NCBI GenBank assembly: GCA_964403285.1
Contig: CAYOFG010000002.1
Location: 21,104 to 85,103 of the forward strand
Source: an uncultured Clostridia bacterium
GTDB taxonomy: Bacteria > UBA6262 > WVXT01
DNA: 64,000 nt
Reading direction: 5' to 3'
The translations under genes and the position numbers were made by a program. Every line of letters begins with the position of its first letter. The first letter of the stretch is position 1. A model generated the notes under the pieces. It had not been told where the DNA came from. It saw only the letters and a list, made by a program, of their open reading frames with translations, and searched no databases. Shown in pieces: positions 1 through 64,000 of this stretch.

Positions 1-365
1 CTATTAAAAGTAACCAAATCCTTGTACTGGGTCAGGTGACAAGGCCGGGGGCTTATCCGATGGAGGCGAACTTCACTGTCCTGGAAGCTATAGCCATAGC
101 AGGAAGTTATACGGAAAGCGCTGGCTTAAAGAGAGTTACTGTAACCCGACGGTCCCGGGAGAGAAGTCCCAAAGTGATAAAGGTAAATTTGAAGAAGGTT
201 ATAGCCAAAGGGGATAGAAATAGTGACGTTATCTTAGAACCAGGTGATATCGTTCATGTGCCAAAGAAAACATCGGCATGGACTATTTTCGACCGCTACT
301 TTATTGGGGGCGTATTACCAATAGTGGGTTTCGCTGTAATGATTGATACGATTACCAGAGATTGA
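1..365 (+). CDS. polysaccharide export protein, Wza-like (5'-truncated at window edge; C-terminal SLBB region)
   Basis: Reading frame is open from nt 3 with no stop. The 'ILVLGQVTRPGAYPME...ILEPGDIVHVPKK' pattern is typical of the soluble-ligand-binding beta-grasp repeats at the C-terminus of Wza/GumB exporters. It lies immediately upstream of the PCP and BY-kinase genes. Confidence 0.6.
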   Translation, partial: IKSNQILVLGQVTRPGAYPMEANFTVLEAIAIAGSYTESAGLKRVTVTRRSRERSPKVIKVNLKKVIAKGDRNSDVILEPGDIVHVPKKTSAWTIFDRYFIGGVLPIVGFAVMIDTITRD

Positions 366-415
366 AATTACTCGATTCCACATAAAGCTTGACACATTAG
401 AGAGGAACAAGAACA

Positions 416-1594
416 ATGGAAAATCTGGAAGAAAGAACTAGTAGCTTTCAGGAATTATTGCAGATTATATCTGCCAGAAGAGTCTTGATCATCGCGGGTT
501 TCCTGAGTGTTTTTGTAGTCACCACTATAGGAAGTTTTCGCATGGCGTCGGTCTATGAAATTTCTACTACGCTTATGGTAGAACCGGTAGAGGTATCTTA
601 TATTGAGAGTGGTTCCCTTTCTTACGGTGCCCGAGCAGCATTTATCGCTAATGAAAAAGAGATAATAAAGAGCCGAACTATTGCCGAAGAAGTTGTCAGA
701 CAACTTGGCTTACATGAGAGACTCGGTCCTCCATCTTTCCTTGGCATTCTACTTAACAAATTTTTTCAAACCAATCCCGGCCCTTTTGAAAAGACAGTTC
801 GTGGATTGCGGAAAAGCCTATTCGTGAGTTCAACCGGTGGCCCTAATATAATTGAGATTGGTTTAAATGACAAGGACCCCGTGGAGGGTGCTCGCATAGT
901 AAACACTGTGGCTCAGGTGTACATCGACTACAGATACCAGGCCTCGCTCATTAAGACTCGCGGCGCTTATAATTTCATTGCCGAGCAGGTCAAAATAGCC
1001 CAACAGAAACTCGGCAATTCTGACAGAGCCTTAAGAGAGTTCAAACAGAAAGAGAAAATGGCCGATTTACCATCGGAGACAGCTCATATTCTGGGTAGGC
1101 TATCAGCACTTGACGCTTCATTATCTGGCGAGTTGACTGAGTATTCTGAGAAGGACCCGCGAGTAGTACGTACTAAAGAAGAAATACGGAGACTCACTGC
1201 TAAACTTGAGAGTTTGCCACAAAAGGAACTGGAGCTGGCCCGGTTAGCCCGAGCGGTTAAGAGTAATGAAGAAATATATTTAATACTATTAAGAAAACTG
1301 GAAGACGCTCGCATCTCTGAAGTTGCTGAAATGCAAGGAATGGGAAGCGCAATGGTAATCGACCCCGCTGTCCCACCCCCTTATCCAATGAGGCGTAAAA
1401 GGGTAATGTTTATTCTCCTGGGAGGTATTATGAGTTTGGTATTCGGTATGGGAATGGCATTCTTTGCTGAATACAGGGATTCTTCTATGAGAACTTCTAA
1501 GGATATAGAAGAATCTTTGCACTCAAGAGTTCTGGGAATTATTCCTTCAACACCAAAAGAGATAAGAAAAACCTTTTTGGGTTTTAGACGCTAA
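416..1594 (+). CDS. polysaccharide co-polymerase / chain-length determinant protein (Wzz/Wzc N-terminal domain type)
   Basis: N-terminal TM helix (RVLIIAGFLSVFVVTTI). Long coiled-coil periplasmic region. C-terminal TM helix (VMFILLGGIMSLVFGMGMAFFAEY). Followed by a separately encoded BY-kinase-like ATPase, the split Wzc arrangement. Confidence 0.7.
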   Translation: MENLEERTSSFQELLQIISARRVLIIAGFLSVFVVTTIGSFRMASVYEISTTLMVEPVEVSYIESGSLSYGARAAFIANEKEIIKSRTIAEEVVRQLGLHERLGPPSFLGILLNKFFQTNPGPFEKTVRGLRKSLFVSSTGGPNIIEIGLNDKDPVEGARIVNTVAQVYIDYRYQASLIKTRGAYNFIAEQVKIAQQKLGNSDRALREFKQKEKMADLPSETAHILGRLSALDASLSGELTEYSEKDPRVVRTKEEIRRLTAKLESLPQKELELARLARAVKSNEEIYLILLRKLEDARISEVAEMQGMGSAMVIDPAVPPPYPMRRKRVMFILLGGIMSLVFGMGMAFFAEYRDSSMRTSKDIEESLHSRVLGIIPSTPKEIRKTFLGFRR

Positions 1595-1608
1595 AGGAGT
1601 AAATATAG

Positions 1609-2289
1609 ATGAATAAACGCATAAGGTATCACACATCATTAACTTTACCTGATGAGAAATCTCCCACCGGGGAATCTTACAGGGCTTTACGAACAAACAT
1701 TTTACGAACCACCCAGGATAAGTTGATGAAGGCAATTTTAATTACCAGTTCCAACCATTATGAGGGTAAGACTACCACGGCCATTAACTTAGCCTTAGCT
1801 ATGTCCGATGTTCCCGGGTATAAAACACTTTTAATCGATTCGGATTTGCGATTTCCAACTGTGCATGATAGATTAGGCCTGATGCAAAGTCCGGGGCTAA
1901 CCGAAATTCTGGAGGGAAGTGTAGGATTGGATTCAGAGATAATCGACACGGAAAAGGAAAATCTCAAAGTAATAACATCCGGGAATTTACCACACTATCC
2001 AGTAGAATTACTCGAATCAAAAAGATTAATGAACCTTATAACAGAGCTAAAATCACATTTTGACCTGATTCTCGTAGACTCTCCCCCGCTTATTCCATAT
2101 AGCGATGCAAGTGTGTTGAGTTCCCAGGTGGATGGAGTTTTACTTGTGGTCCAATCGGGTAGGACCCGCCGGGAGGATATCCAACAAGTGCACGCCACCT
2201 TACAGGATAATCAAGCTAAAGTATTAGGTATAGTGTTAAATAGGCAAAAACATTTTGTCCCTGATAGAATATATAAACGCCGGTTTTAG
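1609..2289 (+). CDS. BY-kinase-like P-loop ATPase (CpsD/CapB family, MinD/ParA fold)
   Basis: Walker A-like SNHYEGKTTT, Walker A' LLIDSDLRFP, Walker B LILVDSPP. The canonical PGEGKS glycine is replaced by Ser-x4-GKT, and the C-terminus (…DRIYKRRF) lacks a tyrosine cluster. Confidence 0.7.
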   Translation: MNKRIRYHTSLTLPDEKSPTGESYRALRTNILRTTQDKLMKAILITSSNHYEGKTTTAINLALAMSDVPGYKTLLIDSDLRFPTVHDRLGLMQSPGLTEILEGSVGLDSEIIDTEKENLKVITSGNLPHYPVELLESKRLMNLITELKSHFDLILVDSPPLIPYSDASVLSSQVDGVLLVVQSGRTRREDIQQVHATLQDNQAKVLGIVLNRQKHFVPDRIYKRRF

Positions 2290-2298
2290 AAATAATGT

Positions 2299-2351
2299 TG
2301 GAGTAGCTCCGATTTCATCGGAGCGTTTGGAGTAGCAGACCTTGGTCTGCG
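2299..2351. repeat. tandem hairpins of the GGAGTAGCAGAC-family element (terminator-like)
   Basis: gctccgat-ttca-atcggagc followed by gcagac-ctt-ggtctgc. Related copies occur at 14242-14295, 34893-34915, 39905-39946 and 5851-5894. Confidence 0.6.
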
Positions 2352-2356
2352 TTTAG

Positions 2357-2378
2357 AAAAAGTACCTGTCACTTTTTC
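2357..2378 (+). promoter_or_regulatory. conserved element AAAAAGTACCTGTCACTTTTTC immediately upstream of the RBS of the 1144-aa secreted protein gene
   Basis: Near-identical copies in the same orientation relative to the downstream gene occur at 54090-54106, 56956-56976 and 56992-57014. Each is followed within 0-20 nt by an SD-like sequence. Confidence 0.5.
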
Positions 2379-2402
2379 TTACTTTTTAAAAGGAGGTTTA
2401 GA

Positions 2403-5400
2403 ATGGTCAATCAAATGAGAAGGGTGGGGCGGTTTGGTATTTTATCTCTCTTCTTTGTTTTGGTATTTACAAATTCTGTCTGGGCAATATGGGTAGACGC
2501 CGATGGTTCAGGGAAGGAATCAATAAACATCTCCACTAATACTGGGAATTCTGAGTATCCTTCTCTTTATTTAGATAGTTCGAGGAATCCCCACATTGCC
2601 TGGTTTGATTCTACTGAAGTAGACGAGGAGATTTATTTTCTTAAATGGAATGGCACGGAATGGGTGGATGCTGATGGTTCAGGAAAGACATCCATAAACA
2701 TATCAAAGACTGTCGGAAGTTCTTATCAGCCTTCCCTTTGTTTGGATGGTTCGGGGAAGCCCCACATTGCCTGGAAAAATTATACCCCAGGAAACTATTA
2801 TGAGATCTATTATCTTAAATGGAATGGCTCAGAATGGGTAGATGCCGATGGCTGGGGTCAGGGCTCAATAAACATCTCCAATACCAGCACCGATTCTTTT
2901 CATGCTTCTCTTTGTTTAGACAGTTTGGGGAAGCCGCATATTGCCTGGTTTGAAGCTATTTCAGGGAATAGTGAGATTTATTATCTCCAGTGGAGTGGCA
3001 CATCTTGGGTAGATGCTGATGGTTCAGGAAAGGAAGGAATAAACATCTCCAATAATCCCGGGGATTCTAAAGACCCTGTTCTTTATTTAGATAGTTCAGG
3101 TAAACCTCACATTGCCTGGCATGACGATACTTCGGGAAATGAGGAGATTTATTATCTTAAATGGAATGGCTCAGAATGGGTGGATGCTGATGGTTCAGGA
3201 CAGGGAGAGATAAATGTATCAAAGAGACCCGGGGATTCCGGGTATGCCTCTCTTTGTTTAGATAGTTTGGATAATCCTCACATTGCCTGGTATGATTATG
3301 CTTCAGGAAAGAATGAGATTTACTATCTTAAATGGAATGGCATAGCCTGGGTAGATGCTGATGGTTCAGGACAGGGAGAGATAAATGTCTCCAATACTAC
3401 TGGGATTTCTAATTATCCTTCTCTTTATTTAGATGTTTCGGATAATCCTCACATTGCCTGGCACAATTCTTCCGGACTAAATGACATTTATTATCTTAAA
3501 TGGAATGGCATAGCCTGGGTAGATGCTGATGGTTCGGGAAAGGGAGAGATAAATATCTCAGCTAATGATGGGGATTCTAGCTATCCTTCCCTCTATTTAG
3601 ACGCTTCGGGAAATCCACATATTGCCTGGAAAGACAATACTTCAGGAAACTATGATATTTATTATCTCAAATGGAACGATGGACCTGTATTATCCTGGAC
3701 AGGAGAAACAAATTATAGTAACGATGGTTTACATCCTCAAACGGGCTATCGCGATACTGATTTTATTTACAGGGTAAAGTATATGGACGTGAATAACGAC
3801 GGACCAAAATCAGGTTATCCTAAGTTACATATTATGAAAGGCGGGTCAGAAATAGGCGTGTTTACCATGGACGAAGTAGATCCAGGAGATACGACTTATA
3901 GCAATGGGAAACTTTATACTTACACCAAAAGTGGATTAGTTGCATTAGGCGATGATTATACTTATTACTTTGAGGCAAAAGACATTTGGAATACTCCAGC
4001 AACTGGTGCACCAACTAGTTCTCAAGATGGTCCGGACGTTATAAACCGTGCTCCTACACTATCCTGGACGGAAGAAACGAATTATGCTTCTGATGGATTG
4101 GATCCCGAAGTTGGCCCTCGCGAGACGAGTTTTGTTTACAAGGTAAAATATACAGATGAGGACAACGACCTCCCGGCAGCAGGTTATCCTAAATTACATA
4201 TTAAGAAGGGTGGAACACCAATATCTGGAAGTCCATTTCCCATGAGTCCAGTAGATCTAGGAGATAATAATTACGCTGATGGGAAACTTTATGCTTACAC
4301 TAAAATCGGATTGGAACCGGGAACGGACTATACTTATTACTTTGAGGCAAATGACGTTTGGAACATTCCCGCAACAGGCGACCCCACCAATCCTGTTGAT
4401 GGGCCCGACGTCGCAAACATTCTTCCCACACTATCCTGGACAGGAGAAACGAATTATGCCTCTGACGGCTTGGACCCCGAAATTGGCCCTCGCGGGACTA
4501 GTTTTGTTTATAGAGTAAAGTATACAGACGAGGAGAACGACGCTCCGGCATCAGGTTATCCTGAGTTACATATTAGGAAGGGTGGGTTGGAGATAAGCGG
4601 AAGTCCGTTTACTATGGACGAGGTAAATTCAGGAGATAAGAATTACAATGATGGGAAACTCTATACCTACACCAAAAGTGGACTAACACCCGGAGAAAAT
4701 TACACTTATTACTTTGAGGCAAAAGACTTATGGGATGGTGTAGCAACAGGCGACCCAACGAATCCTGTTGACGCCCCGGACGTTACAAACATTGCTCCCA
4801 CATTATCCTGGACAGGAGAAACGAATTACACGAGTGATGGCTTGAATCCTGAAACCGGTTATCCTGATACTAATTTCACTTACCGGGTAATTTATGCAGA
4901 CACCGATAATGATGCTCCGGCATCAGGATATCCTAAATTACATATCAAGAAGGCCGGGAAAGAGATAAGCGGGAGTCCGTTTGCTATGAGCGAAGTAAAT
5001 GCAGGAGATAAAGATTACACTGATGGCAAGGTCTATGCCTCCGCCAAGAGTGGACTGGCACCAGGAGAGGATTATACTTATTACTTTGAAGCAAAAGACT
5101 TATGGGATGGTGCAGCAACGGGAGATCCAACCAATCCTCTTGCTGGACCTGACGTGGGAAACCTTGCTCCCACATTATCTTGGACGGGAGAGACAAATTA
5201 TACTGAGGATGGCTTGGACCCTGAAGTTGGCTCTCACTATACTGATTTCATTTACAGGGTAAAGTATGCGGACCCGAACAATGACGTTCCCGCATCAGGT
5301 TATCCCAGGTTGCATATCAAAAAGGGCGGGATAGAGATAGAAGGAAGCCCATTTACTATGCGCGAGGTAAATACGGGAGATAAGAATTACAGGGACGGCA

Positions 5401-5837
5401 AACTTTATACCTATACAAAGGGTAGATTACCAATGGGGATGGATTATACTTATCACTTCCAGGCAAAAGACTGCTGGAACAGTGTGGCAACAGGCGATCC
5501 GACCAGCGCCATTGATGCCCCGGACGTCCTTATCGGGTTCTCGGCAATAGGCGAAGTAAAGATTCAGGGAGGGGAAAACGGTTATGTTAATCCCCTGAAA
5601 GGCGAGGAAGCAGAGATCCATTTCTGGCCGAGCACTCAGGGAACAGTAAATGTTGAGATTTTTGATTTGATAGGACTGCTTGTCTGGGAAAAAAGTAAAG
5701 CTGTAACAGGAGCTCAAGATTCCATTAAATGGGATTGCAGAAACAATGAGAATGGTCTGGTGGCTTCGGGAATTTATGTTGTCTTTGTGAAAGGTCCGGG
5801 AATAAATGCTACCAAAAAAGTTGCAGTTATGAAATAA
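2403..5837 (+). CDS. large secreted repeat protein: signal peptide, 7 x ~55-aa repeats, 5 x ~120-aa repeats, C-terminal FlgD-Ig/T9SS-like sorting domain
   Basis: RBS aaaaggagg lies 7 nt upstream of the ATG. N-terminal signal peptide FGILSLFFVLVFTNSVWA. Repeat A motif: WVDADGSG..INIS..PSL.LD..G.PHIAW....EIYYLKWNG. Repeat B motif: PTLSWTGETNY.SDGLDPE...FVYRVKYTDEDND.P..GYPKLHIKKGG...YTYYFEAKD.W. C-terminus ...IKWDCRNNENGLVASGIYVVFVKG....KKVAVMK resembles the C-terminal domains of the beta-helix proteins downstream. Confidence 0.8.
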   Translation: MVNQMRRVGRFGILSLFFVLVFTNSVWAIWVDADGSGKESINISTNTGNSEYPSLYLDSSRNPHIAWFDSTEVDEEIYFLKWNGTEWVDADGSGKTSINISKTVGSSYQPSLCLDGSGKPHIAWKNYTPGNYYEIYYLKWNGSEWVDADGWGQGSINISNTSTDSFHASLCLDSLGKPHIAWFEAISGNSEIYYLQWSGTSWVDADGSGKEGINISNNPGDSKDPVLYLDSSGKPHIAWHDDTSGNEEIYYLKWNGSEWVDADGSGQGEINVSKRPGDSGYASLCLDSLDNPHIAWYDYASGKNEIYYLKWNGIAWVDADGSGQGEINVSNTTGISNYPSLYLDVSDNPHIAWHNSSGLNDIYYLKWNGIAWVDADGSGKGEINISANDGDSSYPSLYLDASGNPHIAWKDNTSGNYDIYYLKWNDGPVLSWTGETNYSNDGLHPQTGYRDTDFIYRVKYMDVNNDGPKSGYPKLHIMKGGSEIGVFTMDEVDPGDTTYSNGKLYTYTKSGLVALGDDYTYYFEAKDIWNTPATGAPTSSQDGPDVINRAPTLSWTEETNYASDGLDPEVGPRETSFVYKVKYTDEDNDLPAAGYPKLHIKKGGTPISGSPFPMSPVDLGDNNYADGKLYAYTKIGLEPGTDYTYYFEANDVWNIPATGDPTNPVDGPDVANILPTLSWTGETNYASDGLDPEIGPRGTSFVYRVKYTDEENDAPASGYPELHIRKGGLEISGSPFTMDEVNSGDKNYNDGKLYTYTKSGLTPGENYTYYFEAKDLWDGVATGDPTNPVDAPDVTNIAPTLSWTGETNYTSDGLNPETGYPDTNFTYRVIYADTDNDAPASGYPKLHIKKAGKEISGSPFAMSEVNAGDKDYTDGKVYASAKSGLAPGEDYTYYFEAKDLWDGAATGDPTNPLAGPDVGNLAPTLSWTGETNYTEDGLDPEVGSHYTDFIYRVKYADPNNDVPASGYPRLHIKKGGIEIEGSPFTMREVNTGDKNYRDGKLYTYTKGRLPMGMDYTYHFQAKDCWNSVATGDPTSAIDAPDVLIGFSAIGEVKIQGGENGYVNPLKGEEAEIHFWPSTQGTVNVEIFDLIGLLVWEKSKAVTGAQDSIKWDCRNNENGLVASGIYVVFVKGPGINATKKVAVMK

Positions 5838-5850
5838 GAAGACTGTAGCT

Positions 5851-5894
5851 GCAGAGCGATAGCTCTGCCAAGGAAAGCAAAGCTTGCGCTTTGC
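5851..5894. terminator. two consecutive stem-loops (gcagagc-gata-gctctgc; gcaaagc-ttgc-gctttgc) after the large repeat-protein gene
   Basis: Perfect 7-bp stems directly after the stop codon. Related to the GCAGAGC hairpin at 39929-39946. The T-tract is weak, so this may be an RNA-stability or processing element rather than an intrinsic terminator. Confidence 0.4.
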
Positions 5895-5932
5895 GGCTAC
5901 AAAAAAAGATAATGGTCTTGAAGGAGGTAAAG

Positions 5933-6835
5933 GTGAAAAAAATTCTTATTCTTTCTATTTTTCTGGTTCTGGTTCTGGCAAATGGTTTATGGGCAAAAGG
6001 AGCAGGGACATCCAGCGCGATTGTGCTCCAGCAGCCGATAGGCGCAAGAGCCTCGGGGATGGCAGAGGCTTATACTGCGGTGGGGGGAGAAATATGTGTC
6101 CTCCATTATAATCCAGCGAGCTTGATTTCTCTTCCTGGTCGAGAGGCTGCCTTCAGCTATCAGCGAGGCCTAGCCGATGATAGTTTTATGAGTCTTCTTT
6201 ATGGCCAGCCAACTTCTGTGGGAGTCTTCGCAGGGGCTTTCTCCTACTACACAGCGGGAGACATTGACCTGATCGACCTTGACGGAAATGAGTGGACGGC
6301 AAAGGCAGAGCAGGATTTTGTAATACTGGCTGGCTTTGCCCGCAAGTTTGTGGAGAATTTACCGATGGGCATAAACCTGAAGATAGTCTCCTCAAGACTC
6401 GTAGAAGTCAAGACGGGTACGGCTTTTGCAATAGATCTGGGAGGACTTTACTACACACCAATAGAAGGTCTGGCGGGAGGATTGGCGATTCGAAATTTGG
6501 GGACAACGCTTAAATTCCTCGATGAAAGTGATTCTCTTCCTTTGACAATTTCCGTTGGGGCTGCTTTTCAGAAGCATTTTGGCAGCCAGAAAATTTTACT
6601 GAGCGCAGATTTCCCTTTTTTGGTTTATGAACAGAAAGTTACTCCAGCAGTTGGTTTTGAGTTTGACTGGCGAGAGATGGTTCAGGGAAGAATTGGTTAT
6701 AAATTCAACATTGATGATACTGGACTTGCTCTGGGTATGGGATTCTCGTATCAGAGCTATTTCATTAACTATGCCTTTGGCCTGGCAGACAGGTTAGAAA
6801 ATGGACACCGGGTAAGTCTGGGCGTAAGATTTTAA
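5933..6835 (+). CDS. FadL-like outer-membrane beta-barrel protein (PorV / PorP-SprF / PorQ-like), partner of the upstream CTD protein
   Basis: GTG start at 5933 lies 5 nt after RBS aaggagg. Signal peptide KKILILSIFLVLVLANGLWA. N-terminal FadL-like motif GARASGMAEAYTAVGG...YNPASL. Ends in aromatic-rich beta-strands (…VSLGVRF). The 5891 ORF-track start would run through the upstream hairpins. Confidence 0.6.
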   Translation: MKKILILSIFLVLVLANGLWAKGAGTSSAIVLQQPIGARASGMAEAYTAVGGEICVLHYNPASLISLPGREAAFSYQRGLADDSFMSLLYGQPTSVGVFAGAFSYYTAGDIDLIDLDGNEWTAKAEQDFVILAGFARKFVENLPMGINLKIVSSRLVEVKTGTAFAIDLGGLYYTPIEGLAGGLAIRNLGTTLKFLDESDSLPLTISVGAAFQKHFGSQKILLSADFPFLVYEQKVTPAVGFEFDWREMVQGRIGYKFNIDDTGLALGMGFSYQSYFINYAFGLADRLENGHRVSLGVRF

Positions 6836-6849
6836 AATTAGGGGAAAAA

Positions 6850-8340
6850 TTGTATCTTTATGACTCTGGGATAAGTGACCGTTATAGAATTGGCTGGCCA
6901 GTGATTGTTATTCTGGGAGGAATAATCTGCGGATTTTTTATATTGTTCCTCACCCTACTTCCAGCCAGGTGGGGAGTGCTTGGCGCCATAGGAATAATGG
7001 TTCCCTTTATTGCCCTAATGACAGGAAATGAGAAGCGTTTCTTTTTGGCAATATTGGTGTTCGCTTTACCAATACAACTGGATATAACTATTGGATATAC
7101 GGGACATCTCGGGGGAGCAGCCGGATTCATAATATCGCTGTATGATATCACCCTTGCTATTCTATACATATTCTGGATTAGTGAATTTGTAAGAAATAAG
7201 AAGAGAATTAACTTTTTCCCCAGAATAAGCCTACCTTTCTTTTTCCTGGTTGGCATGGCTACATTATCAATGGCCAATGCTTCCTTCCCAAAATTGAGCT
7301 TGTTTGAGATAGTGCAAGTGCTCAAAATGTATCTGGGCTTCCTTTATATAGGAAATAATATCAAAAGCAGGAAAGAAATTCAATTTGTGATTGTTTTTTT
7401 GCTTTTAGGCCTTTTTTTAGAAAGTCTGCTTGGTCTTGCCCAATATAAGTTTGACCGCCCTCTTGTTCCCAGTGTATTGGGCGGGCCGGAAAAGGTGGGA
7501 TACATAAGACTTGGTGAGCCAATGTCCAGGATTTCGGGTACATGGGTATCTTACAATGATTTTGCCTGGTATCTCACATTTATGCTGCCTATCTCTCTGA
7601 GTCTACTCTTCTCCAGAATAAGGGGAAGCTATAAGATAATGTGTGGTTTAATATTAGTTGCCGGGATTGGTGCTCTGATATGCACTCTCTCCCGGGCAGG
7701 ATGGTATAGTTTTGTAGTAGCTGCTCTAATAGTATTATTATTGAATTTTTCAAAAACCAAAGGAAAAACAGGACTGAATAATTTTGCCACATCGATTGTC
7801 GCCATTCTAATTGTTATCTCCGTTATATTCACTGTGAACCCTCAATTCTTAAATATCGTCAATCGTCGAGTTGTTAGTGACGATTACGACGCTGCATATT
7901 CCCGCATCCCTCAAATGCAAGTAGCTTCGAACATAATAAGGGCTAATCCTCTCTTGGGTATAGGGATTAATAATTACACAGAAGTTATGGATCAGTATGA
8001 TACGACGGACGTTAAACTTACATCCATAACCCGACAGCAGGTGCACAATATATTCCTGCAAGTCGCGGCAGAAATGGGCGTCGCCGGCCTTGCCATTTTC
8101 ATCTGGCTCATATTTATGGTTTATAAAGAGGGCTTGAGTTACATTAGGTTCAGTGAAGATTCAATGTCAAACGTAGTTGTAGGTCTTATTGGGGGAATCA
8201 CGGCTTTTTTGATCCACGGCCTGGTAGATGCAGCATCTTTGGGAAACCATCTATTTCTTATATTCTGGTTTTTCACTGGCATGGTTATTGTAATAAAGAA
8301 AATTACATTGCAGGCAAAACCTTCTGTTGTGGGAGCTTAA
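6850..8340 (+). CDS. O-antigen polymerase/ligase family membrane protein (Wzy-like)
   Basis: At least 10 predicted TM helices. Large loop containing LSRAGWY, similar to the Wzy_C/O-antigen ligase signature. Positioned between the outer-membrane barrel and the flippase. The TTG start is uncertain. Confidence 0.55.
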   Translation: MYLYDSGISDRYRIGWPVIVILGGIICGFFILFLTLLPARWGVLGAIGIMVPFIALMTGNEKRFFLAILVFALPIQLDITIGYTGHLGGAAGFIISLYDITLAILYIFWISEFVRNKKRINFFPRISLPFFFLVGMATLSMANASFPKLSLFEIVQVLKMYLGFLYIGNNIKSRKEIQFVIVFLLLGLFLESLLGLAQYKFDRPLVPSVLGGPEKVGYIRLGEPMSRISGTWVSYNDFAWYLTFMLPISLSLLFSRIRGSYKIMCGLILVAGIGALICTLSRAGWYSFVVAALIVLLLNFSKTKGKTGLNNFATSIVAILIVISVIFTVNPQFLNIVNRRVVSDDYDAAYSRIPQMQVASNIIRANPLLGIGINNYTEVMDQYDTTDVKLTSITRQQVHNIFLQVAAEMGVAGLAIFIWLIFMVYKEGLSYIRFSEDSMSNVVVGLIGGITAFLIHGLVDAASLGNHLFLIFWFFTGMVIVIKKITLQAKPSVVGA

Positions 8341-8344
8341 GTGA

Positions 8345-9829
8345 ATGAACACAGTTAAGAGATTAGTCAAAAATACAGGGTTTGTACTATTGGCACAGGC
8401 TGCAGAACCGGTATGCTCCTTTATATTGGTATTATTCATTGCTCGTTCCTTAGATGTCTCTGGTCTGGGTAAGTTTTCTATTGCCATCTCTCTTTTCTTC
8501 ATTTTTCAGACTATCTCTTCTCTGGGTTTTTCCCACCTGATTACGAGAGAAGTTTCCCGCGACATATCAAAAGCAGGCAAATACTTAATTAACGCCTCTG
8601 TTGTGGGATTTCTCTTCTCAGTTCTGACAGCGGGAGCGATGTGTCTGGCAGGTTATCTATTGAATTATTCGGCAGATACTGCTTTAGCCATTTATATTCT
8701 CAGTCTTGCCTTGATACCTATAGTATTTTCTCTGGTTTGTCATTCTATATGTAGAGCTTTTGAAAGACTGGAATATGTTAGTATTCCGTTTATAACAGGC
8801 AATTTATTCAAAGTCGCGATTGGTTTGCTCATCTTATTTAAGGGCTATGGTTTAGTGGAATTAATGTTAGTAATCCTGGGGAGCTATCTTTTAGACTCGC
8901 TTATCAGTTTATACTTTGTTCTCAAGTGCACGGGAAGACTACTTTTCAAAATAGATTTTGGTTTTTGCAAATGGATTGTCAAAACCACTCCCACTTTTGC
9001 TCTTATTTTTATCTTTGCCACTCTTTATTGGAACGTGGATATCATTATGCTATCCAAAATTAAGGGGGCAACAGAAGTCGGTTTCTATAGCGCCGCTTAC
9101 AAATTAATGAATGTGTGGAAGATAATTCCCCTGGGTTACCTTATGGCATTACAACCCGTTATCTCCAGATTGTTTGAGTCTTCTTTAGAAAAATTTAGGA
9201 TAGCCTGCATCAACTCGATTAGATACCTATTTATGGTAATGTTGCCCATTGCTGTGGGAACTACACTCTTGAGCGACAATTTTATAGTTCTTTTCTTTAA
9301 GGAACGCTTTTTAGCTTCGGCAAATTCTTTGTCCATTCTCATCTGGACATTGGTTCCCTATACTATAAATATGACAATTGCTCATGCCTTGATTGCCAGT
9401 AATAATCAAAAGGTAAACTTACGCTCACTCCTTATTAGTATGATGTGCAATGTTACCTTGAATTTCTTATTAATACCGAGATTCAGTTACTCGGGCGCAG
9501 CTATGACAACCTTGATTTCAATCTGTATATTCCTGGGTTTACAATATGGATTTGTCTCTAAGAATCTATTTACACTCAACTTCTTTCATATTGCTGGAAA
9601 ACCGATTATTTCCGCAGCTTTGATGGGAATAACTATTTTGTTACTTAGACAGCTCAACCTGTTTCTTATAGTGCTCATTGCCACATTAGCTTACGTCTTG
9701 TTCTTATTAACACTCAGGCCATTCTCGGCAACCGACGTACAGCTTTTCCGGAGACTGTGGGAAAGAGATAAGGGATTGATTATATTACAAACTCAGAAAT
9801 CATCTGAGCACAATCCTTCAAAAGAATAA
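8345..9829 (+). CDS. wzx: polysaccharide flippase (Wzx/RfbX, MOP superfamily)
   Basis: N-terminal 'LVKNTGFVLLAQAAEPVCSFILVLFIARSL..GLGKFS' is typical of Wzx. About 14 TM helices throughout. Confidence 0.75.
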   Translation: MNTVKRLVKNTGFVLLAQAAEPVCSFILVLFIARSLDVSGLGKFSIAISLFFIFQTISSLGFSHLITREVSRDISKAGKYLINASVVGFLFSVLTAGAMCLAGYLLNYSADTALAIYILSLALIPIVFSLVCHSICRAFERLEYVSIPFITGNLFKVAIGLLILFKGYGLVELMLVILGSYLLDSLISLYFVLKCTGRLLFKIDFGFCKWIVKTTPTFALIFIFATLYWNVDIIMLSKIKGATEVGFYSAAYKLMNVWKIIPLGYLMALQPVISRLFESSLEKFRIACINSIRYLFMVMLPIAVGTTLLSDNFIVLFFKERFLASANSLSILIWTLVPYTINMTIAHALIASNNQKVNLRSLLISMMCNVTLNFLLIPRFSYSGAAMTTLISICIFLGLQYGFVSKNLFTLNFFHIAGKPIISAALMGITILLLRQLNLFLIVLIATLAYVLFLLTLRPFSATDVQLFRRLWERDKGLIILQTQKSSEHNPSKE

Positions 9830-9858
9830 ATATTCTGAAAAAAAGGAATCATTCAGTT

Positions 9859-10959
9859 ATGCGAATTGTTTTGTACGCATTTGACCATATTGAATATACC
9901 GTACAATTAGCGGAAGCATTATCAAGGTTGGCAGAGGTAATGCTTATGCTCCCCCAACATAAGGTGGAGTGGTTTACAGAAGTATTGGGAGATAATTTAA
10001 ATATGGAAACTTATCGTCAACCCAGGCTTCGCTATCCAACAAATCTATTAACATTATATGGGATAATTAAGAAAATAAATCGTTTTAATCCTGACATTGT
10101 ACACTTGCAGGGCGAACATCCCTGGCTCAACTTAATATTTCCATTGTTGAAGAAAAAATACCCTTTAGTTACCACAATCCACGATGTTGTGCTGCATGTT
10201 GGTGACACAAAATCCAGAAAAATTCCCGCATTCGTATATAAATTGTCTATGAAATACGCAGATGAAATAATTGTCCACGGTGACAAGTTAAAGAAGGAGA
10301 TGCTGGAAAAATCCGACAAATTAGATAGCAATGTCCACGTTTTGCCACGTGGTGTTAATTCCATTTATAAGAGATTTCTCAAGAATGAAGCAAAAGAGGA
10401 AGACAATTTGATTCTGTTCTTTGGTAGGATCTGGGAGTATAAAGGGTTACGATATTTAATTGAGGCAGAACCACTTATCACCGAGAAGATTCCTACGGCA
10501 AAAATATTGATAGCGGGCAAGGGCGAAGACTTTAGAAAATATACAAGAATGATGGTACATAAGGAAAAATTTATTATCCATAATCGGGTAATACCAAGCA
10601 ATATGGTAGGACAGTTATTCCAAAAGGCAAGTGTTGTTGTAGTTCCTTATATAGAGGCATCGCAAAGTGGAATAGTTCCCTTAGCCTATGCATTCAAAAA
10701 ACCGGTAGTGGCGACTGACGTGGGAAGTATTCCGGAAGTTGTGGAAGATGGAAGAACAGGTTATATTGTTCCTCCCAAAAACCCGGAGAAATTGGCAGAA
10801 GCTATAATTGACCTGCTGAGAGATAAAGAAAAGCGAAGAGAAATGGGCGAAAATGGTTATAAGAAAACAGAAAATGAACTCTCCTGGGATAATATCGCAG
10901 CAAAAACAATACAAGTATATAAGAAAGCACTTTGGGATAGACGGAGAAGGTCTCACTGA
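9859..10959 (+). CDS. glycosyltransferase family 4 (GT-B fold)
   Basis: C-terminal retaining GT4 signature …VVVPYIEASQSGIVPLAYAFKKPVVATDVGSIPEVVEDGRTGYIVPP… (E-X7-E region). Confidence 0.8.
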   Translation: MRIVLYAFDHIEYTVQLAEALSRLAEVMLMLPQHKVEWFTEVLGDNLNMETYRQPRLRYPTNLLTLYGIIKKINRFNPDIVHLQGEHPWLNLIFPLLKKKYPLVTTIHDVVLHVGDTKSRKIPAFVYKLSMKYADEIIVHGDKLKKEMLEKSDKLDSNVHVLPRGVNSIYKRFLKNEAKEEDNLILFFGRIWEYKGLRYLIEAEPLITEKIPTAKILIAGKGEDFRKYTRMMVHKEKFIIHNRVIPSNMVGQLFQKASVVVVPYIEASQSGIVPLAYAFKKPVVATDVGSIPEVVEDGRTGYIVPPKNPEKLAEAIIDLLRDKEKRREMGENGYKKTENELSWDNIAAKTIQVYKKALWDRRRRSH

Positions 10960-10980
10960 AGGCGGGAAAGGGATTCGAGT

Positions 10981-12357
10981 TTGCAGTCTAAAAAATTTAG
11001 AAAAGCATTATATAGTCTTTTTTTATCTTTTGTAGTCGTAGTATTGGCATTTGCCGGTGTCTATTTAGTAAGCATTTGCAGCATAAATCACGCGTATTAT
11101 CAGGCGTACAATACTAAAGATGTGGTTGCTTTACGTAAGTTTCCTTATCCTTACAAAGCTGCAATGACGATTTGTAGCGATATTGATGGAACTACAAGTA
11201 AAGAAGAATTCTTAGAAATTCAAAAATTTCTCAACACCAAAGAAGAAACCAGTATGGGAGAAGGGGTGGGATTAGAAATCGGTAATAGTTTTGTGATGTA
11301 TGCACCACCGACCTGCGCATTTTCGTACTTCTCGGGAAATCCAGAGAACGCTCAAATTATTAGGAAATATATTAATTCCGGGTATATAGATTTTATGCAC
11401 TCTTACGGAGAAAAAACAGATTTTACTCGAAAAGATGCGATAGAAGCAATAAAAGAATTAAATGATAATCAGTGCAAAGTTGATGTATGGGTTGACCACG
11501 CCACAACTGTAGACAACTTAGGTGATGATTTGACGTTTGGTTTAGGTGATCATTCTGACTCAAGTGCCTACCATTCTGACATTACATTAGCATATGGTAT
11601 AAAATTTGTCTGGCTGGGCAGAGTTACCACGGTTATTGGTCAGTCCGTACCTATAACCTTGAAGACATTTTCCTCAGTTTACGATTCTCGTCACCCTGTT
11701 GATTCTTTGAAAAATATGGTGAAAGAATTTGCCAAGAATGTCCTGGCTGTCTTTGGAAATAAGAAATACGCTATGCACAAGAGTTATAACCTTCTGAGAA
11801 TAGCAAAACTAAACGATGGTCAAAAAGTCTATGAATTCTTAAGGTTTGATAACTATTGGAAAGGAGTTGCAGAAGGCGCTACTTCTAAGCGCTTGGCGTA
11901 CGTAATTTCCAAACGGACTCTGGAGAGGTTAAAGAAAGTCGGTGGTTATATGATTGTTTATACCCACTTAGGGAAAAATTCTGATTGCCCAGAGGTAGTT
12001 GCAAAAGAAACACAAAATGCACTGCGGGATTTGGCGAGCGAATACGAAAGGGGAAATATTTATGTTACCACCACTTCCCGGCTGTTGAATTATTTTATTA
12101 ATCAGAAATATTTAAAATGGTCGTATGAGACTAAAGGTGAGGAAATGATTATTACCATCTTCAGCGTAGAAGATCCAGTTTTTGGCTCTTTCGTTCCGAC
12201 CATTAAAGATTTGCAGGGAATCACCTTTTATGTTCCCGCTAAGGATAAAATCCGGATTTATATAAATGATAGGGAGATAACAGACATTCGCAGGAACCCG
12301 CCCGATTTTATGGAAAGAGAAAGTGTAACAATTTGGAAAAGGGAGGAAAAGGCATGA
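10981..12357 (+). CDS. hypothetical membrane-anchored protein
   Basis: Single N-terminal TM helix (LYSLFLSFVVVVLAFAGVYLV) followed by a large soluble domain with no motif I recognise. Coding-like composition, tight spacing in the operon. Confidence 0.45.
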   Translation: MQSKKFRKALYSLFLSFVVVVLAFAGVYLVSICSINHAYYQAYNTKDVVALRKFPYPYKAAMTICSDIDGTTSKEEFLEIQKFLNTKEETSMGEGVGLEIGNSFVMYAPPTCAFSYFSGNPENAQIIRKYINSGYIDFMHSYGEKTDFTRKDAIEAIKELNDNQCKVDVWVDHATTVDNLGDDLTFGLGDHSDSSAYHSDITLAYGIKFVWLGRVTTVIGQSVPITLKTFSSVYDSRHPVDSLKNMVKEFAKNVLAVFGNKKYAMHKSYNLLRIAKLNDGQKVYEFLRFDNYWKGVAEGATSKRLAYVISKRTLERLKKVGGYMIVYTHLGKNSDCPEVVAKETQNALRDLASEYERGNIYVTTTSRLLNYFINQKYLKWSYETKGEEMIITIFSVEDPVFGSFVPTIKDLQGITFYVPAKDKIRIYINDREITDIRRNPPDFMERESVTIWKREEKA

Positions 12358-12488
12358 CAAAAAGTATCCTGTCTCCTTTCTTGACAAGAGAAAGCGTGAA
12401 AAAAAGTAGCCTGTCCCCTTTTTTGGTGGGTATTGTTGATGGTTCGTCAACAAGAGACGAGTCAGAACAATGGGAACAAATAAGCAGA

Positions 12489-14225
12489 ATGTGTTATGCA
12501 CTGGAAGTCTATGAATGGTACAAGCCTGAGATATATATAAAAGGACCTCTGGCTTTGGGTCAAGCAGACTACGGCATACTCAACAGAGATTTGCGGCCGG
12601 TTAATAATAAGGATGGCCGCTATACATTATTTTTTCATGGTGAGATATATAACTACAAAGACTTAAAAGATGAAATTGGGATAAGAGAATCTATTTCTGC
12701 TGCGAAACTTCTCTTATTACTTTACGAAAAATATAAGAATGACCTCATTTTCAAATTAAAAGGAGCTTTTAATATAATTATCTGGGACGGGAATGAAAGA
12801 AAATTAACCGTTATCAATGACCGGTACGGGCTACGGCCTATATATTATGCACGAGGTAAAAATAGACTATACCTGGCTTCAGAAGTGAAGGCAATTTTGG
12901 CGTGTAATGATGTTTCCAAAAATATTGACCACTCTGCCATTGCCAGCCTGTTCTTCTTTGGCTTCGTAATGGAAAACAAAACTTATTTTGAATCAATCAA
13001 ATTGCTGCCGCCTGCATCATTGTTAGTCCTTAAGAACAATGAAATTTCTATCTCTAATTATTGGGACTTCAATTTTTTAGACAGGGACAAGGGCAAAACT
13101 CAGGATTATTACGAACAAAAACTGGGAAGACTCATATTGCAGGCGATAGAAAGGCATACAGAAGACGGTGCCAGAATTACTGTTCCTTTGAGCGGTGGAT
13201 TGGATTCCCGGACTATTCTGGCGAGCATACCTAAGGAATATTATCCAATAAATACTGTTACCTTCGGAACAGAAGATATGAATGATGTCAAGATTGCCAG
13301 GCAGGTATCAGATGCATTAGGAGCTAATCATCATTATCTTGAGATCTCACCTCAAGACATTATTTGCAATGCGAAAAAGATAGTAAATATAACTGATGGA
13401 ATGATATCTTTTCTCCATTCTACGGGGAATATGAAACTTGAATTAATAAGAGATTACACCGATGTTTGCCTTGATGGAATGCAGCCCTTTGGCAGCTTTT
13501 TCAGTCCCTTTGCCATTTTCAAAAGCAAAGAGAAGTTATTAATTGCCGACTATCTTTTCCAGCCAATTGCCAAGGATTTGGCAAAGTCTCTTTTTATTCC
13601 TTCCTATTACAGAAAAATAAAGGATTATCCCAGAGAAATTATGGGAGATATTTCCCTCAAGTGTAAGTCCACATCTGCCAGTAGTATCATAGACTATTCT
13701 ATTGCTACGCAATATGTGCGGCGCTTTGTAAATTACGGCAATCTTGTTAAGAGAACCCACGTGGAGGTGAGAAGTCCTTTTTTTGATAATGACCTCGTTG
13801 ATTTCATCGTTAACACTCCCCCTCACGAAAGAAGATATCAATATCTATACACGCACACTTTTTCCCGGCTTTTTCCCAAACTGGCAAGAATCCCCTGGGA
13901 AAAGACGGGATTGCCTGTTGATGCAACCAATAGCTTTGCCAAAATGACTTTATCTTTGGTTAAGAAACGTTTGAAGAAAAAGATGGGCGGGGCTTCCTCA
14001 ATTAATCTCTTTGCCAAGTATACTCAATGGTCGAGGGAGAACGAAAATTTAATCACCTTTATCTGCAGCACGTTGTTGGATGGAAAAGGTTATAGTAGAA
14101 GTGTTCTGAATATTAAGACCGTGGAACGTATTCTCCAGGAACATATTAGAGGCAAATTTAATCATATGGAACTTATCTCCCGGCTTCTAACTTTTCAGTT
14201 GTGGAGTCGACTTTTTATTAATTAG
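12489..14225 (+). CDS. asnB: asparagine synthetase (glutamine-hydrolysing) family amidotransferase, AsnB/WbpS-like
   Basis: Class-II glutamine amidotransferases require Cys immediately after the initiator Met; MCYALEV... at 12489 provides this. Glutaminase motifs LALGQADYGILNRD and QPVNNKDGRYTLFFHGEIYNY. PP-loop ITVPLSGGLDSRTILA. The ORF-track start at 12333 adds 52 residues that would bury Cys2. Confidence 0.8.
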   Translation: MCYALEVYEWYKPEIYIKGPLALGQADYGILNRDLRPVNNKDGRYTLFFHGEIYNYKDLKDEIGIRESISAAKLLLLLYEKYKNDLIFKLKGAFNIIIWDGNERKLTVINDRYGLRPIYYARGKNRLYLASEVKAILACNDVSKNIDHSAIASLFFFGFVMENKTYFESIKLLPPASLLVLKNNEISISNYWDFNFLDRDKGKTQDYYEQKLGRLILQAIERHTEDGARITVPLSGGLDSRTILASIPKEYYPINTVTFGTEDMNDVKIARQVSDALGANHHYLEISPQDIICNAKKIVNITDGMISFLHSTGNMKLELIRDYTDVCLDGMQPFGSFFSPFAIFKSKEKLLIADYLFQPIAKDLAKSLFIPSYYRKIKDYPREIMGDISLKCKSTSASSIIDYSIATQYVRRFVNYGNLVKRTHVEVRSPFFDNDLVDFIVNTPPHERRYQYLYTHTFSRLFPKLARIPWEKTGLPVDATNSFAKMTLSLVKKRLKKKMGGASSINLFAKYTQWSRENENLITFICSTLLDGKGYSRSVLNIKTVERILQEHIRGKFNHMELISRLLTFQLWSRLFIN

Positions 14226-14241
14226 ATAGTTATTGGATATT

Positions 14242-14295
14242 GGAGTAGCAGGTTTTAACCTGCGTTTTAAGACGCAGACTAAAGTCTGCTACTCC
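14242..14295. terminator. double hairpin of the GGAGTAGCAGAC-family element between asnB-like and GT4 genes
   Basis: ggagtagcagg-ttttaa-cctgc, then gacgcagactaaagtctgctactcc (the reverse-complement copy of the 34893 element), forming a long composite stem. Confidence 0.5.
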
Positions 14296-14321
14296 TAAGT
14301 CATTAAGGCGGAATATAAAAG

Positions 14322-15299
14322 ATGAAGGTTTTGGTTATCAGCAATATGTATCCGGGAAAAAATTCTTACCTGGGAACCTTTATAAAACAACAAGTGGAAG
14401 ATATGGAAAATGAAGGTTTGCGCACGACAAAAGTGGTAAAGGATAGAAAAACTTATTCTGCCTATGTGCCTTTTATTTTGAAAAATATCTTTTATTTGCT
14501 TTTTGCTTCTTACGATATAATTCACGCATATTACGGATTTCACTCTGCTCTGTTTGCAGCAATCATAAAAAGAAGGCCTCTGATAATAACTTTTGTGGGA
14601 AGCGATGCATTAAAAGAACCTTCCCGCAATAAGGTGTATCGTATCCTGCAAAAATTTGTTATAGCACGGGCTGACCATATCATTGCTGTAAGTAGTAAGA
14701 TAAAAAATGTCCTTATTTCTGATTTGGGAGCAGACTCCAATAAGATATCAGTGATTACTTTTGGTATCGACTTTGACCTCTTTAAACCCTCGCCGCAGGA
14801 TAAAGTGAGAGAGAAATTGGGTTTTCCGTCTGATATGAAACTCGTTTTGTTTCCCAGTAATCCCCAGAGAATCGAAAAAAGATTCGACATCTTTAACAGA
14901 GCCGTAAAATTGCTGCAGGAAGAGAATCAAAATATTCTGCCCATAATCCTGAGTAATAACAGGCGCCCATATTCTGAGATTCCCTTGGTTATGAATGCTT
15001 GTGACGTATTAGTATTAACTTCTGACTCAGAAGGTTCCCCTACAGTAATAAAAGAGGCGTTAGCCTGCAACCTGCCTGTTGTCTCTGTTGACGTTGGCGA
15101 TGCGCGAGAGGTAATCAAAGATATTGCCAATTGCTACCTTTGCAAACAGGAGCCCGTTGATATTGCCGAAAGTATAAAATTAGTTCTGGATAAAAAGACA
15201 AGGAGTGCGGGAAGAGATAATATCAAACACTTATCATCAAAGAAAATTGCGACAAAAATAATAGAACTTTATACACAAATAACCCAGGGTATTTTATGA
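14322..15299 (+). CDS. glycosyltransferase family 4-like
   Basis: MKVLVISNMYPG start typical of GT4. C-terminal …TSDSEGSPTVIKEALACNLPVVSVDVGDAREVI…. Confidence 0.7.
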   Translation: MKVLVISNMYPGKNSYLGTFIKQQVEDMENEGLRTTKVVKDRKTYSAYVPFILKNIFYLLFASYDIIHAYYGFHSALFAAIIKRRPLIITFVGSDALKEPSRNKVYRILQKFVIARADHIIAVSSKIKNVLISDLGADSNKISVITFGIDFDLFKPSPQDKVREKLGFPSDMKLVLFPSNPQRIEKRFDIFNRAVKLLQEENQNILPIILSNNRRPYSEIPLVMNACDVLVLTSDSEGSPTVIKEALACNLPVVSVDVGDAREVIKDIANCYLCKQEPVDIAESIKLVLDKKTRSAGRDNIKHLSSKKIATKIIELYTQITQGIL

Positions 15300-16261
15300 A
15301 CACATTAATCACAGGAATTGCCGGTTTTACGGGAATCCATTTAGCAGAATACCTGTCGTCCCCGGATAGGCATAGCGACAATATAGATCTGTATGGCATT
15401 GATATTATAAGAGAGCTCGGCGAAGATGCCCAGCGCGTCTTAGAAAAAGTAGAGGTCCTCACTTGTGACATCCTGGATAAAGAAGAAACGAAAAATACTT
15501 TAGAGGAGATTGAACCCGATAGAATTTTTCACTTAGCAGGTTTGACCTTTGACCCAGATTCCCATCAGTCTCCGGAAAGATTCTATTCTACAAATGTTTT
15601 CGGGACTATCAACTTACTGGAGGGAGTTAAAGAACTGGGAATTAATCCCCTAATCCATATTGCTTGCTCCAGTGCTGAATATGGCTTGATACTGGAAAAT
15701 GAGAATCCGGTTATGGAAACTAACCATTTCCGGCCGATAAGCCCGTACGGAATAAGTAAACTTGCTCAAGATATGGTGGGATATCAATATTACAAAAATT
15801 ATGGATTAAGAATTGTTCGCACAAGAACTTTTAATATCACGGGACCGAGAGAGAAGGGAAATTTTGTATGTTCCAACTTTGCTCGCCAAATAGCGCTGAT
15901 TGAAAAGGGTAAACAAGAAGCGACAATTTATGTCGGTAACTTAGATAGTAAGAGAGATTTTGTGGATATTAGAGACGTGGTGAAGGCCTATTGGCTGGCA
16001 GTGGACAAAGGAATTTCAGGAGAAGTTTATAACCTTTGTTCAGGAAAGGCATATTCAATAGGCGAGATGTTAAACATTTTGTTACAGATGACAAAAGAGA
16101 ATATAATTATTAAGCAGGATGCTGAAAGAATGCGGCCATCCGACATTCCTTTACAGGTTGGCAGCTTCCAGAAATTTCACAAACAAACGGGCTGGGAACC
16201 TATCATATCTCTGCAAGAGACATTAAAGGATTTGCTCAACTATTGGCGAAGAAAAGTCTAA
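15296..16261 (+). CDS. NAD-dependent epimerase/dehydratase (extended SDR)
   Basis: TGIAGFTGIHLAEYL Rossmann motif. Catalytic YxxxK (SPYGISKLAQD). Start overlaps the previous stop (ATGA). Confidence 0.8.
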   Translation: MNTLITGIAGFTGIHLAEYLSSPDRHSDNIDLYGIDIIRELGEDAQRVLEKVEVLTCDILDKEETKNTLEEIEPDRIFHLAGLTFDPDSHQSPERFYSTNVFGTINLLEGVKELGINPLIHIACSSAEYGLILENENPVMETNHFRPISPYGISKLAQDMVGYQYYKNYGLRIVRTRTFNITGPREKGNFVCSNFARQIALIEKGKQEATIYVGNLDSKRDFVDIRDVVKAYWLAVDKGISGEVYNLCSGKAYSIGEMLNILLQMTKENIIIKQDAERMRPSDIPLQVGSFQKFHKQTGWEPIISLQETLKDLLNYWRRKV

Positions 16262-16281
16262 TAAACAAGGGGAAAGAATTT

Positions 16282-17271
16282 ATGGACTGGAAACGAAAAA
16301 CTGTTCTTGTAACTGGAGCTGGTGGATTTATTGGTAGCCATTTAACGGAAAAGTTAGTTGACTTAGGAGCGAAAGTCAAAGCTTTTGTCCGTTACAACTC
16401 CCGTAACGATTGGGGCTTAATACAAACTTTGCCTTCAGGTACGAAAGAGAAAATGGAAGTGATTATGGGTGATTTAAGAGATTCCGAAACCGTCAAAAGC
16501 GTGATGCAGGATGTTAATGTAGTTTTCCATCTGGGAGCTTTAATCGCTATTCCTTACTCCTATATTCATCCCAGAGAAGTGGTGGAAACGAATATTATGG
16601 GAACCTTAAATATTTTAAATGCGGCAAAAGAATACAAACCGGAAAAAATAATCCATACTTCTACGAGTGAAGTTTATGGAACAGCTCAATACGTACCCAT
16701 TGACGAGAAACATCCCCTGCAAGGGCAATCGCCGTATTCAGCCAGTAAAATAGGTGCGGATAAGCTTGCGGAAAGTTTTTACAGGTCGTATGACCTGCCA
16801 ATCAATACATTAAGACCATTTAACACTTATGGCCCACGACAGTCGGCAAGAGCGGTCGTTCCCACAATTATCACTCAAGCGCTGGCGCAAAACAAGGTTT
16901 TCCTTGGGTCTTTAGAGCCGACCAGGGATTTATCTTACGTTGACGATATAGTTGATGGCTTTATTAAAGCAGCGGAATCGGAAAAGTCTATTGGCGAAGT
17001 TATCAATATCGGTTCCGGTTTTGAGATTTCCATAAAGGATTTAGCAGATAAGATAATTTCCTTGATAGGAAAAAAGATAAAGATAATTTCCGATCCTGGA
17101 CGGATAAGACCACCAAAAAGCGAAGTGGAAAGATTAATGGCTGATAATTCTAAGGCAAAAGAGTTACTCGGTTGGAAACCCAAGGTTTCCTTGGACGAGG
17201 GTTTAAGAAAGACTGTGGACTGGTTTTCAAAATTTCAAAACAGATATAGACCAGATATCTACACCATTTAG
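16282..17271 (+). CDS. NAD-dependent epimerase/dehydratase (extended SDR; sugar-nucleotide 4,6-dehydratase/decarboxylase-like)
   Basis: ATG at 16282 lies 7 nt after RBS aagggga. VLVTGAGGFIGSHLTEKL Rossmann motif. Catalytic SPYSASKIGADKL. The 16243 start in the ORF track would overlap the previous gene. Confidence 0.8.
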   Translation: MDWKRKTVLVTGAGGFIGSHLTEKLVDLGAKVKAFVRYNSRNDWGLIQTLPSGTKEKMEVIMGDLRDSETVKSVMQDVNVVFHLGALIAIPYSYIHPREVVETNIMGTLNILNAAKEYKPEKIIHTSTSEVYGTAQYVPIDEKHPLQGQSPYSASKIGADKLAESFYRSYDLPINTLRPFNTYGPRQSARAVVPTIITQALAQNKVFLGSLEPTRDLSYVDDIVDGFIKAAESEKSIGEVINIGSGFEISIKDLADKIISLIGKKIKIISDPGRIRPPKSEVERLMADNSKAKELLGWKPKVSLDEGLRKTVDWFSKFQNRYRPDIYTI

Positions 17272-17279
17272 GGGGGAAT

Positions 17280-17993
17280 ATGGACGCAATTATCCTCGCA
17301 GGAGGCAAAGGAACGAGATTGGCACCATACACAACGATTTTCCCCAAACCATTAATGCCCATAGGAGATGTGCCTATTCTGGACGTAGTTTTGCGGCAAT
17401 TGAAGGGTTATGGATTTACCAAGGTAATTATTGCAGTAGGTTATCTGGCGGAACTTCTGGAGACCTATTTTGGGAACGGAAGCAAATATGGAATCGACAT
17501 TCAATATTCGCGCGAAAGTAAACCTCTGGGAACAGCAGGGCCTCTTTCTCTAATTGAGAATTTAACGAATCCCTTCCTGGTTATGAACGGGGATATTTTG
17601 ACGGCGCTTAATTATTCTACGCTTATCAATTATCATAAAAAGAAAGAGGCTATAGCCACAATTGCTATGCATAAGAGAACAGTTGATGTTGATTTTGGCG
17701 TCATTGAATTAAATTCGGATAGTGAAATTACCAATTACATTGAGAAGCCTAACTTAAATTATCTGGTGAGTATGGGGATTTATATCTTTGACACCAAGGT
17801 TCTGAAGTATATCAAGACGGATGAGAAATTAGATTTCCCGGATTTAGTAAGAAAGTTACTGAAAAATAACGAAAAGGTCATTGGCTACCCAAGTGAAGAC
17901 TACTGGTTAGATATCGGCCGCCATGATGATTATGAAAAAGCCATTGCCGAGTTTGAAAAAAATAAAAAGAAATTTCTGCCCGGTCAGTTTTAG
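17280..17993 (+). CDS. sugar-phosphate nucleotidyltransferase (glucose-1-P cytidylyl/thymidylyl/mannose-1-P guanylyl-transferase family)
   Basis: AIILAGGKGTRLAPYT...KPLMPIG signature (GxGTRL) of the NTP_transferase family. Confidence 0.75.
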   Translation: MDAIILAGGKGTRLAPYTTIFPKPLMPIGDVPILDVVLRQLKGYGFTKVIIAVGYLAELLETYFGNGSKYGIDIQYSRESKPLGTAGPLSLIENLTNPFLVMNGDILTALNYSTLINYHKKKEAIATIAMHKRTVDVDFGVIELNSDSEITNYIEKPNLNYLVSMGIYIFDTKVLKYIKTDEKLDFPDLVRKLLKNNEKVIGYPSEDYWLDIGRHDDYEKAIAEFEKNKKKFLPGQF

Positions 17994-18006
17994 GGATTGA
18001 AGGAAG

Positions 18007-19221
18007 ATGGAAACCACTCTCATAAGAGATATGGGAAAGAAAATCTATCACAAAATTCCTGCTTTTTTGCGCTGGTTTTTCTGGCCCATTAAGTTAGCAT
18101 TTAAACTTATCAATATCTCTAAATTGGATCTATGGATTATGAGTGGAGAAGAAATCACCAGCTACCAGAAGCTTTCCATTATTTACGCTGGTGAGGAAAT
18201 CAATAGAAATTACTTTGCAAAGCTCGCTTACGATAAATCTTTTAGTGAAAATTACCTAGGAAAAGTGTGGCTTTGGAAAATTTTCAAAGTAATTAGGGAA
18301 AAAGGTCATAATTACTCCTTAATGGTGGTTGCAGTGGATGGACCTTTCTGCACATTATTTGGAAGCGGGACCTATTTTAATATTCCATTCTGGGTGTCGA
18401 GTTTAACCAATATTTCTGCGGACAGTTCTTTGCTTACAAAAAGTGATAGTGCTAAGACCGACATAAGGAAAATAAGAAATAGCAAGCTTTCCTCTGAAAT
18501 AACACAAGACCGCTCTCAGTTTGATAACTTCTATTACAATATGTACAGGCCTTATATTGCTGCGGCCCATGGGGCTCGAGCTATCATCGTGGAACATGAT
18601 TGTATGAAAAACGAGTTTAAAAATAATGAGTTACTTCTCATCAAGAAAGGAAACGAATATATAGCAGGAACCCTGCTGGTTTATAAAAAAAGGCAATGCC
18701 GTCTTGTATATATGGGCGTAAAAGGTGGCAATTTTGATTATGTCAAAGATGGTGCCGTGGGTGCCATATTCCATTACGCAATTCATCGGTTCAAAGAAAA
18801 GGGCTATAAAGAAGTAGACTTTGGAGGTTCAAGAGCGTTCTTGAAAGACGGGGTGTTGCATTACAAGAAGAAGAGGGGTGCTTCGCGAATTTCTTATAGC
18901 TCTTGGCATGGTGGAATCTTTTTTGTTGAGCTATTAACCAACACGCCCGGATTGAAGGCGTTCCTCTTAAATAATCCCTTCATTTTTGTAGATAAGAGAA
19001 AAATCAACGGGGCGGTATTTGTTGATTGCGACCGTGGATTTTCCCAGGAAGAAATAGGCAGAATCTATAAAGATTATTACTTTGACGGTATGTCTAATCT
19101 TTATATTTATCACTTTGGAGATAATAGTAAGCGTCTACACGAGATACCAACATTACAATTCTCAGATAGAGACAGAGTAAGATTCTGCGCAGCAGAGAAA
19201 TTATTTAGAAAAGACCGGTAA
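18007..19221 (+). CDS. FemAB / GNAT (Acetyltransf_6)-like protein
   Basis: C-terminal region …GVKGGNFDYVKDGAVGAIFHYAIHRFKEKGYKEVDFGGS…LKDGVLHYKKKRGAS resembles the DfGGs…FKrkfG core of FemX/CelD-like aminoacyl/acyl transferases. Assigned by motif similarity only. Confidence 0.45.
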   Translation: METTLIRDMGKKIYHKIPAFLRWFFWPIKLAFKLINISKLDLWIMSGEEITSYQKLSIIYAGEEINRNYFAKLAYDKSFSENYLGKVWLWKIFKVIREKGHNYSLMVVAVDGPFCTLFGSGTYFNIPFWVSSLTNISADSSLLTKSDSAKTDIRKIRNSKLSSEITQDRSQFDNFYYNMYRPYIAAAHGARAIIVEHDCMKNEFKNNELLLIKKGNEYIAGTLLVYKKRQCRLVYMGVKGGNFDYVKDGAVGAIFHYAIHRFKEKGYKEVDFGGSRAFLKDGVLHYKKKRGASRISYSSWHGGIFFVELLTNTPGLKAFLLNNPFIFVDKRKINGAVFVDCDRGFSQEEIGRIYKDYYFDGMSNLYIYHFGDNSKRLHEIPTLQFSDRDRVRFCAAEKLFRKDR

Positions 19222-19279
19222 CCATGGCAATGGAGAAAGGATTGAAAAATCCTATCTAACACACCATAGGAAGAAGAGA

Positions 19280-19999
19280 TTGAGAATGTATATCAACCCC
19301 GAAAAATGTATTGGCTGTATGGAATGTATACCCTATTGTCCTGCGGGGGCAATAATAGCAACAGGAAACAAGTGTATAGTTGCTGAAGGTAGATGCTTTG
19401 AATGTTATGTTTGCCTTACATCGGGAATTTGTCCTGTAGATGCTTTTGAGAAAATCCCATTGAAATGGCCGAGAATACTAAGACATATCTTTAGTTCAGT
19501 GGCGATGATTCACAAAGGTACGGGAATAGACGGGAGAGGAACTGCGGAAATGAAGACTAACGACGTTACCGGACGTTATCGTCACGGCGAGGTAGGGTTT
19601 ACAGTGGATGTGGGGAGACCAGGCATAGGCACGACTTTTGAGGATATAGAAAAAATTTCTATGGCAGTTGCCAGAGTAGGTGTTGCATTTGAACAGATGA
19701 ACCCGCTCACAAAGTTTATGAAGGATAAAGTTAAAGGGATACTTAGAGATGATATAAAAAGAGAGCGAATCCTCTCATGTGTATTAGAATTCAAAACTGA
19801 GGATACTAAGACAGTCTCTGTTATAAATACTCTTAGGGAGGTTTCTAAGTTAGTTAATACAGTTTTTAGTGTGGGTTGTATTTGCAGGTGCAGACCTGAT
19901 GGCACGATACCTGTTAAAAATATGTTAGACGAAGCTGGCATCTTCTATCGACCAAACGGTAAGATTAACATTGGGCTGGGACGGCCATTGGCTCCTTAA
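19280..19999 (+). CDS. 4Fe-4S dicluster domain protein with uncharacterised C-terminal domain
   Basis: Two ferredoxin-type cysteine motifs: CIGCMECIPYCP and CFECYVCLTSGICP. Confidence 0.6.
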   Translation: MRMYINPEKCIGCMECIPYCPAGAIIATGNKCIVAEGRCFECYVCLTSGICPVDAFEKIPLKWPRILRHIFSSVAMIHKGTGIDGRGTAEMKTNDVTGRYRHGEVGFTVDVGRPGIGTTFEDIEKISMAVARVGVAFEQMNPLTKFMKDKVKGILRDDIKRERILSCVLEFKTEDTKTVSVINTLREVSKLVNTVFSVGCICRCRPDGTIPVKNMLDEAGIFYRPNGKINIGLGRPLAP

Positions 20000-20014
20000 C
20001 AAGGAAGGATATTT

Positions 20015-20662
20015 ATGACACACACATTGCATCGACAGGGAAGCGTAGAATCGCTAAAAGAGGATTATGTTGTACTTGTTATGGGAGAAGATATTCCCTT
20101 TGATATATATAGGAGGCGCCTGCAAAAAAGATTTCCTTATATCTATGAAATGGTTAAGAAAGTCCTTCTAAACTTCGGAATTCTTAAGCTACTAAGGATT
20201 ATTAGAAAAGCCAAGCCAACCGGGTCTTACAGAAGCCCCGTGTTTAATAACAAGAAAGAATTAACCAGTTATCTGAAAGAGTTAAAAGAAAGAAACATGG
20301 GAAAGTCTGTGGTCGTCTCCGGACTCTTTGACGAAGTTAACGATTGCCTGAAGGAGTTAAACTTATCTCCACATACTGTTCAATTCTCCCTGGGAACCTT
20401 TGGCAAAAAAGAGCTATTACCAAATAAAGAGATTCTGGAGATAACTACTATGTGCGGCCACCATATGATATCGCCAGGACTAGTAGAAAAACTGGCAAAC
20501 GATATAAAGAATGGAAGTATATCCCTCGAGGAAGCAACAGAAGTGATGAGTGAACAATGTGTTTGCGGGGTGTTTAACAAAGAGCGAACCTGTAAACTAA
20601 TGGAAACCCTGGTGAGTAAGTTATATTCACTTTCATTGAGCAAGACGGGAATGGCTTATTGA
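20015..20662 (+). CDS. hypothetical protein
   Basis: Operon context only; RBS aaggaagg upstream. No recognisable motif. Confidence 0.4.
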   Translation: MTHTLHRQGSVESLKEDYVVLVMGEDIPFDIYRRRLQKRFPYIYEMVKKVLLNFGILKLLRIIRKAKPTGSYRSPVFNNKKELTSYLKELKERNMGKSVVVSGLFDEVNDCLKELNLSPHTVQFSLGTFGKKELLPNKEILEITTMCGHHMISPGLVEKLANDIKNGSISLEEATEVMSEQCVCGVFNKERTCKLMETLVSKLYSLSLSKTGMAY

Positions 20663-20668
20663 ATTTAT

Positions 20669-21535
20669 GTGGAGATTTGGATGTTGTTAAAAGAAAAAAC
20701 AAAAAAAGTTAAGGAAAAAGAATACTTTCATAAATTATTTTCCAATCAGAGTAATATAGATTATTGGGAATCCATTTATGTCCGACAGGATTTCTCCGGA
20801 GTCTGTCTCAGGAGGAGAATGGCCCAGGCATTATCATGGTTAGATAACACAAATTTACCCCAAAATTCCAAAATTTTGGATGTTGGGTGCGGTGCGGGTG
20901 TGATGGCTAAGGAAGCTGCAAATAGAGGCTATGAAATTTTCGGAATGGACTACTCTTATAATATGATTAAAAAAGCTAAAACCATCTGTAACGTAAGTAC
21001 AAAATCCGGAATAATATTTTTCCAAGGAGATATAGAATCTTTGCCATTCAAAAGTTCAGTTTTTGATATGGTGTTGTGTTTGGGCGTAATTTCATATTTA
21101 AAATCCGAAAATAAAGCACTACATGAACTGTCAAGAGTTCTAAAACCTGACGGGACTTTGATTCTGAGTATCCTAAATAAATTTTCCTTAGCAAAGTTTC
21201 TGGACATATCAGTTCCTGTAAAACGAAGACTCCAAAGGATAGCGAGTAATAGAATTATGTCCTGGAAAAAGGAAACAGAAATCAAAAAAAGTGACTCTCC
21301 CATAAAAAGCTACTTTATTCCCAGTTTAAGAAAGGCACTGAAAACTGCTGGGTTTACAGAATTAGATTGCATAGCGGTTCAATACGGGCCGTTGACATTT
21401 TTTGGTCGAAAGGTTTTTCCCGATGAGTTTAACATAAATATAACTAATTTTTTAGAAAAATTTTCAAATATCCCTGTTATTATGTTTCTGGGGAATATGT
21501 GCTTATTTAGATTGAAAAAAGTGGTAGGAAAATAG
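20669..21535 (+). CDS. class I SAM-dependent methyltransferase
   Basis: Motif I ILDVGCGAGVMAKEAA. Post-I acidic residue (GMDYS). Motif II-like FDMVLCLGVISYL. Confidence 0.7.
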   Translation: MEIWMLLKEKTKKVKEKEYFHKLFSNQSNIDYWESIYVRQDFSGVCLRRRMAQALSWLDNTNLPQNSKILDVGCGAGVMAKEAANRGYEIFGMDYSYNMIKKAKTICNVSTKSGIIFFQGDIESLPFKSSVFDMVLCLGVISYLKSENKALHELSRVLKPDGTLILSILNKFSLAKFLDISVPVKRRLQRIASNRIMSWKKETEIKKSDSPIKSYFIPSLRKALKTAGFTELDCIAVQYGPLTFFGRKVFPDEFNINITNFLEKFSNIPVIMFLGNMCLFRLKKVVGK

Positions 21536-21569
21536 AAAAAGGGCAATTCCCGGAAAAGGAGGATGAAAA

Positions 21570-22883
21570 TTGGCTATAGGAACTGCGCCTTGCCTTCTAT
21601 ATTATTTGTGGAAAGTAAGAAAGGCTAAACGACTTAATCCATCTGAACTCGAAGAGTTGCAAAACAGAAAATTAAGAGCCATAGTTAAACACGCTTACAG
21701 AAATGTCCCTTATTACCATAAGTTATTCAATTCTGCCAAGGTAAGGCCGGAAGATATTAAGACAAAGGAGGACTTAGTCAAAATACCAATAACTACCAAA
21801 AAAATGCTACAGGAACTACCTATCAACCAGCGAGTTTCCCGTGGCGTAGACATAAATAAATGTATAAAGTGCAGGACAAGTGGCTCTACGGGAGAACCTC
21901 TGGATATATTTCTTAGCAAGAAAGAGTTGTGTTATAGAATTGCTATGCAAACCAGAGTCTACGGATTCAATTTAGCAGAGAAAAAAGTAAACATACTTGA
22001 CAGCACGCCTCTTCCTGCAGAAGGGTCGCCAGCAACGATTTTTAGAAAACTCAAGCAATGTTTGAATCATCTGGGATTATGGAGGAGGTATTACTTTTCA
22101 CTTTTCGAGGAACCTCACGAACTGGTATCAAAGTTATTAGAAATTAAACCTGATATTATAGAGACTCAGCCGTCGACGTTGAAGTTGATATCTGAATTTG
22201 TGAAGGAAAATAATGTCAGCGGGATTTCGCCTAAATCGATCTTCACCAGAGCAGAGCTGTTAAACAGAGAGGATAGAAAGCAAATAGAGACTGTATTTGG
22301 CGCCAAATTAACTGACCTTTACGGTGCTGTTGAATTCGGCATCATTGCCTGGGAGTGCGAAAAACATTCAGGATATCACATTAACAGTGACATTGTGCTG
22401 GTGGAGGCATTAAGAGATAATCAGCAAGTTTACGGAGAAGAGGGGGAAATGGTCTGCACTGATTTGATTAATTATACGATGCCTTTCATAAGATACGCTG
22501 TGGAAGATATAGTTACCCTGAGTAAAGAGGAACATAATTGCGGAAGTAATTTTCCCCTCATAAAGTTGATAGAGGGGAGGTCGAATGATTTCATAACTTT
22601 GCCTTCAGGCAAAATCATTTCTCCTATACCTCTCATAATTATCCTGGAGGAGATAGACGGAATTAGCCAATTCAGGCTGTTACAGGAAAACATAAACGCA
22701 TTTGATATCCAAATAGTCAAGGGGCGTAATTTCAAAGAGACCATTATAGAGGAAGTGAAGCGTGCATTAAGAGAAATACTGGGCAGAAACACTCGGATTA
22801 GTGTAAATATTGTGGATGAAATACCCAGAGAAAAATCGGGTAAGATACGGCCAATCGTGTCCAAGGTACCCATAAATCTTTAA
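21570..22883 (+). CDS. phenylacetate-CoA ligase / F390 synthetase / CapK-like adenylate-forming enzyme
   Basis: AMP-binding motif RTSGSTGEPL. Overall ~430-aa length and a C-terminal lysine region (EIPREKSGKIRPI) typical of PaaK-family enzymes. Confidence 0.7.
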   Translation: MAIGTAPCLLYYLWKVRKAKRLNPSELEELQNRKLRAIVKHAYRNVPYYHKLFNSAKVRPEDIKTKEDLVKIPITTKKMLQELPINQRVSRGVDINKCIKCRTSGSTGEPLDIFLSKKELCYRIAMQTRVYGFNLAEKKVNILDSTPLPAEGSPATIFRKLKQCLNHLGLWRRYYFSLFEEPHELVSKLLEIKPDIIETQPSTLKLISEFVKENNVSGISPKSIFTRAELLNREDRKQIETVFGAKLTDLYGAVEFGIIAWECEKHSGYHINSDIVLVEALRDNQQVYGEEGEMVCTDLINYTMPFIRYAVEDIVTLSKEEHNCGSNFPLIKLIEGRSNDFITLPSGKIISPIPLIIILEEIDGISQFRLLQENINAFDIQIVKGRNFKETIIEEVKRALREILGRNTRISVNIVDEIPREKSGKIRPIVSKVPINL

Positions 22884-22902
22884 GCGAAGTGAGGATTATT
22901 GG

Positions 22903-24120
22903 ATGAAAGACTTTAAAACTGAATTTGGTTCCCAGCTTATATGCAATATTATAGATAAGAAATTGGGTTTATTAGGATATATCGTCATAGATTCCGCGAT
23001 CAACGGGCACGCATGTGGTGGGCTAAAGATGTTACCCGATGTTTCTATTCCTGAACTGCAAGGTCTGGCGAGAGTAATGACTTTAAAATTTAGTTTTTTG
23101 GGAATGAGAGAAGGTGGAGCAAAGGCAGGAATAATTGGCGACTCATCTATGCCGGGTGAAGAAAAACTGGCTTTACTTAGAACTTTTGCAGAGAGCGCAA
23201 GTCCCCTGTTGAAAACCCGTGCTTACGTTCCTGCCTCTGATATGGGAACCACCAATGAGGAGATAAGATATATGCTGGAGTCGATAGGCTTAAAAATACC
23301 TCCCAGTAAGGTTCACAGAAAAGAAGAAGGAGGCTTTTATACCGGTTTTTCCGTTTTTGCCGGAGCCCTGGCAGCTGCAAAGCATATAAATTTAGACTTA
23401 TCTCAATCTACCCTTGCCGTAGAAGGTTTTGGAAAGGTAGGAAGTTCTGTAGCTAAAGTTTTCTGGCAAAGAGGAACAAAGGTGGTTGCCATATCAACGT
23501 CCAACGGAGCAATATACGACCCTGAGGGGTTAGATATAGATGGGTTGATGCAGATAAAAAATGAGGTTGGAGACGACGTAGTAAATGTCTATGGAAAAGG
23601 GAAAAAAATTGAAAAAAGCGAATTACTCACGCTGGATGTAGATATATTATCCCCTTGCGCAAGACATCATAGTATTAATCTAGAAAACGTAGAAAAAATA
23701 AGAGCTAAGATTATTTGTGCTGGCGCTAACATTCCCGTGACTTCTGAAGCGGAGAGAGTTTTATATCGCGAGAAAAAATTATACCTTCCAGATTTCATCA
23801 CAAATTGTGGAGGGATATTGGGGAGTAATATGGAAAACGCCGGGCTGAGTAATCAGTTCATTGAAAATTTTATCATTCAAGAAATCGGTAACAAAATATC
23901 AGAAATAATCGAAGCTTCCAGGAAAAAGAATATGAGCCCTGTGGAATTTGCTGAAATGGAAGCAGAAGAAAAATTTGCATGGATAAGAACGAAATCCAAG
24001 GAAAAAACGGTAAAAAACAGACTATTCAATATTGCTTTAAAAGTTTATAGAAAGAACTTAATACCGAAGTGGCTTGCTAAACTCTATGCGTCAAGACATT
24101 TTAGAACAAGGTTGGGTTAA
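22903..24120 (+). CDS. Glu/Leu/Phe/Val-family amino-acid dehydrogenase (leucine/phenylalanine dehydrogenase-like)
   Basis: Signatures GYIVIDSAINGHACGGLKM and GGAKAGIIGD (catalytic Lys region); ASDMGTT; dinucleotide fold LAVEGFGKVGSSVAKVF; DILSPCA, KIICAGANIP and PDFITNCGG all align with Bacillus LeuDH/PheDH. Confidence 0.7.
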   Translation: MKDFKTEFGSQLICNIIDKKLGLLGYIVIDSAINGHACGGLKMLPDVSIPELQGLARVMTLKFSFLGMREGGAKAGIIGDSSMPGEEKLALLRTFAESASPLLKTRAYVPASDMGTTNEEIRYMLESIGLKIPPSKVHRKEEGGFYTGFSVFAGALAAAKHINLDLSQSTLAVEGFGKVGSSVAKVFWQRGTKVVAISTSNGAIYDPEGLDIDGLMQIKNEVGDDVVNVYGKGKKIEKSELLTLDVDILSPCARHHSINLENVEKIRAKIICAGANIPVTSEAERVLYREKKLYLPDFITNCGGILGSNMENAGLSNQFIENFIIQEIGNKISEIIEASRKKNMSPVEFAEMEAEEKFAWIRTKSKEKTVKNRLFNIALKVYRKNLIPKWLAKLYASRHFRTRLG

Positions 24121-24154
24121 GCAAAGAACTGGTAATCAATAAGGAGCCAGGGAG

Positions 24155-25471
24155 ATGAAGATAAGTGTTTTCGGATTGGGGTACGTGGGATGTGTGTCCA
24201 GTGCCTGTCTGGCAGAGAATGGACATAAGGTTATGGGAGTGGATGTAAATCAGACTAAAGTGGATATTATAAATAGTGGAAAAAGTCCGGTCATAGAAAA
24301 AGATATAGATGAAATCATTAATAGGGTTGTAACGACTACGAAATTAATAGCTACAACAGACGTTAGAAAAGCAGTACAAAATTCTGAAATATCTATGATC
24401 TGTGTAGGTACACCAAGTAAGGAGAATGGTAGTCTGGATTTGAAATATGTTAAAAGAGTATGCGCGGAAATTGGCGCTGGCTTGCAGGAAAAAGATAGTT
24501 ATCATGTAGTAGTCGTCAGGAGCACTATGTTGCCGGGGAGTGTGGAGGGAGAAGTGATTCCCACCTTAGAGAAGACTTCCGGCAAGAAACCAGGAGCTGA
24601 CTTTGGAGTGTGCATGAATCCCGAGTTTATGCGAGAAGGCAGTTCGGTTTATGACTACTATCATCCCCCGATGATAGTTATTGGGGAGCTGGACAAGAGA
24701 AGTGGGGAGATTGTTCAACAGATCTACGCTGATATTGACGCTCCCGTTGTCAGGACATCGATAAAAGTAGCGGAGATGATAAAGTACGTAAATAATTCTT
24801 TTCACGGGCTTAAAGTATGTTTCGCCAATGAAATAGGGAATATATGCAAAAAACTGGGGATTGACAGTCATCAGGTAATGGAAATTTTTTGTCTGGATAC
24901 AAAACTCAACTTATCTCCGTATTATCTTAAACCAGGATTTGCTTTTGGAGGTTCGTGTCTTCCCAAGGACTTGCGAGCTTTGCTATATAAAGGTCAAAGA
25001 GAAGATTTAAGATTGCCACTCCTTAATTCTATCCTGGATAGCAACGAGAATCAAGTAAAGATGGGAATAAATTTAATAAAAAAGACAGGGAAGAAAAAGA
25101 TAGGAATTTTTGGGTTTAGCTTTAAGCCTGGCACCGATGACCTGCGAGAAAGTCCTATGGTGGAATTAACTGAGACTTTATTGGGGAAAGGCTATAAAAT
25201 TAGTATCTATGACAAAAATGTCTCCATCGCAAAAATTTTTGGCGCTAATAGACAGTATATTGAGAAAGAAATTCCTCACATATCATCCCTGATACGTTCG
25301 TCTATAGAAGAGGTTTTGAGTAATTCGGAAGTGTTAGTGATTGGAAATAACTCTAAGGAATTTAAGAAAATACCTGAGTTAATGCGAGAGGACCAAATAA
25401 TGATTGACCTGGCGAGAATCTTAGATGGAAAAAATGAAAAGAAAAGTAGATATCAGGGAATCTGCTGGTAA
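24155..25471 (+). CDS. nucleotide-sugar 6-dehydrogenase (UDP-glucose / UDP-N-acetylhexosamine dehydrogenase family)
   Basis: N-terminal MKISVFGLGYVGCVSSACLAENGHKVMGVD Rossmann motif. Catalytic cysteine motif GGSCLPKD. About 438 aa. Confidence 0.85.
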   Translation: MKISVFGLGYVGCVSSACLAENGHKVMGVDVNQTKVDIINSGKSPVIEKDIDEIINRVVTTTKLIATTDVRKAVQNSEISMICVGTPSKENGSLDLKYVKRVCAEIGAGLQEKDSYHVVVVRSTMLPGSVEGEVIPTLEKTSGKKPGADFGVCMNPEFMREGSSVYDYYHPPMIVIGELDKRSGEIVQQIYADIDAPVVRTSIKVAEMIKYVNNSFHGLKVCFANEIGNICKKLGIDSHQVMEIFCLDTKLNLSPYYLKPGFAFGGSCLPKDLRALLYKGQREDLRLPLLNSILDSNENQVKMGINLIKKTGKKKIGIFGFSFKPGTDDLRESPMVELTETLLGKGYKISIYDKNVSIAKIFGANRQYIEKEIPHISSLIRSSIEEVLSNSEVLVIGNNSKEFKKIPELMREDQIMIDLARILDGKNEKKSRYQGICW

Positions 25472-26648
25472 AATACTCATTATAGTGGAAAACCTTCCTG
25501 TTCCTTTTGACAGGAGAGTATGGTTAGAGGCCAATACTCTTACGGAAGAAGGTTATAAGGTCTCGGTGATATCACCCAGAGGGAAAAATGACCCCAAATA
25601 TGAAGTGCTGAATGGAATCAGTCTCTACCGCTATCCTATGCCACCTCCCACAAAGGGATTTCTCAGTTACTCCTGGGAGTTTACATATTGCTGGCTTATG
25701 ACTTTTTTCTTATCCATAAAGATACTTTTTAAGGAAGGATTCGACGTTATTCACGCGTGTAATCCTCCAGATACATTTTTTCTTTTAGGAGCATTTTATA
25801 AAGTGCTGGGTAAGAAATTTGTCTTTGACCAGCATGATTTGTGCCCCGAAGTTTATCAGGCAAGGTTCGGTTCAGCGAAAAGAAGATTGCTTATCAAAGG
25901 TTTACTATTTTTGGAAAAACTAACATATAGGACAGCTAACCTGGTAATCGCAACCAATGAGTCTTACAAAAAGATTGCCGTAGAAAGAGGGAAGGTGAAA
26001 AGAGAAGAGATTTTCGTCGTAAGAACCGGCCCAGATTTCCAAAGACTTAAAAGGTTGAAAACAGAGCCAGAGTTGAAAAGGGGAAGGAAATATATGGTCT
26101 GTTACCTGGGAGTAATGGGGCCTCAGGATGGGGTAGATTATCTTCTCCGTTCAGTAGAATTCATAACAGGAACCAACGGAAGAGACGACATTCTTTTTGT
26201 ATTGGTCGGGGGAGGGGATTCCTTTAGCGACTTAAAAAAGATGAGCATTGATTTGGGCGTGCAAAAGCATGTTCTATTTACGGGCAGAATTCCGGACGAA
26301 GAATTAATAAGATACCTTTCTACAGCAGATGTTTGCGTTGGCCCTGATCCAAAAAATGAACTCAACGATAAGTCAACGATGAATAAGATTATGGAATATA
26401 TGGCCATGGCCAAGCCAGTTGTCTCCTTTGACTTAAAGGAGGCACGTTTTTCGGCTCAGGATGCTGCCCTATACGCCAAGCCAAACGACACGGAAGATTT
26501 CGCTAACAAGATTTTAGAATTATTGAAGGATGAAAAAAAGAGACAACAGATGGGAGAATATGGAAGAAAACGAATCGAAGAAGAACTCTCCTGGAATCAT
26601 ACAAAGAAGGAATTAATAAAAGCATACGGAAAAGTATTTAATAACTAA
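25425..26648 (+). CDS. glycosyltransferase family 4 (WbuB-like)
   Basis: N-terminal ILIIVENLPVPFDRRV and C-terminal GT4 core. Start is likely at 25425 or 25434, either overlapping the 3' end of the dehydrogenase gene. Confidence 0.75.
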   Translation: MEKMKRKVDIRESAGKILIIVENLPVPFDRRVWLEANTLTEEGYKVSVISPRGKNDPKYEVLNGISLYRYPMPPPTKGFLSYSWEFTYCWLMTFFLSIKILFKEGFDVIHACNPPDTFFLLGAFYKVLGKKFVFDQHDLCPEVYQARFGSAKRRLLIKGLLFLEKLTYRTANLVIATNESYKKIAVERGKVKREEIFVVRTGPDFQRLKRLKTEPELKRGRKYMVCYLGVMGPQDGVDYLLRSVEFITGTNGRDDILFVLVGGGDSFSDLKKMSIDLGVQKHVLFTGRIPDEELIRYLSTADVCVGPDPKNELNDKSTMNKIMEYMAMAKPVVSFDLKEARFSAQDAALYAKPNDTEDFANKILELLKDEKKRQQMGEYGRKRIEEELSWNHTKKELIKAYGKVFNN

Positions 26649-26698
26649 ATGTCAAAAATGAATCATAAATAACAAATTTACGAAAGGGGTTGGTTGTT

Positions 26699-28147
26699 AT
26701 GATAAAAGAATATGAAGCATTTTTAAAGAAGTTGATGATATCTGCCGATTTGTTAATAATGGCTGTTTCTTTTATCTTGGCTTATTTCCTGCGGGCGAAT
26801 ATCTATTACTTCTATAAACTTGACTTATTCCCTTCAAAAGTGATAATGGGTACAATTTATCCCCTGGATAATTATTTGTGGCTACTGTTAATTATTCTTC
26901 CTGTATGGTATGCCTTGCTTAGTTTTCAAGGGCTTTATGAATCTTTTAGAACTAAGAGACTTACAGTAATAGTCTGGATTATTGTAAAGACAGGGTTTCT
27001 TGCTACTTTAATTACCGGAACTTTAATTTTTGTTCTTAAGCTTACCTATATTAGTAGAATCTTTATGTTTTTCTTTTCCGGCGTAGCTGTTAGCCTTTTA
27101 AGTTTAGAAAAGGCAATGCTAATTCAGAGCTTTAAGCACGCTCGCCCAGGAGAGGATAGTTATAAACACTTGTTGGTTGTGGGAACTGGAAAAAGAGCTG
27201 AAAAGTTTGTTCAGATGGTTAAACAACATCCCGAATGGGGTATAAAAATAGTTGGCATTGTAGATGATGAACCAGATAAAATAGGTGAGGAGGTCTCAGA
27301 CATCAAGGTCATTGGGCTATTAAAGGATGTTCCCGATATCCTCCATGAGAAAATAGTTGATGAAGTTGTATTCATTGTCCCCCGGTTATGGCTGAGCCGT
27401 ATTGAACAAAGTATATTAAGTTGTGAGAGAGAGGGGATAAAAGTATCTGTTGCCGTAGATCTATTTAATTTCAAAATTGGAAAGTTACAAGCAACGGACT
27501 TAGGAGGCATTCCTCTTATGCGCCTGGAGACAACCCCTGGTTCGCCGTGGGAGTTGTTTATAAAAAGGAGCCTTGATATCGTTGTCTCTTTGGTGGGATT
27601 AGTTCTTTTGGCGCCACTTCTCCTATTGATAGCAGTGGTTATCAAGTTGAATTCTCCTGGGTCACTATTTTTTAAGCAAGAACGAAACGGAATGAATGGG
27701 AGAAAATTTGGCTTGCTAAAATTTAGAAGTATGGTGGTTGGTGCCGAGGAGATGCAAGAAGATCTTCTTGCTTTAAACGAAATGGATGGTCCCGTTTTTA
27801 AGATTAAAGACGACCCACGAATGACAAAAATTGGCAAGTTCTTGCGTAAGACCAGTCTGGATGAGTTACCTCAATTAATCAATGTTTTGAAAGGCGATAT
27901 GAGCCTTGTCGGTCCTCGCCCACCCATCCCGGGAGAAGTCACTAACTACGAGACATGGCAAAGAAGAAGACTGAGTATGAGACCTGGCATAACTTGTTTT
28001 TGGCAAATTAGTGGGAGAAGTGAAATTGGTTTCGAAGAGTGGATGAAACTCGACTTGGAATATATTGATAATTGGTCCCTGGGGTTAGATTTCAAAATCC
28101 TGCTTAACACAATACCCGTTGTCCTCTTCGGGACGGGAGCAAGGTGA
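26699..28147 (+). CDS. undecaprenyl-phosphate sugar phosphotransferase (WbaP / bacterial sugar transferase, priming enzyme)
   Basis: Four or five N-terminal TM helices and a C-terminal catalytic domain (SLDIVVSLVGLVLLAPLLLLIAVVIKL…RNGMNGRKFGLLKFRSM…DELPQLINVLKGDMSLVGPRP). ATG at 26699 lies 9 nt after RBS aaagggg. Confidence 0.85.
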   Translation: MIKEYEAFLKKLMISADLLIMAVSFILAYFLRANIYYFYKLDLFPSKVIMGTIYPLDNYLWLLLIILPVWYALLSFQGLYESFRTKRLTVIVWIIVKTGFLATLITGTLIFVLKLTYISRIFMFFFSGVAVSLLSLEKAMLIQSFKHARPGEDSYKHLLVVGTGKRAEKFVQMVKQHPEWGIKIVGIVDDEPDKIGEEVSDIKVIGLLKDVPDILHEKIVDEVVFIVPRLWLSRIEQSILSCEREGIKVSVAVDLFNFKIGKLQATDLGGIPLMRLETTPGSPWELFIKRSLDIVVSLVGLVLLAPLLLLIAVVIKLNSPGSLFFKQERNGMNGRKFGLLKFRSMVVGAEEMQEDLLALNEMDGPVFKIKDDPRMTKIGKFLRKTSLDELPQLINVLKGDMSLVGPRPPIPGEVTNYETWQRRRLSMRPGITCFWQISGRSEIGFEEWMKLDLEYIDNWSLGLDFKILLNTIPVVLFGTGAR

Positions 28148-28279
28148 AATTCGGTACTGGGATTATGGCGTCAGAATATCCCGCCTTTAAACCCTCCTTT
28201 CAAAATTAACAAAATTTTGGAGTCCTCCCGAAAGGGAGGTTGAAAAAACAAACCCTTGTTTTCGCAAGGAGGTATGGAA

Positions 28280-29812
28280 ATGAGTGTTTCTAAAAATTTC
28301 TTCAAGTATTGCTTAGTATTTTCTTTAGTCCTGATAATTCCATTATGTATTCCAACTTTGGCGCAAGCAACCATCTATTATGTAGCACAAGATGGCAGCG
28401 ATAGTAATCCTGGAACGGAAACAGAGCCTTGGGCAAGTGTTGATAAAGCGGCAGATACAATGAAAGCTGGCGATACCGTTTATGTTAAACAAGGAACTTA
28501 TAGCGGATTTCAGGTATCCAGAAGCGGAACTGCTGGCAATTACATATCATATCTTGCCTACCCAGGAGCTACTCCAAAAATTGGGCAGATTTATTTTGGA
28601 GAAGGAGCAAGTTATAATAAATTTCACGGGTTTGAAATCACGTATCCCTCCGGAGGAGGGGTGCAAATGAACAATAATAATGACCATAACATGATATCAA
28701 ATTGCCACATTCATCATTGTAACCCAAGTGGAAGTTGTGGAGTGGATATAAGTGGTGGCAGTGATTTTAACATAATAGAAGATTGTATTATTCATGACGT
28801 CTACTATGCTGCTCACACGAGCGGAAGCACCAACAGAGGAAATGTCTTTCGCAGAAACATATGTTACAATATTTCTGATGATGGTTTTAATTTCTCTCCT
28901 TCTACCAAAGATACTCAGGTCATTGATAATGTTATTTATGACGTAGACTGGGATGGAAGTGGGGGAGCAGATGGTATCCACCTTTTCGAAGATGGGAGTG
29001 CAATTGTAAGGGGAAATTTAGTTTATCATGACCGTGCCGCGAGGGGCGGTGTCTTTTGGATTAACGGTGGAAGCAATCACATTATTGAAAATAACACGTT
29101 TGTCGGTCTTCCTGGTTTTACCACTGATTATGGCGGAATAATCTGGATTGAGGTAAATTCGAATGTTACTCTCAAGAATAATATCGGTTACTCAAGTAAC
29201 GGCTCAATAGGTGTGGTTACGGGGATAAATTCTTCTACGAATGATGATTACAATGACTGGTACAATTCTGTTAATAAATCGATGTGCGTGCGATACGGAG
29301 GGGAATGGAAATCTGTTTCTGAATATCAGAAGGAAGATGGTAGAGGACTCCATTCTATTTCCCTGAACCCAGAATTTGTAAATCCTGTAAGTGGTGAAAG
29401 TGGCGATTTTCACTTAAAGCCCGGGTCTCCTTGCGAAGGTACTGGCGAGAATGGGGCAGATATGGGAGCTTACGGCGTGGCAATACCTGACTCCAGTAAA
29501 GACGAGGGAAAGGCGGAGATCAAAGTCCTCAATCGCCCCAATCCCTTTCGTGCCGGCAAGGAAGCGACTCTAATACAATATGAACTCAGTCAACCTTCCA
29601 ATGTTATAATTACAATTTACAACCTCCTGGGTGAAGAAGTATGGCGTAAAAGTTATGAAGCGGGAGAAAACGGTGGCAGGGAAGATAACATCGTTCCCTG
29701 GGATGGAAAGAACGCCTCGGGAGAAGTGGTAGGAAATGGAGGCTATGTCTGCCGCATCTGGGTGGAAAAAGAAAATAGGTATGTGGTAAGGAAGATTGCT
29801 GTTGCCAAATAG
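28280..29812 (+). CDS. secreted right-handed parallel beta-helix protein (DUF1565/pectate-lyase-like fold) with C-terminal FlgD-Ig/T9SS-like sorting domain
   Basis: ATG at 28280 lies 7 nt after RBS aaggagg. Signal peptide MSVSKNFFKYCLVFSLVLIIPLCIPTLAQA. DUF1565-type start TIYYVAQDGSDSNPGTETEPW..ADTMKAGDTVYVKQGTY. Repeated N/H-rich beta-helix rungs. C-terminal NRPNPFRAGKEATLIQYEL…ITIYNLLGEEVW…WDGKNASGEVVGNGGYVCRIWV…RKIAVAK. Confidence 0.75.
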   Translation: MSVSKNFFKYCLVFSLVLIIPLCIPTLAQATIYYVAQDGSDSNPGTETEPWASVDKAADTMKAGDTVYVKQGTYSGFQVSRSGTAGNYISYLAYPGATPKIGQIYFGEGASYNKFHGFEITYPSGGGVQMNNNNDHNMISNCHIHHCNPSGSCGVDISGGSDFNIIEDCIIHDVYYAAHTSGSTNRGNVFRRNICYNISDDGFNFSPSTKDTQVIDNVIYDVDWDGSGGADGIHLFEDGSAIVRGNLVYHDRAARGGVFWINGGSNHIIENNTFVGLPGFTTDYGGIIWIEVNSNVTLKNNIGYSSNGSIGVVTGINSSTNDDYNDWYNSVNKSMCVRYGGEWKSVSEYQKEDGRGLHSISLNPEFVNPVSGESGDFHLKPGSPCEGTGENGADMGAYGVAIPDSSKDEGKAEIKVLNRPNPFRAGKEATLIQYELSQPSNVIITIYNLLGEEVWRKSYEAGENGGREDNIVPWDGKNASGEVVGNGGYVCRIWVEKENRYVVRKIAVAK

Positions 29813-31649
29813 AAAGCAGGCGAAGGTGGGAGAAAAGAGAGTTTTTAAAATATTCTGTATCTGGTTGTTAATTTTTGGGTTGCAGTGGCAATTTGTCAGG
29901 GTAGATAATTACTGCGGGATGCCCGATGACTATTTGCAATACGCGGTAAACGAAGTAGTAGTAACCGGCAGTGTCTATTATGTAGAAAAAGGTGGCAGTA
30001 ACAGTTGGGACGGTTCTCTTGAGCATCCCTGGCAGACCATTCAAAAAGCCGCCGATACTATGGTTGCTGGGGATACTGTCTACATTAAGGAAGGAGTTTA
30101 TACTGAAAGAGTCGTGGCTCAACAATCAGGCTCTCCTGAAAAATTTGTAACCTACATGGCATATCCCGGACATAAATCAGTTATAGACGCAGGCGGAACT
30201 GGAACGGCATTCAGTATCGTCGGGAAAAGTTACATAAAGATAGATAGTCTCGAGATAAAAAACGCTGGAGGCTGGGGAATACTTGTGGAAGATTCTACGA
30301 ACATTGAAATAAGAAATGTAAAAGTTTCTTACAGTAATTGGGAAAACATACAAATCAGAGGTGATTCCAGTCAGGTTCTTCTGGAAAACTGTGACGTCAG
30401 TCATAGCCAAAATTATTCTGGCATAGATATATATCAATATAATGGCCGTCCGCATCATGTGACAGTAAGGAACTGTACTGCCCATCATAATGAGCAATTT
30501 GCTGGCATAGGCAGTGAACAAGCAGATAATTTAATAATTGATTCAAATGTCTGTTATAACAATCGACTGGGTGTAGATATCGGAAGCGGAGACAAGAACA
30601 TTATTAGAAACAATACTGTTTACGACTGCGAAACTGGCATTGCTTTAAGCTCCAATGAAGATTCTGAGGTTTATGAAAATACTATTTACAATATTAAAAA
30701 TGAAGCAATTTATAGTTATTGCTTCAGTGTACACGGCGAAGCCCATACCAGAAATAAATGGTATAGAAATATAGTCTATAACTGTGGTTTTGGAATTTAC
30801 GAAAGCAAATGGGATAGGCAGCCAATTGAGGGGATTTCGTCAGACCATGAATTCTATAACAACCTTTTCTATGATATAGGAACCCACGGTACTTATCGCG
30901 TACCATTTTATTTCCAAGGTTCAACAGGCATTAAATTTCGTGACAACACTATCTATATGAATCCAAACTATGATGCAGTCCAATTCCTTCAAGGCGCCAT
31001 TAATTCAAAAATCGAAAATAACATTATAAGCATAAGTGGGGATAAATCTCCAATCATAATGGATAGTTCATCCAGTAGTGGTGCAGTAGTTGATTATAAC
31101 TGTTACCACAATAGGGCTGGTACTGTAGGTTCGGGGGAACATTCGATTGCTAAAGACCCAAAATTTGTTGATGTCCCGGGTCACGATTTCCATCTCCAAA
31201 AGACCTCCCCCTGCGTAGATGTTGGTGATCCTGCTACCGGTGCTGATTTCGACCTTGATGGTAGGCAGAGTCCCCAAGATGGTGATGGAGACGGAGACCC
31301 AATAGTTGATATGGGAGCTTATGAGTATCCAGGACCCAGTCCCCCTATCGAGGGAGTAGAAGTCCTCAATCGACCTAATCCGTTCCGTGCGGGTAAAGAA
31401 GAAACTCAGATAGAATATAATCTCAAGCAACTTTCCAATGTAACAATTACAATTTACGACCTCTTGGGTCAACAGGTCTGGCGTAAAAGTTATAGGGCAG
31501 GGGAAAACGGTGGCAGGGAAGTGAATAGCGTTCCCTGGGATGGGAAGAACGCCTCGGGAGAAGTGGTAGGAAATGGAAGCTATGTCTGCCGCATCTGGGT
31601 GGAAAAAGAAAATAGGTATGTGGTAAGGAAGATTGCTGTTGCTAAATAG
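29802..31649 (+). CDS. secreted beta-helix protein with same C-terminal sorting domain; N-terminal signal peptide and first mature residues homologous to the FadL-like barrel genes
   Basis: Probable TTG start at 29802, 7 nt after an aaggaag RBS embedded in the last codons of the upstream gene. Signal peptide NRKQAKVGEKRVFKIFCIWLLIFGLQWQFVRV, then DNYCGMPDDYLQY matching the barrel N-termini. Beta-helix core, a DGDGDGD calcium-like loop, then the sorting domain. Exact start codon is uncertain (29796/29802/29826). Confidence 0.65.
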   Translation: MPNRKQAKVGEKRVFKIFCIWLLIFGLQWQFVRVDNYCGMPDDYLQYAVNEVVVTGSVYYVEKGGSNSWDGSLEHPWQTIQKAADTMVAGDTVYIKEGVYTERVVAQQSGSPEKFVTYMAYPGHKSVIDAGGTGTAFSIVGKSYIKIDSLEIKNAGGWGILVEDSTNIEIRNVKVSYSNWENIQIRGDSSQVLLENCDVSHSQNYSGIDIYQYNGRPHHVTVRNCTAHHNEQFAGIGSEQADNLIIDSNVCYNNRLGVDIGSGDKNIIRNNTVYDCETGIALSSNEDSEVYENTIYNIKNEAIYSYCFSVHGEAHTRNKWYRNIVYNCGFGIYESKWDRQPIEGISSDHEFYNNLFYDIGTHGTYRVPFYFQGSTGIKFRDNTIYMNPNYDAVQFLQGAINSKIENNIISISGDKSPIIMDSSSSSGAVVDYNCYHNRAGTVGSGEHSIAKDPKFVDVPGHDFHLQKTSPCVDVGDPATGADFDLDGRQSPQDGDGDGDPIVDMGAYEYPGPSPPIEGVEVLNRPNPFRAGKEETQIEYNLKQLSNVTITIYDLLGQQVWRKSYRAGENGGREVNSVPWDGKNASGEVVGNGSYVCRIWVEKENRYVVRKIAVAK

Positions 31650-32928
31650 AAAGCAGGGGAAGGTGAGAGAAAAAACGGTTTTTGGAATATTTATTATTTG
31701 TTTATTAATTCTTGGGCTGAATTGGCAATTTGTTACAGCAGAGAATTACTACGGAATGCCTAACGACTATTTGCAGTACGGGGCAGGAGCGAGGTCTTTA
31801 GCCATGGGAGGAGCGTATGTAGCCCTGGCAGATGAGGCAAGTGGACCTTATTGGAATCCTGCAGGCTTAACACAGGTTGAGGAATACCAGTTCCTTTCTA
31901 TGTATGCTCCCTTCTTTGAACAGACTAGTTATAACTTCCTTTCTTATGTTAATCCACTGGGACGGCTGGGGAACGTGGCTATTTCCGATGTTTTTCTCTA
32001 TTCGGGAGGGTATGAAGAAGTTGATAAAGACGGAAACGTTCTGGGCGCGAATCAGTCAATATTCAATAATGCCATAATTATTTCTTATGCAAACAGAATT
32101 TATAGACACTTGTCCCTGGGAGCAAATTTGAAACTGATTCATGAGCGAGTGATGAAATATTCAGGGAACAGCCAGGGAATAGATTTGGGGATACTTTGTA
32201 AGCCTTTGGATGAACTGAGTATTGGCTTAGTAGTGCAAAATGTACTCCAGCCAAAGGTGACTCTGATAGATGAGCCTAACGTGTATGGTACAAATGTGAA
32301 AGGTGGTGTGGCATTGAAAACATACTATAACCGCCTAATACTGACCGCAGATATCAATAAGCTCGTTGACGAGAAAGCATATTTCTGTACAGGAGTAGAG
32401 TTTTCTCCCTGGGAGAAGGTTACGTCCTCTTCTTTGAAAAGAATAGATCTAAGGGCAGGAATCAACCATTTGCAATCATTTACCTGTGGAATAGGATTAA
32501 AGATAAATTTTTTCTCTCTGGATTACGCATTTAATATTCATAGGATAGGAAATCTCCACAAATTTGGCCTTACTTTTCGCTGGGGAAGTATCTATAAAGC
32601 GAGAGCCAGACCTGTTCTGGGGTCAGGAAACACTTATTGGGTTGGACCATCGGGGGAGCCCCTGAAATTTCTTATCGAAATGCCATCAATTACTATAGAA
32701 AAATGGACTCTGACGATAAAAGATGAAAAGGAGAAAATTGTGACGGCCTTCGAAACGACGAGGCATAGACCGAAAATTATCAGGTGGAATCTACGTGACC
32801 AGAAAGGAAAGTTGGTAAAGAACGGATATTATTACTACGAATTTAGCGTTATTTATAAAGATGGTAAAAAATGGATTGACAATGGAGAGATAAAGCTCCA
32901 GTATAAAGAAACATTGCCAAATCAATAA
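31639..32928 (+). CDS. FadL-like outer-membrane beta-barrel (PorV/PorP-SprF-like) with additional C-terminal FlgD-Ig-like domain
   Basis: TTG start lies 7 nt after an aaggaag RBS inside the upstream CTD codons. Signal peptide ending VTA|EN. YGMPNDYLQYGAGARSLAMGGAYVALADEASGPYWNPAGLT. Barrel ends in FGLTFRWGS. An extra ~100 aa (…IEKWTLTIKDEKEKIVTAF…IIRWNLRDQKGKLVKNGYYYYEFSVIY…) has an FlgD-Ig-like motif pattern. Confidence 0.6.
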   Translation: MLNRKQGKVREKTVFGIFIICLLILGLNWQFVTAENYYGMPNDYLQYGAGARSLAMGGAYVALADEASGPYWNPAGLTQVEEYQFLSMYAPFFEQTSYNFLSYVNPLGRLGNVAISDVFLYSGGYEEVDKDGNVLGANQSIFNNAIIISYANRIYRHLSLGANLKLIHERVMKYSGNSQGIDLGILCKPLDELSIGLVVQNVLQPKVTLIDEPNVYGTNVKGGVALKTYYNRLILTADINKLVDEKAYFCTGVEFSPWEKVTSSSLKRIDLRAGINHLQSFTCGIGLKINFFSLDYAFNIHRIGNLHKFGLTFRWGSIYKARARPVLGSGNTYWVGPSGEPLKFLIEMPSITIEKWTLTIKDEKEKIVTAFETTRHRPKIIRWNLRDQKGKLVKNGYYYYEFSVIYKDGKKWIDNGEIKLQYKETLPNQ

Positions 32929-32976
32929 TCCTGCCCTATAATCCCTGCCTTAAAACCCCTTTAAAATTTACAAAAA

Positions 32977-33016
32977 CTTAACAAAAACTTAACATTTTCT
33001 TAACATATACTTAACA
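32977..33016 (+). repeat. four direct copies of CTTAACA at exact 11-bp spacing (starts 32977, 32988, 32999, 33010)
   Basis: aaaaCTTAACAaaaaCTTAACAttttCTTAACAtataCTTAACAtc lies in an AT-rich intergenic region about 240 bp upstream of the 33253 beta-helix gene. One-helical-turn phasing suggests a protein-binding array. Confidence 0.6.
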
Positions 33017-33252
33017 TCATTGTGTTATACTTAGATTGTAGTAATCATAAGCTGTTCTGAAAACTGAATATTTTATGGCTCGATAAAGGCAAACCATTCG
33101 AAAGGGTGGGACGTAAAACCGCGGGTCCCCGATATATCAGGGACAGCCGGGTTACCGAAGCCAGCAAAGTAATAGATCCCTGGTTTTTCGAATGGAAAGC
33201 CAGGGTTTTCTATTTTATTAGCCATAAACGACTCTTCAAGGAAGGTAGTGCT

Positions 33253-34851
33253 ATGAGGGTTTCCAAAAAATTATTTAAATATCGTTTAGTGTTTTCCGTA
33301 GCCTTAATAGGTTTATTATGTATTTCAACCCGGGGACAAGCAACGACATATTACGTTGGGGAAAATGGCAGTGATACTAATCCTGGGACAGAAGCAAAGC
33401 CCTGGCTGACTGTTGATAAAGCTGCCGATACAATGGTTGCTGGCGATACTGTCTACATTAAACAAGGAACTTATAGCGGATTTATGGTATCCAGAAGCGG
33501 AACTGCCGATAATTACATATCATACCTTGCCTACCCGGGAGATACTCCCATAATTGGCCAAATATATTTTGGGAATGGAGCAAGCTATAACAAATTCTAT
33601 GGTTTTGAGATTACCTATCCCTCTGGCGGAGGGGTACAGATGAATCATAACAACGATTATAACATAGTATCAAATTGCCACATTCACCATTGTAATCCAG
33701 GTGGAAGTGTTGGAGTTGACTTAAGTGGTGGTAGTGATTTTAACATAGTAGAAGATTGTATTATTCATGATTGCTACTATGCTATTCACACAAGTGAAAG
33801 TACCAATAGAGGAAATATTTTCCGCAGAAATGTATGTTATAGGATTTCTGATGACGGTTTTAATTTTTCTCCTTCTACCGAAGATACACAGGTTATCAAT
33901 AACGTTATTTATGATGTAGGCTGGGACGGAAGCGGGGGAGCGGATGGTATTCATCTTTACGATGATGGGACCGCAATTGTAAGGGGAAATCTGGTTTACC
34001 TTGATAGTGATTCAACGGGAGGCGTCTTTTGGCTCCATGGGGGGACAAATCACGTTGTTGAAAATAACACATTTGTTGGTCTTCCTGGTTTTTCTACTGC
34101 TTATGGAGCGATAATCTGGCTGGAAATGGCTTCCAACGTTATTCTCAAAAATAATATTGGTTATTCAAGTGATGCTTCAATAGGTGTGGTCATGGGAATA
34201 GATTCTTCTACTAATGATGATTACAACGACTGGTATAATGCTTCTGATCCGTCAATGTGTGTGCGGTATGGAGGGGAATGGAAATCTGTTTCTGATTATC
34301 AGAGCCAGAATGTAAGGGGTTTGCATTGTATCTCTCAAGACCCAAGATTTATAGATTTTGCAAACCATGATTTTCACCTGCGGCCCGATTCTCCATGCAT
34401 AGGCACTGGTGAGAATGGAGTTGATATGGGAGCTTACGGAGCGGGAGAATCTGTTCCTGTTTACGAAGATCCGGAAGTTCCTGTTTACGAAGATCCGACA
34501 AAACCCGACTCTTCAGCCGAGAATCCACCAGAAACTGAATCCCAGAGCGATGGTGTGGATGGAGTCCACAATCAACCCAATCCTTTCCGCGCGGGTAGAG
34601 AGGAAACTCTTATAAAATATGGTTTAGAGCAATCTTCTAATGTAACAATTACTATTTACGACCTCCTCGGTCAAGAGGTATGGCAGGAGAATTATCGTTC
34701 AGGAGAAAACGGTGGTAGAGAAACGAATAGCGTGTCCTGGGATGGAAGAAACCTCTCGGGGAAAGTGGTGGCAAATGGAGGTTATTTCTGTCGCATCTGG
34801 GTGGAGAAAGAGAGAAGGCATATGTTGAGGAAGATTGCTGTCGCCAAATAA
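33253..34851 (+). CDS. secreted right-handed beta-helix protein (DUF1565-like), paralogue of 28280..29812, with C-terminal FlgD-Ig/T9SS-like sorting domain
   Basis: ATG at 33253 is preceded by RBS aaggaagg. Signal peptide MRVSKKLFKYRLVFSVALIGLLCISTRGQA. High identity to the 28280 gene throughout the beta-helix. The linker has PVYEDPEVPVYEDP repeats. C-terminal sorting domain ends RKIAVAK. The 33106 ORF-track start adds an unsupported 49-aa leader. Confidence 0.75.
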   Translation: MRVSKKLFKYRLVFSVALIGLLCISTRGQATTYYVGENGSDTNPGTEAKPWLTVDKAADTMVAGDTVYIKQGTYSGFMVSRSGTADNYISYLAYPGDTPIIGQIYFGNGASYNKFYGFEITYPSGGGVQMNHNNDYNIVSNCHIHHCNPGGSVGVDLSGGSDFNIVEDCIIHDCYYAIHTSESTNRGNIFRRNVCYRISDDGFNFSPSTEDTQVINNVIYDVGWDGSGGADGIHLYDDGTAIVRGNLVYLDSDSTGGVFWLHGGTNHVVENNTFVGLPGFSTAYGAIIWLEMASNVILKNNIGYSSDASIGVVMGIDSSTNDDYNDWYNASDPSMCVRYGGEWKSVSDYQSQNVRGLHCISQDPRFIDFANHDFHLRPDSPCIGTGENGVDMGAYGAGESVPVYEDPEVPVYEDPTKPDSSAENPPETESQSDGVDGVHNQPNPFRAGREETLIKYGLEQSSNVTITIYDLLGQEVWQENYRSGENGGRETNSVSWDGRNLSGKVVANGGYFCRIWVEKERRHMLRKIAVAK

Positions 34852-34865
34852 ATAGGTGTAGATAT

Positions 34866-35819
34866 ATGAAAAAGAGATGGCTGAAATCATCGGGAGTAGC
34901 AGACTTTAGTCTGCGTTTTCTTGTTTTGGTGTTAATTTTTGGTATGCATTGGCAACTTGCCCGGGCAGATAATTACTATGGAATGGCTAATGACTACTTG
35001 CAGTACGGAGCAGGAGCAAGGTCTTTAGCATTAGGGGGAGCATATGTGGCACTGGCAAATGAGGCGAGCGCGCCTTATTGGAACCCTGCAGGCTTGACAC
35101 AAATTAATAAAAACGAGTTCCTTGCCATGTATGCTCCCTTCTTTGAACAGACAAGTTATAACTTTGTTTCCTACGTTCATCCCCTTGGAAGACTGGGGAC
35201 TTTGGCTATTTCCGATGTTCTCTTCCATTCCGCAGGGTATGAAGAAGTTGACAATACGGGAAATGTAATTGGCAGGAATAAATCAATATTCAAGAATGCA
35301 GTAATCATCTCTTACGCGAATAAGATTCATAAACGTCTCTCTCTGGGAGCAAGTTTGAAACTGGTTCATGAGCGAGTGATGAGATATTCAGGGAATGGCC
35401 AGGGAATAGATTTGGGGATACTTTATCAGCCGTTAGACGCGCTGAATATCGGATTAGCCGTGCAAAATGTCTTGCAGCCGGAGATCACCCTAAGATACGA
35501 CGCCGATGTGTATGATATGAATTTTAAGGCCGGTGTGGCGCTGAAGACATTTTCTAACCACCTCATCCTGACTGCGGATGTCAATAAGCTCGTTGACGAG
35601 AAGGCGTACTACTGTGCCGGTTTGGAAGTTTCTCCCTGGGAGAAAATATCTTCGCCTTATTTGAAAAGAGTGGATTTGAGGGCAGGATTCAACCACTTGC
35701 AATCATTTACCTGTGGAATAGGATTGAAGATAAACTTTTTCACCGTGGATTATGCCTTTAGTCCTCATGACATGGGAAATCTACACAAATTTGCCCTTAC
35801 TTTTAGCTGGGGAAAATAG
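34866..35819 (+). CDS. FadL-like outer-membrane beta-barrel (PorV/PorP-SprF-like), partner of the upstream CTD protein
   Basis: Signal peptide MKKRWLKSSGVADFSLRFLVLVLIFGMHWQLARA|DN. DNYYGMANDYLQYGAGARSLALGGAYVALANEASAPYWNPAGLT. About 85% similar to the 31639 barrel without the extra domain. Confidence 0.6.
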   Translation: MKKRWLKSSGVADFSLRFLVLVLIFGMHWQLARADNYYGMANDYLQYGAGARSLALGGAYVALANEASAPYWNPAGLTQINKNEFLAMYAPFFEQTSYNFVSYVHPLGRLGTLAISDVLFHSAGYEEVDNTGNVIGRNKSIFKNAVIISYANKIHKRLSLGASLKLVHERVMRYSGNGQGIDLGILYQPLDALNIGLAVQNVLQPEITLRYDADVYDMNFKAGVALKTFSNHLILTADVNKLVDEKAYYCAGLEVSPWEKISSPYLKRVDLRAGFNHLQSFTCGIGLKINFFTVDYAFSPHDMGNLHKFALTFSWGK

Positions 35820-35954
35820 ATAACGCGCGAAAAGGAGCTGTTCAAAAAGACAATGCAAGTTGCACTAATCCTCATAATACTCCTTCTCATCGCTTTGTGC
35901 ATGGTAGGAAAATAAAGAAATCGAGTGGCTCAACTCAGGTAGTTAAGGTAGACG

Positions 35955-36005
35955 CAAATCCCGAATTTGCTTGAAATCAAAGCAATTCGGGATTTCTTAT
36001 TTTAT
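35955..36005 (+). terminator. Rho-independent terminator after the cassette region
   Basis: About 14-bp stem (caaatcccgaatttgc…gcaattcgggatttc) followed by the T-tract ttattttat. Confidence 0.6.
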
Positions 36006-36049
36006 GTGGGAAATTATGCCCCTTTAGAAGATTTGAGATAAAAAAATTC

Positions 36050-36077
36050 TTGACGAAATCTTGAAAGAAGGTATAAT
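36050..36077 (+). promoter_or_regulatory. sigma70-like promoter for tRNA-Arg
   Basis: TTGACG, 16-nt spacer, then TATAAT (36072-36077), about 55 nt upstream of the tRNA 5' end. Confidence 0.5.
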
Positions 36078-36133
36078 ATGAACAGGAAAACAATCAAATG
36101 TATATTCCAATCTGAAATAGAGAAGAAAAGAGT

Positions 36134-36210
36134 GCCCTCGTAGCTCAGATGGATAGAGCAGCGGTTTCCTAAACCGTTTGTCGGGAGTTCGAATCCCCCC
36201 GGGGGCACCA
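36134..36210 (+). tRNA. tRNA-Arg (anticodon CCU)
   Basis: Manual fold: acceptor stem GCCCUCG/CGGGGGC with one G-U pair; D-arm GCUC-AGAUGGAUA-GAGC; anticodon stem GCGGU/ACCGU with loop UUCCUAA; variable loop UUGUC; T-arm GGGAG-UUCGAAU-CCCCC. Encoded CCA at the 3' end. Confidence 0.85.
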
Positions 36211-36258
36211 ATTTTTGGTAGAATTTGCGCAAAATCTAAACTTTAAAGGGGTGAAATT

Positions 36259-36522
36259 ATGCCGGAAGAAAAGATTATTCCACAATTCAAAGAAGGATTA
36301 GTCGAGGAACCTGAGATTGAATTGTACAAAGAGATTTTACTCTCAGAAAAAGATGAATTAGAAAAGCTAAAGTTCAGGTTTCAAAGAAAGTGTTTTGAGG
36401 ATATTTTCAACAAACTGGAGAACATCAATTATGGCATACAACGTTCAGCCGAAGTTTTTGAGAATGCTGCTAATCAGCTGAAGGAATTACTCGAACATTT
36501 CAAAGGAATAGAAGAACTCTAA
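36259..36522 (+). CDS. hypothetical small acidic coiled-coil protein
   Basis: 87-aa ORF with RBS aaagggg upstream. No recognisable motif. Confidence 0.4.
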   Translation: MPEEKIIPQFKEGLVEEPEIELYKEILLSEKDELEKLKFRFQRKCFEDIFNKLENINYGIQRSAEVFENAANQLKELLEHFKGIEEL

Positions 36523-36587
36523 AAAACCAATTTGCTAAGTGAGATGGAGCTATGCTTTTGACCAAATAAAAAAGTTTAATTTTTCCC

Positions 36588-36629
36588 TTGACAAATTTCG
36601 TAATACTTATTATACTTGTATTGCAAGTA
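36588..36629 (+). promoter_or_regulatory. near-consensus sigma70 promoter (TTGACA-17-TATACT) with overlapping palindromic operator TACTTGtattgCAAGTA for the toxin-antitoxin operon
   Basis: -35 element at 36588-36593, -10 element at 36611-36616. A 6-bp-arm inverted repeat at 36613-36629 overlaps the -10, as is typical for autoregulated TA operons. Confidence 0.55.
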
Positions 36630-36668
36630 AAACAATGCCGGGCAGTCTAAATAAAGGTGGTGGAAAAG

Positions 36669-36884
36669 ATGCCTACAATCGCAGTAAGGCTCTCAAAGGG
36701 CGAGTCTAAAGCTTTAAATTCCGTTGTTAGGCTTACTGAAAGGACGAAAACATACATTTTAAAGGAAGCTCTTCACAGCTACCTTAAGGAGTATGTTGAC
36801 TATCAGATTGCACTTGATCGCCTGAATGATAAAGATGATGCTATTATCTCTACCAAAGAAATGAGGAAGTTAATTGGCATATAA
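36669..36884 (+). CDS. type II antitoxin, ribbon-helix-helix (CopG/RelB-like)
   Basis: MPTIAVRLSKGESKALNSVV… beta-strand-helix-helix N-terminus. Stop codon overlaps the toxin start. ATG at 36669 lies 9 nt after RBS aaaggtgg. Confidence 0.55.
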   Translation: MPTIAVRLSKGESKALNSVVRLTERTKTYILKEALHSYLKEYVDYQIALDRLNDKDDAIISTKEMRKLIGI

Positions 36885-37125
36885 GGTTATCTGGAAAAAA
36901 TCGGTTTCGAAAGACTTTAAAGAGATAACAGAAAAGCTACGAGGTAAATTGTTTGCTAAAATTGAGAAAGAACTATCTAAGCAACCTACACAAGGTGAAA
37001 AGCTACGGGGCAAGTTTGCAGGCCTTTATAAGCGTAGAATAGGGGATTATAGAGTAATTTATACAATAACTCCTCAAGGTGTTCTTGTCTTAAGAGTTCG
37101 ACATAGAAAAAATGCTTACAAATGA
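36874..37125 (+). CDS. type II toxin, RelE/ParE family
   Basis: 83 aa, basic. C-terminal …GDYRVIYTITPQGVLVLRVRHRKNAY matches the RelE/ParE core. Overlaps the antitoxin by 11 nt. Confidence 0.65.
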   Translation: MAYKVIWKKSVSKDFKEITEKLRGKLFAKIEKELSKQPTQGEKLRGKFAGLYKRRIGDYRVIYTITPQGVLVLRVRHRKNAYK

Positions 37126-37175
37126 ATTGATTCTTCCCGGGGCACCAGAAAAATTGTGCTGGATACCAATCATAG

Positions 37176-37832
37176 ATGATTGACCTTCACACACATTCAT
37201 TTTTTTCCGATGGTTCATTGATTCCTTCGGAACTTGTCTTTCGTGCCAAGAATAAAGGTTACGAAGCAATAGCTATTACCGACCACGTCGATATCTCCAA
37301 TCTCAACTTTGTTATTCCGCATATCGTTAAGGTCTCTTCAATTCTCACTATTGAGTATGAAATAGAGGTTATCCCGGGAGCGGAACTGACCTATGTTCCT
37401 CCTAATTTAATCTCCCGGGTTGCAGAGGAGTGCAGAGAACTGGGAGCAAAAATTATTTTGGTGCACGGAGAAACCACAGCGGAGCCTGTCCCCGCGGGCA
37501 CAAACCGGGCTGCCCTGGAAGGCATAATAGATATACTTTCCCATCCCGGGAAGATAAGTAGTGAGGAAGTAGACCTGGCAAAGGAGAAGAATGTCCTTCT
37601 TGAGATTACCTCCCGCAAGATACACTCTTCCACTAATCAACACGTGGGGAGTCTGGCGAAAAAGAGGGGAGCAAAGTTAATTTTTAATACTGATACGCAC
37701 GAGCCGGAGGACTTGCTTACTGACGAACAGGCTCTGAAAGTCGTTATAGAAGCAGGAATGGCGAAAGCAGATTTGAATCTTATGTTGGAAAACGCCAGGT
37801 CATTAATTAGTAAAGCGCTTAAAGGAACTTGA
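37176..37832 (+). CDS. PHP-domain metal-dependent phosphoesterase (histidinol-phosphatase-like)
   Basis: MIDLHTHSFFSDGS…AIAITDHVD… motif set of the polymerase/histidinol phosphatase family. Confidence 0.7.
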   Translation: MIDLHTHSFFSDGSLIPSELVFRAKNKGYEAIAITDHVDISNLNFVIPHIVKVSSILTIEYEIEVIPGAELTYVPPNLISRVAEECRELGAKIILVHGETTAEPVPAGTNRAALEGIIDILSHPGKISSEEVDLAKEKNVLLEITSRKIHSSTNQHVGSLAKKRGAKLIFNTDTHEPEDLLTDEQALKVVIEAGMAKADLNLMLENARSLISKALKGT

Positions 37833-38498
37833 ATGCCTCGTAAATGGGTAAAAGAAGAACTTAAAAAGGACCGTTTAGCAACCTGGGTGGAAAGGTCAGT
37901 TATCTGGGTCAATGAGAATAAGGAGAACGCTATAATTGGCGGAATAGTTATCCTTGCTATAGCAATTTTTATTCCCTTTTCCTTGTCTCGTCGCGCCAAG
38001 ATGAATGAACAAGCGTCTATCCTTTTGGCGAGAGGACAACAGGAACTTTTTGATAATCAGCTTGACAATGCTATCTCTTTTTATGACCAAGCATTAAGCC
38101 ACTCTGGCTCAAAGGCTACCCCCTTGGTCCTTCTCTATAAAGGTAATACTCTCTATAAAATGGCGAAGTATAGCGAAGCTACCTCTATTTATATGAGCTA
38201 TCTGGATAAATACGAAACCAGAAAGTTCACCCCTGAAGTCCTGATAAGCCTGGGCAATAGTCTGGAACAGGAAGGAAAATCCGATGAGGCTAAAGAAATT
38301 TACCAGAAATTTCTGGACAAGTTTCCCCAGCATTATCTCTTACCAGGGATTTACCAGGGCCTGGGGAGGTGCTATGAGAAACTGGGACAGAGAGATGAGG
38401 CAATCAAGATATACCAACAGATTTCCCAGTTCTACTCTGGCAGTATCTGGCAAACTATGGCTGAGGCGAAAATAAAAGCGTTGTCGCCTACGCCTTGA
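37833..38498 (+). CDS. membrane-anchored tetratricopeptide-repeat protein
   Basis: One N-terminal TM helix (AIIGGIVILAIAIFIPF) followed by TPR-like repeats (AISFYDQAL…, LYKMAKYSEATSIYMSYLDKY…, AKEIYQKFLDKFPQH…). Confidence 0.6.
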   Translation: MPRKWVKEELKKDRLATWVERSVIWVNENKENAIIGGIVILAIAIFIPFSLSRRAKMNEQASILLARGQQELFDNQLDNAISFYDQALSHSGSKATPLVLLYKGNTLYKMAKYSEATSIYMSYLDKYETRKFTPEVLISLGNSLEQEGKSDEAKEIYQKFLDKFPQHYLLPGIYQGLGRCYEKLGQRDEAIKIYQQISQFYSGSIWQTMAEAKIKALSPTP

Positions 38499-38589
38499 AC
38501 TCAATATAGGGCAGATTCTTTCGAGGGGAAGATTCAAGTTTTCTCTTGACTTTTTCCTCTTTTTTTTATATGGTATCTGAAATCATGCT

Positions 38590-38668
38590 GTCATTGCGAA
38601 CGAAGTGAAGTCCCGATTTATCGGGACCACGGGCTTCGCCCTCGCAACGACACTTCGGTTGAGATAAG
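38590..38668. repeat. GC-rich dispersed repeat copy (family shared with 44384-44600 and 63170-63560)
   Basis: gcgaacgaagtg is the reverse complement of cacttcgttcgc at ~44455. The cccgatttatcgggacc hairpin is shared with 63520-63541. gggcttcgccctcg is shared with 44384. Confidence 0.5.
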
Positions 38669-38678
38669 GAGAGAGCGT

Positions 38679-39860
38679 TTGAAACGGACAATTCTACTGG
38701 TTCTTCTTGTATCTTCCATCCTGCACATATCTCCTGGAGTTGGTCTGGCAGGCGTGAGAGTGGGAGAAGAAGTCAGGATAAGGATAGTTCCGGTAAGCAA
38801 TGGAGATGAAAGTTACGTCTATCAACGGACGAGATTGTTGATGGAAGGAGTATTAGCAGAAGGAATTACCATCGGGATAAAATTGCAATCGAGGGGTTTC
38901 TGGGGTGTGGATACTTCCACAGTAACCATTGAGGGATTAACTCGCAGGAATATGTTGCCCTGGATTGAAAATGCCTACGTAAGAGTTGATGAATTTTTTG
39001 GCCTTCCTTTGTACCTGTCTTTGGGAAGACAAACTCTCCAATACGGAGATGGGTTATTGGTTGATGATAACGCGTCAGGTTATGATGCCATTAAACTATC
39101 CGCCATTTTGCCCTGGGCGGTTGACTGCGAGCTAATGATGCTAAAACCAACAGAGGCCATTGGCGTTAGCCCTGATAACTGGAAAGAGAAGAACGCTTAT
39201 GGAGCGTTTATTAAGAGACGGTGGAAAGGGATTACTCCCCAAATTTCTGGTTTCTGGCAGAGAGATCGAACTATCGGAGTAGATAAGAACTTTGTGGGAT
39301 GCCAGGTGAGCGGACAACTGGGAAAGGAAGTCGATTATCGGGGTGGCGTAATCATTCAATCGGGAAAGGGGGGAGGAAGAGATTATAAAGGTTTAGCCTA
39401 CATATTAGGTGGAACCTTTGCAGCTGATACGAGATTTGGTAAAGGCATCGCTGTTTGTGAGTATCTCGTGGGTAGCGGAGAATTGGCACCGATTACAGGA
39501 AAAGATGAAAATTTCTCTTCCGACTACGCTCACCTTTCAGAAGAAGAGTACGGTGAATACTATATGGAAAATAGAAACGTGGTGAGACAGGGAGATACCG
39601 ATTATGCAATTACTAACTTGAAGATATTTAAATTGGGATTGTCTATATTTCCTCTCCCTGAATTGAAGACCGGATTTAACTATTTAATCTACAATTCTCC
39701 TAGTCCCAAAGGTAACATCGGAGATGAAGTGGACATTTCCGTTAAGCACTATTACTCAGAGAATCTTTCATTTCGCCTGGTGTATGGTATATTTATGCCG
39801 GGAAAGCTTGCTGAGGACGGTGCAAATAAAGTTATGGGAGAGGTGATGGTGAAATTCTAA
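38679..39860 (+). CDS. hypothetical secreted/outer-membrane protein
   Basis: Signal peptide MKRTILLVLLVSSILHISPGVGLA. Alternating beta-strand-like segments; C-terminal aromatic residue (…VMVKF). Confidence 0.45.
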   Translation: MKRTILLVLLVSSILHISPGVGLAGVRVGEEVRIRIVPVSNGDESYVYQRTRLLMEGVLAEGITIGIKLQSRGFWGVDTSTVTIEGLTRRNMLPWIENAYVRVDEFFGLPLYLSLGRQTLQYGDGLLVDDNASGYDAIKLSAILPWAVDCELMMLKPTEAIGVSPDNWKEKNAYGAFIKRRWKGITPQISGFWQRDRTIGVDKNFVGCQVSGQLGKEVDYRGGVIIQSGKGGGRDYKGLAYILGGTFAADTRFGKGIAVCEYLVGSGELAPITGKDENFSSDYAHLSEEEYGEYYMENRNVVRQGDTDYAITNLKIFKLGLSIFPLPELKTGFNYLIYNSPSPKGNIGDEVDISVKHYYSENLSFRLVYGIFMPGKLAEDGANKVMGEVMVKF

Positions 39861-39904
39861 TGCCCACCACTGGGATATCTTGTGGAGAACGCGAAACAAG
39901 TTTC

Positions 39905-39946
39905 GCTACTCCGAAGGACTCTGGAGTAGCAGAGCTTGCTCTGCTA
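39905..39946. terminator. double hairpin of GGAGTAGC family after the 38679 gene
   Basis: gctactcc-gaaggactct-ggagtagc followed by agcagagc-ttg-ctctgct. Confidence 0.5.
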
Positions 39947-39962
39947 AATTAAAGGAGGCAAA

Positions 39963-40487
39963 ATGAAAAAATTAGTAATTGGTCTGGCAACAGTGAGTAT
40001 TCTTTTCTGTTTGCCCCTCAGGGGAGAAGCGGTTAGTATGAAAAACAGATTAGGCGTCGGTTTTTCTGCTCTTTCACCTCTGGAGGGCTGGTCTGTCAGG
40101 TATTGGTTGACTGAGAAATTTGCTGTCAACCCGGTCATTGGCTTCCATTTGGAGACGGACAATAACCAATTTCTTCTGGGAGGAAGAGCGCTGTATAAGG
40201 CAAAAGACGAGGAGAGTGTGAATTTGTATTTGGGTGGAGAAATCGGTGGAGACTTAAGACAGAACGCAGATGATAATTTTTTGATAGGTCCATTTGCCGG
40301 CGTAGAGTATTTCATGATGCAGCTTCCCAATTTGGGTCTGGGAGCGGAAATTGGTCTATATTATCAAAGCGAGGCTTCGTCTTTCGCCACAGCTTATGGT
40401 CAGATTGTTGTACATTACTATTTTGGTGGCTCTAAAGAGGTTAAACAACCTGCCACAAAACCTGCCCAACCTGCTAAAAAGAAGTAA
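39963..40487 (+). CDS. small outer-membrane beta-barrel protein (OmpW/OmpA-like 8-strand type)
   Basis: RBS aaaggagg. Signal peptide MKKLVIGLATVSILFCLPLRGEA. Alternating hydrophobic beta-strands. Lys/Pro-rich tail. Confidence 0.5.
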   Translation: MKKLVIGLATVSILFCLPLRGEAVSMKNRLGVGFSALSPLEGWSVRYWLTEKFAVNPVIGFHLETDNNQFLLGGRALYKAKDEESVNLYLGGEIGGDLRQNADDNFLIGPFAGVEYFMMQLPNLGLGAEIGLYYQSEASSFATAYGQIVVHYYFGGSKEVKQPATKPAQPAKKK

Positions 40488-40489
40488 GA

Positions 40490-42691
40490 ATGCCTCAAAA
40501 TAATGTTCTCCATATTTCCTTTCTATGGCATATGCACCAGCCATATTATAAGGACCCCTTGGAAAATAAATTTGTTCTTCCCTGGGTGAGGCTTCACGCG
40601 ATTAAAGACTATTATGACATGGTGGCGTACTTAGATGACTTTCCCAAGATTTTTGTAAATTTCAATCTTGTCCCTTCCCTGATAGACCAAATAAACGATT
40701 ATGCCCAGAACAATTTGACTGACCAGTTTCTGGACCTTACTTTGAAACCCGCCAACAAGCTATCCCCGGAGGACAGGATTTTTATCCTCCAGAACTTCTT
40801 TACAGCAAATTGGGAAAATATGATTAAGCCTTTTCCCCGTTACTGGGACCTTCTGTCCCAGAGGGGGAAATATGTGGCTACAGAAGAGTTGGAAGGGATC
40901 CAGAGAAGGTTCAGCGCACAGGACTTTTTAGATTTACAGTTGCTTTTCAACCTTTGTTGGATTGACCCCTACATAAGAAGGCAAGACCCTGAACTTGGGA
41001 AATTGGAGAAGAAAGAGAGGAGATTTACTGAGGAAGAGAAGAGATTGGTCATAGATAAGCAACTGGAAATAATTAAGAAAGTGATTGGTAAGTATCGAGA
41101 GAAACAGGAACAGGGTCAGATTGAAATTTCCGTTACTCCTTATTACCACCCCATTTTGCCTCTTCTGATTGACATTGAGGCAGCGAAGATGGCCACTCCT
41201 GAAATCGCCCTGCCCAAAGAAGAGTTTCGCCATAGGGAAGACGCCAAAACTCAAATTGAACGAGCGGTTGCCTGTTATGAGAAATTTTTCGGCAGGAGAC
41301 CAAAGGGAATGTGGCCCGCCGAGGGCGCGGTCTCAGAAGCAATCGTCCCTTTAATTTCCCAGGCAGGAATAGATTGGATCGCCACTGATGAGGATATTCT
41401 GGCATCATCAATAGGTGATTCTCCCCATAAGGCTGATATACTTTATAAACCATATCGGTTCAGCACGGACAACAGTTCCATAAAAATTGTTTTCCGAAAC
41501 AGGAAACTGTCCGATCTAATCGGTTTCACCTACGCAGATGTTCCACCCGATGAGGCGGTGAGACATTTTATGCAGGAACTTCACAATATTCATAAGCGAG
41601 TAAGCCACTTCCCCGGGCCCCATCTGGTGACTATTATACTTGATGGGGAGAACTGCTGGGAATATTATAGGAATGACGGCCGGGACTTTCTCCAAGAGCT
41701 TTATCGAGCAATTAGTAATGATTCTTTATTAGAATCGACAACAATTGGTAAATTTATAGAAAATTATCCGGAGCCAGTCTCTTTACCCAAACTATGGAGT
41801 GGTTCCTGGATAAATCGCAATTTTGGTGTCTGGATTGGTCACGAGGAGGATAATCTTGCCTGGAACTATCTCGCCAGGACTCGCAAAATGTTAGCCCACT
41901 TTGAGGAAAAAAATCAGGAGAAATATAAAGAGGCTATAGAGAAAGCGAAAGAAGAGATATATGCTGCCGAAGGCAGTGATTGGAACTGGTGGTATGGAGA
42001 TGAACATCGCTCAGCAAATAGTGTCGATTTCGATAATCTTTATCGAAAGCACTTGATGAATGTATATACTTTTCTTGGTCAAAAAGTGCCGGATTGGCTG
42101 CATATCGCCATTTCCGGTCACGAGAAACCACGTCCCAAGCGCGAGCCTGCCGACTTCATAAATCCCATATTGGACGGCAAAGTAACCAATTATTTTGAAT
42201 GGCAGGGAGCGGGACAGTACGAGGTCTCGGAGACGATAGGACCGATGCACCGTCGAGGAAACATCATAAGAAGTTTCTTTTACGGATTCGACCTGAACAA
42301 TTTTTATCTGCGTATTGACACAAATATGCAACTTTCTTATGAAAATTTAAAAGACCTCACAATCAAAATCAATTTCTCCAAGGAATCTCCCCAACAGGCA
42401 AGCATTCAAATGAACCAGGATGGAAATCTTGCTTTTTCTCTTTTTGATATAGTCCAGGCAGAGGATGGGGAGAATTATCAAAAGTTGAAAGATTTGACTT
42501 CTGTGAGTTATCAAAAAATCATAGAATTGAGTATACCTTTTGTTGATTTGAGAGCCAAAGTTGGTCAGGCGATAGAGATCGTAGTCGTTTTAGAGCGAAA
42601 CAATGTGGAACTTGAAAGATGGCCTTTCCATGGAACGATAACTTTTCTTGTCCCGGGAGAGGATTTTTCACTCCAGTACTGGTCGGTTTGA
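40490..42691 (+). CDS. glycoside hydrolase family 57 protein (alpha-glucan-active; branching enzyme/amylopullulanase-like) with C-terminal extension
   Basis: N-terminal HISFLWHMHQPYY (GH57 conserved region I) and downstream GH57-like acidic motifs. 733 aa. Confidence 0.7.
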   Translation: MPQNNVLHISFLWHMHQPYYKDPLENKFVLPWVRLHAIKDYYDMVAYLDDFPKIFVNFNLVPSLIDQINDYAQNNLTDQFLDLTLKPANKLSPEDRIFILQNFFTANWENMIKPFPRYWDLLSQRGKYVATEELEGIQRRFSAQDFLDLQLLFNLCWIDPYIRRQDPELGKLEKKERRFTEEEKRLVIDKQLEIIKKVIGKYREKQEQGQIEISVTPYYHPILPLLIDIEAAKMATPEIALPKEEFRHREDAKTQIERAVACYEKFFGRRPKGMWPAEGAVSEAIVPLISQAGIDWIATDEDILASSIGDSPHKADILYKPYRFSTDNSSIKIVFRNRKLSDLIGFTYADVPPDEAVRHFMQELHNIHKRVSHFPGPHLVTIILDGENCWEYYRNDGRDFLQELYRAISNDSLLESTTIGKFIENYPEPVSLPKLWSGSWINRNFGVWIGHEEDNLAWNYLARTRKMLAHFEEKNQEKYKEAIEKAKEEIYAAEGSDWNWWYGDEHRSANSVDFDNLYRKHLMNVYTFLGQKVPDWLHIAISGHEKPRPKREPADFINPILDGKVTNYFEWQGAGQYEVSETIGPMHRRGNIIRSFFYGFDLNNFYLRIDTNMQLSYENLKDLTIKINFSKESPQQASIQMNQDGNLAFSLFDIVQAEDGENYQKLKDLTSVSYQKIIELSIPFVDLRAKVGQAIEIVVVLERNNVELERWPFHGTITFLVPGEDFSLQYWSV

Positions 42692-42704
42692 AAATCTGTA
42701 ATTG

Positions 42705-42814
42705 TTAGTGTAGGGCTTTACCCCGTTAGAAATTCCCTCAGGAGAATTTGTAACATCCATTTCTAACGGGGTTTATGCCCGTAATTTGTAATTTGAAATT
42801 CGTAATTTGTAGTG
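42705..42814. repeat. left copy of an inverted repeat (partner 47961-48010) interrupted by a nested 13-bp-arm palindromic mini-element (42721-42773)
   Basis: tagtgtagggcttta … tgcccgtaatttgtaatttg matches the reverse complement of 47966-48000. The inserted ccccgttagaaat…atttctaacgggg forms a perfect hairpin. Confidence 0.6.
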
Positions 42815-42821
42815 AAGGGAG

Positions 42822-43028
42822 GTGAGAATCATGTCAGGTTGGGCATTCTGGCTTGTGGTAATCCTTTTAGCAGTACTTCTGATTATGGGTGCAGTATTTG
42901 CTCTCAGAGAGTTCCGAAAGAATAAGAAATTTGGTAGTGTTATCCTTCACTATATCCTTTTGGTAGTGCTCACGATGATTGTCCTAAAACTACTTTTCGC
43001 TGTTTTTGCCTTTGCAGTTAATGTTTAG
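42822..43028 (+). CDS. small two-TM membrane protein (hypothetical)
   Basis: RBS gaagggagg. 68 aa, highly hydrophobic. Confidence 0.35.
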   Translation: MRIMSGWAFWLVVILLAVLLIMGAVFALREFRKNKKFGSVILHYILLVVLTMIVLKLLFAVFAFAVNV

Positions 43029-43067
43029 GGTAAACTGGCCGTTTGTCAACCCTAAAGGCTAAAAAAG

Positions 43068-43345
43068 GGCTAAATTTCGCCTTTTCAGGCCCTTTTTCTA
43101 AAATACTGGTAGGAAAATACCTACCAATCCATTTTGTGCCCTTCTGGACTTCTCCTATGGAAAAAGAACTTGATGAACTCAAAGAACTTCACCAATTCTA
43201 CCTATACCATCATTACAAAACCGCACAGATAGCCAGGGAGCTGGGAGTTAGCAGAAGGACAGTACAGCGCTGGTTCAGCGGAAAGGCTAGACCCAATGAC
43301 GAAAAACTAAACCAGATAAGGAAATTACTTGGTAAAAAAGGATGA
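43068..43345 (+). repeat. direct repeat copy 1 (~280 bp, ~90% identical to 45213-45555) containing a small HTH gene
   Basis: Alignable from ggctaaatttcgcc through the HTH ORF. Copy 2 carries a ~58-bp insertion in the leader. Confidence 0.7.
43157..43345 (+). CDS. small helix-turn-helix DNA-binding protein (copy 1)
   Basis: MEKELDELKELHQFYLYHHYKTAQIARELGVSRRTVQRWFSG… is a classic HTH (ELGVSRRTVQRW). Confidence 0.5.
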   Translation: MEKELDELKELHQFYLYHHYKTAQIARELGVSRRTVQRWFSGKARPNDEKLNQIRKLLGKKG

Positions 43346-43659
43346 AAGAATTATTATATGCTTATATCGGATATATTACCTTTAATTTTAGAGGGTTTTA
43401 GAAGCTGTTTACAGTATAATTGGATATAAAACCCCTATTTTATATCCAGTTTAAGATTCTTCCTTTAGCTCTTTTTTCTACGTGGGTGTATTTCCACAAA
43501 TTCTATAGTTAGAAATAAACGGGTACTTCGCAAAAAATACCAAATTGGAGGCATAGCCGAAGTAGTTCGGATATAAATAGTTATGTGACATTTGCCTTCG
43601 TCCACGACATTCGCAAAAGATAAATATTAATAGATAAAGTAGAAAGTGGGAGGCGAATA

Positions 43660-44382
43660 ATGGGATTAGCAAAACCAATCGAGAAATACGAAAAGCAGGT
43701 TCTTAATTCATTAGGATGGGAATATAAGGGACTCAAGTGGTGTGAACTTGGGAACCAAAGAACTTATAAAAACGAGGTTGCTAAAGAGATATATTTATCT
43801 CTTGGAGTAGAACATATCTCCATAGATATAAATTGTGAAGATGGGGCCCTACCAATAGATTTAGATAAGCCTGTACCATTTATTTTCCTAGGTCAATTTG
43901 ATGTAATAACCAACTATGGAACCATAGACCATGTCAACAATCAATATCAAGTTTTTAAAAATGTACATGATATGTGTAAAAAAGGTGGAATCATGATTCA
44001 TGCTTTCCCGCTCAAAGGGCATTGGCCAAAACATTGTAGATATTATTATTCTGAAGTTTTTGTGAAAGGATTAGCAAATGCGTGCAATTATCGGATAATT
44101 AATTATACCATCCTAGATAAAGATGTTTGCAAGACCCCTAATAATTTAATAGCAGTCACTTTTAAGAAGGAAAATACAGGCATTTCTACAAATAACAAAT
44201 TTATTTCTAAGGAAGAATTTTACCAAATTGGTGGCATAATAGACACTGGTGCTTTGGAATGTACAGGAGACTATACTCGTAAAGATTACAATCTTTTTAT
44301 TTCTGTGGCTAAAAAATTACCATCACCAATAAGTAGGATAGGTAAAAAATTTATTAGAAAGTTGGCACAATATTTAAAATAA
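43660..44382 (+). CDS. hypothetical protein in AT-rich insert (possible methyltransferase-like fold)
   Basis: RBS gggagg. 240 aa. Local GC clearly lower than the flanks. Weak motif I-like segment (CELGNQ…) only. Confidence 0.4.
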   Translation: MGLAKPIEKYEKQVLNSLGWEYKGLKWCELGNQRTYKNEVAKEIYLSLGVEHISIDINCEDGALPIDLDKPVPFIFLGQFDVITNYGTIDHVNNQYQVFKNVHDMCKKGGIMIHAFPLKGHWPKHCRYYYSEVFVKGLANACNYRIINYTILDKDVCKTPNNLIAVTFKKENTGISTNNKFISKEEFYQIGGIIDTGALECTGDYTRKDYNLFISVAKKLPSPISRIGKKFIRKLAQYLK

Positions 44383-44383
44383 T

Positions 44384-44600
44384 GTGGGCTTCGGCAAACG
44401 CATCGTCGCTTCGCTCCTCGCCCTCACTTCGTTCGGGTCATATAACACGGGCTATACGGTTCACTTCGTTCGCTCAAATCGGCTATCGCCGACTTCGTAT
44501 AGCCCGAGAACGTTAACCGACTGTCGCAAAAGTAAGGCTTTTGCGACACGGGGAACGGCGAGGAGAGAAGGGCAGTGACGAGGATGTGAAAGAGGGGTTT
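44384..44600. repeat. GC-rich dispersed repeat copy
   Basis: cgcttcgctc and cacttcgttcgc x2; ctcaaatcggc is comparable to 63170-63560. Sharp GC jump directly after the AT-rich gene. Confidence 0.5.
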
Positions 44601-45212
44601 GAAGTTTTGCGACGTTGAAAAGAGATTCTAAACGAAATACTAGGGGACAATAAGCACTAAAGATACATCAAAGAAATAAAAAAATCAAAAAAGACTTGAC
44701 AAGGTTCATCATAGAAGGCTGAATAACGAGAAAAGTTAAAACGTATATGGATAAGTTGATTCAGTCGAATATAAGGAAGTCTTTGAAGGTCGCTGCCGAA
44801 GAAAACCTGAAGGTACCTGATAACCTTATCGAAGTTGTCGATGAAGAGCCCGGCGACGCAATCGTTTCCTTTGTCTCGGAGAAACTTGCCAAAGTTGCCT
44901 TGCAACCGATTCTCTGGTTTTACCGAAACTCTTCCCATGAGTTGCAATGGCCTCGGCAATCATTCTTTGGCCTCTATTCAATCAGAAACGCCATTCGAGG
45001 CATCTTTCTCGGCTTGCGCTTTATACAAGCTGGCCACCTGCTTCGAGAAAAACCGCTTTCTCGCTGCGTCAGTATTCTACTACTATACTTCATCGTTTCA
45101 TTTGCTTAACTCGTTTTTGGCCCTACATAGTCGTGTTATAATCGAGGAAGTTCTTGGACCTGCGAAAGTACTAAACCGATCAAGAAAGCTAAAGGCGTAA
45201 AGCCTGAAAGAA

Positions 45213-45555
45213 GGCTAAATTTCGCCTTTTAAGCCGCTTTTTCTAAAAAACTGGTAAATTGATACCTGCCAATCCATTTTGTGCCCTTCTGGAGTCCTCC
45301 CGACAGGGGGAAAACCTGCCGATGAAATCGGGGGGAACTCCACAACTGGCTTCTCCTATGGAAAAAGAACTTGATGAACTCAAACAACTTCACCAATTCT
45401 ACCTATACCATCATTACAAAACCGGGGACATAGCCAAGGAGCTGGGAGTCAGCAGAAGGACAGTGCAGCGCTGGTTCAGCGGAAAGGCTAGACCCACTGA
45501 CGAAAAACTGAACCAGATAAGGAAATTACTAAATAGAGAAAGACGCAGGTCTTAA
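45213..45555 (+). repeat. direct repeat copy 2 containing second HTH gene
   Basis: See 43068-43345. Confidence 0.7.
45358..45555 (+). CDS. small helix-turn-helix DNA-binding protein (copy 2)
   Basis: MEKELDELKQLHQFYLYHHYKTGDIAKELGVSRRTVQRWFSGKARPTDEKLNQIRKLL…. Confidence 0.5.
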   Translation: MEKELDELKQLHQFYLYHHYKTGDIAKELGVSRRTVQRWFSGKARPTDEKLNQIRKLLNRERRRS

Positions 45556-46263
45556 AACCAGCTAAATTGCCTTCCTTAAATGTCGCACCTATACATATAA
45601 TCAATATTATGTTAACTTTGCCCTGAAAATATGTATTAAACTACATTATTAAGTTTAATCTAAAAAATCTTTAATTACAGCAATAAACAAACGAATATTT
45701 ATAATTTACTTAAAATATGCCTAAAATCTACATAAAAATCTTTTTTTTTCGAAATGATTTGTGTTAACGGGAGGATTTCTTTCTTCCTGGTAGGACTTCT
45801 CGAGAAGGTGGCAGTACTTTTTGGGAAGAATGAGGAGACGCTCCCTCTACCAAAAAACGGGATTACTCACCCAAGCCTCCGGCCTTCTCCAGGCAAGTAC
45901 TGCATGCTTGGAGGATCTCTTCCTTGTGCAGCTCGTACTCTTTCCTTATCCTCTGGATCATATCGGTTCTTCCAGAGGATATGGCAAAGCAACAGGAAAG
46001 GCAGGTACTTTTATTTAACAATGGGCACCTGATTGTCTTCTCTACATCTTTTTGGCAGATTGCACACTCTTCTGGCATAGCTTTCCCTCTTTTGGGGCTT
46101 TTTGCTTCTCGCCTCTGGAATCTTTGCTATTGTACCACAAAAACGGCCAAAATGCACGAAAAATACGATACTTATATCGCTAAAAGCATTTCCGGTTTTC
46201 CAGGAGCCACTCACTCGTTAGGGTTTCGCTTTTACCCCGGTAAATTGTAACTCCTAACGGGTT

Positions 46264-47901
46264 TTAGGCCCGTTTTACTTTCCGAACGACTATTACTCCC
46301 TCCCTGACCATAAAAATGGCTAAAATAAGCAAAATCGAGCCAATTATGGCTAACAGGTAGTTCTGATTTTTGATAAAGCCGCGGACCTGGTATATTAAAG
46401 CACCGGTAGTGGTAAGTAGAACAAAAATCCCCGGGTAAATTGTATATTTTGTGGGTTTCTTCATCGCCCAAAGGTAAATGGTAACTACCAACAGAGCCAA
46501 TGCCGCTACCAGTTGATTCGAAGCCCCAAAAATTGGCCAGATTGCCTTCCAGTTGCCAAATGCTAAGTATCCTGCGAAGAAAATGACAACTGCTGTAGAA
46601 AAATAGCGGTTCTGGAATATTTTCCATTTCAAACCTTCACCGAGCAACTCCTCTGTTATATACCGGTTAACCCTTGCAGCAGTATCTAAAGTGGTCATTA
46701 CAAAACTATTGAGCATAACCATAGCAACTAATGAGCCGAAAGTTGCGCCCAGAAGAGGTGCCGCTATCTGACCAAAACCTATGGCAAAAGTCACAATCCA
46801 GTTTCCGCCCTTAATTAATTCTGGATAGACCAATCCTTCCCGTCCGGCTCCTCCCGTCCAGTAAAGACCAGCGGCTACAGCAAGAAGAGCCAGGCTGGCC
46901 AGAACACCTTCCAGAATCATTCCTCCATAGGCGACTTTCTTGGCATCTGTCTCATTTGCCAATTGCTTGGATGTTGTTCCACTGGCAATCAGTGAATGGA
47001 ATCCTGAAATTGCTCCACAGGCGATGATTACAAATAGCATTGGCCAGAGGTTACCTTCACTGCCTGACCACTTAATGAACGCAGGAGTGTGCATACTGGG
47101 ATGGGAAAAGAACAGTCCTAGATAGCCAAGGATTAGTCCGAAAAATAGAATAAAGGAGGATAGATAGTCTCTCGGTTGGAGTAGAATATTTACAGGAGTA
47201 ATAGAAGCCACATACGAGTAGACCAATAATACAGCTATCCAAATTTCTGTGCTACCTTTTAACGCGAGAGATATAGGATAATAGTAGCCCAGAACCAGAA
47301 GGCCTCCCAGTAAAGCCAGACCTATAACCGTGGCAACTACCCGGTTTATCTTCCATTTGTAAATCATCAGTCCAGCAAGAATGGCAACCAAAATAAGGCC
47401 AAAGGTAGGTATTACTATCCTCGGCTCGTTAACCAGAGTTGCGCTGGTAACAGCGGCAAATACTGCCACCACCAGAACGAGGCTTAGCCACAGGAAAGTA
47501 GCGAATAGCATTTTTGCCCGATGACCCATTGTAGACTCGGCAAGATCGCTAATTGACTTGCCCCTATTCCTTATAGAGCCCATCAAACAGAAAAAGTCGT
47601 GAACCCCGCCCATAAATATGGAACCTATTAGTATCCATAGGAGAGCGGGAAACCATCCCCAAATGGCTATTGCAATCACCGGTCCGATAATTGGTCCCGC
47701 CCCGGCAATACTGGCAAAATGGTGTCCAAAGAGAATTGTCCAGTGCTTTGCCGGTACATAATCTATTCCATCTGTCCTTTCCACTGCTGGGGTCTTTCTC
47801 CCGGGATCAATATCCCAAAGTTTCTCCATAATTTTTCCGTAAAATTTATATCCGCACCACAAAAGAATAACCGCAAATATAGCTACCATTAAAGAGTTCA
47901 T
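46264..47901 (-). CDS. cstA: carbon starvation protein A family transporter
   Basis: N-terminal …KHWTILFGHHFASIAGAGPIIGPVIAIAIWGWFPALLWILIGSIFMGGVHDF… is the CstA signature. About 16 TM helices. Confidence 0.85.
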   Translation of the reverse strand: MNSLMVAIFAVILLWCGYKFYGKIMEKLWDIDPGRKTPAVERTDGIDYVPAKHWTILFGHHFASIAGAGPIIGPVIAIAIWGWFPALLWILIGSIFMGGVHDFFCLMGSIRNRGKSISDLAESTMGHRAKMLFATFLWLSLVLVVAVFAAVTSATLVNEPRIVIPTFGLILVAILAGLMIYKWKINRVVATVIGLALLGGLLVLGYYYPISLALKGSTEIWIAVLLVYSYVASITPVNILLQPRDYLSSFILFFGLILGYLGLFFSHPSMHTPAFIKWSGSEGNLWPMLFVIIACGAISGFHSLIASGTTSKQLANETDAKKVAYGGMILEGVLASLALLAVAAGLYWTGGAGREGLVYPELIKGGNWIVTFAIGFGQIAAPLLGATFGSLVAMVMLNSFVMTTLDTAARVNRYITEELLGEGLKWKIFQNRYFSTAVVIFFAGYLAFGNWKAIWPIFGASNQLVAALALLVVTIYLWAMKKPTKYTIYPGIFVLLTTTGALIYQVRGFIKNQNYLLAIIGSILLILAIFMVREGVIVVRKVKRA

Positions 47902-47960
47902 TTATACACCTTCCACAATTTCTATATTTATAGTAAATTTCTGAACTCTTGTCAATTAAA

Positions 47961-48010
47961 CTACAAATTACAAATTACGGGCATAAAGCCCTACACTACA
48001 AATACGAATC
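47961..48010. repeat. right copy of inverted repeat (partner 42705-42814)
   Basis: Reverse complement reads gattcgtatttgtagtgtagggctttatgcccgtaatttgtaatttgtag. Confidence 0.6.
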
Positions 48011-50875
48011 TTAGAACGTTGGTCCCAGAGAAAAATAGAATTTTCCTGTGAATTTATCCGTCCGCCAGCCATAATCTAACCTGAGTGTAAAGGGAAACAT
48101 TTGCATGAGGAAAGTGTTTATTCTCAACCCTATTCCAATTGTGTTTTTTATATCTGAAATTCCCTTTATCTCCTCAGGTTCGTTCCAGGCTGCTCCGGAA
48201 TCGGTAAAAAGAGCAAGTTGCAGGTTCTTTAGATATATCTCCGGCCAGAGAAGTCTGAATCTCCAATTTATTTCCGGAAAGAGCATAAACCTCCACTCAG
48301 CGTTAACCAGGGCTAACCTGCTGCCAGAGAAAGCACCCTTAGAAAGGCCGCGTAACTTACTCTCTCCCCCGAGGGAGGACTCTTCTCTATCTTTTCCCTG
48401 GCTCAACATTCCCAGAAATCTAAATGCTAAAATATTGCGTTCAGATAATTTGAAATATTTCCTGGCATCGAGTATATACTTTGTATAATCGAAATCTCCA
48501 TCAAGCGCTTTAAAGGCTTGATAGACCGAGAAATTGGCCCGGCTACCGCTCATTATGTCCAGAATCTTCCCCTCCGTTGTATCCCTCACCAGAGAAAGAG
48601 CAACGCCGTTCTCCCTGGTTCTGATATTATCTCCATTCCACTCTCGCTTAGATTCAGTAATTAGTCCCAGGTCTACCCGCCGGAAACGGTCAAAAGGATA
48701 ACTGACCACCATCTCTTCGGCAAATTCACTGGTGCGGACTGTATTATTATCGCTCTCAGATTCGCGTCTCATCTTTCCATAAGCAAAAAAACCTAAACTG
48801 GGTCGCCACCTTTGATAAATATAGCCTACTCCATAGTTTAACCAATCGTATTCGGAAGCGTACTCCACTACAAGAGTCATCATGTGGTTTCCCAGGAGAT
48901 CGCTTGCCTGCCAGTATCCAGCCGTATACAGACCTTCTGTTGTGGAGTAAAAAAGCAAAGGAAAGATGAGATCCGTAGAGGCTTTAAATCTATAGGGATG
49001 AATCCTGGTCACGGGAGAAGGATAGGGGCTTATGATTGGCTCCGTGGGCTCTTGAGGCAATTGGGCTATCGCTATTCCTTCTTTCCCTCCCTTCAATTTT
49101 TTTACAAACACCTCTTCTTGAGGTAATTCTCCACAGTAAATGTTCATCTCTCCATTCCGATAAGAAACGAAAAGTAGATGTCTTCCGTCGGGAGATATTT
49201 CCGGAGTAAAGACTCCTACTTTGACATTGGTCAATTGGAAAATGTCTAATTCCAGATTCTCATCCTGAATTTCTCTTTCGAGGCCCCTCACGTCCATGCG
49301 GTAAATGTTATAAATCCCTGCATAATCGCCAATGTAGATAATACTATCACCATCGGGTGCCCAGGAAGGGTCCATCTCATCACTGGGAGTAGAAGTTAAT
49401 TGAGTAATGGCCAGAGTTTCCACATCCAAAAGAAAGAGATCTTTCTGTTTCTCTCTTTCCGAGACATAGACAATCTTCTTATCGTCAGGGGAAAAAACAG
49501 GATAATCGTCATCGCACTCGTCGCTGGTTAATCTCTCCAGGTTCTTGCCATTGGCATCCACTAAGTAGAGGTCGTTTATACCTCCTTCCATTCCCACAAA
49601 AACAATCTTATCCCCTTGGTGGGAAAAACAAGGAGATTTTAGAACTTTCAGAGGCAGACGAAGTTTCTTCAGTTTATTTTTTTTGAGATTAATTATGTAA
49701 AGATAATCCTTCTCTTTTTTCTCTCCTGCAAAAACAATCTTTTCTCCATCCGGAGACCAGGAGAGAGCGTGTCCTTCAGAGTGGATAACATCCAGACTTC
49801 TCCCGATGCGCGATTTTAGAATCGATTCCTGACTTGTTCCATCAACATTCATCACAAACAGGTCGCCATATCCATTGCGGGTAGAAATAAAAGTTATTCT
49901 CTTTCCGTCGGGTGAGAAGACTGGATTAGTATTAAACTCGGCATTTTCTGTAAGTTTCTTTCCATAAGTTTCGGCTTCTTCCTTTCCTTCTGCTTCTACT
50001 GTATATTTTTCTTTCATATATTTCTGCCATTTTGTGTCAAAGCTACCTAAGTCAGTATCTATTGTGCGCATAAAAACCCCGTTTATGTCCAGACTCTCCC
50101 GCAGATTCTTAATCAATTTAGGAACTTTATCTTCTCCATACTCTTCTGCCAAAAAACTGATTGCACTGTGCCCCTCCTGGTAAGCTAAGGAGATCTGGTG
50201 CATTTTCAAATGATTGAAACTGTGTAACTTACCCAGGGGAATTATCATATCGGAAATAACAACATCTCTCAAGAGCATATGGTCATAAGTTTCCCATTCT
50301 TCTCTACCCTCATACTCTGCCAATCCTTCAATTATCCACAAGGGATAGAAGACAAATCTCATCAGACTGGCCGATTTCCAGAATCCACCATACCAGATAT
50401 TGAACATTGCAATATGGGTGAACTCATGAGTAATCACATGCTCCAGCTCCTTATCCGAACCTGTCACGGGAATTACAAACCTGTTCTTATAGGGCTCAGA
50501 GAATCCACCGACGCCCTCACCAGTATCAGCAATGTTATTCTGCTCAAAGTGGTTATGTGTCATGTATAAGAAGAAAGGTGTTTTCTTTGCTATACTGATA
50601 TTTAAGTCATCGGTAACTTTTTCGTAAGCTTTTTCCAGCATCTTGCTTATTTTAGGGACTACATGTCTCGCTTCAGGATAATGGTGAATTTGGAAATGTT
50701 CGGTTTCTGCAATATGCCAGGTCTGTTGATCAACGATTACCTTGTTCTTACCGAAGGAGACGTCTGAATAGGATAGAGGATTTCTCAAAAAAAGCAGGCA
50801 GAACGAAAGGCAAGCAAAGAGAAGAAATTTTTTTTTCAGGTTATTCTTCATTTTCTGAATTGTCCAATTTTTCAC
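48011..50875 (-). CDS. multidomain outer-membrane protein: peptidase_MA-like zinc metalloprotease domain + TolB-like PD40 beta-propeller repeats + C-terminal Omp85 (bacterial surface antigen) beta-barrel
   Basis: Signal peptide. HEFTHIAM (HExxH) … EGLAEYEG (Peptidase_MA_2-type third ligand). Multiple PD40-like repeats (PVFSPDGKRITFISTRNGYGDLFVMN, YPVFSPDDKKIVYVS, DPSWAPDGDSIIYIG, TPEISPDGRHLLFVSYRNGEMNIY). C-terminal …GGESKLRGL…LALFTDSGAAWNE…RLDYGW…FSLGPTF ending in Phe. Confidence 0.7.
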   Translation of the reverse strand: MKNWTIQKMKNNLKKKFLLFACLSFCLLFLRNPLSYSDVSFGKNKVIVDQQTWHIAETEHFQIHHYPEARHVVPKISKMLEKAYEKVTDDLNISIAKKTPFFLYMTHNHFEQNNIADTGEGVGGFSEPYKNRFVIPVTGSDKELEHVITHEFTHIAMFNIWYGGFWKSASLMRFVFYPLWIIEGLAEYEGREEWETYDHMLLRDVVISDMIIPLGKLHSFNHLKMHQISLAYQEGHSAISFLAEEYGEDKVPKLIKNLRESLDINGVFMRTIDTDLGSFDTKWQKYMKEKYTVEAEGKEEAETYGKKLTENAEFNTNPVFSPDGKRITFISTRNGYGDLFVMNVDGTSQESILKSRIGRSLDVIHSEGHALSWSPDGEKIVFAGEKKEKDYLYIINLKKNKLKKLRLPLKVLKSPCFSHQGDKIVFVGMEGGINDLYLVDANGKNLERLTSDECDDDYPVFSPDDKKIVYVSEREKQKDLFLLDVETLAITQLTSTPSDEMDPSWAPDGDSIIYIGDYAGIYNIYRMDVRGLEREIQDENLELDIFQLTNVKVGVFTPEISPDGRHLLFVSYRNGEMNIYCGELPQEEVFVKKLKGGKEGIAIAQLPQEPTEPIISPYPSPVTRIHPYRFKASTDLIFPLLFYSTTEGLYTAGYWQASDLLGNHMMTLVVEYASEYDWLNYGVGYIYQRWRPSLGFFAYGKMRRESESDNNTVRTSEFAEEMVVSYPFDRFRRVDLGLITESKREWNGDNIRTRENGVALSLVRDTTEGKILDIMSGSRANFSVYQAFKALDGDFDYTKYILDARKYFKLSERNILAFRFLGMLSQGKDREESSLGGESKLRGLSKGAFSGSRLALVNAEWRFMLFPEINWRFRLLWPEIYLKNLQLALFTDSGAAWNEPEEIKGISDIKNTIGIGLRINTFLMQMFPFTLRLDYGWRTDKFTGKFYFSLGPTF

Positions 50876-52571
50876 TGATTATTTCCCCCAGAGTCGTTTC
50901 CGGAATTTCCTGTTCAATATACTTTTCCATCTCCGCTCTTTCCTGGGCCTTGATATATTCTTTAATGGACAAATCGATTATCATCTGCTGGGGATCGACT
51001 CTAATAATTCTTGCCCAAACTCTATCTCCTACCTTTAAAACCTCTTTTATATCTTCAATTTTTGCCTTAGCCGCCTGGGAAATATGAATTAGTCCTTTGA
51101 TACCCGGTTCCAATTCTACAAAAGCACCAAAATTGGTCAGATGCACGACTTTACCTTGAATATTACTTCCCACAAAATACTTCTCATACGGATTCTTCGA
51201 TTTCTGTTTTAATCCCAGAGATATTTTTTCAGCCTGAACATTTATTTCCAGAACCACTGCTTCCACTTGATCGCCCACCTTAAGCACCTGCCCAGGGTGT
51301 CTCAGTCTTTTTGTCCAGGAAATATCTGAAACATGGATCAACCCTTCGATTCCCTCTTCTAATTTGACAAAAGCGCCGAAAGGCGCCAGATGCGTAATAG
51401 TTCCAGTGAGTCTTGTCCCTGGTGGATACTTCTCTTTTGCCTGAGCCCAGGGATTGGGTTGTATCTGTTTCAATCCAATAGATAATTTCCTCTTTTCTTC
51501 ATTTATACTGAGCACTCTAACTTTTACCACGTCCCCCACTTTCAATACTTCCCGCGGATGCCTTATTCTCTCCGTCCAGGACATCTCCGAGACATGAATC
51601 AAGCCTTCTATTCCCGGTTCCAGTTCAACAAAGGCACCGTAAGGAAGAATTCCAGTTACCTTACCTGTGGGAGTTGAATCAACAGGATATTTCTCTCGAA
51701 TATTTTCCCAGGGATGAGGCTCTAACTGTTTCAATCCCAATGAAATCTGCTCTTTCTCCCGGTTGAAAGCGAGCACTTTGGCGTCCAACTGTTCGCCAAC
51801 CTTCAAAGCATCTTCTACCCTCTCCAGACGACCCCAAGTTATGTCGCCTATGTGCAGGAGTCCATCGATTCCACCCAGATCAATGAAAGCGCCAAACTTG
51901 GTGATATTCTTTACAGTACCCTTCAATACGTCTCCCACAGCTATTCTATTTAACAACTCTTCCCTCTTTTTCTTTACCTCATCCTCAATTACTAATCTCC
52001 AGGAGACGACGATATTCCTCTTTGGTTTGAATTCGATTACTCTTAAAGGAACCACCTGGCCAATAACGCTATCCAGGTCTTTTACCGGAGGATAGCCAAC
52101 TTGCGAGGCAGGCATAAAAGCTTCAGCAAGACCCTTTCCTTCTTCCAGAATAGAATCAGGGCCTCCCAGATCCACCATCATACCTCCCCTAATTTTCTTG
52201 ACTATTTTGCCCAATATTTCCCTCTGTGTGGTGTAGGCATCGCGAATTCTATCCCAGGTCTTTGCCATTTCCGCCTTATTCAAAGAGATGACAGGTCGCC
52301 CGAAGCCATCTTCTCTTTTTTCCAGAAAGACTTCAATTTTATCGCCAACTTTTACCTTTAATTTCCCGGAAGGAGTGGCTACGTCTTCTCTTTTAATGAT
52401 TCCCTCAGTCTTCAAGCCCACATCGACTAATAAAGATTCGCCTTTTACCTGGACAACCTTCCCGGTAACGATTTTCCCCTCCCTGATTTTGTCAAGGTCG
52501 TCCAATAACTTTTCCATCTTAGAGTCGGGCTTAGAATTATGGTAATTTTTCTCTTTTGGCGTATCCATCAT
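50841..52571 (-). CDS. rpsA: 30S ribosomal protein S1
   Basis: Six S1-domain repeats with recurring GxVxG…G.FV.L…GL.H.S motifs. N-terminal start ambiguous (52571 or 52517). Confidence 0.85.
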   Translation of the reverse strand: MMDTPKEKNYHNSKPDSKMEKLLDDLDKIREGKIVTGKVVQVKGESLLVDVGLKTEGIIKREDVATPSGKLKVKVGDKIEVFLEKREDGFGRPVISLNKAEMAKTWDRIRDAYTTQREILGKIVKKIRGGMMVDLGGPDSILEEGKGLAEAFMPASQVGYPPVKDLDSVIGQVVPLRVIEFKPKRNIVVSWRLVIEDEVKKKREELLNRIAVGDVLKGTVKNITKFGAFIDLGGIDGLLHIGDITWGRLERVEDALKVGEQLDAKVLAFNREKEQISLGLKQLEPHPWENIREKYPVDSTPTGKVTGILPYGAFVELEPGIEGLIHVSEMSWTERIRHPREVLKVGDVVKVRVLSINEEKRKLSIGLKQIQPNPWAQAKEKYPPGTRLTGTITHLAPFGAFVKLEEGIEGLIHVSDISWTKRLRHPGQVLKVGDQVEAVVLEINVQAEKISLGLKQKSKNPYEKYFVGSNIQGKVVHLTNFGAFVELEPGIKGLIHISQAAKAKIEDIKEVLKVGDRVWARIIRVDPQQMIIDLSIKEYIKAQERAEMEKYIEQEIPETTLGEIISEKLDNSENEE

Positions 52572-52591
52572 CTACTTCTCGTTGCCCCTTT

Positions 52592-53437
52592 TTACTTCCT
52601 TAATTTTTTCACTACACTCTTAATTATCCAATCGGGAGTAGAAGTGCCCGAAGTTACTCCTACTATTTCCCTTTTATTGAACCAACCGGCTCTCAATTCC
52701 TCGGGCGATTCTATATGGTAAGCAGGCGTAATCTTCTTGCAGATGTTGTAAAGTCTGGTAGTGTTGGCACTATTCTTACCGCCAATTACAATCACGAGAT
52801 CTGCCTTTTCCGCCAACCCCTTCGCCTCCCTCTGGCGCTGGGAAGTCTCTTTGCAAATAGTGTTATGTATTTTGGGTTTCTTAATCTTTGCCCTTAATCT
52901 TTTCACAATCTTCTCGAAGCTTTCCACCGCTTGCGTAGTCTGGCTGATGACTCCTACTTTATTGTTTGTTTTAATCTTTTCTACATCTCCTGGGGTCTCC
53001 ACTACAGAAGCTTCGCCATTGGCAAAAGACAGCAAGGAAATTACTTCAGGATGAGACTTTTGTCCAACGATTACTACGTGGTAACCTATATCATGTAATC
53101 TCTTTGCCAACAATTGGGCCCGTTTAACGAACGGACAGGTAGCATCTATTAATTTAAGTCCCATTTTTTTTATTTTCTTTAATGTATATTGAGGTAACCC
53201 ATGAGAAGGGACAATGAGAGTTCCCGTCTCAATCTGATTCAACCTTGAGATAATTTTTATTCCCCGCCTTTCCAGGCGTTCAACTTCCTGAGGATTATGA
53301 ATTAGTGGCCCTAAAGTATACACTGGGCTGGTGACGTTTCCCTTCCTATTATCTCTTGTGGGTATACTTTGCACCAGAGAGATAGCTCTCCTTACTCCCG
53401 AACAAAACCCCAACTTCTTAGCAAAAATAAGTCGCAT
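52592..53437 (-). CDS. ispH: 4-hydroxy-3-methylbut-2-enyl diphosphate reductase
   Basis: MRLIFAKKLGFCSGVRRAI… with conserved Cys residues (C12, ATCPFV, NTIC) of IspH/LytB. Confidence 0.85.
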   Translation of the reverse strand: MRLIFAKKLGFCSGVRRAISLVQSIPTRDNRKGNVTSPVYTLGPLIHNPQEVERLERRGIKIISRLNQIETGTLIVPSHGLPQYTLKKIKKMGLKLIDATCPFVKRAQLLAKRLHDIGYHVVIVGQKSHPEVISLLSFANGEASVVETPGDVEKIKTNNKVGVISQTTQAVESFEKIVKRLRAKIKKPKIHNTICKETSQRQREAKGLAEKADLVIVIGGKNSANTTRLYNICKKITPAYHIESPEELRAGWFNKREIVGVTSGTSTPDWIIKSVVKKLRK

Positions 53438-53468
53438 CTCTTAAATCCCAAATTACCAATTACCAATT

Positions 53469-54077
53469 TCAAATTTCATATTGGTATTGTCCTTCTCGGT
53501 CTAACTTCATTATTCCTTCCATTACTTTGTGGGCGAAATCGCGGTAACAAGATTTTTCAACTTCCCCTTCTTGGTTTATTTCGAAATATATCGGCGCCCC
53601 AAAACGAACAGTTACTCTGGGAAAAACTTTTATCCTGTGAGTATTCACCACCAAGGTAGGAACCACAGGGAGTTTGGTCTTGTGCGCTATCCAGGCAATC
53701 CCGGACTGAGGAGGTTTCAGGCGCCCTCCTTTTCCCCGACCACCTTCAGGAAAGACCACCAGGGTCTTCCCCTCATTCAAAACTTTAAGTGCCTTTCTGA
53801 AAGCAGCTATGTCTATTTTTCTTCTCTCTACAGGAAAAGTATGTATCATTTTGAGGAGCGTTCCGAAAATCGGGAATCTGAAGAGTTGTCTTTTTGCCAT
53901 AAAGTAGACTTTGTAACTATCAATTGCTGCAGCCACCAGGGGAGGATCCCAATAACTGGCATGATTGGGAGCAATAATAGCTCCTCCTTGCGGAATATTT
54001 ATCCTTCCTTCAATTCGAAAATGGAACAGGAGTTTAGCTGTCAACCAGGTTAGCCAATAACCCAAAACATACCACAC
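53469..54077 (-). CDS. plsC: 1-acyl-sn-glycerol-3-phosphate acyltransferase
   Basis: HxxxxD acyltransferase motif (NHASYWD), FPEGGR and PVVP motifs. GTG start. Confidence 0.75.
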   Translation of the reverse strand: MWYVLGYWLTWLTAKLLFHFRIEGRINIPQGGAIIAPNHASYWDPPLVAAAIDSYKVYFMAKRQLFRFPIFGTLLKMIHTFPVERRKIDIAAFRKALKVLNEGKTLVVFPEGGRGKGGRLKPPQSGIAWIAHKTKLPVVPTLVVNTHRIKVFPRVTVRFGAPIYFEINQEGEVEKSCYRDFAHKVMEGIMKLDREGQYQYEI

Positions 54078-54089
54078 GGCATACCTCTT

Positions 54090-54106
54090 AAAAAAGTGAC
54101 AGGTAC
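54090..54106 (-). promoter_or_regulatory. copy of AAAAAGTACCTGTCACTTTTTT element directly upstream of plsC RBS
   Basis: Minus-strand reading: …GTACCTGTCACTTTTTTaagaggtatgccGTG(plsC). Confidence 0.5.
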
Positions 54107-54111
54107 AATAT

Positions 54112-54774
54112 TTATTGAATTTTTTTCAGGATAAATTCTACTACTTCTTTCTTACTCATATCCGTAGAGTCTATGACTATAGCGTCGGAAGCTATCTTCA
54201 AGGGAGCTACTCCTCGCGTGCGGTCCCGCCTGTCTCGAGAACGAATTGCTTTTTCCAGTTCCGCCAGGTCCCCTTTCTCCCCTCTCGTTTTCAGTTCTTT
54301 ATATCTCCTCAAAGCCCTCTCTTTAATAGATGCATCCAGGTAGAATTTGTAATCTGCTTTGGGAAAGACTATAGTGCCTATATCCCTGCCTTCCATTACA
54401 ATTCCACCCGAAGAACCCAGTATCCTCTGAATTTTTACCAGCTCCTTCCTCACCTCAGGGATTGTAGCTAAGATGCTGGCACCTTCAGTTACTCTCTTGC
54501 TCCTTATTTTATTGGTGACATCTTTCCCATCCAAATGGATTCTTACCGTTCCAGCTCTATTCTTCAACTCTATTTTGGTATATTTTACCATGTTAATCAA
54601 TTCTTCTTTAGCTCTCAAATCTATCTTTTTTCTAAATGTTTTCCAGCTTATTGCTCTATACATAGCACCCGTATCAACATAATTATAACCCAACTTTCTA
54701 CTGACAATTTTGGCAATTGTTGTCTTTCCTGCCCCTGCTGGTCCATCGATAGTAATAACGGCTCTTCTCTTCAC
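54112..54774 (-). CDS. cmk: cytidylate kinase
   Basis: ITIDGPAGAGKTTIAK P-loop; …YVDTGAMYRA… typical Cmk. Confidence 0.85.
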   Translation of the reverse strand: MKRRAVITIDGPAGAGKTTIAKIVSRKLGYNYVDTGAMYRAISWKTFRKKIDLRAKEELINMVKYTKIELKNRAGTVRIHLDGKDVTNKIRSKRVTEGASILATIPEVRKELVKIQRILGSSGGIVMEGRDIGTIVFPKADYKFYLDASIKERALRRYKELKTRGEKGDLAELEKAIRSRDRRDRTRGVAPLKIASDAIVIDSTDMSKKEVVEFILKKIQ

Positions 54775-54790
54775 CAGATTCCCACCATGC

Positions 54791-56077
54791 CTATTCTACC
54801 ATTCTATTCAGAATATCCATAAATCGAGGGAATGAGGTATCAATACAGTCCACATCGTTTATGGTAGTCTCACCGTCAGCAATCAGACCGGCAATCGTTA
54901 GTGCCATGGCCATACGGTGGTCACCAAAACTATTAACCGAACTACCTACCAATCTCTTCCCTCCGGAAATCACCATTCCGTCCCTCTTTTCTCTTATCGA
55001 AGCTCCCATTTGCGAGAGTTGGGAAACTACGTTGCCTATGCGATCACTCTCTTTTACTCTCAGCTCCTGAGCATCGCTGATTTCAGTTACGCCCTCAGCT
55101 TGAGTTGCCGCCACAGCCAACACGGGTATTTCGTCCAGGATTCGGGGTATCAACTCGCCTCCTATTTCAGTACTTCTCAGGCCGCTACTTTTTACAGTAA
55201 CGTCAGCCACTGGCTCTCCGCAAAGCTCATGGACATTCTCAATTACAATGTCGGCTCCCATCTTCTTAAGGATATCTATGATGCCCGTGCGCGTGGGATT
55301 AATTCCCACTCCCTTTATCCTGATTTGGGAATTTTGTAAAAGAAGACAGGCAACAATAAAGAAGGCTGCGGAAGAGATATCTCCGGGAATGGTAATCGGT
55401 CTTGCCTCTAATTCCGAGACTCCTTCAATAGATACAGTCCTTCCTTTGGTTTCAACAGGAGCACCTAAGTATTTTAACATCCGTTCTGTATGGTCCCTCG
55501 ACGGGGAAGGTTCGGTTAGCCTCGTCCTCCCCTCAGCATATAGTCCTGCCAGAAGAACACAGGATTTCACCTGGGCACTGGCAACAGGAGAATGGTAATC
55601 GATGGGATGTAATTTCTGCCCCACAATGGTTATGGGTGGATGGTTGTCGTCAGGGCTACTTATCTTTGCTCCCATCTCCTTCAAGGGGAGGATGATTCTT
55701 CTCATGGGTCTCTTCTGGAGAGACTCATCACCGGTCATTGTGGAAGAGAAATCCTGCCCGGCAAGAATTCCGCTAAGAAGTCTTATAGTAGTTCCCGAAT
55801 TGCCGACATCTATAACCTCTTGGGCCGACGACAATCCCTTCAATCCTCGCCCATGTACGGTTAATTCTCCCTCTGAGCGTTCTTTTATTTCTATCCCCAG
55901 CTTGAGAAAAGCGTTTAATGTGTTCCGGCAGTCAAGGCAATCCGAAAATCCCTTAACTCTGGTTTCTCTCCGGGCGATGCTACCCAGCATAATAGCGCGG
56001 TGAGAAATAGATTTGTCTCCGGGTAAGGAAATTTCTCCTTTAACTGTCTTCTTTCTTTTTACCTTTATCTTTTTCAT
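54791..56077 (-). CDS. aroA: 3-phosphoshikimate 1-carboxyvinyltransferase (EPSP synthase)
   Basis: LPGDKSISHRAIMLGSIA and downstream EPSP synthase motifs (…NSGTTIRLL…, …DHRMAMA…). Confidence 0.85.
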   Translation of the reverse strand: MKKIKVKRKKTVKGEISLPGDKSISHRAIMLGSIARRETRVKGFSDCLDCRNTLNAFLKLGIEIKERSEGELTVHGRGLKGLSSAQEVIDVGNSGTTIRLLSGILAGQDFSSTMTGDESLQKRPMRRIILPLKEMGAKISSPDDNHPPITIVGQKLHPIDYHSPVASAQVKSCVLLAGLYAEGRTRLTEPSPSRDHTERMLKYLGAPVETKGRTVSIEGVSELEARPITIPGDISSAAFFIVACLLLQNSQIRIKGVGINPTRTGIIDILKKMGADIVIENVHELCGEPVADVTVKSSGLRSTEIGGELIPRILDEIPVLAVAATQAEGVTEISDAQELRVKESDRIGNVVSQLSQMGASIREKRDGMVISGGKRLVGSSVNSFGDHRMAMALTIAGLIADGETTINDVDCIDTSFPRFMDILNRMVE

Positions 56078-56079
56078 AT

Positions 56080-56979
56080 TTACGACCCGATTAATTTTCT
56101 CCTCGCCAGTCTACCCTTGTCAAACAGGTCTTGAAGCTCTTTTGTCCTTTTCTTCTCAATTGATTTTTTGAATTTTTCCAGATATCTTACCATTGAGTTG
56201 ATGCTTCCTGAAATCGCTTTACTATTAGACAGACAGATATCTATCCACATTTCGGGACTGCTGGCTGCAATTCTGGTCATATCTGAGATACTTCCCGCAA
56301 TGACTCTACTCGCTCGAGGGTCTTCCTTATGAACTTTACCCATAAGACCGGCTAATGTGAACGCCAGCACGTGGGGTAAGTGGCTCGTATAAGCTACGAG
56401 ATAATCGTGTTCCTCGGGTTCAAGCAAAAGAATTCTCGCTCCCATCCTTTTCCAGAGGTTCTTGACTACCTTAACTGCTTTTCCGCCACTCTTATCTCCC
56501 GGAGTCAAAATGCACATGGTGCCTGAGAAGATATCAGCCCTGGCATTTCTGACACCTTGCTTCTCTGAACCCGCCATCGGGTGACCACCAATGAAAGAGA
56601 CCTTCGGCCTTTTCCCCTTACCGGAAGATTTTGCGAGAATCTCCTCGACTTCCTTAACTACATTTTCTTTTGTACTTCCTACATCAGTCACAACGCAGCC
56701 ATCTTTTAAATGGGGTAATATTCTCTTAACGATGAGAGAAATTTTGCCCACAGGCGTAGCAACCATAACTATGTCTGAATCTTTAACCCCTGTTGCAAAA
56801 TCCGTAGTGTAGCTATCGATAGCGCCCAGTCTTTTTGCCTCTTTTAGCTTATGTATATGGCGACCGATTCCTATTACTTGCCGGGCGAGTCTCTTTTTTC
56901 TTAGCGCCAAGCCGAAAGACCCGCCAATCAAACCCACGCCAATTATACTCACCTTAAAAAGTGACAGGTACTTTTTCAT
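56080..56979 (-). CDS. tyrA: prephenate/arogenate dehydrogenase
   Basis: VSIIGVGLIGGSFGLAL Rossmann motif and PDH core (…GGHPMAGSE…). The first 8 codons coincide with a copy of the conserved AAAAAGTACCTGTCAC element. Confidence 0.8.
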   Translation of the reverse strand: MKKYLSLFKVSIIGVGLIGGSFGLALRKKRLARQVIGIGRHIHKLKEAKRLGAIDSYTTDFATGVKDSDIVMVATPVGKISLIVKRILPHLKDGCVVTDVGSTKENVVKEVEEILAKSSGKGKRPKVSFIGGHPMAGSEKQGVRNARADIFSGTMCILTPGDKSGGKAVKVVKNLWKRMGARILLLEPEEHDYLVAYTSHLPHVLAFTLAGLMGKVHKEDPRASRVIAGSISDMTRIAASSPEMWIDICLSNSKAISGSINSMVRYLEKFKKSIEKKRTKELQDLFDKGRLARRKLIGS

Positions 56980-57014
56980 TTCACTGTTCCCAAAAAAGTG
57001 ACAGGTACTTTTTT
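56956..57014 (-). promoter_or_regulatory. two tandem copies of the AAAAAGTACCTGTCACTTTTT element at the tyrA 5' end (one upstream of the ATG, one inside codons 2-8)
   Basis: Copy at 56992-57014 (intergenic, between the DAHP synthase stop and the tyrA ATG) and copy at 56956-56976 (encodes KKYLSLFK). Confidence 0.5.
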
Positions 57015-58026
57015 ATAGATTTCTGCCTATTGTACGGGCAAGCTTCTTTAGTTCTTGCATTAAGCTGGCAAAATTTTCTGGCAGGAGAGACTGTCTTCCG
57101 TCGGATAGGGCGTGTTCCGGGTCGGAATGTACTTCGATAATCAGACCATCGGCTCCGCAAGCAATTGCTGCTTTGGACATCGAACCCACAAAATTGCGCA
57201 CGCCAGTCCCGTGCGAAGGGTCGACAATTACCGGCAGATGGCTCCATGCTTTTATAGCCGGAATTGCGTTTAGATCCAACGTAAACCTGGTGGCGCTCTC
57301 GAAAGTCCTGATTCCACGCTCGCAGAGAATCACGTTTGAATTTCCATTGGTAACAATGTATTCAGCGGACATCAACCATTCTTCGATTGTCGTAGCTATG
57401 CCTCGCTTAAGTAGTATTGGCTTTTTACTTTTGCCCGCTTCTTTCAAAAGCTCGAAATTCTGAACATTGCGGGCTCCAATCTGGATGATGTCTGCATAGC
57501 GGGAAACCAGCTCTACCTGTTCTATATTCATAGCCTCGGTAACTACCAAGAGGCCCGTTGCCTTTTTGGCCTTGGCTAAATACTTCAGTCCTCTCTCCCC
57601 CAATCCCTGAAAGGAATAGGGAGAAGTTCTCGGTTTGAAAGCCCCTCCACGGAGAATCTTTGCTCCTGCCTTCTTCACGCTATTGGCAATAGAGATAAGG
57701 AGGTCTTCCTTCTCCACCGAGCAGGGTCCTGCCATAACCACTATATCTTTTCCACCTATGGAGACATCACCAATCTTAACTATCGTATCTTCTTTCTTAA
57801 ATTCCCTGCTCACCAGCTTGTAAGGTTTAGAAATGGGAGTGATCGACTCCACAGTAAATAACCCTTCAAACACCTCTCTGGCAGCTATAGCGTTCTCACC
57901 AATCACTCCAATTACCGTTCTCTCAGCACCCCTGGAAATATGGGCTCGAAATCCCAACTCTTCTATCTTTTTGACCAACTCTTCAACCCCTTGCTTTGTG
58001 GTCCCTGGTTTCAGTGTTAGGAACAT
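57013..58026 (-). CDS. 3-deoxy-7-phosphoheptulonate (DAHP) synthase, type I-beta with N-terminal ferredoxin-like regulatory domain
   Basis: About 70-aa N-terminal regulatory domain (…[20 protein letters not shown]…) followed by a KDO8PS-like catalytic core (…GARNVQNF…, …LKRG…, …DPSHGTG…). Confidence 0.8.
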
Positions 58027-59114
58027 TTGTCCATAACCTCCCTTAGGGCATTAATGAATCGCCTGTTTTGCTGGGGCAGACCTATGGTTACCCTGATAAA
58101 TTCTGGTAAATCGTATTCAACCATAGCTCTCACAATTATTCCCTTCTTCAATAATTTTTTAAACACATTTTGTCCATTACCTACCTTGAGTAGAATATGG
58201 TTAGCCACCGAGGGAACGAATTCAATACCCATCTTCCCCAGATTGTCTTCCATGTGTTTTCTTTCCTTGCCAACTAATTCACGACTCCGCCTAATGTGAG
58301 TCTCATCGGAAAGGCTTGCCTGAGCTGCTATCTGAGCCAGCGAATTGGTATTGAAGGGAGGTCTAATCCTCTCCATAAAGCCAATCAATTCAGATTTCCC
58401 TATTCCATAGCCAATCCGCAAACCTGCCAGACCGTAAATCTTAGAAAAAGTGCGCAACACAATTACCATCTTCCCGCGCTTAATATAAGGAAGAGTCTTA
58501 GGATAATCTTTTCTGGTCACATATTCCCTGTAGGCCTCATCAAATACCACCACTATCTCTTCCGGCAGACCATCCATAAATTTTTCTACTTCCTCTTCTG
58601 TAACATAAGTTCCTGTAGGATTGTTAGGGTTGGCTACAAACACTATTTTCGTCCTTTCCGTTATTGCCTTCTTCATTGCTTCCAGGTCATGGGTAAAATT
58701 TTTCATGGGGACTCTTTTGATCTGACAGCCCATCAGTTCTCCCGCCATCTCGTAGCGAATGAAGGCATGCTTAGAGACCACAATTTCATCAACGGGGTCC
58801 AAAAAAGTTTTCCCGATGATTTCGATTATTTCATCCGTTCCGCTACCAAGGATAATATTTTCTGCCTTCACCCTTAGCCTTCTGGCTAAGACCTTCTTCA
58901 AATAGAAACCACTCCCATCGGGATAAAGGTTCACTCGATTAAGAGACCTCTTCATGGCACTGACTGCCCGAGGGGAAGGCCCTAGAGGATTCTCATTGGA
59001 AGCCAGTTTATCCACTCTGGTAAGACCTAATTCTCTTTTCACTTCCTCGATCGGCTTGCCAGGAAGATAGGGTTGGAAATCTAATACGTTTTTTCTCACA
59101 AGTTTTTCAATCAT
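58017..59114 (-). CDS. hisC: histidinol-phosphate / aromatic aminotransferase (class II PLP)
   Basis: …[12 protein letters not shown]… and …[13 protein letters not shown] (PLP-lysine region); embedded in the aromatic amino-acid operon. Confidence 0.8.
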
Positions 59115-59132
59115 TTAAAGTTTCCTCCAAAA

Positions 59133-60197
59133 TCACTCGCTTCGTGGATAAGAACCCAATATTTTAAGAAGTAGACATTCTTTTTCTAGTTGCTGCAAAG
59201 CCCGTTTCACATTTTCCTCTTCAACGTGTCCTACGAAGTCGACAAAGAATATATACTCCCAGGCTCGGAGCTTGGTTGGTCTGGACTCTATTTTCGTCAG
59301 GTTAATATTATTTTTCCGAAAAGGAATTAGCATATCGTGAAGCGCCCCCACCCTATCCTTTATGGAGAAAAGAACCGAGGTCTTGTCCTGTCCACTTTTT
59401 CCCGGGAAACTTTTACCTATGACCAGAAAGCGGGTATAATTTTGCACATTATCCTCAATACCTTCGGCAATTATTTTCAAATCGTACAGGGAGGCTGCAA
59501 GCCGGGAAGCTATTGCTCCACTCTCAGAGTCTTTCTCTGCCATCTCCGCTGCCCTGGCAGTGGAAGACGTCTCCACTAATTCGGCATTAGGTAGGTTGTC
59601 TTCAATCCAATTTCTGGACTGAGCAATTGCCTGGGGATGAGAATAGATTCTCTTTATTTCCCCAAGCTCACGTGCCCGGGAAAGAAGATTATGAGATATT
59701 TCCAGAAGTAATTCAGAACAAATCTTCAATTCCGAACCGACGAACATATCCAAAGTATGATTGATTACCCCTTCAGTCGAGTTCTCAATGGGCACGACTC
59801 CGTAATCGGAGCGACCCTTTTCCACCTCGGAGAAAACATCGGCTATACTCTTGGCAGGAATGAAGTCGGCATATTTGCCAAAATTCTTGACTGCTGCTAA
59901 GTGGGTGAAAGTAGCCGGGGGTCCCAGATAAGCTACTCTCAATTTCTTCTGGATAGACCGGGAAACATTCAATATTTCCTGGAAGATTCCTCTCAATGCT
60001 TCACTGGGGAGAGGCCCTTTGTTCTTCTTGAGGAGTCTTTCTACGATCTTCTTTTCCCGATGGGGAGCATAGAATTCCTGTTTTGCCTTTGCTTTCAATT
60101 TTGCAATTTCCCGCACTGCTCTTGTTCTCTGGTTTAACAATTCCAAAATCTTGTTATCTACTTCATCAATTTTTTCCCTTAAATTTTTTAAATCCAT
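59133..60197 (-). CDS. pheA: bifunctional chorismate mutase / prephenate dehydratase
   Basis: N-terminal CM_2 helix pair (LREKIDEVDNKILELLNQRTRAVREIAKLK), PDT domain (VAYLGPPATFTHLAA…TRF) and C-terminal ACT domain. Confidence 0.85.
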   Translation of the reverse strand: MDLKNLREKIDEVDNKILELLNQRTRAVREIAKLKAKAKQEFYAPHREKKIVERLLKKNKGPLPSEALRGIFQEILNVSRSIQKKLRVAYLGPPATFTHLAAVKNFGKYADFIPAKSIADVFSEVEKGRSDYGVVPIENSTEGVINHTLDMFVGSELKICSELLLEISHNLLSRARELGEIKRIYSHPQAIAQSRNWIEDNLPNAELVETSSTARAAEMAEKDSESGAIASRLAASLYDLKIIAEGIEDNVQNYTRFLVIGKSFPGKSGQDKTSVLFSIKDRVGALHDMLIPFRKNNINLTKIESRPTKLRAWEYIFFVDFVGHVEEENVKRALQQLEKECLLLKILGSYPRSE

Positions 60198-60215
60198 GAG
60201 CCATTCCTCCCATCT

Positions 60216-60749
60216 TTATCCGCTTGCCGGTGGTTTTATCTCCTCCAGGCTGGGGATTTCGGATAAATCTTTTAACCCAAAATAGCGCAGGAACTCCTGA
60301 GACGTTGCATATAGAATTGGGCGACCCGGCAACTTTTTCCTTCCTGAAATTCTAACCAATCTTTTTTCTAAAAGTGTCCTCAACACATAGGAAGCATCAA
60401 CGCCCCTTATATTTTCTATTTCTCCCCGCGTAACGGGCTGTTTGTAAGCGACAATCGAGAGCGTCTCCAGAGCAGGCAGTGAGAGTTGAAAAGTAGTCTG
60501 CAATTTATAAAGTTTCCTCACCCAGTTGGAGAATTCGCCCCGGGTACAAATCTGGTATCCCTGGGCAATGTTCAGAACTTGCAGCCCGCTATTTCTTAGC
60601 TCGTATTCTTTTTGCAAATCTTCAATAGCCTCTTTTATCTCGTCGAAGCTTCCGCTTTCCATAATTTCTGCCAGTTTTTCTATACTCAATGGTTTATCAG
60701 AAAAAAATAGAAGGCACTCTATTATGTTTTTTAGTTCTTCTTTTTCCAT
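60216..60749 (-). CDS. scpB: segregation and condensation protein B
   Basis: Two winged-helix repeats typical of ScpB (…IIECLLFFSDKPLSIEKLAEI…, …VAYKQPVTRGEIENIRGV…). Confidence 0.8.
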   Translation of the reverse strand: MEKEELKNIIECLLFFSDKPLSIEKLAEIMESGSFDEIKEAIEDLQKEYELRNSGLQVLNIAQGYQICTRGEFSNWVRKLYKLQTTFQLSLPALETLSIVAYKQPVTRGEIENIRGVDASYVLRTLLEKRLVRISGRKKLPGRPILYATSQEFLRYFGLKDLSEIPSLEEIKPPASG

Positions 60750-60754
60750 TGTCC

Positions 60755-61489
60755 TTATGCCGCCAGTTCCCCTTTTGCCTTGTATATCCTTATATCTGCA
60801 AATGGTCTTGCCTGGCGAGCAAAAACCATTTTCAATCGGACTAATTCTAAAAGGGCTAAGAAAGTCACTATTAGAAGTCTCTTCGTCGTCTGTCCAGAAA
60901 ATATCGCCTCAAAATTGATAAATCTCTTATTTTCCAGAAGGCTCAGGATTTCTTGAATTCGGTCTTCAACCTTGATATCTTCTTGAATTATTTCCCGTAC
61001 TTCTTTTTCCACCCGAAATGCCACTCGCTGGAAGGCATCCATGAGATCAAAAAGTGTAGCTTCAATGGTATAATCTTCGTCCTGGGGAATCAAAGGAAGA
61101 CGCCCGTATATACCCTTTTGAATTACCTCTCTCTCTTTCAATATACTGGCTGCCTCCTTAAATTTCTCATACTCCATGAGTCTGGCTGCCAATGCCGCCC
61201 GGGGATCTTCGAGCTCTTCCTCCTCAACTGTTTCTATGGAGGGAAGTAACATTCTCGATTTTATGTGGATTAAGGTAGAAGCCATTACCAGAAACTCTCC
61301 TGCAAAATCGAGGTTAAGTTTTCTGAAAAGTTTTATGTAGTTTAAATAATCGGCTGTAATCTCTGCTATGGGAATATTGAAGATATCCAGGTCGTTTTTC
61401 TTAACCAGGTGTAACAATAAATCAAGCGGGCCCTCAAATACTTCCAATCTCACCTTGTAATCCGTCCCGCTATCCTTTTTATAATCCAA
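60755..61489 (-). CDS. scpA: segregation and condensation protein A (kleisin)
   Basis: …FEGPLDLLLHLVKKNDLDIFNIPIAEIT… N-terminal ScpA signature. Confidence 0.8.
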   Translation of the reverse strand: MDYKKDSGTDYKVRLEVFEGPLDLLLHLVKKNDLDIFNIPIAEITADYLNYIKLFRKLNLDFAGEFLVMASTLIHIKSRMLLPSIETVEEEELEDPRAALAARLMEYEKFKEAASILKEREVIQKGIYGRLPLIPQDEDYTIEATLFDLMDAFQRVAFRVEKEVREIIQEDIKVEDRIQEILSLLENKRFINFEAIFSGQTTKRLLIVTFLALLELVRLKMVFARQARPFADIRIYKAKGELAA

Positions 61490-62483
61490 TTGCTTCTCTC
61501 ACTTCCTTAAGGGTCTCTTGAGTAATCTTCTGAGCACTGAGACGACCCTGTTCGAGGATCCTGGTGACCTCCTCCGGATTCGCTTCCAAATCTTTCCTCT
61601 TTGCCTGTATCGATTTCAACCTCTCTATTAGAGCTTCGCCCAAAATCTTCTTACAGGCCACGCAGCCTATTTTCCCACTTCTGCAATCAGCAGTTATTGA
61701 ATCCATCTTTGGGGAACTAAAAATCTTATGTAAGCCATATACTGTGCATACGTCGGGATGTCCGGGGTCGTTGGTTCTAATCCGGCTAGGGTCAGTAATC
61801 ATAGATCCTACTTTTTCCCGAATGACCTGCGGAGGATCCGACAGGAAAATGCAATTGTCATAACTTTTACTCATCTTCCGACCATCGGCTCCTAAAAGTT
61901 TTGGCACCTTAGTAAGAAGAGCCTGTGGCTCGGGAAAGATATTCTTATATAAGAAATTGAAACGCCGAGCAATCTCCCGGCACAGTTCCAGATGGGGCAG
62001 TTGGTCCTCACCCACAGGCACAGCGTCTGCTTTGTAGACCAAAATGTCTGCTGCCTGCAGAACAGGGTAACCCAAAAACCCGTAAGTAGAAAGGTTCTTA
62101 TCCTTCAATTCCTGTTGTTGCTGCTTATAAGTAGGGCACCTTTCCAGCCAGCTTAAAGGAATAAACATAGAGAGTAAAAGATGTAGTTCCGCGTGCTCCA
62201 GAACGCGGGACTGCACAAACATTGTACATTTTTTAGGGTTGAGACCTACAGATATCCAATCAATAACCATCTCTTTGATATTGGTTCTAATCTCTGAAGG
62301 GTCTTCGTATTCTGTCGTTAGAGCATGCCAGTCTGCTACCATGTAGAAACATTCATATTCATCCTGCAGTGCTGCCCAATTGGCAAGCGCTCCCACAAGA
62401 TGTCCCACGTGTAACTTTCCGCTGGGACGCATTCCGCTTAAAATTCTTTTCTTCGCCATTTCTAAAATCCCCTTCCTACCCAC
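61479..62483 (-). CDS. trpS: tryptophan--tRNA ligase
   Basis: HIGH-type motif (KLHVGHLVGAL) and KMSKS; 334 aa class-I TrpRS. Confidence 0.85.
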   Translation of the reverse strand: MGRKGILEMAKKRILSGMRPSGKLHVGHLVGALANWAALQDEYECFYMVADWHALTTEYEDPSEIRTNIKEMVIDWISVGLNPKKCTMFVQSRVLEHAELHLLLSMFIPLSWLERCPTYKQQQQELKDKNLSTYGFLGYPVLQAADILVYKADAVPVGEDQLPHLELCREIARRFNFLYKNIFPEPQALLTKVPKLLGADGRKMSKSYDNCIFLSDPPQVIREKVGSMITDPSRIRTNDPGHPDVCTVYGLHKIFSSPKMDSITADCRSGKIGCVACKKILGEALIERLKSIQAKRKDLEANPEEVTRILEQGRLSAQKITQETLKEVREAIGL

Positions 62484-63148
62484 AAAAAGAGTAGACTATA
62501 AAGGAACTGGACGATGGGTATAATTATCGCCCAGAGTAATCCTGTCAAAAGTAAGAAAAAGATAATAATAAAACCGAAAGAACGAATCGCCTCATATTTC
62601 ATAGCTATCTGGGTTGGCAATAATCCCGAGAGAATTTGTGAACCATCCAGTGGGGGAATGGGAAGGAGATTGAAAACTGCAAGTAAAAGATTAATCAGAA
62701 CGCTGAACAGGAGAATTACCATTATGGAATTCTTTATCTCCCCCATAGGTAAGTAACTGAACGTCCAGACCATAAAGGAAGAGGCAATAGCCAATCCTAT
62801 ATTGGAAAGAGGACCGGATGCTCCCACTCTCACCAGATCCGCTCGCAAATTGTTGAAATTGAGCGGATTGATAGGAACAGGCTTAGCCCAACCGATAACG
62901 AATGAGGAACGAGAAATAATTAGAAGGAGAGGAAAAATTATTGTCCCGATAGGATCGATATGTGGTAGGGGATTCAACGTTATTCTTCCGGCATTTCTTG
63001 CGGTATCATCTCCGCAGCGAGAAGCCATCCATGCATGAGCACATTCATGAATAACAATTGCAAAAAAGAAAATAACCAGAGCTACAGGAAGAGGAATCAT
63101 TCGCAAGACAAGAGAAGGATTCCTCACTATCTGTTGAAGCGTAATCAT
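62462..63148 (-). CDS. site-2 protease family zinc metalloprotease (peptidase M50-like)
   Basis: HECAHAW (HExxH) within a TM helix and a downstream NLLPIPPLDG (LDG) motif; multiple TM helices. Confidence 0.7.
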   Translation of the reverse strand: MITLQQIVRNPSLVLRMIPLPVALVIFFFAIVIHECAHAWMASRCGDDTARNAGRITLNPLPHIDPIGTIIFPLLLIISRSSFVIGWAKPVPINPLNFNNLRADLVRVGASGPLSNIGLAIASSFMVWTFSYLPMGEIKNSIMVILLFSVLINLLLAVFNLLPIPPLDGSQILSGLLPTQIAMKYEAIRSFGFIIIFFLLLTGLLWAIIIPIVQFLYSLLFLWVGRGF

Positions 63149-63169
63149 GCACCAATCGGTGAGTTAAAC

Positions 63170-63560
63170 TACACTCACTCGGGTTGTCTCACCTCCTTTC
63201 GCTTTGCTTCAGTCGGTGACCCGCCTGCTCACCGACTCGCAGGCGTCGCTAACACATTCCTCCTTATTCGTCGGAACAGCGGTCCGGTGCGCTCACCATC
63301 TCGCGCCCGCGCCTTTCCCTCGCTTCGCTCGGTCGTTGCTCCTTATTCGTCGCAACCGGCGCCCCTCCTTTCACTTCGCTCAATCCGGCCGGGGTTCTCA
63401 CCATCTCGAACCCGTCGCCAGACTTATCGCTCCTTACTCGTCGCGACGGCGACCCTTTCGCTTTGCTTCAGTCGGTGATCTGCCCCGAGTTACTCTCGGG
63501 ACGTCGCCAGACTTGGCCCGATTTATTCATCGGGACCCTCCTTTATCACGGCGGTTACCA
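63170..63560. repeat. ~400-bp GC-rich intergenic region built from internally repeated sub-motifs; member of dispersed GC-rich repeat family
   Basis: Sub-motifs cctttcgctttgcttcagtcggtga x2, ctccttattcgtcg x3, ctcaccatctcg x2 and cgtcgccagactt x2. The cccgatttattcatcgggacc hairpin is shared with 38610. GC content is far above the flanks. Plus-strand ORFs across it have repeat-driven composition only. Confidence 0.55.
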
Positions 63561-63588
63561 TATTCGTCCTTTTAAATTATTAATTTTA

Positions 63589-64000
63589 TCAATCTTTAGG
63601 GAAATTGTCAATTACAAACTTCGTCTCAGAAGACAGGCTTTTCACAATTCCATCAAGTTTGGCCCAGAGCAATTCCTGCAATATCTTCTTAAATAAGGGA
63701 CCCTGTTTATATCCCATCTTTTTAAGTCTATCGCCAGTAGTACGAATACTCACCTTGCGCATTCTGGTCAGATATTGGTAGATTCTCCTTTCAACCAATC
63801 TACTCCTGGCTTTTAAAACAATAAATACAAGCACTTCTATAGGTAATCCTTGCACCGTTCGATAGAGGAAGCTTGGCTTCAATTCTGATTTTTTGAGCCT
63901 TCTTATGACTTCTATTAAACTCTCTCTTCCCCTGACTATTTTCCTACTCTGTTCCCTGGAGAATCCAAAATTCTTGCAGAGATTTTTCACCTCTAAGATA
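63589..64000 (-). CDS. 3' portion of a gene running off the window (hypothetical; possibly C-terminal region of a tRNA nucleotidyltransferase/poly(A) polymerase-family protein)
   Basis: Open frame continues to the window edge on the minus strand. Basic, helical C-terminal region; assignment is weak. Confidence 0.3.
   Translation of the reverse strand, partial: ILEVKNLCKNFGFSREQSRKIVRGRESLIEVIRRLKKSELKPSFLYRTVQGLPIEVLVFIVLKARSRLVERRIYQYLTRMRKVSIRTTGDRLKKMGYKQGPLFKKILQELLWAKLDGIVKSLSSETKFVIDNFPKD

Follow-up and report, generated by a model that had tools for sequence, protein, structure and literature searches.

Sequence evidence for an old fusion of a PorV-type barrel gene 5' end to a beta-helix cargo gene, followed by gene conversion

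The beta-helix gene that we call B begins as a different gene: as judged by alignment, it is a chimera in which a beta-helix core of unrelated origin follows the signal peptide and 13 mature residues of a PorV-type outer-membrane barrel. The fusion is old, having arisen once, in the ancestor of its clade and before the sampled members diversified. The stretch of more than 90% identity at the junction between B and its upstream neighbour is separate from the fusion; its mismatch pattern identifies it as a later gene-conversion patch over a paralogous background of about 80%. The history that we favour, and consider likely, is one ancient in-frame deletion that linked the cargo gene downstream of a third barrel gene to that gene's 5' end, with gene conversion following later.

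Results

Five genes on the forward strand, in the order A1, B, C1, A2 and C2, are surrounded by an exopolysaccharide gene cluster in the 64-kb stretch of DNA analysed (the window). A1 (28256..29812), taken from the list of open reading frames and matched by Pfam Beta_helix and Pel9A-like profiles, encodes a Pel9A-like beta-helix cargo protein with a T9SS-type, FlgD_ig-like C-terminal domain (CTD); its true start is probably the ATG at 28280, the orthologue P0075 beginning MSISKNFFKY. The A1 CTD and stop codon (29810-29812) occupy 29523..29812 and form the left part of a junction repeat, J1 (repeat family D1), recognised from the left edge of homology at 29523 and from FlgD_ig and Por_Secre_tail matches. 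A spacer of 13 nt (29813..29825, AAAGCAGGCGAAG) leads to the GTG start of B at 29826, which aligns with the ATG of orthologues and opens a predicted 26-codon Sec-type signal peptide of PorV-gene origin (29826..29903). The remnant of a PorV-like barrel mature N-terminus follows (29904..29942; 13 codons, DNYCGMPDDYLQY), with the breakpoint at 29943/29944, and then the B core (29943..31359), which consists of a short linker, AVNEVVVTGS, and a beta-helix carbohydrate-active domain (Pfam Beta_helix and NosD). The B CTD with its stop codon (31360..31649; TIGR04183 and FlgD_ig) is the left part of a second junction repeat, J2, also of family D1. Region 29640-29900, to which the earlier sequence-only reading had drawn attention, is therefore the boundary of two co-oriented genes, spanning the 3' end of A1 and the 5' end of B.

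Downstream, C1 (31663..32928, GTG start at 31663) encodes a barrel of the PorV/PorQ family with a signal peptide (31663-31740), an invariant N-terminal motif (31741-31779) and an extra C-terminal Ig-like domain (approximately 32603-32905). A2 (33106..34851; true start probably the ATG at 33253) is a paralogue of A1, with 76% amino acid identity in the core and a CTD at 34562-34851. C2 (34866..35819) encodes a second PorV/PorQ-family barrel of 317 aa, and its 5' end (34930-35007) is a third copy of the segment made up of signal peptide and motif (repeat D4). The spacers are 13 nt between B and C1 and 14 nt between A2 and C2, and C1 is followed by a terminator-like hairpin (33178-33205), with a promoter-like site at 32914-32942. 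The 13-nt spacers, the hairpin and the promoter-like site point to A1-B-C1 as a probable single operon. Elsewhere in the window, a cargo gene (2403-5837) and a barrel gene (5891-6835) form another pair.

The sequence-only reading had described 29655-29830 as more than 90% identical to 31495-31670, and we obtain 92.0% (162/176). The full repeat is longer: 29523-29943 aligns with 31360-31780 without gaps, at an offset of 1837 nt and with 65 mismatches in 421 nt (84.6%). Its left edge is the start of the CTD (the 123 nt before it are 28.5% identical), and its right edge is sharp at 29943/29944, the next 157 nt being 26.8% identical, i.e., at random level. A third copy, at 34562-34861 and 34930-35007, is 74-81% identical to the first. 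As had also been described, similarity continues at lower identity through the signal-peptide codons of B; it includes the 13 mature codons as well, with 78-80% DNA identity to both barrel genes over 142 nt. On this alignment, the resemblance of the 5' ends is true DNA homology that goes beyond generic signal-peptide composition, the first of two objections that the sequence-only reading had raised against itself. The second, that the junction duplication is an assembly artefact, fails because 15% of sites differ between the copies and about 30 independent metagenome assemblies share this gene order.

B thus has two identifiable parents and a sharp breakpoint inside one open reading frame: homology to C1 and C2 (78-81%) covers its 5' 117 nt, and identity falls to 27% at 29944. 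The earlier proposal that B begins with the 5' end of a barrel gene is therefore confirmed for the signal peptide and 13 mature residues. The core shares 25% identity with A1. Beta-helix proteins of other phyla reach up to 57% identity to it; their signal peptides are of the ordinary kind and they lack the barrel motif, and the nearest non-chimeric relatives of the core have no CTD. B also differs from A1 in its domain signature (NosD/DUF5123), and it matches a GH120 xylosidase (PDB 3vst; 8.6e-15) from residue ~51 onwards, so that the core is predicted to be a glycan-active beta-helix enzyme. An AF2 model of B, built with 16 close orthologues, reached a mean pLDDT of 52.6, and nothing is based on it here. 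Exact-sequence look-ups of B (with TTG and GTG starts) and of C2 returned no identical record. When all fetched loci were scanned for further chimeras, the barrel N-terminal motif was confined to B and the barrel genes.

Inspection of A1, B and A2 by eye shows the n-, h- and c-regions of a putative signal peptide in each, and B is predicted to be exported. At the peptidase site, position -1 is A or G in all 18 barrels compared, and V, L, I or T in 11 of 21 B orthologues; B of this genome has V, which is poor for signal peptidase I. Mean pairwise identity of the 13-residue remnant is 60% among the 21 B orthologues versus 89% among the 18 barrels. The remnant is a vestige under relaxed constraint, decaying in B orthologues and near-invariant in the barrels.

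Related loci also indicate the start codons. B and C1 begin there with an ATG or GTG located 13-17 nt past the CTD stop codon, aligned with GTG 29826 for B and GTG 31663 for C1, and in many of them the frame cannot extend further upstream, being closed by a stop codon shortly before this start. For C1, a public gene call (P0241, 100% match) is exactly the 421-aa product from GTG 31663. In an alignment of about 45 junctions from related loci, the purine-rich SD-like motif sits in the spacer. The sequence-only reading had started B at TTG 29802, with aaggaag in the last CTD codons as a ribosome binding site and translational coupling as the consequence. This start has to be rejected, since in many related loci a stop codon in frame separates it from the ATG or GTG used there, and the proposed coupling depends on it; the conservation of AAGGAAG is explained by its coding for R-K-I of the CTD.

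T9SS type A CTDs are described by the profiles TIGR04183 and PF18962, which overlap with FlgD_ig (PF13860), and are located at the extreme C-terminus. The B CTD passes both TIGR04183 (28.1 bits, cut-off 23) and FlgD_ig (30.4 bits, cut-off 27), and that of A2 passes FlgD_ig (28.4 bits) and is just under the cut-off of 23 for TIGR04183 (22.5 bits). The A1 CTD scores 18.0 and 23.2 bits, both under cut-off, and is 85% identical to the CTD of B at the protein level. NCBIfam and Pfam scans gave no match to PorP/SprF, and for the CTD returned type A, FlgD_ig and CHU_C. The barrels had been called FadL-like, which is correct for the fold and can be made more exact: C1, C2 and the protein encoded by 5891-6835 score 118.5, 126.6 and 145.1 bits, respectively, against the PorV/PorQ family profile NF033709 (cut-off 90). 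They are well below the equivalog cut-offs for PorV (NF033710, 34-69 bits against 250) and PorQ (NF033711, 73-86 bits against 220), and are best classified from these scores as members of the PorV/PorQ family, not as PorV or PorQ orthologues. The AF2 model of C1 (pLDDT 86.6, pTM 0.79) has PorV as its best Foldseek matches (8gl6_F, E 3.8e-12; 6h3i_F, E 8.3e-12), with TodX and FadL next in the list. When the PDB was searched by sequence, C2 matched PorV at no better than E = 0.42. Among the open reading frames scanned in the 64-kb window, we identified no genes for SprA/Sov, PorK/L/M/N or PorU.

We assign the segment of highest identity between J1 and J2 to a recent gene-conversion tract of about 145 nt (29692..29836, partner 31529-31673) on the basis of a mismatch map and permutation tests. 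The tract covers the 3' end of the CTD, the stop codon, the 13-nt spacer, the GTG start and four codons of B, and contains 5 mismatches in 145 nt compared to approximately 20% in its flanks. It includes a perfect run of 64 nt from 29742 (permutation P = 0.0006 for run length), and none of 20,000 permutations had so few mismatches in a 135-nt window. Synonymous sites are affected as well, with third-codon differences at 17 of 51 positions in the 5' part of the CTD versus 4 of 45 in the 3' part (Fisher p = 0.006). Moreover, the nearest neighbour switches along the B CTD from orthologue to within-genome paralogue: the 5' half is closest to orthologous B CTDs (94.9%), and for the 3' 135 nt the best match is the A1 CTD of the window itself (94.8% versus 89.6%). 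Raised identity that extends to synonymous sites, diverged flanks and this switch together are what gene conversion predicts. At the protein level, conservation within the CTD likewise peaks in the 3' part, so that some of the raised identity reflects constraint. In most other loci, the same 3' segment is only 76-86% identical between J1 and J2.

Independent patches occur elsewhere. J1 and J2 are 99.3% identical in locus L001, where B ends in the C-terminal part of A1, which has displaced its own entirely; J2 and J3 are 95.6% and 91.1% identical in L011 and L014, and a junction in L043 reaches 95%. At the DNA level, C1-type signal peptides, those of L012 (86%) and L011 (85%), are the closest to that of B in the window, whereas 19 of the 24 B signal peptides compared group with others from B genes. 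Our analysis linked neither a recombinase or integrase nor a specific repeat to the junctions.

The age of the fusion follows from its distribution. Genome contigs searched with B alone yielded no relatives, and with an alignment yielded one close 5-kb contig and three distant ones. The order X-B-C1(-A2-C2), X being the position-1 cargo gene, is kept in about 30 independently assembled related loci (L001-L003 and L007-L035), in which B is 73-95% identical to that of the window. In all 24 loci from which a B 5' end was recovered, the fusion point, ...LQY|A.NE..., is identical. Gene order and fusion point together establish a single ancient origin. The host is a deep-branching uncultured lineage and not a member of the Bacteroidota, and its clade is isolated, with ribosomal protein S1 80-98% identical within it and at most 55% identical outside. 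The core of the position-1 cargo varies by lineage with the CTD kept; L018 and L031, for example, have a PF12708 beta-helix there and not the Pel9A-like type. In the distant lineages L042 and L043, giant cargo-barrel pairs carry the same CTD and the motif NYYG..DYLQYG.

Discussion

The deletion that we favour would have started from an ancestor with three cargo-barrel pairs, A1-C0, B'-C1 and A2-C2. This ancestor is supported by the pairs A2-C2 and 2403-5837/5891-6835 and by the giant pairs of L042 and L043. A single illegitimate in-frame deletion, with one end near codon 13 of mature C0 and the other near the signal-peptidase site of B', would have taken out the C0 barrel together with B's own signal peptide, leaving B expressed from, and exported with, the start region of C0. 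The fusion would then have become fixed ahead of the diversification of the sampled clade, with the borrowed signal peptide kept as a working export signal and the 13-residue remnant drifting as a linker. Afterwards, the three homologous CTD-spacer-signal-peptide segments would have swapped short patches by gene conversion; recent homogenisation of the tract described above would account for the identity of more than 90% in this genome, and an earlier exchange for the C1-type signal peptide and GTG start of B. We found no genome with the ancestral arrangement A1-C0-B'-C1, so that the route by deletion is one that we infer and do not observe. Since no CTD is present in the nearest non-chimeric relatives of the B core, either B' gained its CTD earlier or the history took more than one step.

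Those relatives, which belong to other phyla, also suggest a horizontal origin of the core, and with it an alternative that we consider unlikely: a foreign beta-helix fragment without signal peptide inserted into a barrel gene, after which a duplication of the junction restored barrel and CTD. This would take at least two rare events compared to one for the deletion, and the intermediate is absent among the roughly 30 loci. Somewhat less probable still is the recent capture, in this genome, of a cargo gene through active cassette shuffling at CTD boundaries, a version of the recombination and cassette shuffling that the sequence-only reading had suggested. The recent conversion tract at the junction, the C1-type signal peptide of B, the C-terminal swap in L001 and the variable position-1 cores on a constant CTD (L018 and L031) are all in its favour. 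However, one fusion point shared by every recovered B 5' end, down to 73% identity, bespeaks a single old event, and the remnant has drifted. There is no sign of a recombinase, integrase or specific repeat at the junctions, and the later exchanges have their breakpoints within conserved coding motifs, which is what plain homologous recombination would give. Recombination does act on the CTD, junction and signal-peptide repeats, as that reading had it, but the capture is neither recent nor ongoing. Nor is a dedicated shuffling mechanism needed, since homologous recombination among tandem paralogues with a shared conserved domain yields such mosaics; what stands of the idea is its weak form, in which position-1 cores differ and the CTD is kept.

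A tandem duplication that begins directly behind the A1 signal peptide and ends at codon ~13 of mature C1, with B as a diverged copy of A1, would fit exactly the topology of a chimera between intact genes with flanking direct CTD-spacer-signal-peptide repeats. We consider it very improbable and reject B as an A1 copy on the 25% core identity between the two, whereas A1 and A2 share 76%; the resemblance of the B core to proteins of other phyla (up to 57%) and its different NosD/DUF5123 signature also argue against it. That the N-terminal resemblance is convergent or generic, signal peptides being generally alike in composition, or that the duplication is artefactual, can be dismissed given 142 nt of 78-80% DNA identity that include 13 mature codons and end at a sharp breakpoint, a motif found only in B and barrel genes in all loci scanned, and the same structure in about 30 assemblies.

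Adjacent co-oriented genes give rise to chimeras by deletion, and tandem paralogues undergo concerted evolution by gene conversion. B shares with such cases the in-frame fusion, the sharp non-homologous breakpoint, the short high-identity tracts that include synonymous sites and the phylogenetic incongruence, and differs from them in nothing essential; particular to it is that the donated part is the export signal of an outer-membrane protein gene. The case is a tidy example of known processes, of modest interest, and reveals no new shuffling mechanism. Among T9SS cargo genes, kgp, rgpA and hagA of Porphyromonas gingivalis are reported to undergo domain rearrangement and allelic exchange, in which shared repeated modules are exchanged by homologous recombination to give mosaic genes (PMC5266723). 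There, the modules are adhesin domains and the partners are dispersed genes and strains, whereas here they are the CTD, spacer and signal peptide of tandem neighbours, and B, unlike the genes described there, took its 5' end from a barrel gene.

The locus also resembles the pairs of type B CTD cargo and PorP/SprF of Bacteroidota, in which a cargo with a Sec signal peptide and a C-terminal sorting domain has an outer-membrane beta-barrel gene directly downstream, with several such pairs per genome. Cargo-then-barrel adjacency holds here for A2-C2, B-C1, 2403-5837/5891-6835, the approximately 30 related loci, L042 and L043. By contrast, the CTDs here score as type A or FlgD_ig-like, the barrels belong to the PorV/PorQ family and the host is not a member of the Bacteroidota. 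PorV itself, the FadL-fold shuttle of the T9SS in F. johnsoniae and P. gingivalis (PDB 6h3i and 8gl6), is the best structural match of the C1 model, but sequence identity is 18% and C1 has the extra Ig-like domain.

A more far-reaching but less probable reading is that in this lineage and in distant ones, including metagenome-assembled genomes labelled Elusimicrobiota, no general PorV handles all cargo with type-A-like CTDs, and each such cargo has a dedicated PorV-family barrel directly downstream. The CTD 3' end, spacer and barrel signal peptide might then form a homogenised junction module that serves the co-expression of cargo and barrel and offers recombination a homology anchor for swapping cargo cores ahead of resident barrels, with B a cargo placed in a barrel's expression slot. 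Among the matches listed in a literature search, no paper joined Elusimicrobia with PorV or T9SS.

For annotation, the B family should begin at the GTG or ATG past the CTD stop codon, and NYxG..YLQY at the N-terminus of B should not be taken as barrel homology. B is a natural case of a predicted secreted enzyme with an export signal from a neighbouring outer-membrane protein gene, a signal that has been retained over a long period in which the barrel residues transferred with it have decayed, and should be useful for teaching as well as annotation. Cargo with type-A-like CTDs, paired one-to-one (here two-to-one) with PorV-family barrels in polysaccharide loci outside the Bacteroidota, departs from the picture in Bacteroidota, where a single PorV has been reported to serve all type A CTDs (PMC12618676), and this wider pairing context may matter more than the fusion in B.

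Cargo and barrel genes of the array

Five genes, all co-oriented, occupy 28.2-35.8 kb of the window (ORF list). A1 (28256-29812), B (ORF from 29796, start most likely GTG 29826, end 31649) and A2 (33106-34851) encode right-handed beta-helices that end in a C-terminal sorting domain (CTD); the C-terminal ~90 residues of each match FlgD_ig, CHU_C and the T9SS type A sorting domain. The barrel genes C1 (31663-32928) and C2 (34866-35819) match the NCBIfam PorV/PorQ family model with 118.5 and 126.6 bits (cut-off 90), and in that profile search both lie far below the PorV and PorQ equivalog cut-offs. We modelled C1 with AlphaFold from 42 homologues (pLDDT 86.6). Its best PDB matches are PorV chains from F. 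johnsoniae translocon complexes (8gl6_F, E 3.8e-12; 6h3i_F, E 8.3e-12), with TodX and FadL ranking next. The sequence-only reading had called the barrels FadL-like, and because of these matches the fold was correctly assigned, the more precise description being a PorV-family protein. The segment [ED]NYYGM[AP]NDYLQYGAGARSLAMGGAYVALA, nearly invariant across the barrels, is placed by the C1 model ahead of the first strand, in a plug-like N-terminal region. C1-type barrels (413-448 aa) have an additional C-terminal all-beta Ig-like domain (residues ~314-414 in C1, window 32603-32905), with weak FlgD_ig and DUF928 matches; its fold class is that of the cargo CTD. The domain is lacking in C2-type barrels (308-348 aa).

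The surrounding 40 kb of the window is spanned by an exopolysaccharide locus (chain-length determinant, tyrosine kinase, Wzx flippase, GT4 glycosyltransferases, sugar transferase, UDP-glucose dehydrogenase), in which a third pair of cargo and barrel genes lies (2403-5837 and 5891-6835). The cargo of this pair has 1144 aa, BNR/filamin repeats and a weakly Por_Secre_tail-like C-terminus, and its barrel, of the PorV/PorQ family (145 bits), has an N-terminus without the NYYG motif.

The C1-A2 intergenic region holds a GC-rich, 12-bp terminator-like hairpin with a T-run (33178-33205), and a promoter-like site lies downstream of C1. Three overlapping promoter-like matches with 11 nt spacing (TTAACA...TAACAT repeat) are found at 32960-33020.

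B is an old chimera

Sixteen full-length proteins, 73-95% identical to B, came from a database search, and 16/16 carry a PorV-type signal peptide, then a variant of DNYYGMPNDYLQY, then A.NE..ATG.VYYV. Distant homologues of the B core (<=57% identity, e.g. from Anaerolineae MAGs) carry ordinary signal peptides of unrelated sequence and lack both the barrel motif and the CTD. We retrieved 34 loci from metagenomes, plus two long contigs and a contig from a MAG. Comparison of orthologous loci, a check proposed with the sequence-only reading, returned the same gene order (sugar transferase, CTD cargo, B, PorV-like gene) in all ~30 close relatives covering the region and an identical fusion point in every recovered B 5' end (24 loci). 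Where related contigs extend past the first PorV-like gene, a second cargo gene and a second PorV-like gene follow.

The 13 barrel-derived mature residues at the start of B have drifted. Variants in orthologues include DNFHGTPNNHLQS and DNCRGTPNDRLQS, the L033 version is shortened, and mean pairwise identity is 60% for this remnant versus 89% for the barrels and 82% for the start of the B beta-helix. Within the clade, ribosomal protein S1 shows 80-98% identity; to S1 from elsewhere, identity does not exceed 55%. Since the fusion point is shared by 24 loci and the remnant has drifted, the fusion arose once, ahead of clade diversification. The claim that a cargo gene had come to lie behind a barrel-type 5' end therefore stands as regards the chimera, and fails as regards its recency, because the fusion point is common to those loci. 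The predicted signal peptide of B has been kept, the barrel residues being a vestige.

At -1 of the predicted signal-peptidase site, 18/18 barrels have A or G, and 11/21 B orthologues have V, L, I or T. The window's B has V there, and its cleavage may be poor or may occur elsewhere. The site in B (29898-29915) reads V-R-V before and D after the cut, and that of the barrels V/A-x-A and E/D. At position 4 of the remnant, 11/21 B orthologues have Cys where all barrels have Tyr.

One sub-lineage (L003, L027, L028, L029, L030, L032, L033) has a B of only 467-488 aa that has lost the CTD; the B-C1 gap is 110-200 nt, too short for such a domain. Because this shortened B still has the barrel-type signal peptide, the sorting domain would not seem strictly needed for B function.

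Translation starts at the junctions

In related loci B starts with ATG 13-17 nt past the CTD stop, and C1 with GTG or ATG 13 nt past it. Many of these loci have an in-frame TAA or TAG 9 nt upstream of the start, so translation cannot begin within the CTD codons. The spacer holds a purine-rich motif (AAGGGAAG, AGGGGAAG or AGGAGAAG). GTG 29826 and GTG 31663 of the window align with the relatives' start codons, and one public gene call for C1 matches precisely the 421-aa protein read from 31663. A ribosome-binding site embedded in the last CTD codons, as had been suggested, finds no support, because AAGGAAG (29788-29794) encodes R-K-I of the CTD and lies 31 nt from the start. The 13-nt gaps are compatible with ordinary within-operon coupling.

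Gene conversion among the junctions

The identity of >90% reported for 29655-29830 and 31495-31670 was borne out (162/176, 92.0%). These segments belong to a gap-free 421-nt repeat (29523-29943, offset 1837 nt) whose left edge is the CTD start and whose right edge lies directly after the ...DYLQY codons, where identity falls sharply to 27% (29944). Across the three copies (B, C1, C2), identity is 78-81% in the part coding for the signal peptide and 13 mature residues. Only 5 of the 65 mismatches in the repeat fall within 29692-29836. One stretch of 64 nt has no mismatch (P = 0.0006), and differences at third codon positions drop from 17/51 to 4/45 (p = 0.006). For the window's B CTD, the nearest relatives of the 5' half are orthologous B CTDs (94.9%), and the nearest to the last 135 nt is the window's own A1 CTD (94.8% versus 89.6% for the best orthologue). 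Over the same segment, the A1-B and B-C1 junctions are only 76-86% identical in most other loci. These comparisons mark the >90% segment as a gene conversion later than the fusion.

Similar, independent patches occur elsewhere. Through the CTD, the two junctions of L001 share 99.3% identity; its B carries the C-terminal region of A1, and its B and C1 signal peptides are 98% identical. The CTD ends of B and A2 share 95.6% identity in L011 and 91.1% in L014, and in the distant L043 the junctions (CTD end, spacer, signal peptide) of two tandem pairs are 95% identical between flanks of 71-85%. The window's B signal peptide is nearest to C1-type ones (L012 86%, L011 85%) and not to those of its closest relatives' B, and its spacer and GTG start are likewise C1 type. 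Given the switch of nearest neighbour, the independent patches and these C1-type features, the junctions are mosaics that tandem paralogues have built up through recurrent homologous exchange.

Positions 1 and 4 of the array (window 28256-29522 and 33253-34561) have cargo cores that co-vary across related loci, with 72-86% identity within a genome and ~50% between sub-clades although B is 80-85% identical, suggesting that the cores evolve in concert or are replaced together. In L018 and L031, position 1 is occupied by another beta-helix family (PF12708) carrying the same CTD.

A 20-nt palindromic REP-like element, GTAGCAGACTTTAGTCTGCG, has 3 copies in the window versus 0 expected (2332-2351; 14273-14292, minus strand; 34896-34915). 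The last lies in the C2 signal-peptide codons, its in-frame translation, GVADFSLRF, falling within the n-region. The same insert is found at several related-locus junctions (L001, L010, L024), once intergenic (A1-B junction of L010). A second element, of 85-90 nt, is bounded by inverted repeats (GTAGGGG...CCCCTAC), contains two hairpins and looks like a MITE or REP. It directly follows the CTD stop in L001 (9912-10000, 11777-11865), L008 (after 5349), L017 (after 5400), L028 and L029; it is absent from the window.

Origin of the fusion

The unit of CTD cargo followed by a PorV-like gene is repeated in the window (A2-C2 and 2403/5891). Distant lineages have proteins of 1884-1899 residues with the same CTD (...GNGGYICRIWIEKERKQLIRKIAVVK) at their end, and the genes that follow encode barrels beginning ...KNYYGQPNDYLQYG. 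In L042 (a MAG labelled Elusimicrobiota; 1386-8521) and L043 (1211-15332) these giant proteins carry a CTD that is very similar to the window's, and each protein precedes a PorV-like barrel with a NYYGQPNDYLQYG start.

The simplest route to B is probably a three-pair array followed by a single in-frame deletion. The ancestral array would have been A1-C0, B'-C1 and A2-C2, with C0 a hypothetical barrel gene and B' the ancestral B, and one illegitimate deletion would have taken out the stretch between codon ~13 of mature C0 and the approximate signal-peptidase site of B'. We infer the deletion because none of the retrieved metagenome loci and contigs has the ancestral state. Origin of B by insertion seems unlikely, as at least two events are required. 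Tandem duplication gives the very topology observed but would make B a copy of A1, which is ruled out by cores only ~25% identical (A1 and A2, 76%) and by up to 57% identity of B with outside homologues, and we consider it highly improbable. Like the conversions, the fusion, for which we favour the deletion route, is a standard evolutionary process. Modular T9SS cargo genes are known to recombine in P. gingivalis (PMC5266723).

In F. johnsoniae, type B CTD cargo is paired with PorP-SprF shuttles encoded directly downstream of the cargo gene (PMC12618676). The window's barrel genes likewise directly follow cargo genes, but the CTD is type-A-like and the barrel PorV-family, which places these pairs outside that class. 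In Bacteroidota, one PorV has been reported for all type A CTDs (PMC12618676). We tentatively raise the possibility, itself somewhat doubtful, that type-A-like CTDs outside Bacteroidota may have dedicated PorV-family partners, with a homogenised junction module.
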